64,000 bases of DNA from NCBI GenBank assembly GCA_044356295.1, contig JBIKWN010000005.1, positions 7,176 to 71,175 on the forward strand. Direction: 5' to 3'. The notes under the pieces were generated by a model, which ran no database searches, was not told the origin of the DNA, and saw only the letters and a list, made by a program, of their open reading frames with translations. Every line of letters begins with the position of its first letter. Position 1 is the first letter of the stretch. A program made the position numbers and the translations under genes. Source of the stretch: Bdellovibrionota bacterium. GTDB lineage: Bacteria > Bdellovibrionota_C > UBA2361 > JBIKWN01. This document shows positions 1 through 64,000 of this stretch, piece after piece.

Positions 1-533
1 TGCGAAATCTGTCTACAATGGCTATCAATCGTTGCGTATTGTTCAGTCCAATCGAGAGAGAGTCCTAAATGACGCCATAATTTTTCAAAGTTCTTTTCAT
101 CTTCAACGGTAAGAATTGCGCACGCCTCGATAAAATTCTGGCGCGAAACTAGTTCAGCAGCTTCTTTAGTACCAGGTTCTGCAGGAGTCGGTATCCAATT
201 GCCTTTATAGGTAACAGATGGTTCACAACGAATGTTAAAATAGTTTTGTACGCGTCTTTCTGTCGGCAGTCCGTTGTCATCCCATCCCATCGGATAATAA
301 ATATTTTTACCAGTCATTCGTTGGTAACGAGCTATGACATCTGTTTGTGTATATGAGAAAACATGTCCTACATGTAATGAACCTGAAACGGTTGGGGGTG
401 GTGTATCAACAACGAAGGTTTTTTCACGAGGTTGAGTACTATCCCAGCGATAAATCTGCTTTTCTTCCCAAGCTTTACCCCAAGCGGCTTCAATCTGTGT
501 ATGGTCGTATTTTTCAGGCAGAGTTTTCTTCAT
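1..533 (-). CDS. valS: Valine--tRNA ligase-like class I aminoacyl-tRNA synthetase, N-terminal part; the gene runs off the window start
   Basis: Translating the minus strand from the ATG at 531-533 gives MKKTLPEKYDHTQIEAAWGKAWEEKQIY...TPPPTVSGSLHVGHVFSYTQTDVIARYQRMTGKNIYYPMGWDDNGLPTERRVQ. This is a HIGH-type (HVGH) signature with a ValRS-like N-terminal layout. There is no in-window stop, so the gene is absent from the ORF track. The track ORF 347-634 (+) lies antisense inside it. Confidence 0.6.
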   Translation of the reverse strand, partial: MKKTLPEKYDHTQIEAAWGKAWEEKQIYRWDSTQPREKTFVVDTPPPTVSGSLHVGHVFSYTQTDVIARYQRMTGKNIYYPMGWDDNGLPTERRVQNYFNIRCEPSVTYKGNWIPTPAEPGTKEAAELVSRQNFIEACAILTVEDEKNFEKLWRHLGLSLDWTEQYATIDSHCRQIS

Positions 534-665
534 ATGTGGACCCAACTGTAGCAGGATCTGTCATCGGAATATATGTAGAAATCGATTATGTAAGTAAATT
601 TAAAGCGAATTATGTGGTTATGCTGAGGCGATAGGTCGTGGTAGAAGGAATTTTTTAAATGATAA

Positions 666-1418
666 TTAGTCCTCTTTTTTATCCTTCTTATCACCATGTA
701 ATTTTAAGAGCTTATCAAAGACTCGGTGGCTTTGTCCTTTGTATCCTTCTTTTGAAAGGTGGGGCAATTTTTTACTTATAATTTCATCAGGAACGTCTAT
801 ATCAGTACTGGTAAATGGTTCAGAGTTATTAGTTACTTCGGCAAGTTTATCTATGTAGTCTTCGTGCAGGTTTTCAAATTTACGGGCAGAATCTTTAAGA
901 TGTTCTGAGAATATTGTACTCATATCTTTTTCTTTGCCACGTTTTTTCTCTAGTGCAATTTTATCAACCTCCTGCATAAGGTAGTCGACTACATCAGTAA
1001 GGCCACCTTTTATTTCTTGATACTCTTTCTCTAGAAAATATGGCTCAATGATCTTTATTAAAGTGTCCTTATCTTCTTTAGTTCCTTGCAGAGAAATAAT
1101 TGTATCAAAACCTTTGATTGCTAAAGAGTTGCGATCAAAATTCGGCGGAAGATGAGGGCGGAATTGAACAAATAGACAAAAAGAAGTTTTATTTAATTTT
1201 TTATAATCGTTAAAAAATGAATCAACTTCAGCTGTGGGAAAACTATCTCCAATAAGACAAAGTTGAAAATCCATATCCATATGATATTGAATTGCCTTGT
1301 GAACGGTATTTACAACATCTAGATATTCAAATGTAATTTCAGGTTGCATTGATGCTTCAAGCTCTTCAAGAGCAGACATGGAAGAATCAATGATAAGGGC
1401 TTTTAACTCTATTGGCAT
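666..1418 (-). CDS. Hypothetical protein with an N-terminal receiver-like (pseudo-REC) fold and a Lys-rich C-terminal tail; paralog A of a tandem pair
   Basis: 250-aa ORF. It shares about half of its aligned residues, by eye, with the adjacent 248-aa ORF (shared strings include DIVNxVHKAIQYHMDMDFQ and LSKEGYKGQSHRVF). The acidic N-terminal strand, IGD, and hydrophobic strand patterns resemble a degenerate receiver domain. Confidence 0.55.
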   Translation of the reverse strand: MPIELKALIIDSSMSALEELEASMQPEITFEYLDVVNTVHKAIQYHMDMDFQLCLIGDSFPTAEVDSFFNDYKKLNKTSFCLFVQFRPHLPPNFDRNSLAIKGFDTIISLQGTKEDKDTLIKIIEPYFLEKEYQEIKGGLTDVVDYLMQEVDKIALEKKRGKEKDMSTIFSEHLKDSARKFENLHEDYIDKLAEVTNNSEPFTSTDIDVPDEIISKKLPHLSKEGYKGQSHRVFDKLLKLHGDKKDKKED

Positions 1419-1486
1419 AAACGAACAAATTCCATCTCTATAGATCGTCTAGAAACGGCAAAAACTTGTTATGAAAAGAGATAAAG

Positions 1487-2233
1487 TTATTTTTTTTCTT
1501 TTTTATCGCCGTGTATATTCAGTAACTTATTAAAAACTCTATGGCTTTGCCCTTTATAGCCTTCTTTTGTTAGGCCTGGAAGCTGTTTGGAAACAACGTT
1601 TTCGGGGACGTCTAGTTTTGTTGTTTTAAAAGCCTGGGCGTTATCTGAGGTTTCAATTAGTTTTTCGAGGTAATCCTGTCTTAAGCCGTCAAATTTTTTT
1701 GAAGAATCTTTTAGGTGGTCTGAAAAAATAGTACTGAGATCTTTATCCTTGCCTCGCTTTTTTTCTAAGGCAATTTTATCAATTTCACCCATCAGATATC
1801 CAACTACATCTGGAAGTCCACCAAGAATCTCTTCGTATTCTTTTTGATTCCAATACTCTTTCAGGGCTATTTCTAGAGCATCTTTGTCATCTTTTGTTCC
1901 ATTTTTTGTAATGACAGTGCTAAAACCAATATTTTTTAAGGACGTTCTTTCAAAATCAGCATTGAGATGATCACGGAATTGTACAAAAACACAAACAGAT
2001 TTTTTCGCTAATTTTTCATAATCAGCAAAAAAAGATTTTAATTCCTCTCTAGGGAATTGCTCACTAATTAAACAGATCTGAAAATCCATATCCATGTGAT
2101 ACTGGATAGCTTTATGGACGGAATTTACAATATCCAAATATTCGAATTGGATCTCAGGTTGCAAAGCAGCATCGAGCTCTTCAAGAGCAAACATCTGAGT
2201 ATCAAGAATAAGACCGTTTAAAGTGGTAGTCAT
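1487..2233 (-). CDS. Hypothetical receiver-like protein; paralog B of the tandem pair
   Basis: 248-aa ORF paralogous to 666-1418. It has the same domain layout and the same KEGYKGQSHRVF plus Lys-rich C-terminus. Confidence 0.55.
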   Translation of the reverse strand: MTTTLNGLILDTQMFALEELDAALQPEIQFEYLDIVNSVHKAIQYHMDMDFQICLISEQFPREELKSFFADYEKLAKKSVCVFVQFRDHLNADFERTSLKNIGFSTVITKNGTKDDKDALEIALKEYWNQKEYEEILGGLPDVVGYLMGEIDKIALEKKRGKDKDLSTIFSDHLKDSSKKFDGLRQDYLEKLIETSDNAQAFKTTKLDVPENVVSKQLPGLTKEGYKGQSHRVFNKLLNIHGDKKEKK

Positions 2234-2294
2234 AAGGAAAAGGTAACCACTGGGAATGTCGACATATTTAGTGAAAAACTTTTCATAATAAAAT

Positions 2295-2321
2295 CAAAAA
2301 AAAGCCCTCAAAAATGAGGGC
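2295..2321 (-). terminator. Rho-independent terminator downstream of the superoxide dismutase gene
   Basis: On the minus strand, GCCCTCA-TTTT-TGAGGGC is followed by TTTTTTTT (plus-strand text: aaaaaaaagccctcaaaaatgagggctt). It sits about 100 nt after the sod stop codon. Confidence 0.7.
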
Positions 2322-2418
2322 TTAAATTATGTCTAAGATACTGAATTTATTAACTTTAGTAAGATATAAAGTAAATTTAATCAGTTATATATTTGTTAGG
2401 AAAATATATAAATATTGA

Positions 2419-3012
2419 TTAACGTGCAGTATCAAGACGTTTTGCAACATCATTCCAATTGATGACATTAGCAAAAGCATCTATGTAAGCTGCTCTGTTA
2501 TTTTGATGTTTAAGATAATAAGCATGCTCCCAAACGTCTAATGCAAGAAGGGGGGTAACAACCCATTGTCCAAGATCTTGGTGTTTTTCAGCGGTAAGAA
2601 TTTCTAAGTTTCCAGTCATCCAATTTTTGCAAAGAATAGCCCAACCAGAGCCTTCAACTGCGGTTCCAGCTGCTTTAAATTGATTCCAAAAGCTTTCATA
2701 GCTTCCAAAATTTTTCTCAATCGCTGTTGCTAATGAACCTGATGGTTTGCCACCGCCTTTAGGCGACATATTTTCCCAAAAAATACAGTGAAGGAAATGT
2801 CCAGCGCCGTGGAATGCAAGTTCGCGCTCCCAATGTTTTACAAGTGCAAAATCATTTTTCTCTCTGGCTTCTTTTAATTTTGCTTCAGCGTTGTTGAGGC
2901 CAGTGACGTAGGCTTGGTGATGTTTACCATGATGAAGGCGCATTGTTTGTTCATCGAGGTGTGGTTCAAGTGCGTTATAGTCATAAGGAAGTGGGGGGAG
3001 TTCATGTGTCAT
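2419..3012 (-). CDS. sodB: Fe/Mn-family superoxide dismutase
   Basis: HHGKHHQAYV, FGSGWAWL-like and DVWEHAYYL motifs are present. The track ORF extends to 3051, but SODs normally begin M-x-x-ELPxLPY, so the start is probably the internal ATG at 3012 (MTHELPPLPYDYNALEP). Confidence 0.9.
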   Translation of the reverse strand: MTHELPPLPYDYNALEPHLDEQTMRLHHGKHHQAYVTGLNNAEAKLKEAREKNDFALVKHWERELAFHGAGHFLHCIFWENMSPKGGGKPSGSLATAIEKNFGSYESFWNQFKAAGTAVEGSGWAILCKNWMTGNLEILTAEKHQDLGQWVVTPLLALDVWEHAYYLKHQNNRAAYIDAFANVINWNDVAKRLDTAR

Positions 3013-3089
3013 ATGGGGGTACCTTTTAAAAAAATATCGTAAAGTAATCAATTGTGGGGGACTCTATATCCCTGTAAAGTTTATATCTG

Positions 3090-3947
3090 ATGGGCATTTC
3101 TGACAAATTTTCTAGACTTGTAATCTTACTTTCATTAGGCAGCGTTATTGGTGGTGCTAAGGCTTGCCGTGAAGATTATTGTGTTGCCTGTAATGCAACG
3201 GTCGGAACGATCGCACCAACATCTACCACCACACCAAGTGTAACGCCCACAGGCTCGATTACTCCAACCGTTACTTTAACTTCGATACCATCTGGTACCT
3301 TAACGCCTACTCCTACAGGTACTATTACGATTACGCCAACCCCATCACCTACTGAAACTGATTCAGCAGAAGCCTCTATGAGAGGAGCACTTAGGAAACT
3401 CTCGCAGGAATCTGCAATCGGATCGGCTATGACACAAAAAGCGTTTGGTAATTGGCTTGGTTCAATCGCACAAGATGATTCAGACTCTGACAATGATGGA
3501 TATACTGATTGGCTTGAACAGAATTCTGGATCAAATGTTAATGATGCTTCAAATACTCCAAGATTAAATCTGAAAAAATTTCTCAGAACTGCTGATCATG
3601 ATGGTGATGGATTATCGGATAATGATGAAACGTTACTTGGTACTGATCCTAAAAAAGCTGATACGGACGGAGATGGTTGCAGTGACGGTGCTGAATACCT
3701 TTCAGGTTCCCAGCCAACGGTAAAAGATAAGATTCAAAACGATTCTGATCAAGATTGTCTTTCTGACGAGATTGAAAACGAACTTGGAACAAGCGCTATT
3801 GCAAAAGATTCAGATACTGACGGACTGAGCGATACTTTAGAAATAGCGATAGGAACAGATCCAAATCGAAAAGATACCGATGGTGATGGGATACTAGATC
3901 GTAAAGAAATTGAACTCAGTACAAACCCGCTTATCAAAGATGAGTAA
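3090..3947 (+). CDS. Secreted or lipoprotein-like protein with a Thr/Pro-rich linker and thrombospondin type-3-like calcium-binding repeats
   Basis: N-terminal hydrophobic signal with a Cys nearby; TPT/TIT low-complexity tract; repeated DxDxDGxxDxxE motifs (DHDGDGLSDNDE, DTDGDGCSDGAE, DSDTDGLSDTLE, DTDGDGILDRKE). The antisense track ORFs 3176-3493 and 3749-3952 are artefacts of this low-complexity sequence. Confidence 0.6.
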   Translation: MGISDKFSRLVILLSLGSVIGGAKACREDYCVACNATVGTIAPTSTTTPSVTPTGSITPTVTLTSIPSGTLTPTPTGTITITPTPSPTETDSAEASMRGALRKLSQESAIGSAMTQKAFGNWLGSIAQDDSDSDNDGYTDWLEQNSGSNVNDASNTPRLNLKKFLRTADHDGDGLSDNDETLLGTDPKKADTDGDGCSDGAEYLSGSQPTVKDKIQNDSDQDCLSDEIENELGTSAIAKDSDTDGLSDTLEIAIGTDPNRKDTDGDGILDRKEIELSTNPLIKDE

Positions 3948-4839
3948 CCCACGGAAGCTTTCGCATCAAGCCCATATACGGGTCATAGCCCCAGCATCAC
4001 CTGCAAAAGATTGGAAGTCGTTTCAATCTGCAGTTGATCAGTTAAGAGGTTTTGGATTTACAGTTTCGTTTGGTAAAAATTTCAGAAAGAAACAAGAATA
4101 TCTTGCAGGCAGTGATACAGAGCGGCTCAAAGATCTGCATGATGCTTATAAAGATAAAACAGTCGATGCAATTTTGACGTTACGAGGTGGATACGGAACG
4201 ACTCGACTGCTTGATAAAATCGAGTACTCGTTAATTAAAAAAAATCCAAAACCAATAATAGGATTTAGTGATATTACAGCTTTGCACTTAGCCATACTTA
4301 CCATGACGGGAGTTGGATCGTATTCTGGGCCAAATTTATTTTCGATGTTCTCAGGAAAATCACAGTATTCCTTTCATCACTTCTTACGAGCAGTACTTGC
4401 AACTTCAAAAAAAATAGATCTCTTAACTCATTCTAAAAAAGCACTTCAAAAAGCCAAAGTGATTCGCCCTGGTACAATAAAAGGGAAATTAGTCGGTGGA
4501 AATTTAAATCTTATGTGTTCTCTCCTGGGAACAAAGTATTTTCCAAAATTAAAAGGAACGATTTTATTTTTAGAAGATGTCAATGAAGCCCCGTATAAAT
4601 TTGATAGGCTTTTGACTCAACTCCTCAATGCTGGTGTATTAAAGGGAGTGCGTGGAATTCTTATAGGACAGTGTCATGGGTGTGATAATTGGCAGCCTAT
4701 AGCTATTGAACGATTAAAACCACTTGGCATTCCCATGGCTATTGATCTTCCCTTCGGTCATATCGATGAATTCATAACATTACCTATCGGTTGTGTTGCC
4801 TCAGTAGTAATAGGAAAAGAAATAAAGATTACAGTTTGA
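3940..4839 (+). CDS. ldcA: LD-carboxypeptidase (peptidase S66, muramoyltetrapeptide carboxypeptidase-like)
   Basis: S66 hallmark strings IIGFSDITALH, GYGTTRLL and a C-terminal His region are present. The track start at 3910 overlaps the upstream gene; the Met at 3940 (MSNPRKL) is more likely. Confidence 0.75.
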   Translation: MSNPRKLSHQAHIRVIAPASPAKDWKSFQSAVDQLRGFGFTVSFGKNFRKKQEYLAGSDTERLKDLHDAYKDKTVDAILTLRGGYGTTRLLDKIEYSLIKKNPKPIIGFSDITALHLAILTMTGVGSYSGPNLFSMFSGKSQYSFHHFLRAVLATSKKIDLLTHSKKALQKAKVIRPGTIKGKLVGGNLNLMCSLLGTKYFPKLKGTILFLEDVNEAPYKFDRLLTQLLNAGVLKGVRGILIGQCHGCDNWQPIAIERLKPLGIPMAIDLPFGHIDEFITLPIGCVASVVIGKEIKITV

Positions 4840-5411
4840 TTACTCTATTTATAACACGTCACGGTCGTACTAATTTCAATGAAAAAGGATTGACCTCAGG
4901 GTGGGATAATTCTGAATTAATTGAAGAGGGAAAATTACAAGCTGCAAAGATCGGAGAGCGTCTTAAAATCATTAAGCCAGATTTTATCTTTTGCAGTACT
5001 CTACAGCGAGCAATTGATACTGCTTCTATTATTCAATCAATCTGTGGCGGAGTTCTGATTCAAAGAGATGAGCTTAAAGAAAAAAATCTTGGCAAGTTTC
5101 AAGGAATACCTGAGACTGAATATCAGGCGTTTTTAAAAAAAGTTTCGGGTGATCTAAATCTCTTTAGACCTGAAGGTGGTGAAAGTCGACAAGATGTTAA
5201 GGAACGTGTTGCTCCGGTAATTTCAGAGATCGAGAGAAATTATGAAGGTAAAACTATTTTAATAGTAGGGCACCATAGTACTAATCGATCAATTTTGAGC
5301 GTTTGTTTAGGTGGAGATCCTTCGACGTATACCCAAAGGAATGGTTCTCTTAGCTTACTTCACTTCCAAAATGAGCGCTGGATAGAGGACTATCTTGATA
5401 CGTATACATAG
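4836..5411 (+). CDS. Histidine phosphatase family protein (phosphoglycerate mutase-like)
   Basis: LFITRHGRTNFNEKG carries the RHG catalytic motif, and GHHSTNRSIL lies further in. The probable TTG start at 4836 overlaps the ldcA stop. Confidence 0.7.
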   Translation: MITLFITRHGRTNFNEKGLTSGWDNSELIEEGKLQAAKIGERLKIIKPDFIFCSTLQRAIDTASIIQSICGGVLIQRDELKEKNLGKFQGIPETEYQAFLKKVSGDLNLFRPEGGESRQDVKERVAPVISEIERNYEGKTILIVGHHSTNRSILSVCLGGDPSTYTQRNGSLSLLHFQNERWIEDYLDTYT

Positions 5412-5570
5412 ATATTGTTCTTGAACTTATTTGTAGATTCAATATTAAAAATTAGTACTTCCAGAGAAACTAGGTATTTTTTGCCGTCTTCTGTTTGGAA
5501 TTAATAGCCAATTTAATAAATCACATTAAGTCTTTTTTACATATTGTCGATCCATCCATGAAGAGAATCT

Positions 5571-7094
5571 ATGGAAGTGATCGACCTTTTAATACAACGT
5601 CCAAAAGAATCAAATTTTTCAGTTTCTTCCGATCCGATCCGTTCGCTGTTGGCTGGCTCAGTCATAACAATTGAAGTAGCTACAGATCCACAAACTGGAA
5701 AGCTTGGGATAAAATTCAATGACACATTCTATCCTGTAGAGTCTCTGACAGATTCAAAAATCGGATCATTCATTAAGGTTATTGTTCAATCAAACCTTGA
5801 TCAAATTGTGTTAAAGATGCTTGATAATGGGTTTATTCAATCACATCAATCTTCAATTGACTTAGGAAATAGAAATCCTCTGAATAACATTTCATTGGAA
5901 GATAAAAAGATATTGAGGGAAGCGCTCTCGAATGTTGAGTTGCCTATTAAAAATATTTTACATCAGACAACTGGGGTCAAAGAAATTATCCGAGATGAAC
6001 TAAAAAATAATCTGATCAATAGAAATTTAGATCGACAAGTGCTAACGCAGAAAATAGAAAAAGAAATTATTCAATCCCCACAACAACTCCTCAAAAGTAA
6101 TGATGAAATATTAACAGATAGTAGTAAGAAAAATCTCTTAATGCCTAAAGCAACGTTGATTCAAAAAAACGTTCCTGAGTTCCAGAATACAGAGCTTTCA
6201 CAAACATATCCTCAAAGTTTGAAATCGGTTCCAAGTACTTTGAATGCAGCAGAGATCATTAATACACAAAAAGTAAAAGTAGCTGTAGGTAGTAATCTTA
6301 CTACAGAGCAACAAGAAGTTCTTAAAGGAATCTTAAGCACCGTAACTAAACAGCTTATAGCCCAGCTGTTTCCAATTTTGCAGAATGCATCAAGGGAGCA
6401 ATCAAAAGTTTTTGAGTTAATAAAAGGTCTCATCGATCAGCAAATGAGTCGTATTGTAGGAGTTCAAAAAAATCCTTCTAGTGATGAATCAACTGTATTA
6501 AACCCTTTGTCTCTAAAAGACCTCCCTATTGAGTCAGAAAAGACCAAAATTTTGAATAAAATTAAATCTGTTGCGATATCAGATCAAGTTGCCTTAAACA
6601 GTAATCAAGATGAAGTTTCTTCCTTAAGAATATCAGATCCGCTCCAACGAATGGTTTCCCAATTAGTTGCAGCCACAGATACCTTACAAAGGATTCACAC
6701 ACTACAACCTCAAAAAAAAGAGGGCACCTATTTCTTACTTCCCGTATTGTACGGTAATACAATGCAATTTTCTCAGTCGTATCTTTTAGATGATGATACT
6801 GAACCGAGAAAACAGAATAAAAAACGTCCACAACTAATTAAAATAAAGCTTGTACTTCCCTTCATTGGAGAAATTGTCGTTGAGGCATTAATGAGTGAAC
6901 TTCATGTTGAACTTAGTTTGTATTTAGAGTCTGAACAGGCAAAACAAAATTTTAATTTAGTAAAAGAGTCTATTCTTCAGGGATTCAGTGAAAGTGGCTT
7001 AAATGCAAAATTAACAAATGTTTTTGTTGCACGTAAAAAATCAATTGTCCCAGAATGGATAGCTAAAGAGCTTGGTGTTCAGCAATTGGCCTAG
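5571..7094 (+). CDS. Hypothetical protein with a FliK-like C-terminal domain (possible flagellar hook-length control protein)
   Basis: 507 aa with a low-complexity, Gln/Ser-rich middle. The C-terminal stretch KIKLVLPFIGEIVVEALMSELHVELSLYLESEQAKQNFNLVKESILQGFSESGLNAKLTNVFV fits the Flg_hook pattern (L-P-LG-V-V ... L-V-L ... L-L...GL...V-V). It lies directly upstream of motA. Confidence 0.45.
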   Translation: MEVIDLLIQRPKESNFSVSSDPIRSLLAGSVITIEVATDPQTGKLGIKFNDTFYPVESLTDSKIGSFIKVIVQSNLDQIVLKMLDNGFIQSHQSSIDLGNRNPLNNISLEDKKILREALSNVELPIKNILHQTTGVKEIIRDELKNNLINRNLDRQVLTQKIEKEIIQSPQQLLKSNDEILTDSSKKNLLMPKATLIQKNVPEFQNTELSQTYPQSLKSVPSTLNAAEIINTQKVKVAVGSNLTTEQQEVLKGILSTVTKQLIAQLFPILQNASREQSKVFELIKGLIDQQMSRIVGVQKNPSSDESTVLNPLSLKDLPIESEKTKILNKIKSVAISDQVALNSNQDEVSSLRISDPLQRMVSQLVAATDTLQRIHTLQPQKKEGTYFLLPVLYGNTMQFSQSYLLDDDTEPRKQNKKRPQLIKIKLVLPFIGEIVVEALMSELHVELSLYLESEQAKQNFNLVKESILQGFSESGLNAKLTNVFVARKKSIVPEWIAKELGVQQLA

Positions 7095-7215
7095 ACTCGC
7101 TTTCGGCGGGTCAGTCCTGAGAGTGGATGTTGATTAATTTTTTTGCTCACGCCTACGCTCATGGTCAGGTTCACGGGGGGTTGTTCGTCAATTAACAAGT
7201 TTGATTAGGCTCTAC

Positions 7216-7232
7216 CTGGCATAACCCTTGCC
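7216..7232 (+). promoter_or_regulatory. Candidate sigma-54 (-24/-12) promoter upstream of motA
   Basis: cTGGCAT-AACCC-TTGCc at 7217-7231 matches TGGCAC-N5-TTGCW, with correct GG-to-GC spacing. Caveat: the first ATG of motA (7246) would leave almost no leader. Confidence 0.3.
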
Positions 7233-7245
7233 CTACTCTTTCACT

Positions 7246-8052
7246 ATGAACACAAAAGTACAAAATTTTGACACCAAATTTGCGTCCGAAGAGCGACCTT
7301 ATGACAGAGGTATTATTATAGGTGCTTCTATATCGTTTCTACTTATCGTGGTTGGACTTATTGCTGGTGGCAAGTTGTCAGCAGCCTTTAATCCGATGAG
7401 TTGGTTGATTGTTCTTGGTGGAACATTTGGAGCAACACTGGTTCAGTATTCTTGGTATGACATTAAGCATGGTTGGGATTGTTTCCGTAAAGCTTTAATG
7501 ACACTTGATTTACATCCTCGGGAAAGAATTTCGTACATTGTGAATTTATCACATGCAGTAAGACAAAACGGTTTACTAATCTTGGAAGATGAAGCGCATC
7601 GCACGTATGATCCATTTTTAAAGTTAGCTCTTGAACTGACAGTAGATGGACAACCAGCAGCTGATATTAAAAGAATTCTAGAAACCGAAATGAGAGCTTC
7701 GCAGGATAAAGCACATCGCGGTTCAAATATCTTTCAAACGATGGGGACGTATGCTCCGGCACTTGGATTGATAGGTACCATTATTGGAATGATGCAAATG
7801 CTTGGTGATATGCAAAATGCTTCAAATATAGGTCCAGCTATGGCAATTGCCCTTACGACAACGCTGTACGGAGCAATCCTTTCAAATCTACTTTTTCTTC
7901 CTATTGCAGGTAAATTAAGAAACCATATTGATGAAGAGCTATTAGTGAAAGCTATAACTATTGAAGGGATTCTTGCTGTTGGAAGACAGGAAAATGCCTC
8001 AATGGTAGAGCAGAAATTACAAGGCTTTTTACCCCTTATTCCTAGTGTTTAG
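7246..8052 (+). CDS. motA: Flagellar motor stator protein MotA (MotA/TolQ/ExbB proton-channel family)
   Basis: Four-TM layout, with the conserved C-terminal region GTYAPALGLIGTIIGMMQML...AIALTTTLYGAILSNLLFLPIAGKL. It sits in flagellar gene context. The track ORF starts at a TTG at 7228; the first ATG is at 7246. Confidence 0.75.
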   Translation: MNTKVQNFDTKFASEERPYDRGIIIGASISFLLIVVGLIAGGKLSAAFNPMSWLIVLGGTFGATLVQYSWYDIKHGWDCFRKALMTLDLHPRERISYIVNLSHAVRQNGLLILEDEAHRTYDPFLKLALELTVDGQPAADIKRILETEMRASQDKAHRGSNIFQTMGTYAPALGLIGTIIGMMQMLGDMQNASNIGPAMAIALTTTLYGAILSNLLFLPIAGKLRNHIDEELLVKAITIEGILAVGRQENASMVEQKLQGFLPLIPSV

Positions 8053-8070
8053 AGTTTTTTTCTTGAGTGA

Positions 8071-8559
8071 GTGATGCTACCGAATAAATCTCAATGTGAG
8101 CATATAGAGGAAGGATTTTCTCAAAGTTTTGCTTTGCAATTTATCTCACTGGTATTATTTATCTTAATATTTGTTGTTACTAGTAACTTCTCAAACAGTA
8201 ATTCAGATATTCAGACTAAAGAAGAAGTACTAGAAGTTTCGAATGTACTGAATATAAAAAATTCTGTCCAAGATAAAGTCATCTTTGAGCAGCAATTAAC
8301 ACCAGAATACTTTTCAGCAAACTATAAATCCTTACAACTTTCAGAGTGGCAGCCCTTATTTGAAATGATCAAGGATCATGATCTCTCTGTAGTCGTTACG
8401 CTTGCAGCAGATTCATTATCAGAAAAATTATCAAAAGCTGAATCTACCTATTCACTATTACTTGAAGCTGGAGTTCCTACTGAAGCACTACGTGTAGAGA
8501 CTAGTGTGAAAACAGAAAATGATTTTATAAAACTTATTGAAGGAGACGTCTCATGGTAA
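8071..8559 (+). CDS. MotB-like small membrane protein with a degenerate OmpA-like C-terminus
   Basis: One N-terminal TM segment. The C-terminal HDLSVVVTLAADSLSEKLSKAESTYSLLLEAGVPTEALRVETS resembles the OmpA_C peptidoglycan-binding signature (HTD...LS.RA..V...L...GV...R). Confidence 0.4.
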   Translation: MMLPNKSQCEHIEEGFSQSFALQFISLVLFILIFVVTSNFSNSNSDIQTKEEVLEVSNVLNIKNSVQDKVIFEQQLTPEYFSANYKSLQLSEWQPLFEMIKDHDLSVVVTLAADSLSEKLSKAESTYSLLLEAGVPTEALRVETSVKTENDFIKLIEGDVSW

Positions 8560-9062
8560 CTGAGTCTTCTCGGGTCAATCACCAACAAACTCCTCATGAT
8601 GTACATGGGACATGGCTTATTAGTTTTGCTGACCTTCTGGTTCTCTTGCTCTGTGCTTTTATTATGTATTTTTCTCAGAAGAACGATTCAGAGATTCTCA
8701 AACAGAATAATTCTGGCATCAAAGTTGCCTCTTTGGTGAATGAAGTACCAACTGAGCAACTTGAGTTTTTTGCAAACGATATTTTAGAAAGTAGTGATTT
8801 ACTGACCCAAGAAAGTATCAAAGTTGTAAAAAAAGCAGTGGATCTAGGGTTTTACGGAGGGGAAGTGGTAACACTTTCAATTTGTAACGGGGCGAATGCG
8901 AATAAAATAGCATCTAATTTTTTGACACTCTTTCGGGAAGCTATGGTTCCTGAAGAGCGTTTAAAGGTACGGTTTTTTGGCACTGAGTGCAGCACTCTTG
9001 GATTTAGAGACAAACCAAAAGGAGCACTCGTTGCAAAGATAGAGATTTTGAAAAATGGCTGA
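8553..9062 (+). CDS. motB: MotB-like protein (N-terminal MotB plug/TM motif with the conserved Asp; short, degenerate C-terminus)
   Basis: TWLISFADLLVLLLCAFIMYF matches the MotB (W/Y)L-ITYADLMTLLL motif. At 169 aa it is shorter than canonical MotB. The C-terminal region is weakly OmpA-like. Confidence 0.5.
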   Translation: MVTESSRVNHQQTPHDVHGTWLISFADLLVLLLCAFIMYFSQKNDSEILKQNNSGIKVASLVNEVPTEQLEFFANDILESSDLLTQESIKVVKKAVDLGFYGGEVVTLSICNGANANKIASNFLTLFREAMVPEERLKVRFFGTECSTLGFRDKPKGALVAKIEILKNG

Positions 9063-9594
9063 CGACGATAAAGAAGAAAAGAAAGAGGAAGCACCGCCTG
9101 CTAAAAAGAGTAAGTTGATGCTCTTTATCGGTGTAGGTGTTGTCGTCTTACTTATTGGCGGAGGAGCAGCTTTTTTTCTAATGAAAGGAAAGAAAGAAGC
9201 GAAGGAAGAAATTGGCGCTGATGCAGCACAATCTGAATCTGGTCTTACGAGTGAAAGTGCAGTTGATGCTGAAGAACCACTTGAAGAAGGTGAAGAAGCA
9301 TTAGGTGCAATTTTTCCGTTAGAGACCTTCGTTGTAAATCTTACTGGTGGAAAATATGTTCGTGTACAAATGCAGCTTGAATTTCAAACACGAGATGTAC
9401 CAAAAAGTTTCCTAGGAAAAATTGTAGCAATTCGTGATCTAATCATTACAGCCCTTAATAAAAAAACAGCAGATACAATTCTTGCAGAAAATGGAAAAGA
9501 ATCAGTCAAAAGTTCAGTGAAAGACATCGTAAATGAAGTCTTGAAGAAAGAAGCAGTTAAAAAAGTTTATTTTACACAGTTTATCGTCCAGTGA
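9055..9594 (+). CDS. fliL: Flagellar basal-body-associated protein FliL
   Basis: Single TM segment, and the characteristic LETFVVNLTGGKYVRVQMQLEF segment. Confidence 0.8.
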   Translation: MADDDKEEKKEEAPPAKKSKLMLFIGVGVVVLLIGGGAAFFLMKGKKEAKEEIGADAAQSESGLTSESAVDAEEPLEEGEEALGAIFPLETFVVNLTGGKYVRVQMQLEFQTRDVPKSFLGKIVAIRDLIITALNKKTADTILAENGKESVKSSVKDIVNEVLKKEAVKKVYFTQFIVQ

Positions 9595-9601
9595 TGAGAG
9601 T

Positions 9602-10630
9602 ATGAACCAGGTATTAACACAAGAAGAGATCAACTCACTCCTTCGAGGACTTTCAGATGGAGATGTAGAAACCGATTCAGTAGAAGCGGTACAAGCTGGC
9701 CCTCAAGCGAAGAAATTTGATCTTGCAAACCAAGAACGAATTATTCGTGGTCGAATGCCGACGATGGAACTTATCCATGATAGGTTCGCACGTCAGTTTC
9801 GTTCAGTACTTTCTAAGTTTTTAGGCCGAACCTGCTTTGCAAACGTAGGTGGGATTGAAATGGTGAAGTTCGGGCTTTTCATGAAAAAGCTTCCTCTTCC
9901 ATCTTCACTTCATATTTTTAGAATGCCGCCACTTTCTGGATACGCATTAATGGTTGTTTCAGCACCATTAGTATTCGGAATTATTGATAGCTTATTTGGT
10001 GGTAGTGGACAGGGACGAGTTAAAATCGAAGGTCGGGAATATACTCCGATTGAAACACGCCTTATTGGTAAGATCGTGATGCAAGCACTTGATGTTCTTA
10101 AAGATGCATGGGCACCGATTCATCCAGTTGATTTTGTTTATGTACGTTCTGAATTTAACCCATTAGCAATCGCAATAGTTCCGCCAACGGATGTGGTGAT
10201 TATTGTTACCATTGAAGTTGAGCTTGAGCAGGAAAGTACAACGCTCACATTGTGCACACCAATTTCAACTATTGATCCTCTCAGACACAAGTTAGCTGCT
10301 GGGTTCCAAAGTACGCGCCTCGAAATAGATACAACGACGGCTAAACGTATGGAAGCAAGTGTACGTCAAACTATTACAAATATGAGTGTTCAATTGGCAA
10401 CAGGTACCATCAAAACAAAACAGTTTTTGCAATTATGTGTAGGAGATGTTGTTACTATGGAAACAAATCCTTCAGATGAGGCAATGCTTATGGTGGAAGG
10501 TGAACCGAAGTTTTACGGATACGTAGGAAGTTTTCGTGGGAATAGGGCGCTTAGAATTACGCGACCAATTCCAGGAAGAGATTTAATTAACTATCGAAAC
10601 AGACAGGAGCTAGTGAAAAATGGCGGGTGA
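9602..10630 (+). CDS. fliM: Flagellar motor switch protein FliM
   Basis: The N-terminus LTQEEINSLL corresponds to the CheY-P binding LSQxEIDALL motif. The FliM middle domain and C-terminal SpoA region are present. Confidence 0.9.
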   Translation: MNQVLTQEEINSLLRGLSDGDVETDSVEAVQAGPQAKKFDLANQERIIRGRMPTMELIHDRFARQFRSVLSKFLGRTCFANVGGIEMVKFGLFMKKLPLPSSLHIFRMPPLSGYALMVVSAPLVFGIIDSLFGGSGQGRVKIEGREYTPIETRLIGKIVMQALDVLKDAWAPIHPVDFVYVRSEFNPLAIAIVPPTDVVIIVTIEVELEQESTTLTLCTPISTIDPLRHKLAAGFQSTRLEIDTTTAKRMEASVRQTITNMSVQLATGTIKTKQFLQLCVGDVVTMETNPSDEAMLMVEGEPKFYGYVGSFRGNRALRITRPIPGRDLINYRNRQELVKNGG

Positions 10631-10976
10631 TGGCAGCGAAGAATTAGAACAGGTAGCGCAGGCGGCTTCAAATGTTGCTGCTGCAGCAACAGGTGCAGTA
10701 GCAGGCAAAAGAAAACCTCAAACATTGGATTTTATCCTCGATGTCACCTTACAGGTGACAGTAGAAGTAGGGCGGTCTCGAATGACCATTCAGGATCTTC
10801 TACAACTAGGACAAGGTTCGGTTGTTGAGCTGGAAAAGCTGGCTGGAGAGCCGTTAGATATATATATCAACGGTAAACAGGTAGCACGGGGTGAAGCGGT
10901 AATCGTCAACGAGAAGTTCGGTGTGCGATTAACGGATATCATCTCTCCAGAAGATCGAATAGAGTCATTGGGGTGA
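10620..10976 (+). CDS. fliN: Flagellar motor switch protein FliN
   Basis: The C-terminal SpoA domain ends ...[47 protein letters not shown]. The gene overlaps fliM (a 4-nt overlap with fliO confirms operon packing). Confidence 0.85.
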   Translation: [118 protein letters not shown]

Positions 10977-11491
10977 GATACTATCTTTTAATAAAGACCC
11001 TATTCCTCTGTTTTCTTATTAGCTTTCCTTTGATGAGCCTTGCTCAAGATGCACCGCCAGCGTCTGATGCGAAGCATGAGTTATCAAAGCTCGAGCGTGC
11101 AAATGTTTTACGCGAAATCCAACTTGGGAAAGGAGCACTTGCGGAGCCATTACCAAGCCCTGATCAAGATTTAACTTCAACAGCATTAAGAATGTTCCAG
11201 AGTCTGGGAATTATTCTTGGATGTTTTTTGATTGGTGCATGGGCATATAAGAAATATATTTTGAAAGAGGTAGGAGGTGTGTCTGCTTCGCGAATAAAAG
11301 TCTTAGAAAGAATGTCGGTATCAACAAGGGGTACGGTTATTCTTTCTGAGATAGATGGTAAAAAAATATTAATTGGAATTACTCCGCAGTCTATTAATTT
11401 TCTCGATCTAACATCAGGATCTTCTCAACAGAGCACTTTTAATTCCTCTTCACCCTCATTTATTCAAACTTTGACTGAGGAGATTAAATGA
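10973..11491 (+). CDS. fliO: FliO-like flagellar export protein
   Basis: It lies between fliN and fliP, has one internal TM segment (LGIILGCFLIGAWAYKKY), and has the size expected for FliO. Confidence 0.45.
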   Translation: MRYYLLIKTLFLCFLISFPLMSLAQDAPPASDAKHELSKLERANVLREIQLGKGALAEPLPSPDQDLTSTALRMFQSLGIILGCFLIGAWAYKKYILKEVGGVSASRIKVLERMSVSTRGTVILSEIDGKKILIGITPQSINFLDLTSGSSQQSTFNSSSPSFIQTLTEEIK

Positions 11492-12270
11492 AAAAATTAT
11501 TTCAAATCCAACCTCTCTGTATTTTTTTAATTGTTTGTTTTATTACGCTTCATGCAGCATCAGCTCTTGCGCAAGATCCAAGTGCTGCTCTTCCTAATCT
11601 ATCAATTGCAATAGGTGATACTAAGTTGGGCGCTGATGGAACTGTTTCATCTACGATCAAGATTATGCTCCTTCTTACGATGTTGTCGTTTGCGCCAGCA
11701 ATGGTGATGACGATGACTTCTTTTACGAGGATATCAGTAGTACTAGGAATGGTTAGAACAACTCTCGGGACTCAGTCGATGCCACCAAATATGGTTATTA
11801 CTGGACTCTCATTGTTCCTGACGTTTGCGATAATGCAGCCTGTAATGCAAGACATGTATAAAGATGGAATCGCTCCGTTCATGGAAGGAACTATGTCACA
11901 AGAGGAAGCGCTTCCAAAAACATTTGCACCATTAAAGAAGTTTCTGGTTCAACATGCCCGGGAAAAGGATCTTGCCTTATTTTTAGAGATTTCAAAATCA
12001 GAGATCCCCGAAAAGCCAGAAGATGTGCCTATCTATGTTGCAGCACCGGCTTTTGTTTTGAGTGAACTCAACCTTGCTTTTCAAATTAGTTTTATGATTG
12101 CACTTCCATTTCTAATTTTAGATATGGTTGTTTCAAGTGTATTAACTTCCATGAGTATGATTACACTTCCGCCAGTAGTCATTTCACTACCGTTGAAACT
12201 GATGCTTTTTGTAATAGTCGATGGATGGCACTTAATCATTACTTCGTTAGTGCAAACGTACCGGGTATAA
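11488..12270 (+). CDS. fliP: Flagellar biosynthesis protein FliP
   Basis: Signal peptide followed by the conserved FliP core: SFTRISVVLGMVRTTLGTQSMPPNMVITGLSLFLTFAIMQPV and MIALPFLILDMVVSSVLTSMSM. Confidence 0.9.
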   Translation: MKKLFQIQPLCIFLIVCFITLHAASALAQDPSAALPNLSIAIGDTKLGADGTVSSTIKIMLLLTMLSFAPAMVMTMTSFTRISVVLGMVRTTLGTQSMPPNMVITGLSLFLTFAIMQPVMQDMYKDGIAPFMEGTMSQEEALPKTFAPLKKFLVQHAREKDLALFLEISKSEIPEKPEDVPIYVAAPAFVLSELNLAFQISFMIALPFLILDMVVSSVLTSMSMITLPPVVISLPLKLMLFVIVDGWHLIITSLVQTYRV

Positions 12271-12288
12271 AATCAAAGGAGGATTATT

Positions 12289-12558
12289 ATGCAACTTGGT
12301 GACTATATGAGACTTGCGCAGGTAGGGATAGAAACAGCCATTTTGGTTTCTGCTCCAGTGCTTGTCATTGGACTGGTTGCTGGATTACTCGTAAGTATTT
12401 TTCAAGCAGCGACTCAGATTAATGATGCATCTCTTGCTTTTATTCCAAAGATCGGAGCAGCAGTTGTAGGTCTCTTGGCTTTTGGCCCTTTCATGATCAA
12501 TCGAATCTCTTCATTTACAATCTGGGTGTACACTCAAATCCCACTCCTTGCTAATTAA
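12289..12558 (+). CDS. fliQ: Flagellar biosynthesis protein FliQ
   Basis: 89-aa two-TM protein in the FliQ/YscS family. A strong AAGGAGG ribosome-binding site sits 8 nt upstream. Confidence 0.9.
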   Translation: MQLGDYMRLAQVGIETAILVSAPVLVIGLVAGLLVSIFQAATQINDASLAFIPKIGAAVVGLLAFGPFMINRISSFTIWVYTQIPLLAN

Positions 12559-12576
12559 AAAAAGTCGGATTTTTTC

Positions 12577-13386
12577 ATGGGTGACGAACTAGGGTTCATG
12601 CAGAATGCTACTAAGATTCTTTCGAATCTAAATCTTGCATTCACCTTTATACTTTTGTTAACTCGTTTTTCTACAATGTTTCTTTTAATACCAGGTATTG
12701 GTGCAGCACAACGAGGTATCGCTGCAAAGTATTCTGCAATACTTATGTTCTCACTTGTATCAATGTATTCGTCGGCAACCGTTCCGCTGCCGACTAACCT
12801 TGCTCTGATGGCAGGAATGATACTTTCAGAGATGGCATTAGGTGCTTGTATCGGTCTTATCCCTCTTTTAATGATTGCAGCTTTACAAAATGCTGGGCAG
12901 ATTGCCAGTACTTCAATGGGTCTTCAAGCAGGTGCTGTTATGGATCCATCTACAGGGATATCGGTATCAGAGCTTTCCAAAATTTTCGGTGATCTATTTA
13001 TGATTGCTTTTCTTTATGTGAATGCACACCACGTATTGATTATGGCTGCCTCTGGATTAAACGGCAGGCTCATTCCTGGGAGCTTTCTTATTGGTGAAAG
13101 CTCACTTGAGTTTGTAATCCAACGAAGTGCTGATATTTTTATGTATGGTCTCCTCTTTGCTTCTCCTGTTGTTGTTGCGCTCTTGCTTACAAACTTTGTG
13201 ATGGGATTAGTCTCAAAAGCAGTTCCTACAGTGAATATATTTATTGTTTCATTCCCTTTAACAATTGGTATAGGGCTTATTCTGACTCTTCTGATGATCC
13301 CAGAGCTTATGAAAGCTAATGAAAAAGTGATAACATCCACGGACAGCAGTGTTTCGGTAATACTGCAGGATGCAACACTAAAATAA
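12577..13386 (+). CDS. fliR: Flagellar biosynthesis protein FliR
   Basis: Polytopic membrane protein after fliQ with a FliR/YscT-like profile (GxxAQRGIAAK... region). Confidence 0.8.
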   Translation: MGDELGFMQNATKILSNLNLAFTFILLLTRFSTMFLLIPGIGAAQRGIAAKYSAILMFSLVSMYSSATVPLPTNLALMAGMILSEMALGACIGLIPLLMIAALQNAGQIASTSMGLQAGAVMDPSTGISVSELSKIFGDLFMIAFLYVNAHHVLIMAASGLNGRLIPGSFLIGESSLEFVIQRSADIFMYGLLFASPVVVALLLTNFVMGLVSKAVPTVNIFIVSFPLTIGIGLILTLLMIPELMKANEKVITSTDSSVSVILQDATLK

Positions 13387-14291
13387 TGACGACTACAAAA
13401 AACGCTATTCAATCTGGGGTACGTAGTACTCTTCTTGGTGCATTCATCAATATTCTTCTTGCAGTAATCAAAGGATTTGCTGGTGTGTTAGGGAATTCAT
13501 TCGCACTTGTTGCTGATGCAATAGAGTCGCTGTGTGATATTTTTAGCTCATTAGTTGTGCTTGTAGGTTTGAAAATGGCGGGCAGGCCAGCAGATACTAA
13601 TCATCCATATGGTCACGGTAAATATGAACCACTTGCAGGAGTTATTGTTGCGATGGTTTTATTTGGAGCAGCAATTTTTATTGCTATCGAAAGTGTCAGA
13701 GGAATCATTACACCACATCATGCACCGGCAGCATTTACGCTTTGGGTTCTCTTGGTCGTTATAGTTATAAAGGAATCACTGTTTCGTTTTGTGAAAGGTA
13801 TCGGCGATCAGATACATAGTTCTGCCGTGAAAGCAGATGCCTGGCATCACCGTAGTGATGCAATTACATCAATGGCTGCTTTTGTTGGAATTTCAATTGC
13901 TTTGCTTTGCGGACCAGGATACGAGAGTGCCGATGATTTTGCTGCCCTTATTGCAGCATGTATTATTTTAATAAATGCAATGATACTCCTAAAACCAGCA
14001 CTGTTTGAATTGCTTGATACCGCTCCTGATCCACAGCTTCATATGAGAATTAGAGATATTGCTGTTAACGTTCCTGGAGTATACGGAACACATAAGTGTC
14101 ATGTGAGGAAATTAGGTTTTGATTATTTTGTTGACCTTGATGTTTTGTGTGATCCAGATGCGACTATTCGTCAAGGACATACCATCGCCCATGATGTTGG
14201 AGAAGCCATTCATGCTGCACTTCCAGAGATCACGAAGGTACTTGTCCATGTTGAACCCAAAGATGATTTTGGAAGACGTGACCGTGGCTAA
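13386..14291 (+). CDS. Cation diffusion facilitator family metal-efflux transporter (CzcD/FieF-like)
   Basis: Six TM segments with a His/Asp-rich metal site (HSSAVKADAWHHRSDA...), plus the C-terminal cytoplasmic CDF domain. Its start overlaps the fliR stop by one nucleotide. Confidence 0.85.
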   Translation: MTTTKNAIQSGVRSTLLGAFINILLAVIKGFAGVLGNSFALVADAIESLCDIFSSLVVLVGLKMAGRPADTNHPYGHGKYEPLAGVIVAMVLFGAAIFIAIESVRGIITPHHAPAAFTLWVLLVVIVIKESLFRFVKGIGDQIHSSAVKADAWHHRSDAITSMAAFVGISIALLCGPGYESADDFAALIAACIILINAMILLKPALFELLDTAPDPQLHMRIRDIAVNVPGVYGTHKCHVRKLGFDYFVDLDVLCDPDATIRQGHTIAHDVGEAIHAALPEITKVLVHVEPKDDFGRRDRG

Positions 14292-14446
14292 TTTTATATA
14301 AATCGATCCTTTATAACTAATTGAATTTACTATATAAAACTAAGTTTAGTTTTACCAACTAAGTTTAGATTTCTTTTTTCTCTGAACCAAAGCTTCTTTA
14401 GGATAAGATAGGTGAGCGTAATCTTTATCCTCTAAGGAAAAGTAAA

Positions 14447-14794
14447 ATGTCAGAAGAGATTGTTGGTCGATTATTTGGTTCATTTAAAGTTCTTGAAGAC
14501 GCCATTATCAATGCTCGTGAGAATCTTTCTTCTAGACCTCACGTTAAAATCGAAGTACTTGATAGACTTGATTCTTATACAACGCTACTCAGTAAACAGC
14601 GTACAGTTGCTTCTGAACTCACAACCCTCATAGAGCAAGGTCTTTGGCAGGAAGTTTCACAAAAAATTGCTCTTATTAATGGACTTCTCGAAATGATTCG
14701 CACTGATGCACGTGATGTTTTAGCTTCCTTAAATCGTTCATCTTCTGAAGAAATAGAATCTGATAATGAAGAAGATTCTATTATCATCTGTTAA
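14447..14794 (+). CDS. Hypothetical small protein with an acidic C-terminus
   Basis: 115-aa ORF with a GA-rich ribosome-binding site (aaggaaaag) upstream. No recognisable motif. It sits between the CDF gene and flhB. Confidence 0.4.
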   Translation: MSEEIVGRLFGSFKVLEDAIINARENLSSRPHVKIEVLDRLDSYTTLLSKQRTVASELTTLIEQGLWQEVSQKIALINGLLEMIRTDARDVLASLNRSSSEEIESDNEEDSIIIC

Positions 14795-14888
14795 TTTCTA
14801 AATAATAGTTTGATACCACACATCTCTAGCTAATAACCGGCACGCCTATTGCATTTTATAGTTCTGACACCCTTTTTGCGTCAAAAAA

Positions 14889-16016
14889 ATGTCAGAAGCA
14901 TCCGCCCCAGAAGAACGTACCGAGCTGCCTACCGACCGTAGGATGGGTCAGTTGCGTGGAGAAGGAGCTGTCCATTGCTCGAATGAGGTTGTTCAAGTTG
15001 TCAGCATGTTGACAGCGTTTTATGGACTGACCTTTGTATGGCCTATTTTTTTCCAAAGATTCAAAGATGTATTTGCTGGTGTTTTTAAATCTATTCGAGA
15101 TCCAGAACCAATGGTTTTTGAGAATCTCTACCATGGGTTAATTAATGTTATTCTTGCGTTTGCACCGCCACTCATTTTATTTGTTGCCGCTATTGCTACG
15201 ACGACAACGTTAGCAACTTTTCTTCAAACAAAATGGAATATAAAGAAAAAGTGGATCAAATTTGACCTTGGATTTCTTAATCCTATATCAGGAATTATGA
15301 AGATTTTTTCGATACAAGGCTTTATTACAACTGGTAAGGCAATCCTGAAACTACTTTTCATACTTCCTATTGCATATCTCATGCTTCGAGCAGAAGCAGA
15401 TAAAATGATTCAGTTAGTTCACACAAATTTAGAAGAAATATTCCATTTTGCGAATACTGAAATGTGGGCACTCTTTTGGAAAATTATGTATATCCTCATT
15501 GGAATTGCAGTATTTGATTATTTTTATGGGAAGTTTCAGTGGTTTAAAACTAATAAAATGACAAAAGATGAAGTTAAAGATGAAAGAAAATCCATTGAAG
15601 GAGATGAAGCAACAAAAAGAAAAATTATTAATAAAGCGATGAGTCGCGCTGCATTTCGTATTCGTAATGCAGTAGCAAAGGCAAGTGTCATTATTACTAA
15701 CCCAACCCATTATTCTATCGCGCTGCAATATGACAGGAATAATATGAAAGCACCTGTTGTTGTTGCTAAAGGAAAGGGATTTATGGCTTTAAAGATTAGA
15801 GAGATTGCAAAAGAATACGGGATTCCACTTGTCGAAAGAAAACCTGTAGCGAGGGCTTTGTATGCATCAGTAGAAGTAGGAAGAGAAATACCGTTTGAAC
15901 TTTATAAGGCAGTCGCTGAGGTTCTTGCGTATGTCTATAAGCTCAAAAATCCTTATGCGAATCGAAATCAAGAACCGGTGCAACAAAACAACAGCCAACA
16001 AAGTATGAGACCTTAA
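14889..16016 (+). CDS. flhB: Flagellar export apparatus protein FlhB
   Basis: Four-TM N-terminal domain plus a C-terminal domain carrying the NPTH autocleavage motif (IITNPTHYSIALQYD). Confidence 0.9.
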   Translation: MSEASAPEERTELPTDRRMGQLRGEGAVHCSNEVVQVVSMLTAFYGLTFVWPIFFQRFKDVFAGVFKSIRDPEPMVFENLYHGLINVILAFAPPLILFVAAIATTTTLATFLQTKWNIKKKWIKFDLGFLNPISGIMKIFSIQGFITTGKAILKLLFILPIAYLMLRAEADKMIQLVHTNLEEIFHFANTEMWALFWKIMYILIGIAVFDYFYGKFQWFKTNKMTKDEVKDERKSIEGDEATKRKIINKAMSRAAFRIRNAVAKASVIITNPTHYSIALQYDRNNMKAPVVVAKGKGFMALKIREIAKEYGIPLVERKPVARALYASVEVGREIPFELYKAVAEVLAYVYKLKNPYANRNQEPVQQNNSQQSMRP

Positions 16017-16051
16017 TTATACTAAAATGGTAACAGGGATGTAACAATTGT

Positions 16052-18142
16052 ATGGCAACGAATTTGAAAGGTAACAAGTTACAAAAGTTTATAATTCATA
16101 CTTCAATGCCTGTGGCGTTGATCTTTATACTTGGTATTCTAGTTTTTCCTATACCGACGAGTGCCCTTGATGTTTTCTTAGCATTAAATATTACTATTTC
16201 ACTTATTGTTCTGTTTGTTTCACTCTATATTGACAGACCTTTAAACTTTTCATCCTTTCCGGCTATCTTACTTATTACAACACTATTTCGACTTGCAATG
16301 AACGTTGCAACTGCTCGTTTGATTCTTCTTCATGGTCATAATGGAACAGATGCAGCCGGACATGTTATTCAAGCTTTTGGTGAATTTGTTGTCGGCGGGA
16401 ACTTTGTCGTAGGTTCGGTCATATTTATCTTGATTAGTATTGTAAACTTAAAAGTAATCACAAAAGGTTCGGGACGTATTGCGGAAGTTGCTGCCAGGTT
16501 TACTCTTGATGCAATGCCAGGAAAACAGATGGCGATTGATTCAGATTTAAGTTCGGGAATGATCAATGATAAAGAAGCTAAAATTCGAAGAAAAGAGCTT
16601 TCGATGGAAGCTGAATTTTATGGAGCTATGGACGGAGCTGCAAAGTTCGTAGGTGGAGATGCTATTGCAGGTATTTTTATCCTCTTTATAAATATTATCG
16701 GAGGATTTCTTGTTGGTTGCTTCATGAAGGGCATGGACTGGCAAGAAGCGATTCGAGTGTACATTATCTTAACGATTGGAGATGGACTCGTAAGCCAAAT
16801 CCCATCAATTATTATTTCAGTTGCATCCGGTTTAATTGTTGCACGTGCAGCTTCAGGTGAAGATTTAGGGTCTGATGTTATTGGACAGTTAGGTGCTTCG
16901 AGCAAACCTCTCTTTCTTGCGTCAGCAGTTTGCGGAGCTTTTGCAATTTTACCTGGACTTCCTTTTTTACCATTTTTTGTTTTATCAGGTCTTTGCGTTA
17001 CTGCTGGTTATTTTAGAGATAAAATAACTTCACAACATAAAGTCCTAGAAGATAAAAAAGCACACGAACATAAAGAAGAAGCAAACAAACCTAAACCTGG
17101 TAGTACTGAAGAAGTAACAGGGCTTTTGGGTATTGATACTCTTGAATTAGAAGTTGGTTTTGAATTGGTAAGCCTTGTTGAATCAGGCGATCTTGTTGAG
17201 CGTATTCGTTCAATTCGTAGGCAATTTGCTCTTGATTATGGATTTATTGTCCCACCGATTCATATCAGGGATAACGTTCGAATTAAATCAAATGAATACA
17301 GATTTATGTTGAAAGGTGCGGTCATTGGTTCGTCTGAACTAAAACCTCATCATATGCTTGCAATGGATCCAGGCAATGTTTCATCACCAATTGATGGAAC
17401 TCCGACCAAAGAACCATCATTTGGACTTGATGCTCTTTGGATCAATGATACCGATAAAGAACGAGCACAGTTTTCTGGTTATACCGTAGTAGATCTCCCA
17501 ACTGTTATTACTACTCACTTAACAGAATTAGTCAGGGCAAACATGGCAGAACTTCTTGGCAGACAAGATGTTCAACATTTATTAGACACTGTTTCAAAAG
17601 AAGCTCCAAAAGTTGTTGAAGAGCTTATTCCTTCACTACTAACAGTAGGACAAGTTCAGCAAGTGCTTCGATTGCTTCTTAAAGAACAAATTAGTATTCG
17701 AGATCTTAAAACTGTTTTGGAAACGCTCGCTGATTGGGCTCCAACACTGAAGCATCCTGAAAAGCTTTCTGAATTTGTAAGACGTCGTCTTGCACGATCG
17801 ATTACCAGCAAATATTTGTCACCAGAAGGAACACTTCCATTGGCGAGTCTAAATCCTGGCATAGAAAGAACACTAGGGGAGGCAGTACAGCAGACTGATG
17901 AAGGATCGTATCTTGCATTAGAACCTGGATATGCTCAGAGACTGATCAATCGTTTGACACAGATCTCTGAGAAATTTATGGAGCGTGGTTTAACGCCAGT
18001 GGTACTCGCTCCAGGTCATGTAAGAGCTGCTTTAGCCCACTTTATTGATCGATTTACCCCTGGCATCGCGGTGATAAGTCACCAAGAGATCGCACCGAAT
18101 ACTCGGGTTCAGTCCTTAGGAATCGTAGCGATCGAAGAGTAA
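16052..18142 (+). CDS. flhA: Flagellar export apparatus protein FlhA
   Basis: 696 aa. The conserved FHIPxR-like cytoplasmic loop and the FlhA C-terminal export-gate domain are present. Confidence 0.95.
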   Translation: MATNLKGNKLQKFIIHTSMPVALIFILGILVFPIPTSALDVFLALNITISLIVLFVSLYIDRPLNFSSFPAILLITTLFRLAMNVATARLILLHGHNGTDAAGHVIQAFGEFVVGGNFVVGSVIFILISIVNLKVITKGSGRIAEVAARFTLDAMPGKQMAIDSDLSSGMINDKEAKIRRKELSMEAEFYGAMDGAAKFVGGDAIAGIFILFINIIGGFLVGCFMKGMDWQEAIRVYIILTIGDGLVSQIPSIIISVASGLIVARAASGEDLGSDVIGQLGASSKPLFLASAVCGAFAILPGLPFLPFFVLSGLCVTAGYFRDKITSQHKVLEDKKAHEHKEEANKPKPGSTEEVTGLLGIDTLELEVGFELVSLVESGDLVERIRSIRRQFALDYGFIVPPIHIRDNVRIKSNEYRFMLKGAVIGSSELKPHHMLAMDPGNVSSPIDGTPTKEPSFGLDALWINDTDKERAQFSGYTVVDLPTVITTHLTELVRANMAELLGRQDVQHLLDTVSKEAPKVVEELIPSLLTVGQVQQVLRLLLKEQISIRDLKTVLETLADWAPTLKHPEKLSEFVRRRLARSITSKYLSPEGTLPLASLNPGIERTLGEAVQQTDEGSYLALEPGYAQRLINRLTQISEKFMERGLTPVVLAPGHVRAALAHFIDRFTPGIAVISHQEIAPNTRVQSLGIVAIEE

Positions 18143-18184
18143 CGATAGACCGCGAGATTTATAGGTTTACAAGGGATTATACAG

Positions 18185-19165
18185 ATGCGAACAAGGATGT
18201 TTCGCGGGACAGAAGTCTCGTCAGTGATGACTCAGATCAAAGAAGAAGTTGGAGATGATGCGTTTATTGTTTCTATGACAGAAGCATCTGGTCGAGTAGA
18301 AATTGAAGTAGGTGTTGATGATGGTCTCCCAATGGTACGTCTGGAGCATCCAATTACTGACGCAATTTTAGAACCTACAGCCGACGTTACTCATAAAAAT
18401 GATCTCATGACGCTCCTTCTTGAGCATGGTGTTTCTAAAGCCAACGCTCAATTAATCATAAAAGGCGCAAGCCCGGTAGCCAAAACAGAGATGTCTGCTG
18501 ATAGAAGAATTGGGCATGGACTTGATACCATTCTTGAATGTAATTCATTACTTCCACAGCGTTCAAATGTGATTGCAATTTGTGGAGCAACAGGTGTTGG
18601 AAAAACTACTACGATTGCAAAAATAGCAGCTCGTTTAAAGCAAAGCTTTGAAATGAAGATTGGTTTAATCGCGGCAGATACATACAGAGTAGGTGCTGGA
18701 TTCCATTTGCAGACGTATGCATCGCTTATGAATATGCCGTTTCGTCAGATTCAATCATCCGGAATCAAAGGCGCAAAAGAATTAAAAGACGCAGTCGATC
18801 AGTTTTCACAATATGATTTAGTATTGATTGATACATCAGGATGTGGACCTCGCGAAAAGGGCAGGATTGAAGACTTAGAAAAATCACTTTCTCTGATTCC
18901 TCAAGCAGAAAAAATGCTTGTGCTTCCTGCACCGTCGAATGATTTCGATCTTCATGCTGCCGCTCGATCTTTTGCAAAAATTGATTATAGCAGAGTTATT
19001 TTATCGAAAGTTGATGAAAGCGGTTTTATCGGTCCAGTTATAAATACGTTGATAGGATTAAAAAAGCCTTTGGCTTTTATTGCATCAGGGCAACGTGTTC
19101 CTGAAGATATTGAACCAGCGTCAAATCGACGACTTGGATGGATGCTCACGAGAGCAATGCAATAG
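18185..19165 (+). CDS. flhF: Flagellar biosynthesis SRP-type GTPase FlhF
   Basis: SRP54-type G domain: GATGVGKTTTIAKIAAR (G1), DTSG (G3) and the LSKVDE region. It follows flhA. Confidence 0.85.
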   Translation: MRTRMFRGTEVSSVMTQIKEEVGDDAFIVSMTEASGRVEIEVGVDDGLPMVRLEHPITDAILEPTADVTHKNDLMTLLLEHGVSKANAQLIIKGASPVAKTEMSADRRIGHGLDTILECNSLLPQRSNVIAICGATGVGKTTTIAKIAARLKQSFEMKIGLIAADTYRVGAGFHLQTYASLMNMPFRQIQSSGIKGAKELKDAVDQFSQYDLVLIDTSGCGPREKGRIEDLEKSLSLIPQAEKMLVLPAPSNDFDLHAAARSFAKIDYSRVILSKVDESGFIGPVINTLIGLKKPLAFIASGQRVPEDIEPASNRRLGWMLTRAMQ

Positions 19166-19249
19166 CAGTTAGGGGTAAGGAAAAAGTGTACAAAAATGTA
19201 CATAAAATCCTTGAAAAATCAGTAATTTGAATAATCAAAGAGAAAGCCA

Positions 19250-20212
19250 ATGAATTTAAAACAGTCACTAAAAAAAGGTGGAACGGGAAGTCGACCGCTC
19301 GAATCATATAGAGAGACGAGTATTAGACCGCAGCCGGCAGTGCGAGCCGATCAAGCTGAAGGTCTTCGTCGTTTAAACGTTCAAAAAAAGACTCCAAGTG
19401 GCATGAAAGGGATTACAAGAGTTATCAGTTTCACAAGTGGCAAAGGTGGAGTCGGAAAGACTCAAACCATTGTGAATACAGCTATTGCGCTTGCTCGAAT
19501 GGGTAAATCTGTTTTATTGCTTGATGCTGATCTTGGATTAGCAAATGTAAATGTACTTCTTGGTATAAATCCTAAATACACACTTCAAGATGTTTTCAGC
19601 GGTGCTAAATCGCTTCGAGATATTTTAATAACTGGTCCAGAAGGAATTTCAATCATTCCTGCTGCAAGTGGTGTTGAATCAATTTGTGAACTCAATACTC
19701 ACCAAAAACTCATGTTGCTTCAAGGTATTGAAGAAGTAGCACATGCTTATGATTACCTGTTAATAGATACACGAGCAGGAATCAGCAGTGATGTTATGTA
19801 TTTTAATACTGCATCATCTGAAATTATATGCGTCATCAATAATGAGCCAACATCGCTCACTGATGCATACGCAACAATAAAAGTTCTTTCAACAAATTAC
19901 GGCGAAAAACGGGTTCTCGTTGTCGCTAATAATGTCAGTGATGAGCGTGAAGGTATAAAAGCCTTTACTCGATTATCTCAGGCAGTTGAAAAGTTTCTAC
20001 ACATCGAGGTGACGTACCTTGGGTGTATTCCACGGGATGGGGCAGTATCACAGGCAATACAAAATCAGCAGCCGGTACTAGAGCTATTTCCTACATCACC
20101 TGCGTCACGTGCAATTGGTAAAATTGCATCACGCATTGATGAGGAGTTCTTACAGTATCGAGTTAAGGGGGGCATGCAGTTCTTCTTTGAGCAGATTTTA
20201 GCGGTGGGGTAA
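19250..20212 (+). CDS. flhG: MinD/ParA-type ATPase FlhG (FleN)
   Basis: Deviant Walker A SGKGGVGKT and MinD-like switch regions. It lies between flhF and fliA. The true start may be internal, at the Met of MKGITRV near 19400. Confidence 0.8.
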   Translation: MNLKQSLKKGGTGSRPLESYRETSIRPQPAVRADQAEGLRRLNVQKKTPSGMKGITRVISFTSGKGGVGKTQTIVNTAIALARMGKSVLLLDADLGLANVNVLLGINPKYTLQDVFSGAKSLRDILITGPEGISIIPAASGVESICELNTHQKLMLLQGIEEVAHAYDYLLIDTRAGISSDVMYFNTASSEIICVINNEPTSLTDAYATIKVLSTNYGEKRVLVVANNVSDEREGIKAFTRLSQAVEKFLHIEVTYLGCIPRDGAVSQAIQNQQPVLELFPTSPASRAIGKIASRIDEEFLQYRVKGGMQFFFEQILAVG

Positions 20213-20218
20213 CGGACA

Positions 20219-20455
20219 GTGGCTGAGACCAAGCGGGTCATCAAACGAGTAAGCTTTGTATTTATGCAAAAGCTTGCCGCGGCAGTTTCGCTCCTTGCTT
20301 TAGTAGTAACTACTTTGGCAGGGATTATGGGAGGCGCAAGGATCATCACCATTACCTACCGAGCAGCACTGGTGATCGTTGTCGTCGGAACACTGACTAG
20401 GATCATTATTAAGATTCTAGAAAGTTATGAGGAGATGAATAGTGGTAAAGGCTAA
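20219..20455 (+). CDS. Small hydrophobic hypothetical protein
   Basis: 78-aa ORF with two predicted TM segments, packed between flhG and fliA. The coding call is weak. Confidence 0.3.
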   Translation: MAETKRVIKRVSFVFMQKLAAAVSLLALVVTTLAGIMGGARIITITYRAALVIVVVGTLTRIIIKILESYEEMNSGKG

Positions 20456-21197
20456 AAAATCGGCAGCAGAAGCATACAAAGTAAACACCCCAGATCCACA
20501 AGACCGTGAGGAATTGATTCGTCAATACTTGCCACTTGTGAAGCGAGTTGTACATCGACTTTCTGGAAGACTACCTAAGGATATCGACATTCGAGAGATG
20601 TTGAACTCTGGTATTATTGGGTTGGTGGATGCACTGGAAAAATACGATCCAAAACATGAAACAAATTTTGCAACGTATGCACAGTTTCGAATTCGTGGTG
20701 CAATCTTAGATAGTTTCCGATCACAGGATTGGTTACCAAGATCGCTTCGATTCAAGTCTCATAAATTAGAACAAGCATATCAACGTATAGAACAAAAACT
20801 TGGGCGTCCCGCTACTGATGAAGAAGTTTCAATAGAGTTAGGAATTCCGATTGAAGAATTACAAAGTATGCTCAGCGAAGTTGGAAGCATTGTAATGCTT
20901 TCCTTTGAAGAGCTAGGATTTGGTCACGGTGAAGAACGATTCCAAGCTGACGATGTTGTCGCAAGTAAAGGACAAGATCCATTAGGACAAATTCTTGGAG
21001 CTGAAAAAATTAGTTTAATTGCTCGTGCACTTGATAGATTACCTGAAAAAGAGCGACTGGTTATAAGCCTTTATTTCTATGAAGAACTAAACTTGAAAGA
21101 GATTGGTGAAATTCTTGGAGTAACTGAGTCACGAGCATCACAAGTTCGTTCACGTGGATTAATTCGTCTTAAAAACTATCTTAAACACGCAATGTAA
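20442..21197 (+). CDS. fliA: Flagellar sigma factor FliA (sigma-28)
   Basis: Sigma-70 regions 2 and 4 (YLPLVKRVVHR..., region 4 LKEIGEILGVTESRASQVRSRGLIRLK). The size and context match sigma-28. Confidence 0.85.
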   Translation: MVKAKKSAAEAYKVNTPDPQDREELIRQYLPLVKRVVHRLSGRLPKDIDIREMLNSGIIGLVDALEKYDPKHETNFATYAQFRIRGAILDSFRSQDWLPRSLRFKSHKLEQAYQRIEQKLGRPATDEEVSIELGIPIEELQSMLSEVGSIVMLSFEELGFGHGEERFQADDVVASKGQDPLGQILGAEKISLIARALDRLPEKERLVISLYFYEELNLKEIGEILGVTESRASQVRSRGLIRLKNYLKHAM

Positions 21198-21209
21198 TCG
21201 AGAAGCTGT

Positions 21210-22391
21210 ATGGAAGAGCAAGGCTGCCCTCCAGTCAGTAACAGAATAGAGCAGATACTATTGCTAGAACCTTCTGCGCATGAAGTAAAGCATGCGCTCG
21301 AAGGTATTGTTGAACAGTTGCCACATATCTCACTGACAGAGGTGACAAATTTAGAAAGTTATAAAAAGCAGGTTAGTTCTGCTGATTATGATGTTGTCAT
21401 TCTTGACTATGATATATCTGGCGACCAAGCCATAAATCTTATCCATGAATTAAAGTTGAAAGATTATGAACCAGCTGTATTAATTGTTTCTTCTCATATT
21501 GATTCAAAAATATTTACAGAAGTTTATAATCAAGGACTCTATCGATACATTATTAAAGACGGAAAATGGCGAGATGAATTAGGTCCAGCGTTAAGGGCAT
21601 TGCTTCGGATACGGCGATTAGAAAACGAAAATAGAACCTTGCTCGCAAAATTAACGGAAGCAAACGCATTGCTCAATGACAAAAATAGAAGGCTCGACGA
21701 GTTTAGTGCAACACTTGCTCATGATATTCGTGGTCCTTTGGGTGGTATCTGTATGAAGCTTGAATATATTCTTGATTCATATGGCTCCGGATTTGACCCT
21801 AAACTTTTTGGTTTATTGGATAGAGCTCGAACTGCAAGTGAACGGCTAACATTAATCGTGCAGGCAATGTACGATTTTGCAAAACTCGGTAGAAAAGCTG
21901 CCAGAATGGAATCTGTAAATCTTGTTGAACTCGTACGACATGTTAGTCAGGACCTTTTATTTGATGAAGCGTTAGACATCTCATTGATAATAGATGAAAA
22001 ATTACCAGTTGTTTGGGGTAATCGAGAATTATTAACAAGGGTATTTCTAAACTTAATTCAGAATGCAGTGAAATATACCGATAAAGACAAAATCAAAATT
22101 GAGGTAGGGCTCTCTTGTATTGAATCAAAGACATTAGGCTCTTTTGCACGTATATTCGTGCGTGATAATGGGATTGGTATTCATCAAAAAGTACAGAATG
22201 AGATTTTTAATATTTTTTCCCGCGGCATACAGAATGCGTCTCATAAAAAAGAAGGGCTTGGATTAGGATTATCAGTTGTTCAACGTATTATCGAGCTTCA
22301 TTTTGGAAAAGTTTGGGTAGAGTCTGTTGTTGGATTAGGCAGTACGTTTTATATGTTACTTCCAATTGATGAGATTAGTTTTATTCGGTAA
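21210..22391 (+). CDS. Receiver-domain/histidine kinase hybrid (REC + HisKA + HATPase_c, no sensor domain)
   Basis: N-terminal REC-like segment (DVVILDYDISGDQ...LIVSSH...YIIKD); H-box FSATLAHDIRGPLGG; N, G1 and G2 boxes (QNAVKYT, DNGIGI, GLGLGLS). Confidence 0.75.
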   Translation: MEEQGCPPVSNRIEQILLLEPSAHEVKHALEGIVEQLPHISLTEVTNLESYKKQVSSADYDVVILDYDISGDQAINLIHELKLKDYEPAVLIVSSHIDSKIFTEVYNQGLYRYIIKDGKWRDELGPALRALLRIRRLENENRTLLAKLTEANALLNDKNRRLDEFSATLAHDIRGPLGGICMKLEYILDSYGSGFDPKLFGLLDRARTASERLTLIVQAMYDFAKLGRKAARMESVNLVELVRHVSQDLLFDEALDISLIIDEKLPVVWGNRELLTRVFLNLIQNAVKYTDKDKIKIEVGLSCIESKTLGSFARIFVRDNGIGIHQKVQNEIFNIFSRGIQNASHKKEGLGLGLSVVQRIIELHFGKVWVESVVGLGSTFYMLLPIDEISFIR

Positions 22392-22395
22392 CTGG

Positions 22396-23541
22396 TTACT
22401 GACGTAACTTAAGCAAACAAAGTGTTTCAACATGTGATGTTAGCGGAAACATATCGAAACATTGTGCTTTTTCTATCACATAGTCGCTTGTCAGTGACAT
22501 CAAATTATTCACCAATGATTCTGGATTACAGCTAGAATAAAGAAGCATTTTTGGCTTTTTAAGAGTTAAAAAATCAATAATATTTTTACTTAGTCCTCGT
22601 CGTGGTGGATTAACGATACATGTATCGAAGTCGAAATCTGACATTGGATCATGTGCTTCAAGATCCAATGTTTTAAAAGTAAGGTGTGGTATCTTGTTCG
22701 CCTGGGCACTCAGACCTGCAGCTTTTATTGCATCTTCAGTGATATCAATTCCTAGGCTTTTTTTACTGTGCGAGGCTGTAATAAGACTAAATGCTCCTGC
22801 ACCACAATACAATTCAAGAATAGAATTTGTTTCTGTTAACGTCAGCCATTCATTAGCTGTTTGGTAAAGTCTTGAAGCAATGAAAGGGGTAACCTGAAAA
22901 AAACTGGTTGGAGATAATGCAACTTTGATAGAGTTATATTCTTCCCAGATAAATTTTTCTTCTGACAGAAAAATTTCATATTCACCATCAAGTGATGCTT
23001 GATGTATAGGTTGAATTGAAAGAGCAAGAACTTTTAATTCCGGAAAATTCGAAAAAAAATTATTTTTTATTTTTTTAAATTTTTCTTCTAGAGCACGACT
23101 TCTGAGGATAATTCTTACCGAAACTTGGATTTGCGCTTGATTTGATGCAATCACCAAACCCTTTACTTCCCCTTTTTGTGTTTTTAAATTGTAAGGAGCC
23201 AAATTTTCCTTGATAACCTGGTTCTTAAAGAAGAGTAAGAATGCGTTGATAATTGGTACGTGAAGTGGACATTCCTCTAATGACTGTATCGATTCAGATG
23301 CATTGAAAAATCCAATACAAGGATCTTCTACTGAGCCTGAAATAGCAATTTTTGCCTTTGTTCTTGAATAAAACGGATTCGAAAGAATTTCTATTGGGAT
23401 TAATGAGACTTTTGGATCTACAATCTGAAGAGATTTCAATACCGCTTGCTCTTTTTGTTTAGCAGCTTGAATATGACCAAGCGGCATCAAGTTGCATGAT
23501 TGACATTCTTTTCGTTGAAAGTAATCACATAAATTATTCAT
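22396..23541 (-). CDS. RNA (uracil-C5)-methyltransferase, RlmC/RlmD (TrmA) family
   Basis: N-terminal Cys cluster (CDYFQRKECQSC); SAM motif LYCGAGAFSL; catalytic motif IV IVNPPRRGL; the C-terminal ...HVETLCLL is typical of this family. Confidence 0.7.
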   Translation of the reverse strand: MNNLCDYFQRKECQSCNLMPLGHIQAAKQKEQAVLKSLQIVDPKVSLIPIEILSNPFYSRTKAKIAISGSVEDPCIGFFNASESIQSLEECPLHVPIINAFLLFFKNQVIKENLAPYNLKTQKGEVKGLVIASNQAQIQVSVRIILRSRALEEKFKKIKNNFFSNFPELKVLALSIQPIHQASLDGEYEIFLSEEKFIWEEYNSIKVALSPTSFFQVTPFIASRLYQTANEWLTLTETNSILELYCGAGAFSLITASHSKKSLGIDITEDAIKAAGLSAQANKIPHLTFKTLDLEAHDPMSDFDFDTCIVNPPRRGLSKNIIDFLTLKKPKMLLYSSCNPESLVNNLMSLTSDYVIEKAQCFDMFPLTSHVETLCLLKLRQ

Positions 23542-24160
23542 CTTGAGCTAAGGACTCGCGAGAAAGAATATCTTTTTGTAATGAACGATTAGGTGGCTCA
23601 GTACCGAGCCAAATACGAAGCACTCCAGTTCCAAAAGTTTTGTCGTTATCATGGGTAAGTAATTGGTTGTTTAGGTTAACACTTATACCAGTTTCGCCGA
23701 AAATAATTTCAAGTTCATCATTTTCGGAAACGGCAGGAAGCATGCTAGAAAGTTCGTTTATTTTTGATAGAAAGTGAGATTCGGGATTGTTATCCATGAA
23801 GTTATCAGTAAAAGCCTCTTGGACATCATCCTTCGAAACATCTCTAAGAAAATGTATTCTTAAACGCTTTTCAGTATTCATAGCGAGTATTTCATGGGCG
23901 TTTTCAGAAGGAATGTGCAAATAAAGTCCTGCAGCGTAGACTTTGATTTTAAATAAAGTCACTTTCCTATAGCCAATACCATTCAAGAAAAGATCTGAAC
24001 CTGAAGAATTTTTGATTACTTTTGGGAATGAGACTCCATCCTCAGTGATAATAGACTGAGCAAAGCAGATATTAGTAATAAATAATTGTGAGAGTAACGC
24101 AACAAGGAAGGGTTTTAGCCACATATTGCTATAGTATGAAAGGGAATGCCTTGCATGCAA
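23534..24160 (-). CDS. Chalcone-isomerase-like domain protein (periplasmic)
   Basis: Signal peptide; GVSFPKV...LNGIGYRKVTLFKIKVYAAGLYL matches the Chalcone_3 family pattern. Confidence 0.55.
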   Translation of the reverse strand: MHARHSLSYYSNMWLKPFLVALLSQLFITNICFAQSIITEDGVSFPKVIKNSSGSDLFLNGIGYRKVTLFKIKVYAAGLYLHIPSENAHEILAMNTEKRLRIHFLRDVSKDDVQEAFTDNFMDNNPESHFLSKINELSSMLPAVSENDELEIIFGETGISVNLNNQLLTHDNDKTFGTGVLRIWLGTEPPNRSLQKDILSRESLAQDE

Positions 24161-24169
24161 GGTTGAAAA

Positions 24170-24937
24170 CTAAGAAAGATTACTTTCCATTTTACTTATA
24201 AAACAAGGTAAATCTGCAAATGATTCAAGAACAGCATCAGCTCCCGCTTCAATGAGATCTTGAAATGTTGCTAGACCGGTTACAACTCCAACGACATACA
24301 TTCCAATTCTTTTTGCAGATTTTACATCATCAACACTGTCACCAATGACGAGACATTCTTTTGGATAAACCCAGAGGGTAGAGCTTGCCTGCTGAAAAAG
24401 AAATTCTTTATAAGCGCCATTTGAGTATGGATCTTGTCTAAAAATTGTTGCATCAAGTTTACTTAATAAAAATGTTTGCGATAAATGCTCAAAGAGTACG
24501 GGACTATGTTCACGAGCACAGCAAAGTGCTATCAGGAGTCCACTAGATCTAAGTTGATCGATCGCAGGATCTATATTAGATAGAAGTGGATTTAGCTCTT
24601 CTCGAAGTTGCCCAAGCTTTTGATAACATACATGATGAAAATATTCACGATTACATGATTGACCGTTTTTGCTAATAAAATAGTCGTTAACAGCTTGAAA
24701 AAGATCTTCAATTCTTTTAATTAAATGATTGTCAGGAATTATATTTGAAGGACAACCAAAGAATGTAGCTATTTTTTTTGCATATCTATTGAAATCTTTA
24801 TGATCCGGTTCAATGAGTGTCCCATCTAGATCGGTAAGTATGGCCTTAAGGTTTTTTGGAAAAAGAGTTTGAGTAATAGGCACTGAAAATGAGAGTTGGT
24901 TGAAGAGGGAGTTACCTAAGACTGCTGTGACTGTCAT
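24170..24937 (-). CDS. HAD-superfamily hydrolase
   Basis: Motif I LTDLDGTL; motif IV GDSVDDVKSA (DD) near the C-terminus. Confidence 0.7.
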   Translation of the reverse strand: MTVTAVLGNSLFNQLSFSVPITQTLFPKNLKAILTDLDGTLIEPDHKDFNRYAKKIATFFGCPSNIIPDNHLIKRIEDLFQAVNDYFISKNGQSCNREYFHHVCYQKLGQLREELNPLLSNIDPAIDQLRSSGLLIALCCAREHSPVLFEHLSQTFLLSKLDATIFRQDPYSNGAYKEFLFQQASSTLWVYPKECLVIGDSVDDVKSAKRIGMYVVGVVTGLATFQDLIEAGADAVLESFADLPCFISKMESNLS

Positions 24938-24996
24938 TACAAGAGGTAATATCTCAAATATCGCACCTCTAACCTAGAAATTTTACTCGTGCGTTA

Positions 24997-25437
24997 TCAA
25001 GAACATTTTTGACAGATCCCAAAGAACTCTAATATATGACCAGTAATTTTGAATTTATGTTTTTTTTGTATACTTTTTTCTAAAGAATCAAGATCATTTG
25101 GCATCTCAACACATTGAATATATTGGCATTTTACGCAGACCAGATGGTGGTGATGATGATTTGGATCTGTTAGTTCATATCTTTTTTGACCTTCAAGAAG
25201 ATCGATCTCGTTAACAACTGATTGTTCTTTTAAAAACTGTAATTCTCGGTAGACAGTAGTTTTGTTAACGTCTCTTCCATGTTTTTTTAACATCAAGATT
25301 AGATCACTTGCAGCAACCGGAGACGTAACCTTAGAAAGATGGGTAACGATAAGAGTTCTGGTTTTTGTTGTTCGATGACCATTCTGCTTCAATGTTTCTA
25401 AAAGCGTTTTAGCTTCTAATTGATTATTCTTATTCAT
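24997..25437 (-). CDS. Fur-family metalloregulator (Fur/Zur/PerR type)
   Basis: 146 aa. Winged-helix N-terminus; His-rich hinge HHHHHLVCVKCQ plus a CxxC pair, typical of Fur-family metal sites. It overlaps the nadB stop by 4 nt. Confidence 0.8.
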   Translation of the reverse strand: MNKNNQLEAKTLLETLKQNGHRTTKTRTLIVTHLSKVTSPVAASDLILMLKKHGRDVNKTTVYRELQFLKEQSVVNEIDLLEGQKRYELTDPNHHHHHLVCVKCQYIQCVEMPNDLDSLEKSIQKKHKFKITGHILEFFGICQKCS

Positions 25438-27014
25438 AAAGATTCAATAATAGTGGGGACGTTGAGCTGCTCATGAAGTTCTGGAAAATCAAGGGTAAAA
25501 TGTAATCCTCTACTTTCTTTTCTTTTGAGTGCACTTTCAATAATTAATTTTGCGACAAGAGTTAAGTTTCTCAGTTCAAGTAGATCAGGAGTGATTTTAA
25601 AATCCCAATAGTAGCTTTCAATTTCTTGAGCCATTAACTGTACTCGATGTTTTGCACGTTCCAATCGTTTGGTAGTTCGAACAATTCCAACATAGTTCCA
25701 CATAGCCCGACGTATCTCATCCCAATTTTGTGAAATAACAACTTGTTCATCACTATTGGTCGCTTCACCACTGTTCCAAGCTGGAATATCTTCTCGTATT
25801 ACCATAGAAGTGCAGTTTTTGACGGCATGTATTGCTGCTCGTTTTCCAAATACTAATCCTTCTAATAATGAGTTTGAAGCAAGTCGATTAGCTCCGTGAA
25901 GCCCTGTATAGGCGGCTTCTCCTGCAACATAGAGTCCTTCGATAGTAGTAGCACCGTGTTCATCAGTAACAACGCCACCACAACAGTAGTGGGCAGCAGG
26001 AACAACTGGTATGGGAGTAGTCGCGATATCAATTCCAAATGAAAGGCACCGTTCATACACAGTTGGAAAATGCTCTTTCAGATATGAAGCAGGCTTATGT
26101 GTAACATCGAGAAGGACATAGTCTTCTCCATGTGTTTTCATTTCATTATCAATAGCTCGAGCAACAATATCCCTTGGAGCAAGCTCTTTAAGGGAATGAT
26201 ACTTACTCATAAACGCTTCACCGTTTATTCTCTTGAGGATACCACCTTCACCGCGAAGAGCTTCAGTGATAAGAAATGATTTAGCCTGAGGATGATATAA
26301 ACATGTTGGATGAAATTGGAAAAATTCTAGGTTAGCAACCGAGACACCAGCGCGAAAACACATTGCGATACCATCACCTGTAGCAACATCAGGATTTGAA
26401 GTATAAAGATATACTTTTCCAGCTCCACCTGTTGCAACACATGTTTTTTTTGCAAAAATACTTTTGACAGTTCCTTTTTCATCTAATACATAGGCACCGT
26501 AACAAGTGTCTACAGGAGCAGATCTATCAATCTGCTCTCGAGTTGTTAAAAGGTCTACAGCAAAATGATTTTCAAGAAATGTAATATTTGAATTTTGTTT
26601 TGCTGTATCAAGGAGGGTTTTAAGGATAATCCATCCGGTAGCGTCACCTGCATGAAAAATTCTTCTTCGAGAGTGTCCTCCTTCTTGGTGGAGGTGATAC
26701 TTCCCATTTTCTTTATCAAAGATTGCACCAAGTTTTATTAGCTCATCAACTCGGTCGATACCTTCATTCACTACTATTTCAACAATTTTCTTGTCGCTCA
26801 GATTTGCACCTGCAGTGATGGTGTCTTGAATGTGTAGTTCTGAACTATCGTCTGCCTCAGTTACTGCAGCAATGCCTCCCTGTGCCCAAGAAGTGGATGT
26901 CGTGGTGAGTTCTTTCTTTGAAACAACTAAAACTTTACCATGCTTTGCTGCCTCAAGAGCAAAGGTAAGCCCTGCAATTCCAGAACCAAGAACGAGGAAG
27001 TCAGTTTTAATCAT
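25434..27014 (-). CDS. nadB: L-aspartate oxidase
   Basis: FAD-binding N-terminus DFLVLGSGIAGL, and the succinate dehydrogenase/fumarate reductase flavoprotein fold motifs (HYxxGG, RGEGG). Confidence 0.9.
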   Translation of the reverse strand: MIKTDFLVLGSGIAGLTFALEAAKHGKVLVVSKKELTTTSTSWAQGGIAAVTEADDSSELHIQDTITAGANLSDKKIVEIVVNEGIDRVDELIKLGAIFDKENGKYHLHQEGGHSRRRIFHAGDATGWIILKTLLDTAKQNSNITFLENHFAVDLLTTREQIDRSAPVDTCYGAYVLDEKGTVKSIFAKKTCVATGGAGKVYLYTSNPDVATGDGIAMCFRAGVSVANLEFFQFHPTCLYHPQAKSFLITEALRGEGGILKRINGEAFMSKYHSLKELAPRDIVARAIDNEMKTHGEDYVLLDVTHKPASYLKEHFPTVYERCLSFGIDIATTPIPVVPAAHYCCGGVVTDEHGATTIEGLYVAGEAAYTGLHGANRLASNSLLEGLVFGKRAAIHAVKNCTSMVIREDIPAWNSGEATNSDEQVVISQNWDEIRRAMWNYVGIVRTTKRLERAKHRVQLMAQEIESYYWDFKITPDLLELRNLTLVAKLIIESALKRKESRGLHFTLDFPELHEQLNVPTIIESL

Positions 27015-27167
27015 TGGAAGATACTATCATTGAAACCTACCTTTTGCAGCTATATCCGAGGCTTTGTATCAAGAGTTTGTTGATTTCAGGATGAGTCCTT
27101 GCAACCAGTTAATGGAAGTCTAATACTTAGGACTCTATTCCCTGACAAGTAGGTTATATTAAATAAA

Positions 27168-28217
27168 ATGAGTAACAGTTCACAAGAATTTTACATGAGA
27201 AAAGCCCTTTCTCTTGCAGAGCAGGGATTTCCTAAGACCCGCCCAAACCCTATGGTTGGAGCAGTATTAGTTTCTAAAGATCAAGAAATCATAGGTGAAG
27301 GGTTTCACAGAGCTTATGGTGAACCACATGCCGAAGTTGTATGCCTAAATGATGCTCAACTAAAAGGAGCATCGGCAGATGTTATAGCTTCTTCAACACT
27401 CTATGTAACGTTAGAGCCTTGTGCTCATTCAGGAAAGACGCCACCGTGTATTGATACTATTATTTCTCATAACATAAAAAAAATTGTTGTGAGTACTCTA
27501 GATCCGAATCCATTAGTAAATGGAGAAGGGATTGCTGCCCTTCAACGTGCGGGTATTGAAGTAATTACAGGTGTATTAGAGAAAGAATCACAGTTACTCA
27601 ATAAACGTTTCTTTTGTTTCCATCAAAAGAAACGTCCCTATGTTATTTTGAAATGGGCTCAAACCATCGATGGTTTTATTGCTCAGGAAGACGGGACCTC
27701 AAAATGGATCTCTGGTGAATCAGCACGAGGGCTTGTCCATAAATGGCGAGATGAAGAGATGGCAATCATGATCGGGACGATGACTGCAATCTTGGACAAT
27801 CCATTTTTAACTTCAAGATTAGTTGGTGGAAGAAATCCTGTGCGGATTATTCTAGATAGAGAATTAAAAATCCCAACAAGTTTTAATGTTTTTGATGAGT
27901 CTGCAAAAACGATACTTTTTAATGAGCTTGAGGATTATAACTACGGAGCAGCAGAGCTAGTTAAAATCCCTTTTGACGCGGATCTTTTGCCTCACATTTT
28001 AGATATTCTTTATCAACGAGGATTACAGTCATTGATTGTTGAAGGGGGAAGTAAGCTATTGCATTCATTTATTGATCTGAAGCTATGGGATGAAGCCCGT
28101 ATCGTTGTAAATGAAAAAAAATTTCTTAAAGGTATTCCTGCACCAAAAATGACGCTTCCTCATGAGCCTACGATGAGCTTTCTACATGATAAGGATAAGC
28201 TCTATATTATTTCATAA
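27168..28217 (+). CDS. ribD: Bifunctional riboflavin biosynthesis deaminase/reductase RibD
   Basis: CMP/dCMP deaminase zinc motif HAEVVCL...TLEPCAHSGKTPPC, followed by a RibD_C reductase domain. The probable start is MRKALSLA (27195). Confidence 0.85.
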   Translation: MSNSSQEFYMRKALSLAEQGFPKTRPNPMVGAVLVSKDQEIIGEGFHRAYGEPHAEVVCLNDAQLKGASADVIASSTLYVTLEPCAHSGKTPPCIDTIISHNIKKIVVSTLDPNPLVNGEGIAALQRAGIEVITGVLEKESQLLNKRFFCFHQKKRPYVILKWAQTIDGFIAQEDGTSKWISGESARGLVHKWRDEEMAIMIGTMTAILDNPFLTSRLVGGRNPVRIILDRELKIPTSFNVFDESAKTILFNELEDYNYGAAELVKIPFDADLLPHILDILYQRGLQSLIVEGGSKLLHSFIDLKLWDEARIVVNEKKFLKGIPAPKMTLPHEPTMSFLHDKDKLYIIS

Positions 28218-28238
28218 TCTCTATGTACTGATTGATTC

Positions 28239-29411
28239 ATGAACATTATCAGAATTATCTACCTATTGTTTTACGGTATTATTGGATGCCACTTGCCATA
28301 TTATCCGCTTTATTTATCCTCGATTGGATATTCTACTTCTGAAATTGGATTTTTTGTTGGTTTGCAAGGCATATCAGTTTTAGTAATGCCACTTATCTCT
28401 GGATTCTTTTCTGATACTTTTAAGGGAGCTGCACTTTTTCAAAAAAGATTATTTGCATTTGGATGTTTTGTTTTTCTAACGAGTATTGCATTCGTTGAAT
28501 CCTTCTTATTGCTCAGTATTTTCTCATTTTTACTTGGCATTTGTATGAATCCGCTTTTTAGCCTGATAGATACCTGGGTGATGCAAAGAATGAAATACCA
28601 TGAGTTTGAAATGGATCGATTTGCGTCTTGTCGTGTCTGGGGCAGTATCGGATTTATTGTTCCCACTGCAATTTTTTGGTTACTGAGTTTTTATTATCAA
28701 CTTAATTATCAACTGCTTTTATTAATGGGCTCCGCTTTTGCTTTATGCCTTTTCTTATTTTTGTTAAATAATAAATTAAATTTCCCGATCAATGCCATAG
28801 AGGAGACCTCAGTACTAAAGAGAAATCCTCTTCGACTTGCTCTTACTGCTTATACACATAAAGAACATCGACCTGTTTTCTTTGCGACATTTTGTATTGC
28901 AGCAGCAATGGGGGTGTATTATTCGATGTTTTCTTTGTTGTTGCAGTCGCTACATCTTACTCCAGTTGCGATAGGAATAATGTACAATCTAGGTGTTGTT
29001 GCAGAAGTCTGTTTTCTTTTTATTATCCCTCGTTTTAGTCAAAGAATTTCATTAACTCAAGGTATTACCATTGCAGCAATTGCAACATTTTTGCGGTTTC
29101 TGATCTTATCTTCTACTGAAGCAGTAGATGTTATAGCGATATCACAAATAACTCATGGCTTTATCATCTGGGGAATTGCAGTGCTTGCTAGTATGTATAT
29201 TAGTTCGATAGCAAAAGATGAAAATAGATACTCATTGTTTTCTTTGTATCAAATGATGCAAGGGGGAGTTGCTCGAGTTGTTGGAGCTTTCTTGGTGCCT
29301 TGGCTTGTGGGTCTTTTTGTGACCGATCCTCATGCAGTACTGCATTATTCTATGCTAGTTGCCAGTTTGATTGCTTTGTTGGGTTTTGCCGCATTGCAGG
29401 CAAAAACTTAG
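28239..29411 (+). CDS. MFS-type transporter
   Basis: About 12 predicted TM segments in a 390-aa hydrophobic protein with an MFS-like loop organisation. Confidence 0.6.
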   Translation: MNIIRIIYLLFYGIIGCHLPYYPLYLSSIGYSTSEIGFFVGLQGISVLVMPLISGFFSDTFKGAALFQKRLFAFGCFVFLTSIAFVESFLLLSIFSFLLGICMNPLFSLIDTWVMQRMKYHEFEMDRFASCRVWGSIGFIVPTAIFWLLSFYYQLNYQLLLLMGSAFALCLFLFLLNNKLNFPINAIEETSVLKRNPLRLALTAYTHKEHRPVFFATFCIAAAMGVYYSMFSLLLQSLHLTPVAIGIMYNLGVVAEVCFLFIIPRFSQRISLTQGITIAAIATFLRFLILSSTEAVDVIAISQITHGFIIWGIAVLASMYISSIAKDENRYSLFSLYQMMQGGVARVVGAFLVPWLVGLFVTDPHAVLHYSMLVASLIALLGFAALQAKT

Positions 29412-29477
29412 AAATTTTATAGAAATAATATACTTTATTGAAATATCTTAGGTTGTACGATCAAGATATTATAAACC

Positions 29478-30563
29478 TTGATGGAATTTGATGGACGAAG
29501 TGAATTTGATAATTCTTTGGGCAAAGAATCCCTTCGTGTACCTATAACATATAATTTTCCTAAAATAGCACGCGCCTCTTTCATGGTGGAGGAAGTTCAC
29601 GAGTCATGCGAAAAAATAAAAACATTAATTCTTGATCGAGAGATACCGTATTTCCTAGCATCTTTAAAGAAAGTTTCCCCTGATTTAGCAAAAACCTATG
29701 AATCGCTTTGTATCGATAGGCAAGGCGGGATCAATCCTATACCTCGTATTGAAGAGTTTACGAAAATTATTTATGAACCTTTAAAAAGAATCTTACTTTC
29801 AGGAGAAGATTGTGAAGATAAACAGCGATGTACATTTTCGCTACATCGATTTTTTGAACTTCAAAGAGTTTATTCACAGTTTTTGAGAAAAGGTCCATTG
29901 GTTACTTTGTATCAAACAGCCAAACGATCACGAGAGCTTATTGATCGTTCGCCGCCTAACTTGCCTTATGATGAATTCAAATTGAAAGGGCAACGATCTG
30001 TTTATTTACATAAAAATTGGTTTAGCACTGAGATATTTGTACCAATTGCAAAAAAAGCTCTAGCCTTTCAAAAATACTCCCCCCAGCAGCTTCAAGAGTT
30101 ACTTTTTGCCGACAGTCTGGAATCAGAATTAGATATTGAATTAAGAAAAGCTTCAATTACAGGAATAAGAGGAGTCCTCGGTGGAGGACATTTCGATACA
30201 CGCTTATCTCAATTATCAAAATTACCTGGAATAGATGCAAAATCTGGAAATACTTATATTGTTTGTTCTGATAAGTATACAAAAGCAATGGTTCGTAGCT
30301 ATCTTGATTCCATAAATCCGAACGGAGTTATTACCTTAGTGAGTAGTGCCGACGAGCAAAGAGCTGAGCTTACGGATGAAAAGATATTTAGTAAAAAATC
30401 TAATCTTATATTCTTTGGTGTTGGTCCTTTGACTATTCCGTTGTTTGAGAGGATTGCTCAGAGTGACACTGCTAAAGAAAAACCTAGAATTACATTTCTT
30501 TGTTTTAGTAATTCTCCTGATGCTTGGACACTGAAAGAGAAATTAGGCGTTATTCCGTTTTAA
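29478..30563 (+). CDS. Hypothetical protein
   Basis: 361-aa ORF with no recognisable motif. Confidence 0.4.
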   Translation: MMEFDGRSEFDNSLGKESLRVPITYNFPKIARASFMVEEVHESCEKIKTLILDREIPYFLASLKKVSPDLAKTYESLCIDRQGGINPIPRIEEFTKIIYEPLKRILLSGEDCEDKQRCTFSLHRFFELQRVYSQFLRKGPLVTLYQTAKRSRELIDRSPPNLPYDEFKLKGQRSVYLHKNWFSTEIFVPIAKKALAFQKYSPQQLQELLFADSLESELDIELRKASITGIRGVLGGGHFDTRLSQLSKLPGIDAKSGNTYIVCSDKYTKAMVRSYLDSINPNGVITLVSSADEQRAELTDEKIFSKKSNLIFFGVGPLTIPLFERIAQSDTAKEKPRITFLCFSNSPDAWTLKEKLGVIPF

Positions 30564-31602
30564 GAAAATATATACCTGCTTGACCAAATCCTGCTGTCAT
30601 TGGGAATTCTTGTGGGAATTTCATCATCAACGAACTCTCAAGGACTGCGGCAATAGAAGGTTTTATTTTACCAAGTCCTTCAAGTGAAGCTCTAAAATGG
30701 AAATCAAGTTCTTCTGCACTCATAATGAATATCTTTCCATGTTCAGGATCAGTTTTTTCGTGTCTACGAGTTGTGCTTATTATTGTAGAGCTGTTCTCGC
30801 CAGCAGTAGAGAGGGGCAATCCCATTCTTCGAGCATAGAGTTGAGAAATAAGTGCAATTTCAAATCCAATAGCAGTTTGATCCTGTGCAAATTCATTTGG
30901 AATTCCTAATACAATACCTTGTTGTAAGTCTGATTCATCAGCGGATTGAAGAACACGCAGTGCTCTTTTACCCCATACAGAAAGCCCTGAATGTTCTTCG
31001 AGGGGCTGATCTTCAACAATTTTAGCAGAGTAATGAATGATTAACTCACCACATAATTTTTCCAACTCAGGTTTTCCGAATCTTGAACCCTTATTTTCAC
31101 GTTGAGTTCTAATCTTTTTGAATTCTCTATATCCTTGTGATTCATTTGAGCCATTCGAAACAGGTGTAAGAAGATCGCAAAGTGAATCACTAAGAACGCT
31201 ACGAAATGCACCAGCTATCCCAACTGTCATCAAAGCCCCAGCACAAGCAGAATCTTCTTGAATAAGATTTCTAAGTGCAACTTGATAGGCAGCCATTGGT
31301 GAATTATGACGTCTGGCAATTTCACCTAAGACCCTTTTGGCTGCTTTTTTAACGAGATCGGGAATATTTTGATTATCAATCTTAGATTTTAGTGAAGAAA
31401 TATCATTTTCAAATTTTTTGTTCACTGAAGTATCAACAGAGGATCCTTTCCAAAACAGTAATCCTGCATCCCCATCCCCAGTATCTACGGTGACTGGGTC
31501 AAAGCCATTTTTAACGAGTCTTGAATCAAGATCTTTTTCAACCTCAAAAGGTCTTTCTGACTGCGAAAAGCCGGTATAATGTATTGATGTAAGATTACGC
31601 AT
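30550..31602 (-). CDS. Hypothetical protein
   Basis: 350-aa ORF. It is convergent with, and overlaps by 14 nt, the preceding gene. I could not place it in a family. Confidence 0.4.
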   Translation of the reverse strand: MRNLTSIHYTGFSQSERPFEVEKDLDSRLVKNGFDPVTVDTGDGDAGLLFWKGSSVDTSVNKKFENDISSLKSKIDNQNIPDLVKKAAKRVLGEIARRHNSPMAAYQVALRNLIQEDSACAGALMTVGIAGAFRSVLSDSLCDLLTPVSNGSNESQGYREFKKIRTQRENKGSRFGKPELEKLCGELIIHYSAKIVEDQPLEEHSGLSVWGKRALRVLQSADESDLQQGIVLGIPNEFAQDQTAIGFEIALISQLYARRMGLPLSTAGENSSTIISTTRRHEKTDPEHGKIFIMSAEELDFHFRASLEGLGKIKPSIAAVLESSLMMKFPQEFPMTAGFGQAGIYFLKTE

Positions 31603-31642
31603 GATATTTAAGACGTTATGGCACTAAAAAAAGAAGTGTAAC

Positions 31643-32287
31643 TTATTGAAAAGTTCCCAGAGCATCCGCTACGGCTTGTAGGTCTTTTTCCTCAACCATC
31701 ACCATAAGATCTGTCCAGCAGCTCATTTCTTCAAGTACGTTGATATTATGCTCTGCAAAAAGGCGATACACAAAAGCTATAACCCCTGGAATCGTCTCAA
31801 TTTTTCTTGAAAAACGCATATGCACCCTTACAAGGTCCTCGCTAATGCGAAGAATTCTTCCTTTAAATGCTGTTTTTACTTCACTCAGAAGTGTTTCTGA
31901 GATGATGAGGGTCACAACATCTTCCCCTTCAATTAATGAAAAAGTACTCCCTTCATCGTTTGCTTCGTCTCGTAGCACTGAAAGCCGTTCAAAGCTCCTT
32001 GGCTTTTCAATAATAACGACAGCCATCTTCGTTTGAAGATTCACACTGGATCTCTTCATGACTTGGAGGATTGTTTCATCTTTACCGGATTTTTTTGGTC
32101 TCCGTTTGATAATCCTTCTGCATGCCATAAGTACTGCATCAAATTGTCGGATGTTTGCTTGACTACATATAAGTCTCGCTAAAGCAGAATAATTTACAAG
32201 CCCACGCTGAGCACAATCGGCAATGCTTTGGTTGTCTGCAAGGAATTTTCTAATAACTTTGGAAGTCGGTTGCATAGATATGTTCAA
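31643..32287 (-). CDS. Hypothetical protein with an ACT-like C-terminal region
   Basis: 214 aa. The C-terminal IPGVIAFVYRLFAEHNINVLEE resembles an ACT ligand-binding fold. This is a weak call. Confidence 0.35.
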   Translation of the reverse strand: MNISMQPTSKVIRKFLADNQSIADCAQRGLVNYSALARLICSQANIRQFDAVLMACRRIIKRRPKKSGKDETILQVMKRSSVNLQTKMAVVIIEKPRSFERLSVLRDEANDEGSTFSLIEGEDVVTLIISETLLSEVKTAFKGRILRISEDLVRVHMRFSRKIETIPGVIAFVYRLFAEHNINVLEEMSCWTDLMVMVEEKDLQAVADALGTFQ

Positions 32288-32289
32288 AT

Positions 32290-32997
32290 TTGAACATTTT
32301 TGTTTATAAATGTTCTTCTTGCAACATTTTTTTAAGGGATCCCTCTTACAGCAAATTTTTAATCTGGTACCCTTTATTAATCTTGAAAACTGCTCTTCGA
32401 ATCGTATCTCAACCTTTTCCCTTAATAACTGTCCAAAGAGCGACTGCTGATCACTTGTGCTTTGTTGAACAGATCATTGAGCTTATTGCTCTATCAGCTA
32501 AAGAGCGTGGGACAGGCAGAGGCATAAGAAGCTACGAGGAAATTGCGGGTAAAATTAACAAAGGCCAGGCAGTTATATCAATCTCGCCAGAAGGTAAATT
32601 TGTTGGATTTTGTTATGTAGAAGGGTATGACGAAGGGAAGTACTTTGCGAATTCTGCCCTTATTGTCTCACATGAATTTAGAGGCTTCGGAATATCTAGA
32701 CAGTTAAAGATCGAAGCATTTCGCCTTGGAGCAAAGATTTTCCCAGGAGCAAGCCCAATATCAATTACCACAAGTGCACCTGTGATGAAGTTAAATGGAG
32801 AGCTTGGGTATAAAGCAGTTACTTTCTCTGAAATTAGTTCGGATCCTAAATTCTGGGAAGGCTGCAAGGGATGTGTTAACTATAGCCTTCTTACCAAATT
32901 AGATGGCAAGAACTGTATCTGTACTGCGATGAAGGCAGAGCCACCAAAAGCAAAAAGTGCTTTGTCTAGACTGCGTTCTGTTAAAAAGAGCAGCTAA
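32290..32997 (+). CDS. GNAT-family N-acetyltransferase
   Basis: Acetyl-CoA motif A: IVSHEFRGFGISRQL (R/Q-xx-G-x-G/A). The true start is probably internal to the 235-aa track ORF. Confidence 0.5.
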   Translation: MNIFVYKCSSCNIFLRDPSYSKFLIWYPLLILKTALRIVSQPFPLITVQRATADHLCFVEQIIELIALSAKERGTGRGIRSYEEIAGKINKGQAVISISPEGKFVGFCYVEGYDEGKYFANSALIVSHEFRGFGISRQLKIEAFRLGAKIFPGASPISITTSAPVMKLNGELGYKAVTFSEISSDPKFWEGCKGCVNYSLLTKLDGKNCICTAMKAEPPKAKSALSRLRSVKKSS

Positions 32998-33101
32998 TTA
33001 TTTAAAATTTATCTTTATTATTTCTATTTCTTCTATCGCTTTAGGAGTACGAAACTGTGTGGCATCGCCTTCTTTAGCGTTCATTCACACTGTACCAGTT
33101 C

Positions 33102-35684
33102 TTGCGTGAAGGGTTATTGCTGTTTGAGCATTGGGTGAGGCTCTCTGAAATTTATTGGATTAGCCACCAAAAAGACGGGATACTACTGAGCTGTAGTATC
33201 ATGACGCATCCAGCTTTCTCCTATTCTAAATTGCCCACTGATGAACTAAATGGCGGGCAAAGTGTTTTTAGTTCTGTATTAAAAAGTCTAGCTGAGGCTG
33301 AAAAGTTTGATGCGCCCCTTCTTCTATTAACACTCACTAGGTTGGCGGCAGTTATATCCGATGAGTCATCATCAAAAATTGAGGCAGCCCGTTGTAGTGC
33401 AATGCTTGGTTACATTCTTAGTTATGTAACCATGAAGATAAGTGATCACATTAATAACGTTGATGAAGATAACGAATTTTTTGAATTAAAAAAAATCTGT
33501 ACGCTGTTGAATGAGCAATATAGTGCAATGTCTCAAGATTCTGAAGGCTTGCTTTTGGCGGCACTCACGCCGGGGGTTCCTGAAAGTTTTGTTAATTATT
33601 GTGTAAAAAGTATTTTTTCTTCATCTTCTTTTTATTCAAACAAGATAAATACAACAAGCGTCGTTCGTGCATTTTCATCTGAATGGAGGGTTGCATTTGA
33701 TACACTACGTTCTGAAGAAGCTATGCCTATCCAAGTGGGGCTTGCATTGGCTGTCAGCATGTTGAGTGAGAATATCGACAATCATACATTCATTTTTAGT
33801 TTGCTCCATCAAAAGTGGAGGAGTCACCCTTTTGTCATCTCAATATTGTTTAACACTGAAAGCAACGCTCATTTATCATCCTATCCACTGACTTCAGATT
33901 CTAAGCACAGTACATTCCAAATTGTTAACGAACGTTTGGCTGAAATTGTTTGTGATTCAATTCGGCAAGATGAAGACCCTCGCAAATCTGAAGCACTCAT
34001 TCCTTTATTGCAGAAAACCGACTCAATGGATGAGTATTCACTGGTATTAAATGGAGCACGTATTGCCGGTGCACCATGGCTCAACCGTGCTTTGGTCAGT
34101 GCGATTGGTAACTTCACGCAAGCGAGTAGAGAGCTTTATAATGCCATCACTGCTTTAACTGATCACGGTGGTCCAGAATGTGTTGAAGCGCTTCGTATAG
34201 GACGATCACATTACCCGAAAGGTGATGAACGTTGGTTTTTAGCTACCTTGGGTATGGCGCAACATGATGATCCTGAGGCACTTGATCAGATTTCCAAAGC
34301 TGCAGCAAAGAATTCCATGAATCTTTGGGCATCCATAAACGGTGAAGAGTTTGTTGAGAAAATTGAAAACGATAAGACTGGTAAGCTTACCAACGTGCTT
34401 TGGAATGGTATCTATAAATGTGGAAAAGCGCAGTCTGAAACTATATTGTTCGCACTCTTAAATAAGAAAATTGATGATCAATTAATAATTCCACGTGCTG
34501 AATTAGAAGAATATGTTCAGAAGATATTATCTTCGAAAAAACTTCAACCCTTCGAACTATCGATTGCATTGAAAATAGGAACAGTATTTCAGATTAGTCT
34601 ATCAGACGATCAGCTTAGCGCAGTCATATCAAAAAAATATCGAAGAAATGATTTGATTTCTTCGATAAGTAGTTTCTTAGTGAGTAATCTTAATCAAAAT
34701 TATCCTGAAACATTCAAGATAATTCGTGCAAAGTACCCTAAACTTATTAGGACTGTTGAAAACATCGAACTCATTAAATCTGGTTCACTTTCTCCACTCA
34801 TGTTACCTCTCAAACTAACAGCTGACTTCAGTGTTTATAAGGCTATTTTATCGGATTGCGTCCAATTTGCTTCTTATGTTGTTTTGCCTGCGTTAAACGA
34901 TGAGGTATTAGAAGCAAACTATTTAAATTCACTTTTCTCAAATAAGGCGAATCGTGAAGAATTCTATGAGGGCCTTGAAGAGGGAGCCCGCCAATTAGAG
35001 AGTCAAGACAAACGAGATGATGCTTTTCAATTGCGCACATACCGAGAAGCACTTATCACCTCTCAAGCGCTCGGAATTAGTAAACCTTTTCGATTTAAGC
35101 CATCGGAGCTACTTCAATTAACTCAGGCAAGGATGCATCCAAAATCTTGCCAAGGAAAGCCAATCGTCGTTATGTGTTTTGCATCGTTTGATTGGAATGG
35201 TGCTTTCAGTAATCTTAGTTCGATCCTTAAGCCGTACTTTGAAAACAATTATGCGGTTTTATACTATGAAATTAAAGAGAAAGAAGAACTTGTAGACGCT
35301 CTAGAAGAAGTTCGAGTTGAATATCATCAGAAGGCATCAGCGATTTGGATCGCTGCTCATGCGGCGCCACAGTCGTTACAATATTCAAAAATGAATCCTG
35401 AACACGATCTCACAACAGAAGATTCCCAGATCCTCCGTAACCTCTCTTTGAATCGAACACTTGAGCCAGGTGGACAGTTAATTCTAAAGGGCTGTTCGAC
35501 GAAACGACCTCTCGCTGGCGCTTTAACAATCGGAAGTTCATTTGAATTTGCCGCATCAAGCGTTAAAGATGTTGAAGTGGTTGCTTCAGAATTAATTACC
35601 TATACAAGTATGTTTTCCTTTGCTTTATCCAGTGATAAAAAAGTCAGAGTATCGCTTCCGCGAAGAGGAATTTCAGGCGGTTAA
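33102..35684 (+). CDS. Large hypothetical protein (860 aa)
   Basis: Long uninterrupted ORF that looks helical-rich and has no motif I recognise. Confidence 0.45.
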   Translation: MREGLLLFEHWVRLSEIYWISHQKDGILLSCSIMTHPAFSYSKLPTDELNGGQSVFSSVLKSLAEAEKFDAPLLLLTLTRLAAVISDESSSKIEAARCSAMLGYILSYVTMKISDHINNVDEDNEFFELKKICTLLNEQYSAMSQDSEGLLLAALTPGVPESFVNYCVKSIFSSSSFYSNKINTTSVVRAFSSEWRVAFDTLRSEEAMPIQVGLALAVSMLSENIDNHTFIFSLLHQKWRSHPFVISILFNTESNAHLSSYPLTSDSKHSTFQIVNERLAEIVCDSIRQDEDPRKSEALIPLLQKTDSMDEYSLVLNGARIAGAPWLNRALVSAIGNFTQASRELYNAITALTDHGGPECVEALRIGRSHYPKGDERWFLATLGMAQHDDPEALDQISKAAAKNSMNLWASINGEEFVEKIENDKTGKLTNVLWNGIYKCGKAQSETILFALLNKKIDDQLIIPRAELEEYVQKILSSKKLQPFELSIALKIGTVFQISLSDDQLSAVISKKYRRNDLISSISSFLVSNLNQNYPETFKIIRAKYPKLIRTVENIELIKSGSLSPLMLPLKLTADFSVYKAILSDCVQFASYVVLPALNDEVLEANYLNSLFSNKANREEFYEGLEEGARQLESQDKRDDAFQLRTYREALITSQALGISKPFRFKPSELLQLTQARMHPKSCQGKPIVVMCFASFDWNGAFSNLSSILKPYFENNYAVLYYEIKEKEELVDALEEVRVEYHQKASAIWIAAHAAPQSLQYSKMNPEHDLTTEDSQILRNLSLNRTLEPGGQLILKGCSTKRPLAGALTIGSSFEFAASSVKDVEVVASELITYTSMFSFALSSDKKVRVSLPRRGISGG

Positions 35685-35754
35685 GGTGTTTAGAATTTCG
35701 GCCAATCGCTCGCGATTAAGTGATCCACGTTGTATAAGAGTCTAGTTTCTTAAA

Positions 35755-36309
35755 TCACTTAAACTGTATCTTAATAATCTCAATCTCTTGTATCCCTTTT
35801 GGAGATCGAAATTGAATAGTATCTCCTTCTCGAGCATTCATTAACGCTGATGCCAGCGGGCTTTGCCAGCTAATTTTACCCAGAGTAATCTCTGCTTCAT
35901 CAACACCAACAATTTGATAAGTCTTTTGTTCGTCGTCTTCATTACAGATCGTGACAGTTGCACCAAAGCTAACGATATCTTTTTTAGAAACGGCGGCAGG
36001 ATCAATTGCTTCAGCACTTCGAATCCTTTTACCAAGAAACCCAAGTTCTCGGTCAATTGCCCGAAGCCTTCGTTTGCCGTATTGATAGTCAGCATTTTCG
36101 GATCGATCTCCGTTTTCGGCTGCCCATGAAACAGTTTTTACTACTTCGGGGCGTTCGCCGTATTTAAGCTGTTTGTAACGTGATTTTAAGTTTTCAAGAC
36201 CTGCTGGGGTAATGTAGTTTTTACCTTGAAGTGTTGGGGAAACAACTTTTTCATCTTCGAAGTCTTCGTCTTCGAGGTAGTCGTCTTCTTTGGTAAAGGC
36301 TTTGTTCAT
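35755..36309 (-). CDS. greA: GreA/GreB-family transcription elongation factor
   Basis: N-terminal coiled-coil with acidic tip residues (KEDDYLEDEDFED...); C-terminal FKBP-like Gre domain (...GATVTICNEDDEQKTYQIVGVDEAEITLGKISWQSPLASALMNAREGDTIQF). Confidence 0.75.
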   Translation of the reverse strand: MNKAFTKEDDYLEDEDFEDEKVVSPTLQGKNYITPAGLENLKSRYKQLKYGERPEVVKTVSWAAENGDRSENADYQYGKRRLRAIDRELGFLGKRIRSAEAIDPAAVSKKDIVSFGATVTICNEDDEQKTYQIVGVDEAEITLGKISWQSPLASALMNAREGDTIQFRSPKGIQEIEIIKIQFK

Positions 36310-36461
36310 TTCATAACGAGTATAGCTAATGTTGGGTTATTGTAGAAGTTTTAGATTCCTTGCGCTTTGCTTGTAAATATTTACTATAGGAAACTAGTTT
36401 CAGTAATGTAAGCATAGTGAAATAGAGGTATCATTTCGTATCTATTAGTTTCAGTACCTAA

Positions 36462-36680
36462 ATGAAAAAGAAAAAAAAACCAGAGCGTTTCGGACTCATT
36501 TATAAAGGCTTCTCGTTTGAAGAAGCTGAGAAAGCATCCAAATCTTTTTGGATTAATATGCCGTTAGCCCAAAAACTAGAAGCAGTTACTCAAGTTATTC
36601 AAGATACCTATCTTTTAAAAGGAATTGACTTTCATGCACTCAGACTTCTTAGAACTACTGCTATTATTAGAAAAGCATAA
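36462..36680 (+). CDS. Small hypothetical protein, partner ORF of the downstream nucleotidyltransferase-like gene
   Basis: 72-aa ORF overlapping the next gene by 56 nt; its N-terminus is Lys-rich. Confidence 0.3.
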   Translation: MKKKKKPERFGLIYKGFSFEEAEKASKSFWINMPLAQKLEAVTQVIQDTYLLKGIDFHALRLLRTTAIIRKA

Positions 36681-37068
36681 AGTAAAGTACTTACTGATCG
36701 GCGGATATGCAGTTGGTATTTATGCCGAACCAAGAGCGACTAAAGATTTGGATGTTTGGGTTGATGCTTCCTTAGAAAACGGTCGTCGCTTACTGAAAGC
36801 ATTAAAGTCATTTGGTGCTCCAACTGATAATCTATCAGAGAAAGATATTCAAATACCTGGACTGTTATATATCTTTGGGATTCCTCCTCTAAGAGTAGAT
36901 ATTCTCAATCGTGTTGGAAAAGAAGTTTTTAAAGAAGCATATAAGAAAAGGCATATCGTTCAGATCGGTAAAGTTAAGGTTTCAGTTGTTCCAAAAGAAG
37001 TACTTAAAAAAATGAAGAAAGCTGCAGGTCGTCCGCAGGATAAAGCTGATCTGAAGAAATTACAGTAA
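36625..37068 (+). CDS. Nucleotidyltransferase-fold-like small protein
   Basis: YLLIGGYAVGIYAEPRATKDLDVWVD matches the GG-x-A...R-x-T-x-DLD pattern of minimal nucleotidyltransferase (AbiEii/MNT-like) proteins. Confidence 0.4.
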   Translation: MTFMHSDFLELLLLLEKHKVKYLLIGGYAVGIYAEPRATKDLDVWVDASLENGRRLLKALKSFGAPTDNLSEKDIQIPGLLYIFGIPPLRVDILNRVGKEVFKEAYKKRHIVQIGKVKVSVVPKEVLKKMKKAAGRPQDKADLKKLQ

Positions 37069-37169
37069 TTTTTTTAAAGATTTAAAATTTATATCGCTTA
37101 GCCTGATATATACTAAGTCTGCTGATTACTACTTAGTGTCTTAGGCAAGAAAAGAGTACACTACCAACA

Positions 37170-38405
37170 ATGAAAGTACGAGCAGAATCCCTAGCAATCG
37201 GCGGCAGCATGGTCTGTTCGAATACCGATCCTGAAGACAAAAAGAAAATTTTTGTTCCATATCTAATACCTGGTGAAACTGCAGAAGTACTTATTACTTC
37301 CCAGAAAAGCTCACTTCAAGAAGGCAAAGTTGTAGAAGTCATAACACCAGATAAATCCCGAGTTAAACCTCCGTGTGATGCATTTACAATCTGTGGTGGA
37401 TGCCAACTCCAGCATATTGCTACAAAATCGCAACGTGATATCAAAATTGAGATGATTCGAAGTTACTTTGATCGTCAAACAAAACTAAAAGATATTCAGG
37501 TTATCAATGCATCTGAAGGACTTCCTGATTACGGATATAGGAGGAGGGCAACATTTCACCTTTCACATGAAGGGCTTCTTGGATTTCATGCTGGAGGTAC
37601 ACGGTCAGTAGTACCAATTCAAGATTGTCTGATTGTAGAGCCGGCGATTTCAAAACTTATTCCGACGCTTCAAGCAATCGCTCAAAAATTATCAGACCGA
37701 GTTACTACTATTGAAGTTTCAATAGGCCATAAAAACTCAATCGTTTTTATGGTACGAGACCGCACTCATCCAAAAGATTTACAACGAGAACTCGAGCAGT
37801 TTCAGCGTAAACATAAAGAAGATATCTATATTAAAACGAAGCAGCAGACATTTTTTCTTTCTGCACATGGAATAATCCCAAGTCACAGTGATCATGGGCA
37901 CTTTTCACAGGTTAACCGACTCGGAAATGAAAGGTTACACGCAGTCGTATCCGGCGCGGTGGCGAAGCAATCATCAACTGCCACTGAGCTTTATGCAGGA
38001 AGTGGTAATTTTACATTTGAACTTGCTGCGCGTGGATATCAAGTTAATGCAATTGAATTGGATGCACAACTTGTGAAAGCAGGTCAGCAAAAAGCAATGG
38101 AAACAAAAAACGGTAAAAAGATTACTTTTTATCAAAGTCCATGTGAAACATGGGTGAAAAAAAATGACCTTTCTGAATTAGTTTTACTTGATCCGCCACG
38201 TGCTGGCGCAAAAGATGTAATCCGTCTTGCAAGGTGGGAACAGGTAAAACAAATTATTTATATAAGTTGCAGTTTGCCATCATTTGCAAGAGATGCTGAA
38301 TCCCTTGTGACTGGGAATGGCTTTACTCTTAAAGCTGTGTCTTTTGTAGATATGTTTCCTCAAACACATCATGTAGAATTAGTCGGAGTATTTTCTCGGG
38401 ACTAA
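37170..38405 (+). CDS. rlmD: 23S rRNA (uracil-C5)-methyltransferase RlmD (RumA)-like, with TRAM domain and Fe-S Cys cluster
   Basis: N-terminal TRAM-like beta region; the Cys cluster CDAFTICGGCQLQHI; SAM motif LYAGSGNFTFELA; motif IV LLDPPRAGA. Confidence 0.75.
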   Translation: MKVRAESLAIGGSMVCSNTDPEDKKKIFVPYLIPGETAEVLITSQKSSLQEGKVVEVITPDKSRVKPPCDAFTICGGCQLQHIATKSQRDIKIEMIRSYFDRQTKLKDIQVINASEGLPDYGYRRRATFHLSHEGLLGFHAGGTRSVVPIQDCLIVEPAISKLIPTLQAIAQKLSDRVTTIEVSIGHKNSIVFMVRDRTHPKDLQRELEQFQRKHKEDIYIKTKQQTFFLSAHGIIPSHSDHGHFSQVNRLGNERLHAVVSGAVAKQSSTATELYAGSGNFTFELAARGYQVNAIELDAQLVKAGQQKAMETKNGKKITFYQSPCETWVKKNDLSELVLLDPPRAGAKDVIRLARWEQVKQIIYISCSLPSFARDAESLVTGNGFTLKAVSFVDMFPQTHHVELVGVFSRD

Positions 38406-38411
38406 AGCTTA

Positions 38412-39893
38412 ATGAATGCATACGACGACCTTCCTTACGCAAGTAAAATCAATAGAGCTCGCCATATTGATGCATTGGGTACAATGGCAAGGCTCTATGG
38501 ATATCTTCCGGCTGATCCGTTTGGAGCTCGAGTTTTAGAGATCGGTTGTTCTACTGGCGATGCTCTTTTCCCTTTAGCATTCGAATATCCACAAGCAACT
38601 TTTGTTGGCATTGACACATCGAGTAGCCAAATTAAAGAAGCACTAGAGCGAAAAAAATATTTTAAAGAGCATAAACTAGACAATCTTGAATTCATTCATG
38701 GCGATGTGACGGTTGAAGCGCTCAAAGGACGACGGTTTGATTATATTATCTGTCACGGTGTGCTCAGTTGGATCTCAAAGGAGGATAGAAGTGAGATTCT
38801 AAAAAGTATTCCATCACTCTTATCAGACAAAGGGGTATGTTTTCTAAGTTATAATTGTGCACCTGGTGGTTTATTGAGAAAAGCTATCTGGGATGGATTA
38901 AAGAAATTTGTAACTGCGCACAGTTCAGATCTAGTGGAAATAAGAAAAGCAATCACAGCATTTCAAGAAACAATTGAAATCGACTATGAAAAACCATACC
39001 AGTTATTTGTTTACCAAGAATTAGACAGAATTCTAAAAGAGCCAGATCAGTATTTAGTGCATGAAGTCTTTGCTCTACAAAATGAACCACTCTACTTTAA
39101 TCAACTTGTCGAGGATTTGTCAGGACACGCACTTAAAATTATTGGCGATGTGCGTCCTCACAGGACGGGATTACAACGATTTTTATCTGCTCACCTTGCT
39201 GCATCAAGTTATACAGCATTGTCGCAGTTACAAACTCATTTTAATTTCTCGGCTGAAAGTATCTCTGATTTCTGTTTTGGTACTCCTTTTCGTGAATCGT
39301 TGATTATGAAAAATCTGCAGGAAGGATCACCGCATTTATCGAAAGAATTATTTCATTCACTTTCTTTCTCTCATACTGGAATCGGTATAGATGAGAAAAG
39401 TTCATCAGTAGAAAAATTACTCCTCGATCACTATCCACATTTTCTTACATTTTCAGATTTAACTTCTTCAGATGCTAATGCATTGCATGGTCTTGATAAT
39501 GAAAAAGTATCAGCTGATCTGATGCACTGTTTTATTCAAGACAGAATAGTAGTTTCGTTTTACCCACCAGAGGTTTCTTCAAAAGTATATGCATTTCCAA
39601 AAACTTCACCTTGGATTCAGGACCAAGCATCTCGGCAAGAAATAGTTACCAATTTACAGTACCGATCTATTGAGCTTGATTCTCTGGCGAGGGGACTTCT
39701 TGCGCATTTAGATGGGAAAACTTCGAGAGAAGAGCTAGAAACTGTTGCTCATCAGATGGTCAAAAGTGGGGAGGGTGGTATTAAGGAAAATGGGCAATTG
39801 GTGGAGGATCCAATCCATGTCGCTTCTCTCATTCCAGAGCTCGTAGAATCAGCGCTTGAAACTTTAAAAAAAGCAGCAATGTTGCTTCCTTGA
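38412..39893 (+). CDS. Class I SAM-dependent methyltransferase with a roughly 250-aa C-terminal extension
   Basis: Motif I VLEIGCSTGDALFPLA; motif II/III region DYIICHGVLSW. It starts 6 nt after the rlmD-like stop. Confidence 0.65.
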   Translation: MNAYDDLPYASKINRARHIDALGTMARLYGYLPADPFGARVLEIGCSTGDALFPLAFEYPQATFVGIDTSSSQIKEALERKKYFKEHKLDNLEFIHGDVTVEALKGRRFDYIICHGVLSWISKEDRSEILKSIPSLLSDKGVCFLSYNCAPGGLLRKAIWDGLKKFVTAHSSDLVEIRKAITAFQETIEIDYEKPYQLFVYQELDRILKEPDQYLVHEVFALQNEPLYFNQLVEDLSGHALKIIGDVRPHRTGLQRFLSAHLAASSYTALSQLQTHFNFSAESISDFCFGTPFRESLIMKNLQEGSPHLSKELFHSLSFSHTGIGIDEKSSSVEKLLLDHYPHFLTFSDLTSSDANALHGLDNEKVSADLMHCFIQDRIVVSFYPPEVSSKVYAFPKTSPWIQDQASRQEIVTNLQYRSIELDSLARGLLAHLDGKTSREELETVAHQMVKSGEGGIKENGQLVEDPIHVASLIPELVESALETLKKAAMLLP

Positions 39894-39953
39894 ACGAATT
39901 TTAGCAGTAATAGAGTTCTTGCATAGTTATCCAAGAAGGCTATCATTACCTAG

Positions 39954-40400
39954 ATGAAAATTAAGGTAGCAATGCACCCACTTCTGCGACAGATTTTTTT
40001 ACTTTCTTTGCTACTCAGTATGAGTAGTGTTGTACATGCTGGACCTTCTCCAAAGGTAATGACTGGACTTTCATTTAATGAAGTCGTCAAAATTAAAGGA
40101 TTTCCAATCTCAACTGACACCCATGAAACAAGCAGAATTGTAGTTTGGAATTTTAAGCATGGCCCGATATATTTTAAGGACGGCAAAACTGTGCCTCGAC
40201 CCAAAAATTGGAATCAAGGTCAGATTAAGCCGAAACAAAATAGTAGTACTGTACTGAATAGACCTATTAGTAAAAAGAGCAACCTCAGTCAGACAGATGT
40301 TGATGAAATAATCTCTGCAATTCCTAATGATAAAGGTGGTCCTGCAAAACCGAACCAAGATGTAGCACCGGATTCGGATGCTGCTTCATCGTCCAATTAA
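39954..40400 (+). CDS. Small secreted hypothetical protein
   Basis: Signal peptide LLRQIFLLSLLLSMSSVVHA, and a Lys/Pro-rich mature part. Confidence 0.45.
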   Translation: MKIKVAMHPLLRQIFLLSLLLSMSSVVHAGPSPKVMTGLSFNEVVKIKGFPISTDTHETSRIVVWNFKHGPIYFKDGKTVPRPKNWNQGQIKPKQNSSTVLNRPISKKSNLSQTDVDEIISAIPNDKGGPAKPNQDVAPDSDAASSSN

Positions 40401-40408
40401 AAATCAAA

Positions 40409-41518
40409 ATGAATGCAGCAATTGAAACGATTAGTATTGATTGTACGCAAACTAAAAAAGGTAGTTATTCAGTAGCTATTGGTGAAGCGGTACTTGATGG
40501 ATTAAAAAAACTTATTCTAGAGAATAAATACTCCTCTGTTGTTGCTTTTTTTGACCCAAATGTTGTTCGTCATCCTCACTCTGAATCAATCCGTTCGATG
40601 GTTCAAAGCAGTGTCATACTTCCTCATTTTGGTGAAGCAATTAAAAACTTTGAATCATTACAGTGGATAATTCAGCAGTGCATGCAACATCGACTTGATC
40701 GTAAAAGCGCAGTCATTGCAGTGGGTGGTGGAGCAGTCGGAGATGCAGTTTCGTTTGCGGCTTCTCTTTATATGCGCGGTATTGCTGTCATCCAGATTCC
40801 TACAACGCTTCTTTCTATGGTGGATAGTAGCGTTGGTGGAAAAACTGCGATTAATGTTGGGCCGGTAAAAAATTTAATTGGTTCTTTTCAACATCCTGAA
40901 GCAGTATTTATTGAGCCTGGATTCTTGAGCTCGTTACCAGAGCGAGAATTTCTATCCGGTACTGCTGAAATTATAAAGCATGCATTTATTCGAGATGCTG
41001 AACTGATTCCGCTTCTTTTGGATCAACGATTAAAGGAGTCTGATAGTAGTACCCTGACATCAATTATTTCTCGTTCAGTTAAGACAAAAAAAGAGATCGT
41101 GCAAGAAGACCCAACAGAAGAGCACATTCGAAAGATTTTAAATTTTGGACACACTGTTGGTCATGCCCTTGAGCGCTGTTCACATGAAACAACAACACCT
41201 CTTTTACATGGTGAGGCTGTATTTCAGGGAATGTTACTGGAGTCTCTTATTGCTTCTAAGTTAAAGAAAGAGGTTCGGGATGTTTTTGAGGAACTTGTTC
41301 GATTGTATCGTTTTCAAGGGGTTTCAACTGAGATAAATGAATTGAATGAAGATAAGCTCATTAATGCTATGCTACTGGATAAGAAGAATCACAGTGGAAA
41401 ACTTCGTTTTTCTTTGTGTTTTCAAAAAGGTCATTGTGAGTATGACCAAGAGGTTTCGCGAGACCTTGTTTTGGATGTCTACCGAGAAGCCTTACAGGAT
41501 CGTACGCTGCTTTTCTGA
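40409..41518 (+). CDS. aroB: 3-dehydroquinate synthase
   Basis: NAD-binding GGGAVGD motif; metal-binding His residues (HTVGHALE, HGEAV); DHQS fold layout. Confidence 0.85.
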   Translation: MNAAIETISIDCTQTKKGSYSVAIGEAVLDGLKKLILENKYSSVVAFFDPNVVRHPHSESIRSMVQSSVILPHFGEAIKNFESLQWIIQQCMQHRLDRKSAVIAVGGGAVGDAVSFAASLYMRGIAVIQIPTTLLSMVDSSVGGKTAINVGPVKNLIGSFQHPEAVFIEPGFLSSLPEREFLSGTAEIIKHAFIRDAELIPLLLDQRLKESDSSTLTSIISRSVKTKKEIVQEDPTEEHIRKILNFGHTVGHALERCSHETTTPLLHGEAVFQGMLLESLIASKLKKEVRDVFEELVRLYRFQGVSTEINELNEDKLINAMLLDKKNHSGKLRFSLCFQKGHCEYDQEVSRDLVLDVYREALQDRTLLF

Positions 41519-41538
41519 AATTTAGTTAAGAGTTCCTT

Positions 41539-42210
41539 ATGACGTTTAAAATTTGTATCCCGTTTTTTGATTGTTCCTTGAAAGGAATTGATGAGCAAAG
41601 TATTCAAGAAGCCGATATGCTCGAACTCTATATCGATTCGCTTCATGCAGATACAGAAGAACTTGTATCATTTGCTCAAAGTGTCCTCCAACAAGACAAA
41701 CAAATAATTATTACTTTAAGGCGACCACAGTTTGCTGAACAGAAAAATACATTTACTCAAAGAATAGAGCTGCTAAAAAAATTTATTACTCTGCCTGTTT
41801 TGTTTGATCTAGATATCTATAAAGAAAAAGAAGAGATACTTTTTCTTGTTGAACAAGGAGTGAGTTCTCAGTTAATTGCGTCCTATCATCATTATGCATC
41901 TACTCCTAGCAGTGAAGAACTTTCAGTTATTCGAAAAGAGGCTTTGCAGTATTCACCAGGATTTATTAAGTTTTCAACTATTGTTCATACCGAGCAAGAG
42001 ATGCACCGCCTCGTCTCGTTGTCGTTGGAATGTGTAACTTCTTCAATGCCATGGATAGTTAGCCCTATGGGACGATTCGGAAAGCAAGGAAGAATCATTA
42101 CTGGGCTTTTAGGTTCAGCATGGACGTATGCTAAAAGTGGTTCATCCACAGCAGAAGGACAGCTTGGATTAGAAGACTGTGCATCAATTCGTGCTTTGTT
42201 AAGTCGTTAA
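41539..42210 (+). CDS. aroD: Type I 3-dehydroquinate dehydratase
   Basis: It aligns block by block, by eye, with E. coli AroD: KICIPF/LELYIDSL, IITLRRPQFAE, LFDLDI, LIASYHHYASTPSSEEL, GFIKFSTIVHTEQEM, PWIVSPMGRFGKQGRIITGLLGSAWTYA. It sits adjacent to aroB. Confidence 0.75.
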   Translation: MTFKICIPFFDCSLKGIDEQSIQEADMLELYIDSLHADTEELVSFAQSVLQQDKQIIITLRRPQFAEQKNTFTQRIELLKKFITLPVLFDLDIYKEKEEILFLVEQGVSSQLIASYHHYASTPSSEELSVIRKEALQYSPGFIKFSTIVHTEQEMHRLVSLSLECVTSSMPWIVSPMGRFGKQGRIITGLLGSAWTYAKSGSSTAEGQLGLEDCASIRALLSR

Positions 42211-42217
42211 TCGAGCT

Positions 42218-44938
42218 ATGACTAGTTCTCTTTCGGGTTCGATATCATTTCAAAATAATCAATTTGAAATTCGGTTTCGATATAATACTGATATCTTCAA
42301 AAAACTTACTGCTCTTGATGGTGTTTCGTATGATAAAGAAAGAAAGTGTTGGCTTAGTCCACTTCGAATCGCTCCACTGATATTTTCGCAAAAGCAGTTT
42401 TCAAAACAATACTTTCGGTATGATTTTGATGAAGCAGAGATTGCAAAAAAAATTGAAACACTTCAAAAAGATATCGAATTAGCCCGAGTTCGAGCACTTG
42501 CCGATCCATTTTGTGTTCGAAAGATTGATATAGAGCTACTTTCATTTGACGTTATTGCTCGAGAAACTGATGTTGAACGGGGATGGATAGAGCTTGGTAT
42601 TTCAAAATCAAGAAGAGCTAAAAAAATTCTTTCAGAGGCACGTGGTGTTTTTGCAATTGGAAAGAAAAAAAAGTTTCTAACCAATGCTTCAGTTTTTCCA
42701 GAACTTTTAAAGATTTTTCGGGAGCAGCAGTTATCTTTTGCAGTAGAAGAAGAGTTATCGCTTAAGTTGAAATCCACCAGTTCACTCCGAAGTGAAACTA
42801 TACGAACTGGGATTGGTGCTTCAAGAAAAGATCTTGAATGCAGTTTTTTGTTACCTTATTGGGATATCAGTACACCAGGAAATAAGACAGTAGATGGAGT
42901 AGGTTTTTTTACAGAGCTTCGAAATAAAATTATTCCATCTAAAAAAGGACAACGTTTAACCAAAGTTGATCCCACTACTTCATTACAAACACTATATAAG
43001 GGAAAACTTTTTGGAATTCCTATTTTTCAAACTAATGATGCTTCAAAATTAACCGCGAAAGTTTTAGAAGAGTTCCAAAGGGATTACCAAAACGACCAAA
43101 CCCAGTTTGCTGATGAATTATTACTGTCTTTACCGTTTCCGTACTGTTGGCGTGTTGATGAAGTTGGAAAGGGTGGTTTGCATATTTCAAATCAAGCGAG
43201 CTCGATTCTGCAAGAAAATGAGTTTTCTCATGTCATTAAAGAATTTGATATACTCGTTAAGAAAATTGGGAATTTTGGGTTTTTTCTTGAGCCCAAAAGT
43301 CATCAATTACCGCATTTTATAGAGGTAGTTAAAGTCTATTTTAAAGATCTACAAAAAAAAGAAATCCCGCGATCAATACAATTTATTGCGACACTAAAAA
43401 TTCTTTTAGAACGCGCATCTAGAATTGCAGCGCAGAATAAATATCAAACATTAAAAGATACCGACTTATCACTTGTGAGTGATTCAAATTTTGCCACAAG
43501 GCTGTATCCGCACCAGCGAGTTGCCGTTAGATGGATTTTAGAAAACGAATCTGGGATGTTGGGGGACGATATGGGGTTGGGAAAGACACTCTCAGTCCTT
43601 ACTGCATTTAATGAATCCCTTTCTACTAAAAAAACCGATTTTTTATTGGTGATATGTCCAAATTCATTAGTTCGAACTTGGCTTCGTGAAGCGCAGCAGT
43701 GGTTTCCATCTTTATCATTACGATCTCTTCCAGATTCGAAAAAAGAGCGTGAAGGTTTTCTAGAGAGTCTCATTGAAAACCGTCAAGAAAGCCTTGATGG
43801 ATTAGTAGTAAACTTTGAAGCAATGCGAATTGAAACAGTTCGAGCTGCTTTGGAAGCAGTATCTAAGTTTCGAACAGTTTTTCTTACCATTGATGAATCA
43901 CAAAGAATTAAGAATCCTCAATCGAAAACATTTCAGGCATTAAAATCATTTGCACTCAATGCCAAAAAGCGGTTTCTCTTGAGCGGAACACCAACGCCAC
44001 GTGATGTTGCTGACCTGTGGGGGCAAGTGTTTATTATCGATAAAGGTGAGCGGTTTGGATCAAGTTTTACAGCTTGGTTAAAAACTGTTGCAGAATTAGG
44101 CACAAAATGGAGTGAATTTGCTGTTAAACGATTTATTCCTTCTGCGGTTGAAGAAGTATCCGCTCGTACGCAAGAAATCTTGCTTCGAAGGAAAAAAGAA
44201 GATGTTGTTTCGCTTCCTGAGAAAGTTTTTATTTTTCGAGATGTCGATATTATTGGTGACCAGAAAAAACGTTTTGATCAGATACGTGAAGAGTTGTTGA
44301 TTCAAGTTGGTAGCATTCAAGGTAGAGAGAAAATTAAAACAATTGAAAGCATCCTTGAAGAATACCTAAGAGCTGTTCAAGTTTGCTCGAATCCGAGGCT
44401 TATCGACCCAACGTGGGTTGGGGAACCAGCTAAATTTAAAGAGCTTGATGATATTGTTGAAAATATAGTTAAAGAAAAAAATGAGAAGTTAGTGATCTGG
44501 ACTAACTATCTTTTAAATATTCATGAACTGTGTGAGCGCTATAAAGAATTCGGAGCTCTGCCGTTTAGCGGTGAGGTTCACCCGAGTGAGCGCCAGCAGA
44601 CTATTAATGAATTTCAAAAAGTGAGCTCGAAAAATAAAATTTTGGTAGCGATACCTGCTGCGGGTGGAGTGGGGATTACTTTAACCGCGGCGCAAACCTG
44701 TGTGTATGTTGATAGAACTTGGAACGCTGAGCATTGGCTTCAGTCTATTGATAGAGTCCACCGAATTGGTCAAACAGGAACTGTCACTGTAATTGTTCTT
44801 AATGGTTCTAAAGTGGATGAGCTTATTGGGTATAATCTATATAAAAAGAAAAAACAGATGGATCAGTTGCTTCAGGGTGATGCTGCTTATGAGGAGTTTT
44901 TGCCGAGCGTTCAAGATTTATTGGATGCGCTTCGGTGA
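42218..44938 (+). CDS. Snf2/SWI2-family helicase-like ATPase with an unrecognised roughly 420-aa N-terminal region
   Basis: SNF2_N motifs (LYPHQRVAVRWIL, DDMGLGKTLSVL, TIDESQRIKN); helicase C motifs (ILVAIPAAGGVGITLTAAQT, DRVHRIGQTGTVTV). Confidence 0.85.
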   Translation: MTSSLSGSISFQNNQFEIRFRYNTDIFKKLTALDGVSYDKERKCWLSPLRIAPLIFSQKQFSKQYFRYDFDEAEIAKKIETLQKDIELARVRALADPFCVRKIDIELLSFDVIARETDVERGWIELGISKSRRAKKILSEARGVFAIGKKKKFLTNASVFPELLKIFREQQLSFAVEEELSLKLKSTSSLRSETIRTGIGASRKDLECSFLLPYWDISTPGNKTVDGVGFFTELRNKIIPSKKGQRLTKVDPTTSLQTLYKGKLFGIPIFQTNDASKLTAKVLEEFQRDYQNDQTQFADELLLSLPFPYCWRVDEVGKGGLHISNQASSILQENEFSHVIKEFDILVKKIGNFGFFLEPKSHQLPHFIEVVKVYFKDLQKKEIPRSIQFIATLKILLERASRIAAQNKYQTLKDTDLSLVSDSNFATRLYPHQRVAVRWILENESGMLGDDMGLGKTLSVLTAFNESLSTKKTDFLLVICPNSLVRTWLREAQQWFPSLSLRSLPDSKKEREGFLESLIENRQESLDGLVVNFEAMRIETVRAALEAVSKFRTVFLTIDESQRIKNPQSKTFQALKSFALNAKKRFLLSGTPTPRDVADLWGQVFIIDKGERFGSSFTAWLKTVAELGTKWSEFAVKRFIPSAVEEVSARTQEILLRRKKEDVVSLPEKVFIFRDVDIIGDQKKRFDQIREELLIQVGSIQGREKIKTIESILEEYLRAVQVCSNPRLIDPTWVGEPAKFKELDDIVENIVKEKNEKLVIWTNYLLNIHELCERYKEFGALPFSGEVHPSERQQTINEFQKVSSKNKILVAIPAAGGVGITLTAAQTCVYVDRTWNAEHWLQSIDRVHRIGQTGTVTVIVLNGSKVDELIGYNLYKKKKQMDQLLQGDAAYEEFLPSVQDLLDALR

Positions 44939-44972
44939 GATTGGTTTGTGATAGTGGTATGCTATTAAGTGA

Positions 44973-45059
44973 TTTTTTGTAACGCGAAGGTCGCGAAGTA
45001 CGCGAAGGAATTAAATGTAATCCTTCGCGTACTTCGCGACCTTCGCGTTACAAAAAAAA
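44973..45059. repeat. About 85-bp near-perfect palindromic repeat element, copy 1
   Basis: TTTTTT-gtaacgcgaaggtcgcgaagtacgcgaaggaatta-aatgt-aatccttcgcgtacttcgcgaccttcgcgttac-AAAAAAAA. The arms differ by a single unpaired base. It occupies the 120-bp gap between the convergent Snf2 gene and the CitE-like gene. Near-identical copies lie at 51463-51549 and 53714-53800. Confidence 0.9.
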
Positions 45060-45061
45060 TA

Positions 45062-46009
45062 CTACCCAACCCGCTTCAAAACATTCCAGTAATACCGAAA
45101 TGAAGCCCGATCATGAAGTCTATCTTTATAAGAAATAGGTGCCCATTGAGCATTCTTAGCAAGAGTGAGGATCTCTTTAGCAGTATCTACTTCCTCAGCG
45201 CTTGGAGACATTGCGTTTAGTATAGGTTGAATCTGATTTGGATGAATACTCCACATACGAAGGAATCCAAAATGATGTCTTGCTCGAAGTGCGTCATCAT
45301 ATGCAGAGTCTGGATTTTTATAATCTACGGTAACATTGTGAGCAGGGATAATATTATTTCCAAGGCACGCCGCAACAAGACGGCTTTTTGCCCTCATCAG
45401 GATTGGATGCTCGAACTGTTCAGGACTTTGAAAACATTTATCTGATAATGCACCGTGATGGAATGAAACAAAATCCATACAACCAAAATCTAAACCTCTA
45501 AGGAGCGGAAGCGAAGCAATCTGCCATACTTCTTCGACAGCTTTTGGTGTTTCGATAAGAAAATGAATCGGTGGAATTGATACTTTACTCGTATCGCATT
45601 CTTTTTTGTAAGTATCGATAACAGTATCAATAACTTTCTGTCCTTGTTCAAAAGACAAAATTTTTGGAATTGTAAGATGAGAGATAATACCAAAAAGATT
45701 TTTTGCTACAAAATTTAGGTCATCACTAAAATGAGAAGATAGGGGATCATGAATTCTAACCCCAATTTTTTTATAAACATTTTCAGAAGAAGAAATAATG
45801 TTTAAAAAAAGTTGTCTCAACGCAGTTTCTTGTCCTACTGAAGCTCCATCTTCAAGATCACAGGTAATATCGAAACTACCTTTGAAGATCTTTTGCGTTT
45901 CAATACTTTTTAAAATTAATTTTTCATGACCTGCATAATGATCACATGCAGAGCATGAAGGAAGTGGTTTTTCATTTGGAAAAAGTATTGAATCAAGATT
46001 TTCAAACAT
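45062..46009 (-). CDS. HpcH/HpaI aldolase / citrate lyase beta-subunit (CitE)-like protein
   Basis: The C-terminal FGFLRMWSIHPNQIQPI matches the CitE/malyl-CoA-lyase WxIHPxQ motif; the rest of the fold is not independently verified. Confidence 0.55.
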   Translation of the reverse strand: MFENLDSILFPNEKPLPSCSACDHYAGHEKLILKSIETQKIFKGSFDITCDLEDGASVGQETALRQLFLNIISSSENVYKKIGVRIHDPLSSHFSDDLNFVAKNLFGIISHLTIPKILSFEQGQKVIDTVIDTYKKECDTSKVSIPPIHFLIETPKAVEEVWQIASLPLLRGLDFGCMDFVSFHHGALSDKCFQSPEQFEHPILMRAKSRLVAACLGNNIIPAHNVTVDYKNPDSAYDDALRARHHFGFLRMWSIHPNQIQPILNAMSPSAEEVDTAKEILTLAKNAQWAPISYKDRLHDRASFRYYWNVLKRVG

Positions 46010-46025
46010 ATGTAGTAACTTACTG

Positions 46026-46463
46026 TTAACTGTGACGATAAATACTCAACGGATTAAAATTTTTATCGTGAGCTATTCGTAAAGAGCAAAGTTGTCCGAC
46101 GTGGTAGCTTTCGTGTAAGACAATATAATCTGACAACAGCTTTAAAGAATTGACGTTCTTTGATTCCAAAGCATTGGAAATCGTTTTGGATCTTTGGTGT
46201 TGATATTCTGTGAACAAGGATTGAAAAGTGCCTTGTTTGTTCAGATAACTTCCCCATTCGTGAGTTTCGGAATTTAACTGCTTCTCAATGGCTTCAAACA
46301 GCTCTAGGAAATGAGCCAAGGTGAGTCTAGGACTCATCAGGTCAGGCGAGAGGGTCGCTTCATAAAGATTTTCAGGCAGACCTTCAAAGACTTTTTCGAC
46401 CTGAAAACCAACTATTTCTAGCTGATATTGTATAAGTTCTATTGAGCCCATATGAGATGCCAA
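46026..46463 (-). CDS. DinB/YfiT-like hypothetical protein
   Basis: 145-aa helical protein with HxxxH/HESYHVGQ features like the DinB_2 family. This is a weak call. Confidence 0.35.
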   Translation of the reverse strand: MASHMGSIELIQYQLEIVGFQVEKVFEGLPENLYEATLSPDLMSPRLTLAHFLELFEAIEKQLNSETHEWGSYLNKQGTFQSLFTEYQHQRSKTISNALESKNVNSLKLLSDYIVLHESYHVGQLCSLRIAHDKNFNPLSIYRHS

Positions 46464-46552
46464 ATACTAGCCGAAATTCCAAGTTCCGTCAGCTTGAATT
46501 AATTTAGCCCTTCCGGTATTCTTCTTATCCGCTTGTTTTGCAAGCACTGTAT

Positions 46553-46629
<77 letters not shown>

Positions 46630-46692
46630 TTCGACATCGCCGCCATTAGCGGCTTGCTCATGGCAAGTCATTCTTCGGCGAGGAGAATGGCG

Positions 46693-46713
46693 CCCTGAGC
46701 CCTGAGCCCTGAG
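46693..46713. repeat. Tandem heptamer (CCCTGAG)x3 inside a GC-rich 110-nt patch immediately 3' of tRNA-Asp
   Basis: cgccctgagccctgagccctgagcg, followed by aagggagtcgaagggaggg (AAGGGAG x2). The local GC is far above the window average. Confidence 0.8.
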
Positions 46714-46863
46714 CGACCAAAGGGAGTCGAAGGGAGGGCTGGTTTCATGCTGTCAGCCATTTTGAATCAGCTCAGTATTATTTGTCTCCCGATACCAGAC
46801 ACAATCAAAACATATATTTGTTTACTATACTGAATTGTATTAGCCTATTTTAAGGCAGTCTCA

Positions 46864-47802
46864 GTGATAAAAGTAGTTGATAATAGTTGCGATCTTTCGG
46901 ATTTGTATGGTCCCGACATTGGTTTTGCATGTGCACATCCTGAAATGACAGGCCTTGTCCCATATCCTAGTAAAACTTCTGAAACATCTGAAAACCAACC
47001 TGGAATTCTTTTCGAACCAAAGATTGAAGTACGTCGCTGTTTAATGATAGGCGATTCATTTAACAGAATTGCTTCAGAACCTGGATGTATCGATAGATAT
47101 CTGCATCACCGGTTTCAGATTGAGGGAACAGACTTTGATCAATTAGCGTTAGCCCTTGCCGGTGATCATCAAAGATCTCCATTCAATAATAAGAATCTCG
47201 CTGAAATTATTTCGCCCTTATCTCAAATTTCTGCAGAGGGTCAGGGTTGGATAAAAAATCAAGCAGGGTTTCGAAATGCAGTAGGAAGATCTTACTGTGT
47301 TAAACAATTGAGTAAAGTATGTGGGGATTTAGATTCAGAAATTCAAGAATATTGTAATGCACTATCTACAGTTGCAAATGAAAATGATTTTTTAATGATT
47401 CTTATTGATGGATCAAGACTTTCAAATCAATCGCAAGCAGTAAATCCTCGGCCAATCAGAAACTATCAACAGTTGTTAGCAAATTTAAATGCAATTCCAG
47501 GATGGAAGTGTATTTTCGATCTGTCCCTAGAGTGTGGCAATTTAGCAAATGCTCACATGGAAGATATTGCAAAAAAATCAATCGAGATGGACCGCACTGC
47601 AGTGCTAACGAGTGTTGCCTATCAACAAGAGCCAACATCAATGCATACACAAACTATATGGGACTACCTTGTGAATACAATTTTATTTGGAAGGAGCCTA
47701 AAAGAGATTCGTTTAGCTCCATTAATTAGTGAAAATGCAGCCTCACCCAAAGCAGTGCCACTTATTCCACAGATACGTTCGAATTACTCTGTCGCGTTGT
47801 GA
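46864..47802 (+). CDS. Hypothetical protein (possible GDSx-type hydrolase)
   Basis: 312-aa ORF. The only motif-like feature is LMIGDSFNRIA (GDS-x block) near residue 60. The stop codon runs directly into a copy of the 22-bp motif. Confidence 0.4.
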   Translation: MIKVVDNSCDLSDLYGPDIGFACAHPEMTGLVPYPSKTSETSENQPGILFEPKIEVRRCLMIGDSFNRIASEPGCIDRYLHHRFQIEGTDFDQLALALAGDHQRSPFNNKNLAEIISPLSQISAEGQGWIKNQAGFRNAVGRSYCVKQLSKVCGDLDSEIQEYCNALSTVANENDFLMILIDGSRLSNQSQAVNPRPIRNYQQLLANLNAIPGWKCIFDLSLECGNLANAHMEDIAKKSIEMDRTAVLTSVAYQQEPTSMHTQTIWDYLVNTILFGRSLKEIRLAPLISENAASPKAVPLIPQIRSNYSVAL

Positions 47803-47897
47803 TAGGGGATGCTCACCTTTATTAATGCATTGAATTTGTTCAAATTTAATTTTAATTGTGCTTAAATTTAAAAATATATATATATATAATCATATAT

Positions 47898-48263
47898 ATG
47901 AATAACAATTTGAATATACTGAAAAAAATTGCTACGAAAAGTCTAAAAACTGAAAAAAGTAGAAAAATCCCTGTGTATCTTAAACTTGAGGAAGACGTAG
48001 TAAACTGGTTCAAGAATGAAGGTAAGGGGTATCAAGAAAGAATTAATTCGCTACTTAAGGATTATGTCAGCGAAGTAGTCATGGCAACTACGACAAAAGT
48101 TTCTAATGCACAGAACCTATTCGAAAAATATTATTCACAATGTTTCTGGCATTTGCGAAGAGATATCGTTATTAAAGAAGAGCATATTCCACTGATCATA
48201 GAAGGGCTTAAAAAACATGGTGGACAACAAGGTTATCTAGAGTCACAAATCTTATGCCAGTAA
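47898..48263 (+). CDS. BrnA-antitoxin-like (ribbon-helix-helix, DUF4415-type) domain protein with a 60-aa C-terminal extension
   Basis: KSRKIPVYLKLEEDVVNWFKNEGKGYQERINSLLKDYV matches the BrnA signature (...R-L/I-D-x-D-V-L-x-W-F-K...G-x-G-Y-Q-T-R-I-N-x-x-L-R-x-Y). The start is taken at the ATG at 47898, after an (AT)n tract; the track ORF begins at a TTG at 47856. Confidence 0.55.
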   Translation: MNNNLNILKKIATKSLKTEKSRKIPVYLKLEEDVVNWFKNEGKGYQERINSLLKDYVSEVVMATTTKVSNAQNLFEKYYSQCFWHLRRDIVIKEEHIPLIIEGLKKHGGQQGYLESQILCQ

Positions 48264-48660
48264 CAAAATTTCAAAAAAAATTCTTAAACTTTTGTCACAA
48301 AACCGAAGCCCCGATAGCTATGTTGCAGGGCTGCATGTGGTAAAGATCCAGGATTTACCCCTGAATTAATTCTTGATTGCATAAGCCGAAATGCTCGATT
48401 AACACCCGATATACTCGCTTTAGAAAATCTTACTTCAGCTATAGATCCAAAAAAAATTAAGATGCAATGGATGGAATCTTTTCAAAGAGCTCAATTAGAG
48501 ATTTCTAAATATCCCATTGATTCAATCGGATCACTTTTTCTCGATAAGCAAGGCAATACAGTTCATCGACCGAAAGATTTCTCAAATTTAATAGTTCATA
48601 AAGGTAGTGTAAGGGGTAGCTGGCCCTTTTCTGAGAGCGTGTAGGAGACGCTCACTATCA

Positions 48661-49824
48661 TCAGAGAGATCGAATTAATTTGAAAAATTCTTGGTATGGC
48701 AATATCTCTACATCATTTATTTTTCTTGATCTTTCAGCAGTACAAACACAGATTTTTTTCACTTTTTGGTTAATTAATCTAATAGCATTAAAACCAGCTT
48801 CATAATCAAGTTCAATCGGAGTATCTTTGGATTTTATTTCTACTGCAATCATTTCACCTGAAGGCGTTGTAATTATTAAATCAACTTCTACATCTGCCGC
48901 TGTTCTTAGAAATGAAAGTGAAAGATCTTTACGAAGATAGTGCGAAATTCTTACTACCTCATTGATAACCCATGTTTCAAAATAGTTACCATACTCGAAT
49001 GTTTGAGGGCGAATATCAGTATTGAGGCGTTTTTGAAGTGAACGAAGTACGCCAGTATCAAAAAAGTAAAATTTGGGAGAAGTTTTAAATTTCTTCCTTT
49101 CAGAATGATTCAAAGCAGGAAGGAATCTGCCTAAAAGTGTATCTTCAAGGATTTTAAAATATTCTTTAACCGTTACTGAAGAAAGAAGAACATCGCGGGC
49201 TATGTTAGAAAAATTTATTTGTTCGCCGTTACATTGTGCCGCAACTTCCAGAAATCTAATAAAGCCTCCTATATTTCTTGAAAGAGCTTCAGCTTCGATT
49301 TCTTGTTGAAGATACATTTGAGTATAGGCTCTTAGATTTTCTTTTGCAGAATCTTTATCAGTTAAAATATTTGCTGGAAGTGTTCCAGTAGAAAGAATTT
49401 GATTTAATGTAACTGGCTTTGGTACTTCTAAGAAGGTGAGGGGGAATAATTCAAAGCTCCAAGCCCTACCGCCAAGTAAATTGGCACGCCCTCTTTTTAA
49501 TTTTCTTGCACTTGAACCCGTTAGGATAAACTTTTGAGGAACTCCTTTATCAATTAAATACTGGACTTCATTTAATAGATCTGGAACCCGCTGCGCTTCA
49601 TCAATCAATACATGAGAGATTTTTTCAGATAAGGCCCAAACTTCCTCTCTTAAGCGGTCAGGTTTAGAGACAAACTGGGAATAGGTCTCAGTTTGAAGTA
49701 AATTAATTTCAGCAAGTTCTTCACTTTTAAAAGAATTTCTAATCAACGTAGTTTTTCCAGATTGTCTGGCTCCGAATAGGAAAAAACTGTTAGATTTTGG
49801 TATGTTAAGTTCTCTTTTAAGCAT
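48661..49824 (-). CDS. AAA-family ATPase of the COG1373/DUF4143 type
   Basis: Walker A GARQSGKTTLI near the N-terminus, Walker B LIDEAQRV, and a C-terminal DUF4143-like region. The gene is AT-rich (about 30-35% GC in sampled stretches). Confidence 0.7.
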   Translation of the reverse strand: MLKRELNIPKSNSFFLFGARQSGKTTLIRNSFKSEELAEINLLQTETYSQFVSKPDRLREEVWALSEKISHVLIDEAQRVPDLLNEVQYLIDKGVPQKFILTGSSARKLKRGRANLLGGRAWSFELFPLTFLEVPKPVTLNQILSTGTLPANILTDKDSAKENLRAYTQMYLQQEIEAEALSRNIGGFIRFLEVAAQCNGEQINFSNIARDVLLSSVTVKEYFKILEDTLLGRFLPALNHSERKKFKTSPKFYFFDTGVLRSLQKRLNTDIRPQTFEYGNYFETWVINEVVRISHYLRKDLSLSFLRTAADVEVDLIITTPSGEMIAVEIKSKDTPIELDYEAGFNAIRLINQKVKKICVCTAERSRKINDVEILPYQEFFKLIRSL

Positions 49825-49932
49825 GCTTTAAATATCCGTTGAATAATTAAAGCATACTTTTACTTAAAGACAAATCCCCAATCTAAGATATCAATCAGGT
49901 TGATGCATCAGTGTTTGCATAAGGAACAAACC

Positions 49933-51249
49933 ATGAAAGCTCGAATAGTCATCTGGCTTGGGTACGGTGATGAAGGGAAAGGGTCTTGGGTTGATTACTT
50001 GGTAAGAAAACACCAGGTCACTCAAGTTGTGCGATTCAATGGAGGTGCGCAAGCACTACACCATGTGGTGACGCTCGAGGGGCTTACCCACGGATTCGCA
50101 CAATTTTCCTCTGGTACTTTGGTGCCGGGGGTTAAGACCCTCCTTTCCAAATTCATGTTGATTGAGCCAGAGAGTTTTTTTGCAGAGGCAGAGATGCTTT
50201 CCGCAAAAGGAATCGCTGATGTTGTTGAAAGAGTTATTATCAGTGAGAAATCACCGGTGATCACTCCTTTCAACAGATTACTCAATCGAATCATGGAGCG
50301 CTTTCGTGGAATAGAACGCCATGGAAGTTGCGGATTTGGAATCGGACTTACTCAAGCAGATGTAGAGTCGCTCAAAGATCGAGCACTCTATGTCAAAGAT
50401 CTATCGTCATCTTCGACACTTCGGTCAAAGTTAAATGATCTGTGGAGTTTGAAATTAGATTTTGCTGATCGATTCAGAAATGAATCGACTGAAGATCTGT
50501 TTCATGCACTGCAGAACATTGACATTGAACGATATGTTGAACTGTTCACACGGTTCGCTGAAGCGGTAAACGTTGTCAGCGAAGAGGAATTTCAAAAACT
50601 GCTTCGTGAAAACGAATCAGTCTTTGAAGGTGCACAGGGTGTTATGCTCGACCAAACGTATGGAACATTTCCGTTCTGCACGAGGTCGAATACGACATTC
50701 GAAAATGCATTGATGCTTCTTCGTGAAGCTGGGTGGCAGGGTACTATTGAGAGAATTGGACTTTTGAGGGCGTATGGAACCAGGCACGGTGCTGGTCCAT
50801 TCCCAACAGAAGACTCTTCACTCAACGTAGTACCTTGTCTTAATCAACTCAATGAATGGCAGGGGCAGTTCCGAACAGGATGGTTTGATGCAGTGTTAGC
50901 GCGCTATGCACTTGAATGTGTAGGCGATGTTGATACGTTAGTCATCACCAACTTTGATCGAATTGTTTCAGAACAAACTCTCCAGATCGCAGTTCGATAT
51001 GGCAGAGTGAGTGATAGTCGTTTCTTTCGTGACGGACAGATGATTCCTTTTACGGGGGGTCTTCAAGAACTTGCGGAACGAACGACAATGCTAGCCGAAG
51101 TGGAACCTGACTATCTTGATGGTGGAGTCTATTCGCAAAACGATCCTGATTCGGTAAATCGATATCTGAAGCTCCTTGAAAAGAGTATCGGACGTCGAAT
51201 TAACACTGTGTCATCAAGTATCGATTGCAAAAAGATAGAGTTCGATTGA
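49933..51249 (+). CDS. Divergent adenylosuccinate synthetase (PurA)-family protein
   Basis: P-loop GYGDEGKGS (canonical QWGDEGKGK); [14 protein letters not shown] against PurA [39 protein letters not shown] against [41 protein letters not shown] against [23 protein letters not shown] against RRTGWLD. GC is about 50% in sampled stretches, against about 40% for the neighbouring genes. The start is taken at 49933 (AAGGAA ribosome-binding site 7 nt upstream). Confidence 0.65.
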   Translation: [438 protein letters not shown]

Positions 51250-51462
51250 TGAGATCAATTTGGCTTTATTCTTTGTATTCTTCATCAAAAAGGGAGGGGT
51301 TCTTAGCGACGGTTCTTCATTTGAGTTTATGGGATGCACTCGAGATTACTGCAAAGGTTTAAAAGTCAAAGCAGCTCTCAAAGCATCCCCTACCTTTCAG
51401 GGGACGCTCACCATAACTTATTAAAATTTCATCACCGCGGTCTGGTAGGAGTTTAACTATTA

Positions 51463-51549
51463 TTTTTTTTTGTAACGCGAAGGACACGAAGTACGCGAAG
51501 GAATTAATTTAATCCTTCGCGTACTTCGCGACCTTCGCGTTACAAAAAA
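51463..51549. repeat. About 85-bp palindromic repeat element, copy 2
   Basis: TTTTTTTTT-gtaacgcgaaggacacgaagtacgcgaaggaattaa-ttt-aatccttcgcgtacttcgcgaccttcgcgttac-AAAAAA. It carries the same two left-arm mismatches as copy 3. Confidence 0.9.
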
Positions 51550-51605
51550 TATCTTCAATTACTTTCTACCGAGCAATAGTGACCTTTAGGGGACAGTGAC
51601 CTTTA

Positions 51606-51696
51606 GGGGACGCTCACCTTTATAAGCCACTGTAATCACTTGGTAGGAATAAATTATCTCTAAAGATTTCAAACAGTTATAAAGGTGAGCGTCCCC
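51606..51696. repeat. Inverted pair of the 20-bp motif GGGGACGCTCACCTTTATAA separated by 51 bp
   Basis: ggggacgctcacctttataa at 51606-51625 and its exact reverse complement ttataaaggtgagcgtcccc at 51677-51696. A tandem partial copy (gtgacctttaggggaca) lies immediately upstream, at 51579-51595. Confidence 0.85.
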
Positions 51697-51706
51697 AAGA
51701 TTCTGA

Positions 51707-51734
51707 TTAACTTTTTGGGCTAAGTAGTCGATCT
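51707..51734 (+). promoter_or_regulatory. Candidate sigma-28 (FliA)-type promoter for the flagellin gene
   Basis: TTAACTTTT-N11-GTCGATCT against the consensus TAAAGTTT-N11-GCCGATAA. It lies about 95 nt upstream of the flagellin ATG and immediately after the inverted-repeat element. Confidence 0.35.
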
Positions 51735-51828
51735 TACGTGTGATGAGAACCCTTTAAGGGGGATCTTGCGCCTGTGGCGTATTTAAAGAGTGTGTGTGTA
51801 AAAAATGCAAAAGGAATTGCAAACATAA

Positions 51829-53685
51829 ATGCCAATCACGATCGCTAGCAACATAGCGTCGCTTGGTGCGCAACGACAACTTGGAAAAGTTTCCGAGTCG
51901 TTAGGTAGTACCTACGAGAGGCTCTCATCAGGAATGAGAATTAATAAAGCATCAGATGATGCTGCAGGGCTCGCAATTGCTTTAAGTCTGAATTCAGATA
52001 CAAGAGTATTTACTCAAGCGGTAAGAAACTTAAATGATGGTATATCGTATCTATCAATCGCTTCTGGAGCACTTGATGCCCTTTCAACTATAGTCATTAG
52101 GCAGAAAGAATTAGCAGAGCAATCTGCAAATGGAACTGTTGGCCTCACGCAACGAAAAAGTATTCAACAAGAGTCAGATGCATTAACAAGAGAATATGCT
52201 CGTATTACTGCAACTGCTACGTTTAATAATCGAAAAATATACGAAGATAATTCCAATAACTTACTATCGTTACAAACAGCCTATAGTGCGATTACATATA
52301 ATCTTGGGCAGTCTCTTGCTGATTATCGTGGTGATGGGACTTTCTCGAGTGGGACAACTGTGGATAGTGCTACATTTTTGGGGCAAGTAGTAATTGCGGA
52401 CCTCAATAATGATGGGAAACAAGATATTATACAGGTCAGAGGTACTGGTGGAAATTTAAGGTATCAACTCGGAAATGGTGATGGAACTTTCCAAAGTGTC
52501 ATTCAGCTTAGCACTGGAAATAGTCCAATTTCAGTATTAGTTGATGATTATAATAAAGATGGTTTCAAAGATTTTGCGATAGTAAATTCACAAGGTAATC
52601 TGCGTGTTGCTTTACAAAATAGCAATGGAACTTTTGGAACTTTTGTTACTTATCAAGGTCCACTTGGAGCAAACACCATGCAGTTAACATCTGGTGATTT
52701 TGATGGTGATGGTATTACTGATCTTTTTTATCAACACGGAAGTTTTACAAGTTGGGTCTTAAGAGGAAATAGTGATGGTAGCTTTCAAGCCCCAGTGACT
52801 GCAGCTAGCACCCTTTTTAATAGTACCGTAAAAGTTGCTGATTTTAATAACGATGGAAAATCTGATTTAGTTTCGATTACATCTGGAACACTAAGAACAT
52901 TTACTTCGAATGGTGATGGCACATTCGCAGTAGGCGCAACAATCTTCTCTGGAATTACCGGTTCAGTTACAGCAGATGTAGGTGATTTTAACCGAGATGG
53001 AATTCAAGATATTGTTTATTCAGATACCACATCTGGGAGGGTATATCTTGCCATTGGTAATGCAAATGGAACTTTTCAAGCTTCTATATCATTCACATCT
53101 TCAGGTGCAAACCCAGGCTCCATAACGACTGGGGATTATAATGGAGATGGATTAGCAGACATAAGTTATCTCACAACTGGTTCAACATCGTTAAGTATTC
53201 GTTTAGGTAATGGTGACGGTAGTTTTCGGGCAGAGACATCATCAGCAATAAGTACTAATGGATCATTTGCTTTTGGGGATGTAAATAATGATGGCTCTGT
53301 TGATCTTGTTTCAGTGAGATCCGATTCCAATTCTAGTGCTCTGTATCTGCAAGGCACACGAACAGAATTTCAAGCAGACTATTTATATCTTTTAGACCAA
53401 AAGAGTGCCCGAAATGCCATCGATCAACTTGAAACAATTTTTAATAAAATTTCTCAAGAACGTTCAATAGTCGGTGCTTCTCTTTCTAGAATTTCAGTCG
53501 GTATACAGACGCTGTCGGATGCAGCGCTACAGTATAAAGCTGCTGAATCAAGGATAAGAGATATTGATGTTGCAGAAGAATCATCAGAACTTACGAAACA
53601 ATCAATTCGCCAACAAGTTGCTGCTTCGATTCTTGGACAAGCTAATCAGCAGCCATCTTTGGCGCTTAGCCTCTTACGATCTTAA
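51829..53685 (+). CDS. Flagellin with a seven-repeat FG-GAP (integrin-alpha-like beta-propeller) insertion in the variable central region
   Basis: The N-terminal D0/D1 region MPITIASNIASLGAQRQLGKVSESLGSTYERLSSGMRINKASDDAAGLAIA... and the C-terminal D1/D0 region ...LSRISVGIQTLSDAALQYKAAESRIRDIDVAEESSELTKQSIRQQVAASILGQANQQPSLALSLL are classical flagellin. Between them are seven D-x-N-x-DG-x-x-D repeats (ADLNNDGKQD, DDYNKDGFKD, SGDFDGDGITD, ADFNNDGKSD, GDFNRDGIQD, GDYNGDGLAD, GDVNNDGSVD), each followed by Gly/Thr/Phe-rich strands. Confidence 0.8.
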   Translation: MPITIASNIASLGAQRQLGKVSESLGSTYERLSSGMRINKASDDAAGLAIALSLNSDTRVFTQAVRNLNDGISYLSIASGALDALSTIVIRQKELAEQSANGTVGLTQRKSIQQESDALTREYARITATATFNNRKIYEDNSNNLLSLQTAYSAITYNLGQSLADYRGDGTFSSGTTVDSATFLGQVVIADLNNDGKQDIIQVRGTGGNLRYQLGNGDGTFQSVIQLSTGNSPISVLVDDYNKDGFKDFAIVNSQGNLRVALQNSNGTFGTFVTYQGPLGANTMQLTSGDFDGDGITDLFYQHGSFTSWVLRGNSDGSFQAPVTAASTLFNSTVKVADFNNDGKSDLVSITSGTLRTFTSNGDGTFAVGATIFSGITGSVTADVGDFNRDGIQDIVYSDTTSGRVYLAIGNANGTFQASISFTSSGANPGSITTGDYNGDGLADISYLTTGSTSLSIRLGNGDGSFRAETSSAISTNGSFAFGDVNNDGSVDLVSVRSDSNSSALYLQGTRTEFQADYLYLLDQKSARNAIDQLETIFNKISQERSIVGASLSRISVGIQTLSDAALQYKAAESRIRDIDVAEESSELTKQSIRQQVAASILGQANQQPSLALSLLRS

Positions 53686-53713
53686 GGGGGACGCTCAGAT
53701 TTTATAACTTTTA

Positions 53714-53800
53714 TTTTTTTTTGTAACGCGAAGGACACGAAGTACGCGAAGGAATTAATTTAATCCTTCGCGTACTTCGCGACCTTCACGTTACAAAAAA
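53714..53800. repeat. About 85-bp palindromic repeat element, copy 3
   Basis: TTTTTTTTT-gtaacgcgaaggacacgaagtacgcgaaggaattaa-ttt-aatccttcgcgtacttcgcgaccttcacgttac-AAAAAA, followed by tatcttcaattatttc as in copy 2. Confidence 0.9.
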
Positions 53801-53840
53801 TATCTTCAATTATTTCTAGCATCAATCAGCCAAATATGTT

Positions 53841-55862
53841 TTACCCGGTAAAAGTATAAACAATTTCAAGTGACATCGGATCTAAAAGAGCCCTCATCCA
53901 ATCGGGTTGTTTCTCAATCTGCATATTTAAATAATCGATAGATTCTTTCTTGGCCGGTAGTCCTTTGCGCAATCTATATCTCTGTTCCGCGGCTAACGGC
54001 TTATTACCATCAACCAGTACATTTGACAGAGTTCTTCGAAACTGTGAAACCATGTCACTAGTACACCATGCTTGACCATGTGGTAAAAATATTGAGGCTG
54101 CTGCTGGTTCGAAGCAAGCTTCGGATAATAAAATTTTTAGTTGAGATATTTCAAAAAGATTTAAATGAGATTCCCCCAGTATTGGACCATGTAAGACTCC
54201 TGATTTATGAAATAGATCGTATGTTAGTATTTCGAAAATCTTTTTAATTTTTCTTGGATCTATATTGCTGGATTCATCTGTGTTACGTTGCATAGCAATT
54301 CCTAAAGCTATCACCAGTAATCTACGATGAGCAGAAAGTGTTATCTCACTGTCTTGAATAAGGCGTTTATACCAACTGGTATTATGAAAGAAACACGAGG
54401 GGTCTAGTTTTTCGATAACATTTGAAGATAGATCGCCTAATTGTACATACTTTTCAATCAGCTTGCGTGCATGTCGAAACCCTAAATCTCCTTTACTACG
54501 ATTTACAATTTGATCTGCGGCAAATGGTGAAACGTCAAATAAACTTTGTGCATATTGTAAAGGAGTAGGTGGGTTATCCTTATACTCGACAGCAGACATT
54601 ATAGTTAGTGTACTTACCCGTTGGCCAAGTTCAAGATTTGAATCTGAAGCAATATCTGGTGGAAGAAAACATAGTAAGCTTTCTGAAATATTTTGACTAA
54701 CGACACCAAGTTTAGATATACAAAATTGTGTTGATTGTAGTTTGCCTTGAACAGATATATGGCTTGAGCCAAGCAAGATACTTTCGGCGTGCTTAATAGT
54801 TTTCAAACCAAAAAGTCGAAGTATAATCTCAGTATCTTTGAATCCACAAAATTCCTGGATTTCTTTTCTGAAAAGCGCGCATGCACTTCTTCTTGCCCGA
54901 GAAAGAGCCAGGCGTTTAGGATCTAAATATAATTTCTCACTAGGATTTGGATTAAGTAATACGACCATTTTGTGAGCAAATGGATGAAATGCTACTTGGT
55001 TTAAATACCTTTCGAGACGGCTGGGGCTTAAGCTTTTGTGACCATAGATTATATCTCGTGCTGAACCAAATGTTAATTCAAAGCGAAGTGCAACTTCTCG
55101 AATTGCTGAGGCAAGCTTTGGGGCATTATTACCATTAAAATGTCTATAAACTTCGAATGCAAATTCTTTCCTTAGCTCAACAATATCAGAAGGTAATTGC
55201 GAGGTAGAGTATTTTTTTGGTGATGATGGTTTGGTAGGAAAGGTTTGAGGAATGCTTTGTGAGAAAATTTTAGCAAAGGTGTATCGAGCTTCCTTATCGC
55301 TACTCTCCAGCAGTTGAAGCGATAAATTAGTTTCAAACAGATCAATTACCTCTTCACTTGAACGACTGTTACTTATACGACGACGAACTCTTGAAAGACG
55401 TGATTTATATTGAGTTAGATTTATATTTAAATGAAATGCTCCTTCTTCATCCGAAAAACCAATAATATCTAGAAAAAGAACATTTTGATCGAGCGGGTTA
55501 TGTATCCCAAGTGAGGCTAAAGTTTCACGTACAAGAGCATAATGTTCTCTGTTAAAATCAAAATTAGAAGTAGATGCATGTTTGGAACTAATTGGTTCGA
55601 TTGAATCCGGAGCATCCAACTCGATTGCATGTCGTGTTCTTTTTCTCTTTTCCCCCCTATGTTTATCAATCCCAATACTTTGGAAAGTACGAATCACTAA
55701 ACCAGTTGCTGAGCCACCATCTTTAACTTCATGCCCATTGAGCTTAAGCCACGCTTCACCTAAAGCATCCTCAGCATCTCGTAAGGGTACACCCGCCCTT
55801 ATTAAAGATTGGATACGCTTATTTCCTGAACGGAGTAACTCTTCGGCGATATCTTCTTGCAT
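53841..55862 (-). CDS. Large hypothetical protein (673 aa) with a weak sigma-70 region-2-like N-terminus
   Basis: Long ORF. The N-terminal LIRAGVPLRDAEDALGEAWLKL loosely resembles the ECF-sigma region 2 pattern (AEDLxQExFLK). The remainder is unrecognised. Confidence 0.4.
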   Translation of the reverse strand: MQEDIAEELLRSGNKRIQSLIRAGVPLRDAEDALGEAWLKLNGHEVKDGGSATGLVIRTFQSIGIDKHRGEKRKRTRHAIELDAPDSIEPISSKHASTSNFDFNREHYALVRETLASLGIHNPLDQNVLFLDIIGFSDEEGAFHLNINLTQYKSRLSRVRRRISNSRSSEEVIDLFETNLSLQLLESSDKEARYTFAKIFSQSIPQTFPTKPSSPKKYSTSQLPSDIVELRKEFAFEVYRHFNGNNAPKLASAIREVALRFELTFGSARDIIYGHKSLSPSRLERYLNQVAFHPFAHKMVVLLNPNPSEKLYLDPKRLALSRARRSACALFRKEIQEFCGFKDTEIILRLFGLKTIKHAESILLGSSHISVQGKLQSTQFCISKLGVVSQNISESLLCFLPPDIASDSNLELGQRVSTLTIMSAVEYKDNPPTPLQYAQSLFDVSPFAADQIVNRSKGDLGFRHARKLIEKYVQLGDLSSNVIEKLDPSCFFHNTSWYKRLIQDSEITLSAHRRLLVIALGIAMQRNTDESSNIDPRKIKKIFEILTYDLFHKSGVLHGPILGESHLNLFEISQLKILLSEACFEPAAASIFLPHGQAWCTSDMVSQFRRTLSNVLVDGNKPLAAEQRYRLRKGLPAKKESIDYLNMQIEKQPDWMRALLDPMSLEIVYTFTG

Positions 55863-56013
55863 TCAAAAAACTAAGTAAAAATACGTTAATTGATAGAGAG
55901 ATTTATATCAGAAGAATTATCCTTAACATAAAAAAAGAGAAAAAAATTGATTTATCACCAATTATCTTTGCGCTTTTGCTTGAGTAAGACTCAATGTACT
56001 CTATCTAGAAATC

Positions 56014-56919
56014 ATGGCCCAATCACTCAGTCTTATCCCACAGCTCCTCATCAATGGCCTTATTACAGGTAGTATCTATGCTTTAGCAGCTGCTGGTTTG
56101 ACGCTGACTTATGTCTCGTTTCGAGTGCTCAATTTTGCACACGGAGCATTAGTCATGATTGGAGCATATTTATTTTATGCAGTTTTTATTCTTCGAGACG
56201 TAACATCACTTCTGCCCATAGTTCTTTTTCTACTCATAAGTGGTTTTATACTGTCTAGGTTTATTGATAGATGTTTTATAGCCCCATTTTCCAAAGTTCA
56301 TCCGATTCTTCCTTTTGTTTCAACACTTGCATTGGCGATATTAACTGAAGCAAGTGTTTCAATGATTTTTGGAGTCAATGTTCTTTCTCTTTCTACAGAG
56401 ATGAGTGATCTGATAGTTCTTCCTTTAGATCTCTCACTCACTGTTATGCAAGGATACTTTGTTGTTGTGAGTTTAATGACTCTTTGTGCTTTAGCACTCT
56501 ACTTAAACAAAAGTCTCTTTGGAAAACAGTTACTTGCACTTGCAGAATCACCAACGTATTTAGCTTCACTTGGTATATCTATTGACAACCGTCGAAGCGT
56601 TACTTTTTTTCTCGCTGTTGTTTTAGCATTTTTTGCCGGAATATTTTTAGGATTCGAAACAAATCTGCAACCAATGATGGGAAGCTCCATTATGATTAAA
56701 GCATTTGCCGCAATGGTATTGGGCGGTATGACTTCCCTGAGTGGAGCAATATTTGGAGCGTATCTCTTAGCAATTATTGAATCGTTAATGATCGGGTTAG
56801 ATTTCGGAGCATTCTCGGTGCCTGCAAGTTACAGAGACAGTATATCGTTGGTCTTTGTTATGTTTATTTTGTTAGTAAGACCACAGGGATTATTCTCAAA
56901 AAGGGGACGTGCTGCCTAA
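56014..56919 (+). CDS. livH: ABC transporter permease, branched-chain amino acid (LivH/HAAT) family
   Basis: Polytopic membrane protein with LivH-like N-terminal ...LINGLITGSIYALAAAGLTLTYVSFRVLNFAHG. Confidence 0.75.
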   Translation: MAQSLSLIPQLLINGLITGSIYALAAAGLTLTYVSFRVLNFAHGALVMIGAYLFYAVFILRDVTSLLPIVLFLLISGFILSRFIDRCFIAPFSKVHPILPFVSTLALAILTEASVSMIFGVNVLSLSTEMSDLIVLPLDLSLTVMQGYFVVVSLMTLCALALYLNKSLFGKQLLALAESPTYLASLGISIDNRRSVTFFLAVVLAFFAGIFLGFETNLQPMMGSSIMIKAFAAMVLGGMTSLSGAIFGAYLLAIIESLMIGLDFGAFSVPASYRDSISLVFVMFILLVRPQGLFSKRGRAA

Positions 56920-57791
56920 TGAATCCTTATCATACCCACATTCTTATATTGATAGAGATCTATGTTATTTTGTCTCTTGGACTTCAGATTGTTTTGGGTT
57001 GGGGAGGTTTGTTTAACCTTGCTCACATAGGACTGTTTGGAGTCGGTGCATATGTGGTGGCAGTTTTGACTACAGATTTTGCAATTTCACCGTGGACGGC
57101 ACTGATGCTAGCGCCAATTGGTGCTGTTGTGATGATGTATCCAATTTATTTAGTTAGTTTGAGATTAAAATCAGATTATTTTGCTATTGGCAGTCTTGCT
57201 CTTTCACTCTGTATTTCTAGTATCTTTATTAACTGGTCATCAGTGACCCACGGTGTACTTGGAATTGCCGGTATTCCGCGAATGAAGATCTTTGGTGTAA
57301 CCACTGATGAAGATCTCTTTTTTTTAATTGTTCTCAGTGTTGTGACTTTAGCTTTTATAATTTTTTCTTTAATACTAAAGTCTTCGCCATTCGGAAAATT
57401 TCTTCTCGCTCAAGCAGAATTTGAACATGCTGTCGATGCGTTAGGTGTTAGTGCAGCAAAGATGCGATCGATTGCATGTATATTGAGCGCAATTTATGCT
57501 GGAACTGCTGGTGGGTTCTTTGCGATGTATTTATCTTTTATTGACCCAACCTCATTTTCACTCTCAGAGATGGTATTTATCCTTTCAATTGTAATTTTAG
57601 CTGGACTTTTTTCGGTATGGTCAGTGATTGGGGCCACTATATTTTTAGTAGTACTACCCGAAGCACTACGGTTACCTGAAATGCCTTCATCAATTCTTGG
57701 ACCAGGGCGCCAATTTTTGTATGCAATGACTTTGTATTTAGTAGTGCTGGTTCGTGGAAAAAAAATATTCATAGCTCGGCGGGAAGTATAA
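56919..57791 (+). CDS. livM: ABC transporter permease, LivM-like
   Basis: Second polytopic permease. Its start overlaps the livH stop, and it has a LivM-like GWGGLFNLAHIGLFGVGAYV segment. Confidence 0.7.
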   Translation: MNPYHTHILILIEIYVILSLGLQIVLGWGGLFNLAHIGLFGVGAYVVAVLTTDFAISPWTALMLAPIGAVVMMYPIYLVSLRLKSDYFAIGSLALSLCISSIFINWSSVTHGVLGIAGIPRMKIFGVTTDEDLFFLIVLSVVTLAFIIFSLILKSSPFGKFLLAQAEFEHAVDALGVSAAKMRSIACILSAIYAGTAGGFFAMYLSFIDPTSFSLSEMVFILSIVILAGLFSVWSVIGATIFLVVLPEALRLPEMPSSILGPGRQFLYAMTLYLVVLVRGKKIFIARREV

Positions 57792-57797
57792 AACGAT

Positions 57798-58529
57798 ATG
57801 TTACGCTTAGATAGTATTGAGGTCTCTTTTGGTCAAACGAAAATTCTTCGAGGAATTTCAACTAGTTTTACTTCAACTACCGGTATCATTGGTCCGAATG
57901 GATCAGGAAAGACTACACTTTTTAATGCAATTTCGGGTTTTGTTCCAACGTTGAAAGGATCAATTAGAATTAATGATGATGAGCTTGTTGGTAAAACACC
58001 AGATGCAAGAGCAAGAATGGGACTCGGTCGAGTATTCCAAAATTTTGGAATTTTTCGAGAGCTTACTGTTATTGAAAATGTAAATCTTGCTCTGAGTGCA
58101 AAAGAGTCAATATGGAGGACTTTTATTCCTTCACCATCCCATTCAAGAAAAATTGAAAGTCATTCCGAATCATTTTTAGAAGCCGTCGGAATAGTTGAAA
58201 AACGAAATGAAAAAGCTGCAAATCTTTCAGGAGGTCAAATGAGACTTCTAGAAATTGCAAGAGCGTTAGCGATGGATGCTTCTGTTTATTTATTAGATGA
58301 GCCCACAGCTGGAGTTTCTCCGAAATTAAAAACAGAGGTAGCTCGCGCGATTAAGCTTCTTATAGATGCAAAAAAAACAGTTCTTATCATTGAACATGAT
58401 ATGTCCTTTATTAGGCAGTTTGTTGACCGAATCATTGTGCTTGATCAGGGACAGATTGTAGCAGATGGAGAGCCTGAAACAGTGACAGCTGATCCTAAAG
58501 TTCAAGAGATTTACTTTGGTAAGTCCTAA
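57798..58529 (+). CDS. livG: ABC transporter ATP-binding protein (LivG/LivF-like)
   Basis: Walker A GPNGSGKTT; ABC signature LSGGQMRLLEIARAL; Walker B YLLDEPTAG; H-loop. Confidence 0.85.
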   Translation: MLRLDSIEVSFGQTKILRGISTSFTSTTGIIGPNGSGKTTLFNAISGFVPTLKGSIRINDDELVGKTPDARARMGLGRVFQNFGIFRELTVIENVNLALSAKESIWRTFIPSPSHSRKIESHSESFLEAVGIVEKRNEKAANLSGGQMRLLEIARALAMDASVYLLDEPTAGVSPKLKTEVARAIKLLIDAKKTVLIIEHDMSFIRQFVDRIIVLDQGQIVADGEPETVTADPKVQEIYFGKS

Positions 58530-58630
58530 GTATTCCGTGCCCAAAGTTCGCTAAAACCCCTTAGATTTGCATGAGAAAATAATCAAGTTTAGACTCTTCA
58601 GTAACAGTCTTTATCCTGTGGAGCTATATT

Positions 58631-61318
58631 GTGAGTGAATTTAATCCTTCTTCTTTTGAATCAAAATGGCAGCAATACTGGGATAAAAATCAGACATTTA
58701 AAGTCGGAGCTCCTGGAGCAAAAAAATTTTATTGTTTAGACATGTTTCCGTATCCATCTGGTACAGGACTCCACATAGGACATCCGCTCGGTTATACAGC
58801 AACTGATATTTATTCACGTTTTAAAAGAATGAATGGGTTCTCTGTGCTTCATCCAATGGGATACGACGCATTTGGTTTACCAGCCGAACAGCATGCAGTA
58901 AATACAGGTGAGCATCCTGGAATTATAACAGAGAAAAACTGTGATGTGTTTACTGAGCAGATGAAAAAAATCGGCTTATCATACGATTGGAGTCGAGAGA
59001 TAAAAACTTGTACTGCTGATTATTATAAATGGACGCAGTGGATTTTTCTTAAATTATATAACTCTTATTTTTGCGAAAAAGAAAATAAAGCTCGTCCAAT
59101 TGAAGAATTAACAATTCCAAAAGAAGTTTCTGCAAAAGGTGAAGTTGCGATTCAACAATTTCAAGCAGAGCATCGATTAGCGTTTTATGCAGATGCAATG
59201 GTCAACTGGTGCCCTGCACTAGGAACCGTGCTTTCGAATGAAGAAGTCATAGACGGAAAATCAGAACGCGGTGGTCATGATGTATTCCGAAAACCAATGA
59301 AGCAGTGGATGCTTCGAATAACAAAATATTCTGAACGACTTCTTTCTGAGCTTGTTGATATAAATTGGCCTGAAGCAATCAAAGAGCAACAACGACACTG
59401 GATTGGAAAAAAAACAGGTGCAGAAATCGATTTCCTAATCGCTGGTAGTGATGATCACATAACCGCGTTTACAACTCGTGCTGATACGTTATTCGGTGTT
59501 ACTTTTTTTGTCATCGCCCCTGAGCATCCTTTTGTCTCTGTAATAACGACTAAAGAGCAATCAGAGAAAGTTAAAAAATATTGTGAAGATGCATCAAAAC
59601 TTTCTGACTTTGCACGAACCGTCGATAACCGTAAAAAAACAGGTGTCTTTACTGGTGGATACGTTATTAATCCAATTAGCGATGAAAAAGTACCAGTTTA
59701 TATCGGTGATTATGTTCTGAGTACCTACGGAACAGGTGCCGTTATGGGTGTTCCTGCTCATGATGAAAGAGACTTTGAATTCGCACGCACTTTTCAAATT
59801 GCAATTCGTCCAGTATTAGCGCCTGAAAATGGTACGCCTGATTTTATTACAGCTCTTTTAGAAGGGGAGGTTGCATTTCTTGATTCTGGAAAAATGCTTG
59901 CTTCCAAATATAAAATCGCCGAATTGCTCAAACTAGAAGGAAAGAAAAATACCGAAGCTCAGATTTTGATCTCTGATTGGTTAGAGAAAAACCAAAAAGG
60001 TAAAAAAGTTACAAACTATAAACTAAGAGATTGGCTTTTCTCTCGCCAAAGATATTGGGGTGAACCAATTCCAATCATTCATTGGGAAGATGGTACCGTA
60101 TCTTTTGTACCTGAAAATGAACTTCCGCTTGTTCTGCCTCAAGTAGAGGATTACAAACCATCTGATGGTGGTGAAAGTCCTTTGGCAAAAGCTAAAGATT
60201 GGCTCGATGTGGTTTGTTCAAAAACCGGTAAGAAAGGTCGTCGTGAAACCAACACAATGCCTCAATGGGCTGGGTCTTGTTGGTATTATCTTCGATTTAT
60301 CGATCCTACAAATGATAAAGCAGCTTGGGATCCGAAACTCGAAAAATCTTGGATGAATGTAGATCTTTATGTTGGTGGTGCTGAACATGCTGTACTGCAC
60401 CTTTTATATTCTCGGTTCTGGCATAAAGTCCTTTTTGATCTTGGTTATGTTTCAACAAGGGAGCCGTTCCAACGTCTTTATAATCAGGGGATGATACTTG
60501 CCCATGCGTATAAAGATTCCCGTGGTGCGTTAGTTCCAGTAGATGAAGTTACTGAAAAAGAAGATGGAACCTTCCTCCATCAGAAATCCGGTGGTTCAGT
60601 TGAGCGAATTATCGCAAAGATGAGTAAGTCATTAAAAAATGTGATTAATCCTGATTCTGTAATAGCAGAGTACGGGGCAGATACTCTTCGAATGTATCTG
60701 ATGTTTATGGGTCCTCTTGATATGGCGCGTGTTTGGGATTCAAAAGCGATTCAGGGGAATTATCGGTTTCTTAAACGTGTGTGGACATTGTTTTCAACTG
60801 GTGGAGGAAGCAAAGAAAAACTTGTTGATGATGCTTCCGTAAAATTAGAAGTTAAGAAAGCAATTCATAAAGCTGTTAAGAAAGTCACTGATGAAATTGA
60901 TCAGCTTAAATTTAATACTGCAATTTCAACTTTGATGGAATGTTTAAATAGTATCCATTCCGAAAATCTATCCAAGGACTTAGCAAGTCGATTTTTGAAA
61001 CTATTGTCACCGCTCGCACCTCATACAGCTGAAGAACTTTGGGAACTTCAGGGTTACAAAACTTCTGTTTCACTTGAAGCATGGCCAGCATTTGATGAAT
61101 CATTACTTGAGGAATCAGTAGTGAGCGTTGTTGTTCAAATTCAAGGCAAAAAGCGAGCACTTATTGAAGTATCGGTTGATGTAACAGAAGATGAGCTTAA
61201 GTCAAAATCAATTGAGGCACTTCAAGGAACCGAGTATCAAGTATCAGGATCAGAGAAGTTTATCTTTGTGAAAGTTCCGGGTTCTGGAGTGCCTAAGCTT
61301 GTAAATATTGTTAAGTAA
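58631..61318 (+). CDS. leuS: Leucine--tRNA ligase
   Basis: The N-terminus KFYCLDMFPYPSGTGLHIGHPLGYTATDIYSRFKRMNGFSVLHPMGYDAFGLPAEQ (HIGH motif), the KMSKS-equivalent KMSKSLKN, and the LeuRS editing-domain layout are all present. Confidence 0.95.
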   Translation: MSEFNPSSFESKWQQYWDKNQTFKVGAPGAKKFYCLDMFPYPSGTGLHIGHPLGYTATDIYSRFKRMNGFSVLHPMGYDAFGLPAEQHAVNTGEHPGIITEKNCDVFTEQMKKIGLSYDWSREIKTCTADYYKWTQWIFLKLYNSYFCEKENKARPIEELTIPKEVSAKGEVAIQQFQAEHRLAFYADAMVNWCPALGTVLSNEEVIDGKSERGGHDVFRKPMKQWMLRITKYSERLLSELVDINWPEAIKEQQRHWIGKKTGAEIDFLIAGSDDHITAFTTRADTLFGVTFFVIAPEHPFVSVITTKEQSEKVKKYCEDASKLSDFARTVDNRKKTGVFTGGYVINPISDEKVPVYIGDYVLSTYGTGAVMGVPAHDERDFEFARTFQIAIRPVLAPENGTPDFITALLEGEVAFLDSGKMLASKYKIAELLKLEGKKNTEAQILISDWLEKNQKGKKVTNYKLRDWLFSRQRYWGEPIPIIHWEDGTVSFVPENELPLVLPQVEDYKPSDGGESPLAKAKDWLDVVCSKTGKKGRRETNTMPQWAGSCWYYLRFIDPTNDKAAWDPKLEKSWMNVDLYVGGAEHAVLHLLYSRFWHKVLFDLGYVSTREPFQRLYNQGMILAHAYKDSRGALVPVDEVTEKEDGTFLHQKSGGSVERIIAKMSKSLKNVINPDSVIAEYGADTLRMYLMFMGPLDMARVWDSKAIQGNYRFLKRVWTLFSTGGGSKEKLVDDASVKLEVKKAIHKAVKKVTDEIDQLKFNTAISTLMECLNSIHSENLSKDLASRFLKLLSPLAPHTAEELWELQGYKTSVSLEAWPAFDESLLEESVVSVVVQIQGKKRALIEVSVDVTEDELKSKSIEALQGTEYQVSGSEKFIFVKVPGSGVPKLVNIVK

Positions 61319-61478
61319 TTCCTGGGGTCATATCTGTAACACCGCGACCTTCTGGAATACCTGCTGTTCGACAAGCATCCTTATATGAAATCGTTCCACC
61401 TTCAACGAGAAGCGCTAGCTCTTGTGATAAGAAAAATTTATCTTTTTATAAAAAGAAATACATGAGAAGGGAAGTAAA

Positions 61479-62579
61479 TCAACGAAGAGAGATTCCTGTA
61501 CCAGAAGTTATATGTTGAATCGTCAACATGCCACCTTGTTGCCTAAATCCTCCAATAAATGGATTTTCGACCATCCAAGCAGGCGTATCAAGATCATGAA
61601 AGCGGAACAAACCTGTTCCGAAACTAAGATGTGCAGAGCTTGTCATTGCAAGAATTGTTTCAACATTTCCGCCAATCATAAGTTCAATTCCAGAATCATG
61701 ACAAAGCTTTGCGATATCAAACGCTTCAACTAAGCCAGCCTTCATAATTTTTATATTTACAACGGGAGCACACTTCATATCGATAAGATTTTTTGCAGTA
61801 GATAGATCTTTAACGCTCTCATCTGCAGCAACAAGCACACCACTTTGGTCGCTCACTTTTTTTAATCCATCTAGATCATTTCCAGGAACAGGTTGTTCAA
61901 ATAGTAAAGGAATAATATTAAACTTTTTTAGTTCTTCAATAAGTCGTAATGCTTCATCTGCACTAAATCCTCCATTGCCATCAAGAATAAGTGGTGAATT
62001 CGGTGCTTGTGAGCGAATGACCTTTAGGCGTGCAACATCTCGGTCAATTCCTAAGCCTACTTTTGTTTTTATTACTCGGATCCCTCTGTTTTGAATTTCT
62101 TTTGTGGAGGAGATCGCATGCTCAATTGACTCTTCAAAACTATGATTACTATTTGTGGTGATAGTCATATCTGTTTCAATTGATCCAACCGAAGAAGCCT
62201 TGTCACCAAATATGGTATGAAGCGGAGAAGAATTATGACGAGACAATGCATCCAAAATGGCAATTTCAAGCGCACATCTCGCTGAGCCACTATGATGTAG
62301 TTCTTTTTTTAGATAATCGGAAATATGGCGCCAATCACGCACATCTGTATTGATGAGGGATGGTATAGCTAATTCGATAGCCTCACGTGCCATTTGTTGG
62401 GTTTCACCATTATATGGTGGCAGAGGTGCAGCTTCTCCGTAACCTATACTAGCGTCATTAAGACGAACGGTTACAAGAAGATTATTCGCACAAACTTGAG
62501 CACCACCAGAGATACCAAACGGCTCTGTCAATGGAACATTTAAATTGCAAACATGTATTGATGAAATTTTCGTATCCAT
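61479..62579 (-). CDS. Enolase-superfamily enzyme, mandelate racemase/muconate lactonizing family (dipeptide epimerase or o-succinylbenzoate synthase-like)
   Basis: KxK catalytic pair in IKTKVG, the metal ligands DGNGG, EQP and D-x-K, and the barrel-plus-capping-domain layout. Confidence 0.7.
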   Translation of the reverse strand: MDTKISSIHVCNLNVPLTEPFGISGGAQVCANNLLVTVRLNDASIGYGEAAPLPPYNGETQQMAREAIELAIPSLINTDVRDWRHISDYLKKELHHSGSARCALEIAILDALSRHNSSPLHTIFGDKASSVGSIETDMTITTNSNHSFEESIEHAISSTKEIQNRGIRVIKTKVGLGIDRDVARLKVIRSQAPNSPLILDGNGGFSADEALRLIEELKKFNIIPLLFEQPVPGNDLDGLKKVSDQSGVLVAADESVKDLSTAKNLIDMKCAPVVNIKIMKAGLVEAFDIAKLCHDSGIELMIGGNVETILAMTSSAHLSFGTGLFRFHDLDTPAWMVENPFIGGFRQQGGMLTIQHITSGTGISLR

Positions 62580-62736
62580 TTTAATAACAATTACAAAAAG
62601 TATAGCTTTAGAAGTAAAATAATACTGAATAATACAAGATATATGAACGGTTTCATATAATTCACAGGTGACTTAAAGTAAGAGGATGCAAAGCCTTACA
62701 ACGTATAAAATTCTCCTCAGAAAGAATAAAAGTGTG

Positions 62737-64000
62737 ATGGCATGGCTTATTGCTGTTTTGATTTCAGGTTTCTTTGCTTTTTGGAACTTAGGTTCCGAAT
62801 CGTATCATCCGGAGGATGAATCTTTGCACGTGTCTGTTGTTCAGCAGATGGTCTTTAATGATCATTTGCTTATACCTCATTCTGAAAAAGGTCCTTATTT
62901 CAATAAACCACCTTTAAAAATGTGGATGACGGTACCGTTAATTAAGATATTTGGCAGTTCCCCTTTTGTATATCGTTTCTGGGATGCGTTTTTTGGTTTT
63001 CTTACTATTCTTATGACCTTTTATTTAGGTAAGCATCTTTTCGATTCTTACCGAATTGGTATTTTTGCAGCACTCTTTCTTTGTAGTGCAACAATATTTT
63101 TGTTTGATCATTGTATACGTTCCGCGACGCAGGATAGTGCGGTGGTTCTGATTACTACGTTAGCTCTTTATTGGGGGTCTCAGTATCTTCACCAGACTAA
63201 AGTAGATAAAGTTATCCTATTATTACTCACTGTAACGACTGCGTTTGGTTTATTTGTAAAAAGTGTCGGCGCGTTACAAGGAATTTTAATGCTGATATTT
63301 GTCGCAATTTTATTTCGACAATCATTAAAGAAAATACTGCCCTTATTTCTTGTTGTATTGGTTGCTGCAATTCCAATTGCTTCCTATTTTTCTTGGATAT
63401 CATTGTTTCATAGCAGTGCTTTATCACATGCTTTGAATACTGAAATACTCAACCGCGTGGTACGTGGTTTACAAAGACGATATGAATATTTTTTCTATCT
63501 TGATCTAATATTTAACCGAAAAATGGCAATTGATGGTTTTGCATTTCTGATAGCAATTGTAACTGTGGCTTTTAGTTTTGCTCGTTATGAAAGTAAATTA
63601 AAACAAAACATCACTCTTGTAGCAGTTTTTGCAATCCTTCCTGTTGTAGCATTCTCTTTTGTGAGTACTCGGTTAGAGTGGTACATAGTGCCTGCATTAC
63701 CTGCGCAAGCTCTGCTTTGTGCGTTTGCATTATTCACTCTTTGGAACCACTGTATTACAGCTAAATCATTGGATTCTCATTCCAATTATTTTGTTACGAA
63801 AGCCGCCCTGATATCTTCATTTGGTGTAATGTTTTTCGGTCTTATCATCCACCTTCACTCAACTTCTCATAGAATAATTTTTCCTGTTGCAAAATCTTCG
63901 ATTTCTCAAATTGAAACAGCACTCGCAAATGAAAATGATATAAAAGGAGTTATTGTTCCAACTCAGATATTTAAAGAAGTACCTAGTCGATTCGAACGAG
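62737..64000 (+). CDS. GT83/PMT-family glycosyltransferase (ArnT-like membrane glycosyltransferase), partial at the window end
   Basis: Translation from the ATG at 62737 gives MAWLIAVLISGFFAFWNLGSESYHPEDESLHVSVVQQMV...FNKPPLKMWMTVPLIKIFG, the family's N-terminal hallmark, and then many TM segments. There is no stop before the window end, so the gene is absent from the ORF track. Confidence 0.65.
   Translation, partial: MAWLIAVLISGFFAFWNLGSESYHPEDESLHVSVVQQMVFNDHLLIPHSEKGPYFNKPPLKMWMTVPLIKIFGSSPFVYRFWDAFFGFLTILMTFYLGKHLFDSYRIGIFAALFLCSATIFLFDHCIRSATQDSAVVLITTLALYWGSQYLHQTKVDKVILLLLTVTTAFGLFVKSVGALQGILMLIFVAILFRQSLKKILPLFLVVLVAAIPIASYFSWISLFHSSALSHALNTEILNRVVRGLQRRYEYFFYLDLIFNRKMAIDGFAFLIAIVTVAFSFARYESKLKQNITLVAVFAILPVVAFSFVSTRLEWYIVPALPAQALLCAFALFTLWNHCITAKSLDSHSNYFVTKAALISSFGVMFFGLIIHLHSTSHRIIFPVAKSSISQIETALANENDIKGVIVPTQIFKEVPSRFER

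What the first reader, a model, noticed from the sequence alone, without database searches (positions are those of the whole stretch)
48661..51249. Divergent PurA (adenylosuccinate synthetase) homolog, GC-rich, divergently paired with a DUF4143 AAA ATPase
The 438-aa protein keeps the PurA catalytic framework: GDEGKG P-loop, GGxxAxH, FEGAQG...SSNTT, [10 protein letters not shown] and RTGW. It diverges at positions that are normally invariant (QWGDEGKGK becomes GYGDEGKGS) and carries extra insertions. It sits in a repeat-rich island rather than a purine-biosynthesis context, and its GC content is clearly above that of its neighbours, which suggests horizontal origin. PurA-fold enzymes recruited to non-housekeeping roles are established: phage PurZ makes the 2-aminoadenine precursor. 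This copy could therefore be a nucleotide- or metabolite-modifying enzyme in a defence, counter-defence or secondary-metabolite role. The AAA ATPase (Walker A and B, DUF4143) is transcribed divergently from a shared 108-bp intergenic region and may be functionally linked to it.
Basis: partly seen in the sequence, partly recalled or inferred. Interest (0 to 1): 0.75.

Follow-up and report, generated by a model that had tools for sequence, protein, structure and literature searches.

The report
Orphan non-canonical PurA-like ligase gene
This gene encodes an intact adenylosuccinate-synthetase-fold enzyme from an uncharacterised accessory branch that has lost the aspartate-binding site; elsewhere, including in Bxz1-type mycobacteriophages, it sits beside a vWA protein and a kinase-like protein, but here it arrived alone by horizontal transfer and its ATPase neighbour is unrelated.

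Summary
A 438-aa PF00709 protein (49933-51249, +) lies 108 bp from a divergently transcribed AAA_14/DUF4143 ATPase (48661-49824, -). Its GC and GC3 are about 3 sd or more above the other ORFs measured.

It is neither housekeeping PurA nor PurZ. It belongs to a well-separated clade (100/100 bootstraps against 16 canonical PurAs) that scores half the NCBIfam purA cut-offs. The clade keeps the GTP-dependent 6-oxopurine activation residues (D13, K16, H41, Q224, D333, S414). The aspartate site is rebuilt almost invariantly (T300W, T301Q, R303 deleted, R305F), and so are the IMP-phosphate contacts (N38Q, T129C, R143 lost).

In 9/9 long contigs and 43/48 metagenome loci the gene directly follows a vWA protein. 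A kinase-like protein lacking the catalytic Asp is usually present too. NrtR and NAD-salvage genes are often nearby. About 200 Bixzunavirus mycobacteriophages carry the same module.

None of 95 related loci has the DUF4143 ATPase, which matches PADLOC candidate PDC-S01. The window lacks the partners. The gene lies in a variable segment that is absent at this position in the two relatives compared.

The most likely chemistry is GTP-driven amination of an IMP-like substrate with a nucleophile other than aspartate. That chemistry is inferred, not shown.

The parts
49933..51249 (+). PurA-like ORF (438 aa) of the non-canonical 'WQG-x-FR' clade. It is intact and typical of its clade.
   Evidence: PF00709 at 222 bits but below the purA equivalog cut-offs. 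AF2 pLDDT 95.4, TM 0.82 to E. coli PurA. Deviates at 1 of 86 clade-conserved columns, G8W. Carries the clade-typical substitutions, including N38Q, T129C, V273H, T300W, T301Q, R303 deleted, R305F and K331N. GC3 0.387 against 0.266.
49825..49932 (.). 108-bp intergenic spacer between the divergent genes. AAGGA ribosome-binding site at 49921-49925.
   Evidence: Sequence read. No sigma-70-like consensus was found in it by the simple scan.
48661..49824 (-). AAA_14 + DUF4143 ATPase (387 aa). A neighbour, not a conserved partner.
   Evidence: Pfam hits. PADLOC PDC-S01 at 192 bits. Absent from all 95 related loci. The same pair at 100% identity is seen only in L001, i.e. the same organism.
47803..56013 (.). 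Variable segment holding a BrnA-like ORF, the ATPase, the PurA-like gene, an FG-GAP flagellin and a 673-aa ORF. It lies between a conserved 312-aa ORF and the BCAA-ABC/LeuRS block.
   Evidence: L194 (88% LeuRS identity) has only an Aminotran_4 gene between homologs of 46864-47802 and 56014-56919. L195 (77%) has an RND efflux operon there.
46553..46629 (+). tRNA-Asp(GTC) just upstream of the variable segment.
   Evidence: ARAGORN and Rfam. No att-like repeat of its 3' end was found.
51454..51564 (.). Palindromic REP/MITE-like element directly downstream of the PurA-like gene. Other copies at 44967-45060 and 53705-53815.
   Evidence: 6 arms found, 0 expected in shuffles.
51829..53685 (+). Flagellin with an FG-GAP repeat insert. 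It lies next to, or near, the PurA-like gene in two relatives as well.
   Evidence: Pfam. Homologs 38-40% identical lie downstream of the PurA-like gene in L083 and L084.

Best explanation
The ORF at 49933-51249 is an intact member of an uncharacterised accessory branch of the adenylosuccinate-synthetase superfamily. It is neither the housekeeping PurA nor PurZ.

Shown:
- The branch keeps the residues that in PurA bind GTP and transfer its gamma-phosphate to the 6-oxo group of IMP: the P-loop, Asp13, Lys16, His41, Gln224, and guanine-specific Asp333 and Ser414.
- The aspartate pocket is replaced by a nearly invariant W-Q-G-x-F-R loop, with Arg303 deleted and Arg305 changed to Phe.
- Three IMP 5'-phosphate or ribose contacts are changed.

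Inferred: the enzyme still makes a 6-phosphoryl-purine intermediate from GTP, but resolves it with a nucleophile other than L-aspartate. That could be ammonia, a neutral or hydrophobic amine, or a protein amino group. The substrate is an IMP-like molecule whose phosphate end is held differently.

Shown: in almost all other genomes the gene is the last in a same-strand module with a vWA protein and usually a kinase-fold protein that lacks the catalytic HRD aspartate. The module occurs in Bixzunavirus mycobacteriophages, in predicted viral contigs, and in Bdellovibrionota, Patescibacteria and other cellular genomes. It is often next to NrtR and NAD-salvage genes.

Inferred: the module therefore acts in nucleotide or NAD-linked salvage or conflict, not in core purine synthesis.

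In this window the gene was acquired horizontally, without its partners, into a variable segment near tRNA-Asp. The divergent DUF4143 ATPase is an independent neighbour and a candidate stand-alone defence gene.
For: Family and fold: PF00709 full length. AF2 pLDDT 95.4. Foldseek TM 0.82-0.83 to E. coli PurA against 0.58-0.64 to PurZ.

Not canonical:
- NCBIfam NF002223 197 bits against cut-off 402, and TIGR00184 173 against 395.55.
- 25-30% identity to canonical PurAs, which share 41-73% among themselves.
- NJ tree: the non-canonical group is monophyletic in 100/100 bootstraps, and the cellular clade including the window in 82/100.

Active site, 120 clade members against E. coli plus 7 canonical PurAs:
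- Invariant or nearly so: G12, D13, K16, H41, Q224, D333 (120/120), T239 and S414 (119/120).
- Changed: N38Q 120/120, T128S 120/120, T129C 113/120, R143 not conserved, V273H 120/120, T300W 120/120, T301Q 120/120, R303 deleted 120/120, R305F 118/120, K331N 116/120.

Intactness: the window protein differs at 1 of 86 columns that are at least 95% conserved in the clade.

Conserved partners:
- A-B-C-D cluster in 8 of 9 long contigs, and B-C-D with only a short A-like remnant in the ninth, L085.
- C immediately upstream in 43/48 metagenome loci, and B in 22/26.
- At least 34 contigs hold both D and C hits.
- B lacks the HRD Asp in 11/11 sequences.

Phage: Rizal gp250, gp251 and gp253 are homologs of B, C and D (E-values 8e-35, 5e-47, 1e-76). 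About 203 C1 mycobacteriophages carry the gene.

NAD link: NrtR in 9 loci, NMNAT/NADK-like in 7, PncA-like in 5, NadE in 3, and a pyruvate-kinase-like gene in 12 loci, lying between C and D in L091.

Horizontal arrival: GC3 z-score about 3.7. LeuRS has relatives at 77-88% identity, but the PurA-like protein has none above 55%. The segment is absent at this position in L194 and L195.

ATPase unlinked: 0/95 co-occurrence, and a PDC-S01 match.
Against: - No biochemical datum exists for any clade member. The substrate, the nucleophile and even GTP use are inferred from residue conservation.
- Residue roles (Arg303, Thr301, Arg305 for aspartate; Asn38, Thr129, Arg143 for the IMP phosphate) rest on my knowledge of the E. 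coli literature and on the PDB mutant-complex titles 1CG3 and 1CG4. They were not tested by docking here.
- I could not check whether the source genome, or the relatives' genomes, also carry a canonical purA. Only the 64-kb window was searched.
- The clade occurs in reduced genomes (Patescibacteria, Nanoarchaeia), where it could in principle be the only PurA-type enzyme.
- Without its usual partners, the window copy may be inactive or may work differently. It also has a unique G8W change beside the P-loop.
- NAD-gene adjacency was seen in roughly 17 of about 95 loci, many of them short, so the NAD link is suggestive only.
Confidence: 0.6

Rival explanations
1. It is simply the organism's housekeeping adenylosuccinate synthetase: a fast-evolving PurA that still condenses IMP with L-aspartate.
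For: Full-length PF00709 match with all catalytic residues kept. Public sources name homologs 'adenylosuccinate synthase'. No other purA lies in the 64-kb window. Clade members occur in small genomes that may lack other PurA genes.
Against: - Arg303 is deleted, and Arg305, Thr300 and Thr301 are replaced in 118-120 of 120 members.
- The protein scores half the equivalog cut-offs.
- The same module sits in lytic mycobacteriophages whose host has its own purine pathway.
- GC3 is an outlier.
- Relatives with 77-88% identical LeuRS lack the gene at this locus, and no ortholog above 55% identity exists in 5.8 billion proteins.
- No purine gene lies nearby in the 9 long contigs inspected.
Confidence: 0.1
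2. The PurA-like gene and the divergent DUF4143 ATPase form a two-gene defence or counter-defence system.
For: The genes are divergent across a shared 108-bp spacer. The ATPase matches a PADLOC candidate defence family. The pair recurs at 100% identity in a second metagenome sample, L001.
Against: There are 0 ATPase homologs beside the PurA-like gene in 95 related loci. L001 is the same sequence, so it is not independent. PDC-S01 is catalogued as a single-gene candidate. The PurA-like protein has no PADLOC match. The two genes differ in GC3, 0.219 against 0.387, which suggests separate origins.
Confidence: 0.03
3. It is a PurZ-type enzyme that makes the 2-aminoadenine (dZ) precursor or another modified deoxynucleotide.
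For: It is a PurA-fold enzyme outside purine operons with phage relatives. RefSeq labels the Bixzunavirus homolog '2-aminooxy adenylosuccinate synthetase'.
Against: - PurZ has catalytic Asp replaced by Ser in 147/147 phage sequences (PMC12884076). This clade keeps Asp in 120/120, and so does Rizal gp253.
- NCBIfam PurZ model: 40 bits against a cut-off of 300.
- The clade profile scores 22-37 bits on PurZ structures against 219 on PurA.
- The protein is 438 aa, against the 363-367-aa short type.
- PurZ still uses aspartate (PDB 6TNH), whereas the aspartate site here is gone.
- No HD or MazG phosphohydrolase or PolA was seen among the neighbours scanned.
Confidence: 0.02
4. The window copy is a stranded, functionless remnant of the vWA/kinase-like/PurA-like module, on its way to decay.
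For: The partners A, B and C are absent from the whole window, and no remnants were found. Only about 10% of loci lack C. A unique G8W substitution sits next to the P-loop. No promoter-like site was found in the spacer.
Against: The reading frame is complete with a good ribosome-binding site. 85 of 86 clade-conserved columns are retained, which is the clade median. AF2 confidence is very high. The partners could be encoded elsewhere in the genome.
Confidence: 0.15

Closest known systems
Bixzunavirus (cluster C1 mycobacteriophage: Bxz1, Rizal, I3) 'PurA-like adenylosuccinate synthetase' with its neighbouring 'kinase' and gp251
   Same: Same non-canonical branch: monophyletic with the window protein in 100/100 bootstraps and 35% identical. 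It has the same signature residues: N38Q, T128S/T129C, V273H, W-Q-G-x-F-R, and Asp13 kept. The same kinase-like and vWA genes lie upstream, as in the cellular modules.
   Different: The phage vWA protein lacks the DUF2135-like beta-sandwich insert. The phage clade is sister to the cellular clade, not nested in it. The window copy has neither partner. The function of the phage gene is also unknown; it is noted only as a C1-specific 'interesting feature' (PMC2771037, PMC9476963).
Canonical adenylosuccinate synthetase PurA (EC 6.3.4.4; TIGR00184 / NF002223; PDB 1CG0-type E. coli enzyme)
   Same: Same fold and length class (TM 0.82). Same P-loop, Asp13, Lys16, His41, Gln224, Thr239, Asp333 and Ser414. 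It therefore probably performs the same first half-reaction, GTP-dependent phosphorylation of a 6-oxopurine.
   Different: The aspartate-binding residues are gone (T300W, T301Q, R303 deleted, R305F) and the IMP-phosphate contacts are changed (N38Q, T129C, R143 lost). It is below the equivalog cut-offs. Its genomic context is accessory and mobile, not purine metabolism.
PurZ / PurZ0 (succino-2-amino-deoxyadenylate synthase of dZ-genome phages; PDB 6FM1, 7ODX, 7VF6)
   Same: A PurA-superfamily enzyme recruited by phages to a non-housekeeping nucleotide role.
   Different: PurZ derives from the short archaeal-type enzyme, has Asp13-to-Ser, uses dGMP and still uses aspartate. The present clade is long-type, keeps Asp13 and has lost the aspartate site.
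TerY-type vWA plus Ser/Thr kinase (plus PP2C) signalling triads, and vWA-containing NTP-dependent conflict systems (PMC7159879)
   Same: A cytoplasmic vWA protein with a DxTxS MIDAS-like motif is paired with a protein-kinase-fold protein, and a PP2C gene is nearby in L091.
   Different: Here the kinase-fold protein lacks the catalytic aspartate, and the third conserved component is a PurA-fold ligase. I found no such combination described in the searchable literature. The resemblance rests partly on my recollection of the Ter-system literature and was not tested.
PADLOC PDC-S01 (candidate single-gene phage-defence ATPase, AAA_14 + DUF4143)
   Same: The neighbouring ATPase at 48661-49824 matches the PDC-S01 models at 192 and 164 bits over nearly full length.
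   Different: This applies only to the neighbour, not to the PurA-like gene. A defence role is a candidate status in PADLOC and is unverified.

Membership tests
Canonical PurA (adenylosuccinate synthetase, TIGR00184 / NF002223) | Full-length Adenylsucc_synt (PF00709) domain and PurA fold | tested here: met
   PF00709 at 222 bits over residues 6-431. AF2 model TM 0.82-0.83 to E. coli PurA.
Canonical PurA (adenylosuccinate synthetase, TIGR00184 / NF002223) | Score above the curated equivalog cut-off | tested here: not met
   NF002223: 197.1 bits against 402. TIGR00184: 172.6 against 395.55. NF010355: 149.3 against 445.
Canonical PurA (adenylosuccinate synthetase, TIGR00184 / NF002223) | Catalytic and GTP residues: Asp13, Lys16, His41, Gln224, Asp333, Ser414 | tested here: met
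   All are present in the window protein. D13, K16, H41, Q224 and D333 are kept in 120/120 clade members and S414 in 119/120. However, K18S and K331N differ.
Canonical PurA (adenylosuccinate synthetase, TIGR00184 / NF002223) | L-aspartate-binding loop: Thr300, Thr301, Arg303, Arg305 | tested here: not met
   W, Q, a deletion and F respectively, in 118-120 of 120 clade members and in the window protein. All 8 canonical sequences keep T301, R303 and R305.
Canonical PurA (adenylosuccinate synthetase, TIGR00184 / NF002223) | IMP 5'-phosphate contacts: Asn38, Thr129, Arg143 (from the partner subunit) | tested here: not met
   N38Q in 120/120, T129C in 113/120, and R143 replaced by E/D/K/A (D in the window protein).
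Canonical PurA (adenylosuccinate synthetase, TIGR00184 / NF002223) | Enzyme activity IMP + Asp + GTP, or complementation of a purA mutant | not testable with these tools
   Needs biochemistry or genetics.
Canonical PurA (adenylosuccinate synthetase, TIGR00184 / NF002223) | It is the only PurA-type gene of the genome | not testable with these tools
   Only the 64-kb window could be searched, and it holds no second purA.
PurZ / PurZ0 | Catalytic Asp13 replaced by Ser (PMC12884076) | tested here: not met
   Asp is retained in the window protein, in 120/120 clade members and in Rizal gp253.
PurZ / PurZ0 | Sequence and fold closest to the short PurZ-type enzymes; NCBIfam NF038379 above cut-off | tested here: not met
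   NF038379: 40 bits against 300. The clade profile scores 22-37 bits on 6FM1, 7ODX and 7VF6 against 219 on E. coli PurA. TM 0.58-0.64.
PurZ / PurZ0 | Companion dATP/dGTP phosphohydrolases (DatZ, MazZ, DutZ) and DpoZ nearby | tested here: not met
   No HD, MazG, dUTPase or PolA domains were found among the 29 window ORFs scanned between 25 and 62.6 kb.
Non-canonical 'WQG-x-FR' PurA-like clade (cellular members plus Bixzunavirus gp253-type) | Clade signature residues and monophyly | tested here: met
   85 of 86 conserved columns are kept, and all 15 signature columns are present. Monophyly is 100/100 bootstraps with the phage members and 82/100 for the cellular subclade.
Non-canonical 'WQG-x-FR' PurA-like clade (cellular members plus Bixzunavirus gp253-type) | vWA-protein gene immediately upstream on the same strand | tested here: not met
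   It is absent from the whole window (tblastn). It is present in 9/9 long contigs, 43/48 metagenome loci, 4/5 viral contigs and phage Rizal.
Non-canonical 'WQG-x-FR' PurA-like clade (cellular members plus Bixzunavirus gp253-type) | Kinase-fold (HRD-less) gene in the module | tested here: not met
   It is absent from the window. It is present in 9/9 long contigs, 22/26 metagenome loci and phage Rizal.
   0 of 95 related loci. The only repeat, L001, is 100% identical DNA.
PADLOC PDC-S01 (for the ATPase neighbour) | Match to the PDC-S01 HMMs over most of the protein | tested here: met
   PDLC04790 at 191.8 bits and PDLC04789 at 163.5 bits over residues 8-335. A defence function itself is not testable here.

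The most novel reading that the evidence does not exclude
The clade is a new enzyme class within the PurA fold: a GTP-driven 'IMP aminase'. It would either make AMP in one step from ammonia, or attach another amine or a protein amino group to purine C6. It would work in a complex with a vWA protein and a pseudokinase. The three-gene module, shared by Bxz1-type mycobacteriophages, predatory Bdellovibrionota and host-dependent Patescibacteria/DPANN, and placed beside an NrtR-family regulator gene in 9 loci, would be a nucleotide or NAD-pool rescue or signalling device used in host-parasite conflict.
Probability: 0.25. Interest if true: 0.8.

Novelty: new variant of a known kind. Interest (0 to 1): 0.6.

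Why it matters
If the inference holds, one of the best-studied purine enzymes has a widespread sister branch with different chemistry. That branch is currently annotated everywhere as 'adenylosuccinate synthase', and in RefSeq phage records as the PurZ-type '2-aminooxy adenylosuccinate synthetase'.

The branch is tied to a vWA protein and a catalytically degenerate kinase. It is present in about 200 sequenced, cultivable mycobacteriophages and in many uncultured predatory or host-dependent microbes, often next to NAD-salvage genes. This gives a tractable experimental handle, Bxz1/Rizal on M. smegmatis, on an unknown nucleotide-metabolic or conflict module.

It also warns that metabolic reconstructions of reduced genomes may wrongly credit them with IMP-to-AMP conversion.

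For this particular window the result is more modest. The gene is a partner-less, horizontally acquired copy, and the proposed ATPase partnership is not real.

Tried and rejected
- The genome-contig scan with the single protein was swamped by canonical PurAs through the shared FEGAQG motif. I therefore could not look for a second purA in the relatives' genomes.
- I used identical 'longest contig' lengths as a proxy for co-occurrence of the PurA-like (D) and vWA (C) proteins. The same trick could not be applied to canonical purA, because only the top 120 hits are listed.
- tblastn for remnants of the partner genes A, B and C in 44-52 kb, at E-values up to 5, found only noise.
- No att-like repeat of the tRNA-Asp 3' end was found, so a classical tRNA-integrated island is not shown.
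- The promoter scan of the 108-bp spacer found nothing. The scan is crude, and Bdellovibrionota promoters may differ.
- Literature searches for PurA-like or paralog terms, adenylosuccinate + vWA, and NrtR + adenylosuccinate found no description of the module.
- I considered a decaying pseudogene and kept it only as a minor rival, because 85/86 conserved positions are intact.
- I considered PurZ and rejected it on the Asp13 criterion.


Full report
**1. What is in the window**

Two ORFs fit the finding.
- A 387-aa ORF lies on the minus strand at 48661-49824.
- A plus-strand ORF ends at 51249. Its ATG at 49933 gives 438 aa. That start has an AAGGA 7 nt upstream and matches the N-termini of homologs.
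- The spacer between them is 108 bp.

Pfam gives a full-length Adenylsucc_synt match (PF00709, 222 bits) for the plus-strand protein. It gives AAA_14 + DUF4143 for the other.

The compositional claim holds and extends to synonymous sites. GC is 0.449 and GC3 is 0.387. The 32 other window ORFs average 0.377 +/- 0.024 and 0.266 +/- 0.033.

The region is repeat-rich.
- An 84-111 nt palindromic element occurs three times, at 44967-45060, 51454-51564 and 53705-53815, and nowhere else in the 64 kb.
- A 16-nt repeat occurs five times in the same intergenic regions.

**2. The host and the local setting**

The window is chromosomal. It carries LeuRS, GreA, RibD, AroB/AroD, a NadB-like flavoprotein and a BCAA ABC transporter. 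The named LeuRS relatives are Oligoflexia and Bdellovibrionota MAGs at 64-67% identity. Unnamed relatives reach 88%, 80% and 77%.

Contigs from the 88% and 77% relatives keep the BCAA-transporter/LeuRS block. They do not keep the segment 47.8-56.0 kb.
- The 88% relative has a homolog of window ORF 46864-47802, then an aminotransferase, then the transporter.
- The 77% relative has an RND efflux operon at that position.

The segment absent from both holds the BrnA-like ORF, the ATPase, the PurA-like gene, the FG-GAP flagellin and a 673-aa ORF. It is therefore variable. A tRNA-Asp gene lies just upstream at 46553-46629, but no att-type repeat was found.

LeuRS has close relatives, yet the PurA-like protein has no homolog above 55% identity among 5.8 billion proteins apart from its own cluster. 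Together with the GC3 anomaly, this points to horizontal acquisition.

**3. It is not canonical PurA**

- The protein scores 197 and 173 bits on the NCBIfam purA equivalogs, whose cut-offs are 402 and 395.
- It is 25-30% identical to eight canonical PurAs from different phyla. Those share 41-73% with each other.
- In an NJ tree (41 sequences, 407 columns), all non-canonical sequences separate from 16 canonical PurAs in 100 of 100 bootstraps. The window protein nests in the cellular subclade, which has 82/100 support.
- The AF2 model is very confident (pLDDT 95.4). It superposes on E. coli PurA at TM 0.82 and on PurZ at 0.58-0.64.

**4. The active site**

I aligned 120 clade members with E. coli PurA (fetched from NC_000913) and seven other canonical enzymes.

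Kept, invariant or nearly so (119-120/120):
- G12, D13, K16 and H41
- Q224 and T239
- D333 and S414

These residues carry out GTP binding and phosphoryl transfer to O6 of IMP in PurA. That statement rests on my knowledge of the E. coli enzyme. It is consistent with the PDB titles of the K16Q, R143L and R303L complexes with 6-phosphoryl-IMP.

Changed, and changed in the same way across the clade:

| Region | Substitutions |
|---|---|
| Aspartate loop | T300W, T301Q, R303 deleted (each 120/120); R305F (118/120) |
| IMP-phosphate and ribose contacts | N38Q (120/120); T128S (120/120); T129C (113/120); R143 not conserved; V273H (120/120) |
| Other | K18S, Q34N, T42H, S240R, K331N, V334R |

Such uniform replacement indicates a different, selected specificity rather than decay. 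The window protein deviates at only one of 86 columns that are at least 95% conserved in the clade (G8W). That equals the clade median, so it looks intact.

**5. It is not PurZ**

- A 2026 survey reports that the catalytic Asp is replaced by Ser in all 147 phage PurZ/PurZ0 sequences (PMC12884076). This clade keeps Asp.
- The NCBIfam PurZ model scores 40 bits against a cut-off of 300.
- The clade profile scores 219 bits on E. coli PurA and 22-37 bits on PurZ structures.
- PurZ still binds aspartate (PDB 6TNH title).

**6. The real conserved partners**

In nine of nine relatives on long contigs, the PurA-like gene (D) closes a same-strand cluster. These relatives are 42-54% identical, and their loci range from 0.33 to 0.59 GC. 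The cluster order is:
- A: about 400 aa, function unknown. Full-length in eight of the nine; L085 has only a short A-like remnant.
- B: about 375 aa, weak Pkinase match.
- C: about 480 aa, no Pfam match.
- D: the PurA-like gene.

B has a protein-kinase fold, but its catalytic loop reads VHGxIxP(D/E)x. The HRD aspartate is missing in 11 of 11 sequences, and the DFG aspartate is mostly missing. It is probably a pseudokinase or an atypical kinase.

Wider counts support the linkage.
- At least 34 contigs hold both a D hit and a C hit.
- A DNA motif for W-Q-G-x-F-R-x-G-W-F-D recovered 96 metagenome stretches, of which 80 loci were analysed.
- C lies directly upstream in 43 of 48 evaluable loci, B in 22 of 26, and A in only 3 of 12.
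- The same motif hit five IMG/VR contigs. Four of them have a shorter vWA-only C.

**7. A phage connection**

The best hits in the GenBank phage set are about 203 cluster C1 mycobacteriophages (Bixzunavirus: Bxz1, Rizal, I3, Cali and others). They are 35% identical and annotated 'PurA-like adenylosuccinate synthetase'.

In Rizal, the relevant genes match the cellular module.

| Rizal gene | Matches | E-value |
|---|---|---|
| gp250 ('kinase') | B | 8e-35 |
| gp251 | C | 5e-47 |
| gp253 | D | 1e-76 |

gp253 carries the clade signature, including the retained Asp13.

The literature I could search mentions this gene only as a curiosity of the Bxz1 group, and as a C1-specific pham alongside a Ser/Thr kinase (PMC2771037, PMC9476963). 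I found no functional study and no description of the three-gene module.

**8. The NAD-linked neighbourhood**

The following genes lie beside the module in relatives.

| Neighbour | Loci |
|---|---|
| NrtR-type regulator (NUDIX + WHD_NrtR) | 9 |
| NMNAT/NAD-kinase-like | 7 |
| Isochorismatase (PncA-like) | 5 |
| NadE | 3 |
| PRK-family kinase | 5 |
| 321-aa pyruvate-kinase-like gene (between C and D in L091) | 12 |

A pyruvate-kinase-like enzyme could regenerate GTP from GDP. This would fit a GTP-consuming D, but it is speculation. In all, about 17 of about 95 loci, many of them short, show at least one NAD gene. The link is suggestive, not proven.

**9. The ATPase**

No related locus has a DUF4143 ATPase next to D, 0 of 95. 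The only recurrence, L001, is the same DNA at 100% identity.

The ATPase matches PADLOC's single-gene candidate PDC-S01 at 192 bits. D, A and C have no PADLOC match. The ATPase GC3 is 0.219 against 0.387 for D. The simplest reading is two unrelated cargo genes side by side in a variable segment.

**10. Mechanism**

- Shown: the fold, the retained activation machinery, the rebuilt nucleophile pocket, the conserved vWA and kinase-like partners, the presence in phages, and the absence of the partners here.
- Inferred: D forms a 6-phosphoryl intermediate from GTP and an IMP-like substrate, then resolves it with a nucleophile other than aspartate.
- Precedent: from my recollection of the classical enzymology, canonical PurA can accept hydroxylamine in place of aspartate. 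Attack by small amines on the intermediate is therefore chemically plausible.

The nucleophile could be ammonia (a one-step AMP synthase that needs no PurB), another amine, or a protein amino group. The roles of the vWA protein and the pseudokinase are also open. These questions cannot be decided with these tools.

The window copy, lacking B and C, may act alone, may use partners encoded elsewhere, or may be inert.

**11. Verdict**

It is wrong on the partner and on the PurZ analogy.

The instance in this window is a stranded member of a larger uncharacterised module. That module, rather than this locus, is what deserves experimental attention.

Noticed in passing
window 44967-45060, 51454-51564, 53705-53815: Three copies of an 84-111 nt near-perfect palindromic element with core GTAACGCGAAGG(T/A)C(G/A)CGAAGTACGCGAAGG on both arms. 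They lie after the SNF2 helicase, the PurA-like gene and the flagellin gene, and nowhere else in the 64 kb. The element looks like a REP/MITE-type repeat or a shared bidirectional terminator.
   Followed up: partly
window 47805, 51400, 51606, 51681(-), 53687: A short dispersed repeat, GGGGACGCTCACCTTT (5 hits, 0.01 expected), sits in intergenic DNA of the same segment. It includes a perfect 20-nt inverted pair at 51606-51625 and 51677-51696.
   Followed up: partly
window 46553-46629 and 46690-46720: tRNA-Asp(GTC) is the only RNA gene in the window. It is followed by a GC-rich tract (0.54 GC) with CCCTGAG repeats. It sits at the upstream edge of the variable segment, but no att-like repeat was found.
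   Followed up: partly
window 51829-53685; L083 14061-15920; L084 11799-13688: This is a 618-aa flagellin whose central domain is made of seven FG-GAP repeats. Homologs (38-40% identity) lie next to or near the PurA-like gene in two distant relatives. In the window the gene is bracketed by two 97%-identical copies of the palindromic element.
   Followed up: partly
window 42218-44938: A 906-aa SNF2-family helicase has a roughly 400-aa N-terminal region of unknown function. It matches PADLOC DpdE and ZorD models (about 157 bits). More distant SNF2 proteins (28% identity) lie just downstream of LeuRS in relatives L194 and L195.
   Followed up: no
window 47856-48263 and 48462-48644: An ORF with a BrnA-antitoxin domain (residues 29-71) has no recognisable BrnT toxin beside it. 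A 60-aa ORF follows it. The TTG start of the first ORF, in an AT-rich palindrome, is doubtful.
   Followed up: no
L097 (Mycobacterium phage Rizal NC_011272) 5989-7317 and other RefSeq Bixzunavirus records: RefSeq names the phage PurA-like protein '2-aminooxy adenylosuccinate synthetase', the PurZ-type label. The protein keeps the catalytic Asp (GYGDAGKGT) that PurZ replaces with Ser, and it lacks the aspartate-binding arginines. The label looks like a misannotation.
   Followed up: partly
L082-L087, L089-L091, L093, L097 (alignment A5): The kinase-like partner has VHGxIxP(D/E)x in place of HRDLKPxN in all 11 sequences, and mostly lacks the DFG aspartate. It keeps the VAIK-like Lys/Arg, the alphaC Glu and the APE motif. 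It is a predicted pseudokinase.
   Followed up: partly
L091 9034-9999 and 11 further metagenome loci (L099, L115, L127, L128, L133, L140, L148, L162, L164, L172, L175): A truncated pyruvate-kinase-like gene (321 aa, PF00224) lies between the vWA gene and the PurA-like gene in L091. tblastn finds homologs in 11 further loci, often with a PRK-family kinase and an NMNAT/NAD-kinase-like fusion nearby.
   Followed up: partly
L096 20-1675 (IMG/VR contig of 297,749 bp): An RtcB RNA ligase interrupted by an intein (Hint + LAGLIDADG) lies directly upstream of a vWA and PurA-like pair in a predicted giant viral contig.
   Followed up: no
window 45062-46009 and 46026-46463: An HpcH/HpaI (citrate-lyase beta-like) aldolase homolog and a 145-aa ORF with no family match lie between the first palindromic element and tRNA-Asp. 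The 145-aa ORF has a GC3 of 0.384, the only other GC3 outlier in the window.
   Followed up: no

What the first reader, a model, noticed from the sequence alone, without database searches (positions are those of the whole stretch)
51452..53820. Flagellin gene bracketed by about 120-bp direct repeats (palindrome copies 2 and 3 plus shared flanks)
Copies 2 and 3 of the palindrome are in the same orientation and share their idiosyncratic mismatches (ggacacgaag in the left arm). Their similarity also extends into the flanks (tttaactattatttttttttt against tataacttttattttttttt on the left; aaaaaatatcttcaattactttc against aaaaaatatcttcaattatttc on the right). This gives roughly 120-bp direct repeats 2.25 kb apart that precisely enclose the FG-GAP flagellin gene and its promoter region. 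Such a configuration permits RecA-mediated excision or duplication of the flagellin cassette, or it marks the footprint of a cassette insertion. Either way it points to a phase- or copy-number-variable flagellin.
Basis: seen in the sequence. Interest (0 to 1): 0.6.

Follow-up and report, generated by a model that had tools for sequence, protein, structure and literature searches.

The report
Flagellin gene between twin palindromic repeats
A flagellin gene really is flanked by two near-identical 115-bp repeats, but they are cargo-less copies of a hairpin element that in many bacterial phyla surrounds small selfish "GxxExxY" nuclease genes, and nothing indicates a flagellin on/off switch.

Summary
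Window 51454-51568 and 53705-53818 are direct repeats (115/114 nt, 2 substitutions, 1 indel, 2251 bp apart). They enclose a 618-aa FG-GAP flagellin ORF (51829-53685) and its upstream region. Each repeat contains an 84-nt near-perfect palindrome whose arms are three tandem 9-nt ACGCGAAGG units. A third, more diverged copy in the opposite orientation lies at 44973-45057, behind an unrelated gene.

The palindrome belongs to a class found across phyla. Arms of the same build flank or bracket GxxExxY (PD-(D/E)XK, PF13366) genes in 10-11 of 14 loci chosen without reference to the repeat. Most pattern-selected hits are gene-less hairpins like these. I found no description of this class in the literature library.

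The flagellin has native GC and codon usage. No recombinase is encoded in the 64 kb. The arrangement recurs with identical gene spacing in a second contig, and two unitigs from a public sequencing run match it exactly.

The repeats could support rare RecA-dependent deletion or amplification. The shared non-palindromic flanks do point to a real duplication or insertion event. A phase- or copy-number-variable flagellin is not supported, and it cannot be tested without long reads or close relatives, of which none exist in the databases.

The parts
51454..51568 (+). Left direct repeat (115 nt): 12-nt flank, palindrome copy 2 (51466-51549, T-run + GTAAC + 3 x 9-nt ACGCGAAGG units, 11-nt AT loop, inverse arm, A-run), then 19-nt flank. 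It lies 205 nt after the purA stop codon.
   Evidence: RNA fold -56.6 kcal/mol, z = -13.9.
53705..53818 (+). Right direct repeat (114 nt) holding palindrome copy 3 (53717-53800). It starts 20 nt after the flagellin stop codon and ends 22 nt before the stop codon of the convergent 673-aa gene.
   Evidence: RNA fold -51.2 kcal/mol, z = -11.3. Logan unitigs L001 and L042 end inside it.
44973..45057 (-). Palindrome copy 1: 37-bp perfect stem, in the opposite orientation to copies 2 and 3. It lies between the convergent SNF2-helicase gene (42218-44938 +) and the HpcH-like gene (45062-46009 -).
   Evidence: RNA fold -69.6 kcal/mol, z = -18.1.
51829..53685 (+). Flagellin ORF (618 aa): Flagellin_N, a seven-repeat FG-GAP region (a beta-propeller is expected but was not modelled) in place of the variable domain, and Flagellin_C.
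   Evidence: Hundreds of homologues of about 620 aa at about 40% identity. Native GC and codon usage.
51708..51734 (+). Candidate sigma-28-type promoter, TAACTTTT-N11-GTCGATCT, about 95 nt upstream of the ATG and inside the bracketed segment.
   Evidence: Read from the sequence. The loose pattern gives 2 matches against 0.49 expected, which is weak. A FliA-like sigma factor is encoded at 20442-21197.
51606..51696 (.). Second, unrelated hairpin. Its arms are 20-nt perfect copies of GGGGACGCTCACCTTTATAA, 51 nt apart, between repeat copy 2 and the promoter.
   Evidence: (I4).
51578..51622 (+). 17-nt tandem repeat x 2.6 (AGTGACCTTTAGGGGAC) that runs into the left arm of the second hairpin.
53687..53697 (+). 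Solo GGGGACGCTCA motif 1 nt after the flagellin stop codon. Further solo copies lie at 51400-51410, 47805-47824 (2 nt after a stop codon) and 48644-48654 (overlapping the last base of the TAG stop codon).
49900..51249 (+). Upstream neighbour: adenylosuccinate synthetase (purA).
53841..55862 (-). Downstream convergent neighbour: 673-aa protein with no Pfam match and a weak ECF-sigma-like N-terminus.

Best explanation
The two 115-bp direct repeats are sister copies of a short, cargo-less palindromic element. The element is an 84-nt hairpin whose arms are three tandem 9-nt ACGCGAAGG units preceded by a T-run and GTAAC.

The element belongs to a class seen in many phyla, whose arms normally flank or bracket small GxxExxY (PD-(D/E)XK) genes wedged between housekeeping genes. 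That association is shown here. In this genome the gene-less hairpins occupy spacers at gene 3' ends: behind purA, behind the flagellin gene and behind an SNF2 helicase gene.

The following steps are inferred:
- One hairpin, together with 12 + 19 nt of its flank, was duplicated locally to the other side of the flagellin transcription unit. This happened either by copy-paste of the spacer or as the footprint of recombination that placed the 2.1-kb segment there.
- The bracket is a by-product of that event, not a dedicated switch.
- When transcribed, each copy forms a 37-42-bp duplex with no 3' U-tract. It therefore most likely acts, if at all, as an RNase III or exonuclease boundary that insulates the flagellin transcript from purA read-through and from the convergent gene. 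This is the way 23S rRNA intervening-sequence stems and Neisseria Correia hairpins behave.
- The flagellin is a resident gene, probably sigma-28 dependent.
- The repeats can support only rare, unprogrammed RecA-dependent deletion or amplification.
For: Anatomy:
- Repeat structure and extent.
- Strong hairpins, -51 to -70 kcal/mol, z = -11 to -18.
- No Rfam family.

Class membership:
- A 21-specified-base arm pattern hit 13 genome and 16 metagenome stretches. About 23 of these loci are distinct. The identifiable taxa are Verrucomicrobia, Acidobacteria, Cyanobacteria, Chloroflexi, Gemmatimonadota and Alphaproteobacteria.
- About 13 of the distinct loci are gene-less hairpins, 6 are solo arms and 3 are chance coding matches.
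- In the other 2, the arms enclose a GxxExxY gene. L004 scores E = 1.8e-41 to TIGR04256. L009 scores E = 1.3e-73 against a small model that was built from L004 and L009 themselves, so that score is circular; it carries the GPGMLESAY motif, and its homologues carry PF13366.
- Unbiased test: of 14 GxxExxY loci found by protein search, 10 have flanking repeats made of three tandem 9-nt units, and 1 has a direct-repeat variant. The Sphingomonas locus has the same CGCGAAGG unit and a T-run.
- In L048 and L051 the gene sits between two complete hairpins in direct orientation, the same geometry as here.
- In L007 two gene-less hairpins bracket an M48 peptidase gene.

Not a switch:
- No recombinase in the 64 kb.
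- Native composition of the flagellin.
- Same arrangement in a second contig and in two unitigs from an independent run.
- No flagellin pseudogene remnant upstream.
- A distant FG-GAP flagellin locus (L015) has no bracketing repeats.
- No canonical terminator at the hairpins. An A-run follows the stem on both strands.
Against: - Only three copies were seen, all within 9 kb of a 64-kb window. Genome-wide abundance and the presence of any GxxExxY gene in this organism are unknown. None is in the window.
- The 97% identity, including loop and non-palindromic flank, is far higher than between the bracketing hairpins elsewhere, which align with many mismatches and gaps (L007 and L051; unrelated loops in L048). 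The pair is therefore a recent, specific duplication whose mechanism I cannot show.
- That pattern is equally what an insertion footprint would look like.
- RNase III processing and an insulating role are inferred by analogy only.
- Population heterogeneity was not testable.
Confidence: 0.55

Rival explanations
1. Insertion footprint. The 2136-bp segment (second hairpin, promoter, flagellin gene, 20-nt tail) entered a pre-existing purA-[hairpin]-673-aa-gene spacer. This could have happened by Campbell-type recombination of a circle carrying its own copy of the hairpin spacer, or by staggered cleavage at the base of the extruded cruciform followed by fill-in. Either route duplicates the hairpin plus a few flank bases. 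On this reading the flagellin was once a mobile cassette.
For: - The direct repeats include 12 + 19 nt of non-palindromic flank and an identical loop, none of which copy 1 shares. A symmetric element inserting twice would not give that.
- The right repeat fills almost the whole spacer between two convergent stop codons.
- If the 30-nt insert with the TAACTWWTTA duplication at 51414/51454 is discounted, homology begins at GGGGACGCTCA, directly after the flagellin stop codon.
- GxxExxY genes also occur between two complete hairpins in direct orientation (L048 and L051).
- The flagellin lies 30 kb from the flagellar export cluster, between housekeeping genes.
Against: - The flagellin's GC, GC3 and codon usage are indistinguishable from the rest of the window, so any transfer was old or came from a close relative.
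- In L048 the two bracketing hairpins have unrelated loops, so they are not a duplicated target.
- No empty site is available, because the nearest purA homologue is only 55% identical.
- No enzyme for such a reaction is encoded nearby.
Confidence: 0.25
2. Active variation. RecA-mediated recombination between the repeats deletes or amplifies the flagellin unit at a biologically meaningful frequency, giving phase or copy-number variation of this flagellin.
For: The repeats are direct, 2251 bp apart, with a 77-nt perfect block. They enclose exactly one transcription unit. Surface antigens are frequent targets of variation (general knowledge).
Against: - No evidence of alternative junctions. One JGI contig has identical gene spacing, and two unitigs from a public run match the window exactly, although short-read graphs could not reveal a minority form.
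- No site-specific recombinase in the window.
- Deletion would be irreversible, so it is not a switch.
- Hairpins of the same class bracket unrelated genes elsewhere (L007).
- 115-bp repeats 2 kb apart recombine rarely in model bacteria (general knowledge).
Confidence: 0.08
3. The 115-nt unit, not the 84-nt palindrome, is the mobile element. On this reading it is an asymmetric subfamily that inserted independently on both sides of the flagellin gene, and copy 1 is an older, diverged member.
For: Aligned in inverted orientation, copy 1 keeps some flank similarity (TAGTA against TATTA; T..CTT.A; 7/12 and 5/10 positions). All three copies lie within 9 kb, as local hopping would give.
Against: The flank similarity to copy 1 is near what AT-rich sequence gives by chance and drops to 2/9 beyond 10 nt. 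No target-site duplication is visible. With only three copies the element boundary cannot be defined.
Confidence: 0.1
4. Integron-type gene cassette, with the palindromes acting as attC sites.
For: The palindromes are imperfect, about 85 nt long, and sit at the 3' end of ORFs. The ends GTAAC...GTTAC faintly recall RYYYAAC...GTTRRRY.
Against: The core sites do not fit: TTGTAAC is not RYYYAAC, and GTTACAA is not GTTRRRY. No IntI or other tyrosine recombinase is encoded in the window. The hairpin class is tied to GxxExxY genes, not to integrons.
Confidence: 0.01

Closest known systems
Inverted repeats around GxxExxY genes (TIGR04256 / PF13366 PDDEXK_3). The protein family is catalogued, but I found no description of its flanking repeats.
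   Same: The arm architecture is the same: a T-rich run, then (T)TAAC(C), then three tandem 9-nt RCRNAGGN units and an inverted partner. The CGCGAAGG unit is identical in Sphingomonas L039 and in L048. The location is intergenic between housekeeping genes.
   Different: The window copies carry no gene, only an 11-nt loop. No GxxExxY ORF exists in the 64 kb. Here the bracketed gene is a flagellin with its own promoter.
23S rRNA intervening sequences (IVS) of Coxiella, Leptospira and Salmonella (PMC4990558)
   Same: A selfish insert bounded by terminal inverted repeats that form a long stem in the transcript. There are forms with a small ORF in the loop and short ORF-less forms. The stem is cut by RNase III, which makes the insertion tolerable.
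   Different: The IVS sits inside rRNA genes, and its ORF is a four-helix-bundle S23p (PF05635), not a PD-(D/E)XK protein. Nine-nt tandem units are not reported for it. RNase III cleavage was not tested here.
Co-transcribed palindromic MITE/REP-type elements: Neisseria Correia/NEMIS, Yersinia ERIC/IRU, enterobacterial REP/BIME (from my own knowledge)
   Same: Short dispersed palindromes in intergenic spacers that fold in mRNA. They affect processing or stability, and as dispersed repeats they serve as substrates for homologous rearrangement.
   Different: Those families are restricted to a genus or family, whereas this architecture recurs across phyla. No TA or other target duplication is visible. 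No RAYT or transposase was seen.
Flagellin phase variation: the Salmonella Hin/hix inversion switch (from my own knowledge)
   Same: Repeats flank a flagellin-related segment.
   Different: hix sites are 26-bp inverted repeats flanking a promoter with an adjacent recombinase gene. Here the repeats are direct, 115 bp long and palindromic, enclose the whole gene, and no recombinase is encoded nearby.

Membership tests
GxxExxY-associated hairpin class (3 x 9-nt units), as defined from the loci studied here | Each arm is about three tandem 9-nt units of the form RCRNAGGN | tested here: met
   TRF reports period 9, 3.1 copies, consensus ACGCGAAGG in the left arm of all three copies; the right arms give 2.6-2.9 copies of the complementary unit.
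GxxExxY-associated hairpin class (3 x 9-nt units), as defined from the loci studied here | The outer end of the arm is (T)TAAC(C) or TTCACC after a T-rich run, and an inverted partner arm forms a hairpin | tested here: met
   TTTTTTGTAACGCG...CGCGTTACAAAAAA, with 37-42-bp stems. Compare L005, L012, L039, L043 and L048.
GxxExxY-associated hairpin class (3 x 9-nt units), as defined from the loci studied here | A GxxExxY (PF13366) gene lies between or next to the arms | tested here: not met
   hmmsearch of all window ORFs of 70 aa or more found none. The copies are gene-less, as are about 13 of the roughly 23 distinct pattern-selected loci.
GxxExxY-associated hairpin class (3 x 9-nt units), as defined from the loci studied here | GxxExxY genes with matching arms occur elsewhere in the same genome | not testable with these tools
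   Only this window is available. The organism is absent from the genome and metagenome DNA collections.
REP / REPIN-RAYT | A short imperfect palindrome with a conserved 5' tetranucleotide, tens to hundreds of copies per genome, and a cognate RAYT (Y1 transposase) gene | tested here: inconclusive
   There are 3 copies in 64 kb, and no Y1 transposase among the scanned ORFs. The rest of the genome was not seen.
MITE | Terminal inverted repeats plus a direct target-site duplication | tested here: not met
   The whole element is an inverted repeat, but the flanking T-run and A-run are complementary, not direct. No short direct duplication flanks any copy.
Integron attC / gene cassette | R''(RYYYAAC) and R'(GTTRRRY) core sites, and an IntI integrase with attI | tested here: not met
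   TTGTAAC and GTTACAA violate both consensus sequences. No integrase is in the window.
Intrinsic (Rho-independent) terminator | A GC-rich stem followed by a 3' U-tract | tested here: not met
   The scan reports no terminator at the palindromes. The stem is preceded by T6-9 and followed by A6-8 on both strands.
Site-specific flagellar phase-variation switch (Hin/hix type) | Short inverted recombination sites flanking a promoter, and an adjacent serine or tyrosine recombinase | tested here: not met
   The repeats are direct. No recombinase domain was found in any scanned ORF of the window.
23S rRNA intervening sequence | Insertion within a 23S or 16S rRNA helix | tested here: not met
   There is no rRNA in the window. 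The only Rfam gathering-level match is tRNA-Asp.
23S rRNA intervening sequence | The terminal-repeat stem is cleaved by RNase III | not testable with these tools
Bacterial flagellin | N-terminal and C-terminal helical D0/D1 regions (PF00669 + PF00700) | tested here: met
   Flagellin_N at E = 1.1e-30 and Flagellin_C at E = 5.2e-16, with 7 FG-GAP_3 stretches between them.

The most novel reading that the evidence does not exclude
Hairpins of this class would not be just debris. They would be the insertion or recombination sites of an undescribed cassette system found across phyla. A cruciform- or hairpin-specific activity, plausibly the GxxExxY PD-(D/E)XK nuclease acting in trans, would place DNA next to or into a hairpin and duplicate it. 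Genes other than GxxExxY, here a complete flagellin transcription unit, could then be captured and moved as hairpin-bounded cassettes.
Probability: 0.05. Interest if true: 0.85.

Novelty: new variant of a known kind. Interest (0 to 1): 0.4.

Why it matters
For the flagellin itself the result is sobering. The bracket is best read as a by-product of a repeat family, so it should not be scored as a variation system without read-level evidence.

The useful outcome is the identity of the repeat. A hairpin built from three tandem 9-nt units recurs in Acidobacteria, Cyanobacteria, Bacteroidota, Planctomycetota, Proteobacteria, Gemmatimonadota, Chloroflexi and this Bdellovibrionota-like MAG. It is tightly linked to the very abundant but functionally unknown GxxExxY nuclease genes.

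That link gives a concrete handle on what GxxExxY proteins act on. It may help explain why those genes so often sit on contigs shorter than 2 kb. It also flags these hairpins as a recognisable feature in genome annotation.

Tried and rejected
- Rfam, at gathering thresholds and at E <= 5, gave only generic miRNA-hairpin noise.
- Literature searches for the arm sequences, GxxExxY, PF13366 and FG-GAP flagellins found nothing describing the repeats.
- The strict palindrome pattern gave 0 hits in JGI metagenome contigs, and the looser arm pattern gave 0 in IMG/VR. A GxxExxY search of IMG/VR confirmed no relatives. blastn of copy 1 against plasmids gave no match.
- Close relatives for an empty-site test do not exist. 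The best purA homologue is 55% identical, and the best full-length flagellin homologues are about 38-44% identical.
- A distant FG-GAP flagellin locus has no bracketing repeats.
- I looked for a flagellin pseudogene remnant upstream of the left repeat, as a tandem-paralogue model would predict. tblastn with 121 flagellins found nothing credible.
- An excess of G.T over A.C mismatches in the stems (24 against 7) looked like evidence for RNA-level selection. I reject it because the search pattern fixes G in one arm, which is an ascertainment bias.
- The sigma-28 promoter call rests on a loose consensus match that is not statistically compelling.
- Two look-ups failed because the start codon was called differently.
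- An assembly artefact is rejected, because two unitigs from an independent public run match the window exactly over the right-hand repeat and the flagellin gene.
Full report
**Observation.** The repeat finder gives a two-copy direct repeat, 51454-51564 against 53705-53815 (111 nt, 97%, spacing 2251). A gapped alignment extends it to 51454-51568 against 53705-53818. The differences are two substitutions (51459 A/T, 51537 G/A) and one single-base indel (51562), which leaves a 77-nt perfect block.

Each copy contains an 84-nt near-perfect palindrome, 51466-51549 and 53717-53800. A third palindrome lies at 44973-45057. These are the only long hairpins of this kind in the 64 kb. Their core is expected 0.00 times by chance.

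Copies 2 and 3 share the same two stem mismatches, the same loop, and 12 nt (left) plus 19 nt (right) of non-palindromic flank. Copy 1 has a perfect 37-bp stem. Judged by its asymmetric T/A runs and its loop, it is inverted relative to copies 2 and 3. It shares only 7/12 and 7/19 flank positions.

The enclosed ORF (51829-53685, 618 aa) is a flagellin with a seven-repeat FG-GAP insert.

**Anatomy of the locus.** The left repeat lies 205 nt after the purA stop codon. The right repeat starts 20 nt after the flagellin stop codon and ends 22 nt before the stop codon of a convergent 673-aa gene. Between the left repeat and the ATG lie:
- a 17-nt x 2.6 tandem repeat;
- a second, unrelated hairpin with 20-nt perfect arms, GGGGACGCTCACCTTTATAA (51606-51696);
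- a candidate sigma-28-type promoter at 51708-51734. I read this from the sequence, and its statistical support is weak.

The window also encodes a flagellar cluster at 7.2-21.2 kb: MotA, FliM, FliO, FliP, FliR, FlhB, FlhA, FlhF-like and FlhG-like proteins, and a FliA-like sigma factor. The organism is therefore flagellated, and this flagellin is a stand-alone unit 30 kb away.

No integrase, invertase or transposase domain was found in any scanned ORF. By purA similarity the organism is a deep-branching Bdellovibrionota-like MAG. The best hit outside the same contig is 55% identical. That rules out an empty-site comparison.

**What the palindrome is.** Each arm is 3.1 copies of a 9-nt unit, ACGCGAAGG, preceded by a T-run and GTAAC. 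As RNA the three copies fold at -69.6, -56.6 and -51.2 kcal/mol, with z from -18 to -11. No Rfam family matches. The hairpins are not canonical terminators, because the stem is followed by an A-run on both strands.

A scan of 185,579 species genomes for 21 specified bases of the arm returned 13 stretches, and a JGI metagenome scan returned 16. About 23 of these loci are distinct. Three are coding coincidences. The rest are intergenic and all show a third unit upstream of the two the pattern demanded. Usually they also show an inverted partner arm. The source taxa are Verrucomicrobia, Terriglobales, Aridibacter, two cyanobacteria, Chloroflexi, Gemmatimonadaceae, Phenylobacterium and an unclassified MAG.

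In two of them the arms are 409 and 529 nt apart and enclose a small gene. Both genes are GxxExxY proteins of the PD-(D/E)XK superfamily. L004 scores E = 1.8e-41 to TIGR04256 and 1.8e-40 to PF13366. L009 carries the GPGMLESAY motif, and its homologues carry PF13366.

**Test of that association on loci not selected by the repeat.** Protein searches gave 8 GxxExxY loci on PLSDB replicons and 6 distinct loci from genomes and metagenomes.
- Ten of the 14 have flanking repeats made of three tandem 9-nt units. The units are CACAGAGGA in Bacteroides and a gammaproteobacterium, CGCAGAGG in Fuerstiella, Gemmatirosa, L051 and L052, CGCAAAGG in L046, and CGCGAAGG in Sphingomonas and L048.
- One, in Prevotella, has direct repeats with ACAAATCGN units.
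- Three lack them.

The genes are co-oriented with, and wedged between, housekeeping genes, for example fabD/fabG and thiG/a methyltransferase.

Two arrangements occur. In one the gene lies in the loop between the two arms. In the other the gene lies between two complete hairpins in direct orientation (L048 and L051). The second arrangement has the geometry seen around the flagellin.

In a Phenylobacterium MAG two gene-less hairpins of the class bracket an M48 peptidase gene. So these hairpins also flank unrelated genes.

I found no paper describing these repeats. PF13366 is listed as function unknown, with mixed clades indicating transfer (PMC3424549).

**Interpretation of the bracket.** The window palindromes meet the structural features of this class but carry no gene, and no GxxExxY ORF is present in the 64 kb. 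They are cargo-less members, like most pattern-selected hits.

What sets this pair apart is its similarity: 97% identity including loop and flank. Bracketing hairpins elsewhere align with many mismatches and gaps or have unrelated loops. This indicates a recent duplication of a segment of 115 nt or more.

Gene conversion between two independent insertions cannot explain the shared unique flanks. Either the hairpin spacer was copied to the other side of the gene, or the 2.1-kb segment was inserted by recombination at a pre-existing hairpin. I cannot discriminate between these.

Against recent foreign origin, the flagellin's GC (0.391), GC3 (0.221) and codon-usage distance (0.057) are typical of or better than the window average. 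No flagellin remnant lies upstream.

Against a programmed switch:
- the repeats are direct;
- deletion would be irreversible;
- there is no recombinase;
- the arrangement is identical in a 21-kb JGI contig, with spacings of 580 and 156 nt;
- Logan unitigs of SRR11638223 match the window without mismatch. L001 covers 51807-53740 and L042 covers 53758-60065.

Those unitigs end inside the repeat, as a k = 31 graph must. They carry no information on minority forms.

**Mechanism I commit to.** The repeats are selfish or neutral hairpin elements in 3' spacers. If they have a role, it is at the RNA level. A 37-42-bp duplex without a U-tract is a typical RNase III substrate or exonuclease barrier. That is the behaviour described for IVS stems (PMC4990558) and, from my own knowledge, for Correia and ERIC elements. 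Such a hairpin would separate the flagellin transcript from purA read-through and from the convergent gene. This step is inferred, not shown. Homologous recombination between the copies is possible in principle but unproven.

**Verdict.** The claim of a phase- or copy-number-variable flagellin is unsupported. The more interesting result is the identification of the palindrome as a gene-less member of a GxxExxY-associated hairpin class that spans phyla and is, as far as I could find, undescribed.

Noticed in passing
L004 6806-7277; L009 about 1980-2570; L034, L037, L039, L043, L046, L048, L049, L051, L052: GxxExxY (PF13366/TIGR04256) genes in many phyla are flanked or bracketed by inverted repeats built of three tandem 9-nt units. 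The unit sequence varies between taxa (CGCGAAGG, CGCAGAGG, CACAGAGG, CGCAAAGG). The genes are wedged, co-oriented, between housekeeping genes. I found no published description.
   Followed up: yes
window 51829-53685; proteins P0002-P0120: Flagellins of about 620 aa with a seven-repeat FG-GAP insert form a large family, with hundreds of metagenomic homologues at about 40% identity. Some contigs carry two paralogues. No paper on FG-GAP flagellins turned up in the library.
   Followed up: partly
window 47805-47824, 48644-48654, 51400-51410, 53687-53697; hairpin 51606-51696; tandem repeat 51578-51622: A second repeat family, GGGGAYGCTCAC(C)TTTAT. Its solo copies lie at or within 2 nt after stop codons of three different genes. 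A full inverted pair forms a 91-nt hairpin upstream of the flagellin promoter. Its function is unknown.
   Followed up: partly
window 51414-51463: TAACTTATTA and TAACTATTAT are separated by 30 nt. This looks like a 10-nt duplication around a small insert. Without it, the homology between the two flagellin-flanking regions would start at GGGGACGCTCA, directly after the flagellin stop codon.
   Followed up: no
L007 4497-4575 and 5612-5685: In a Phenylobacterium MAG two gene-less hairpins of the same class, which align with many mismatches and gaps, bracket an M48 peptidase gene. Each has an extra outer stem, CCGGCGAAGCCGG...CGGCTTCGCCG.
   Followed up: partly
window 7228-21197: A flagellar cluster encodes MotA, FliM, FliO, FliP, FliR, FlhB, FlhA, an SRP54-type FlhF-like GTPase, a MinD/ParA-type FlhG-like ATPase and a FliA-like sigma factor. 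A cation-efflux gene (13386-14291) sits between fliR and flhB.
   Followed up: partly
window 53841-55862 (-): This 673-aa protein has no Pfam match. Its N-terminal 28-166 residues weakly resemble ECF sigma factors (E = 3e-4). It is convergent with the flagellin gene.
   Followed up: no
window 49900-51249: purA is the compositional outlier of the region, with GC 0.447 and GC3 0.391 against window means of 0.382 and 0.275. The flagellin is not an outlier.
   Followed up: no
window 46553-49824: tRNA-Asp is followed by a (GCCCTGA) x 3.3 repeat. After it come island-like genes: a 312-aa unknown, a BrnA-like antitoxin preceded by an (AT)13 tract (47874-47899), a 60-aa ORF and an AAA_14/DUF4143 ATPase. 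All of these lie between palindrome copies 1 and 2, which are in inverted orientation 6.4 kb apart.
   Followed up: no
window 51790-51807; L001: The Logan unitig that carries the flagellin gene starts at 51807, immediately after a (GT)5A6 tract in the 5' UTR. This could be a graph branch from length variation or a coverage drop.
   Followed up: no
proteins P0242-P0360: A large share of GxxExxY proteins sit on contigs shorter than 2 kb. That is what repeat-flanked multi-copy elements breaking assemblies would give.
   Followed up: no
window 666-2233: Two tandem paralogous ORFs (250 and 248 aa, no Pfam match) share a 155-nt stretch at 74% identity.
   Followed up: no
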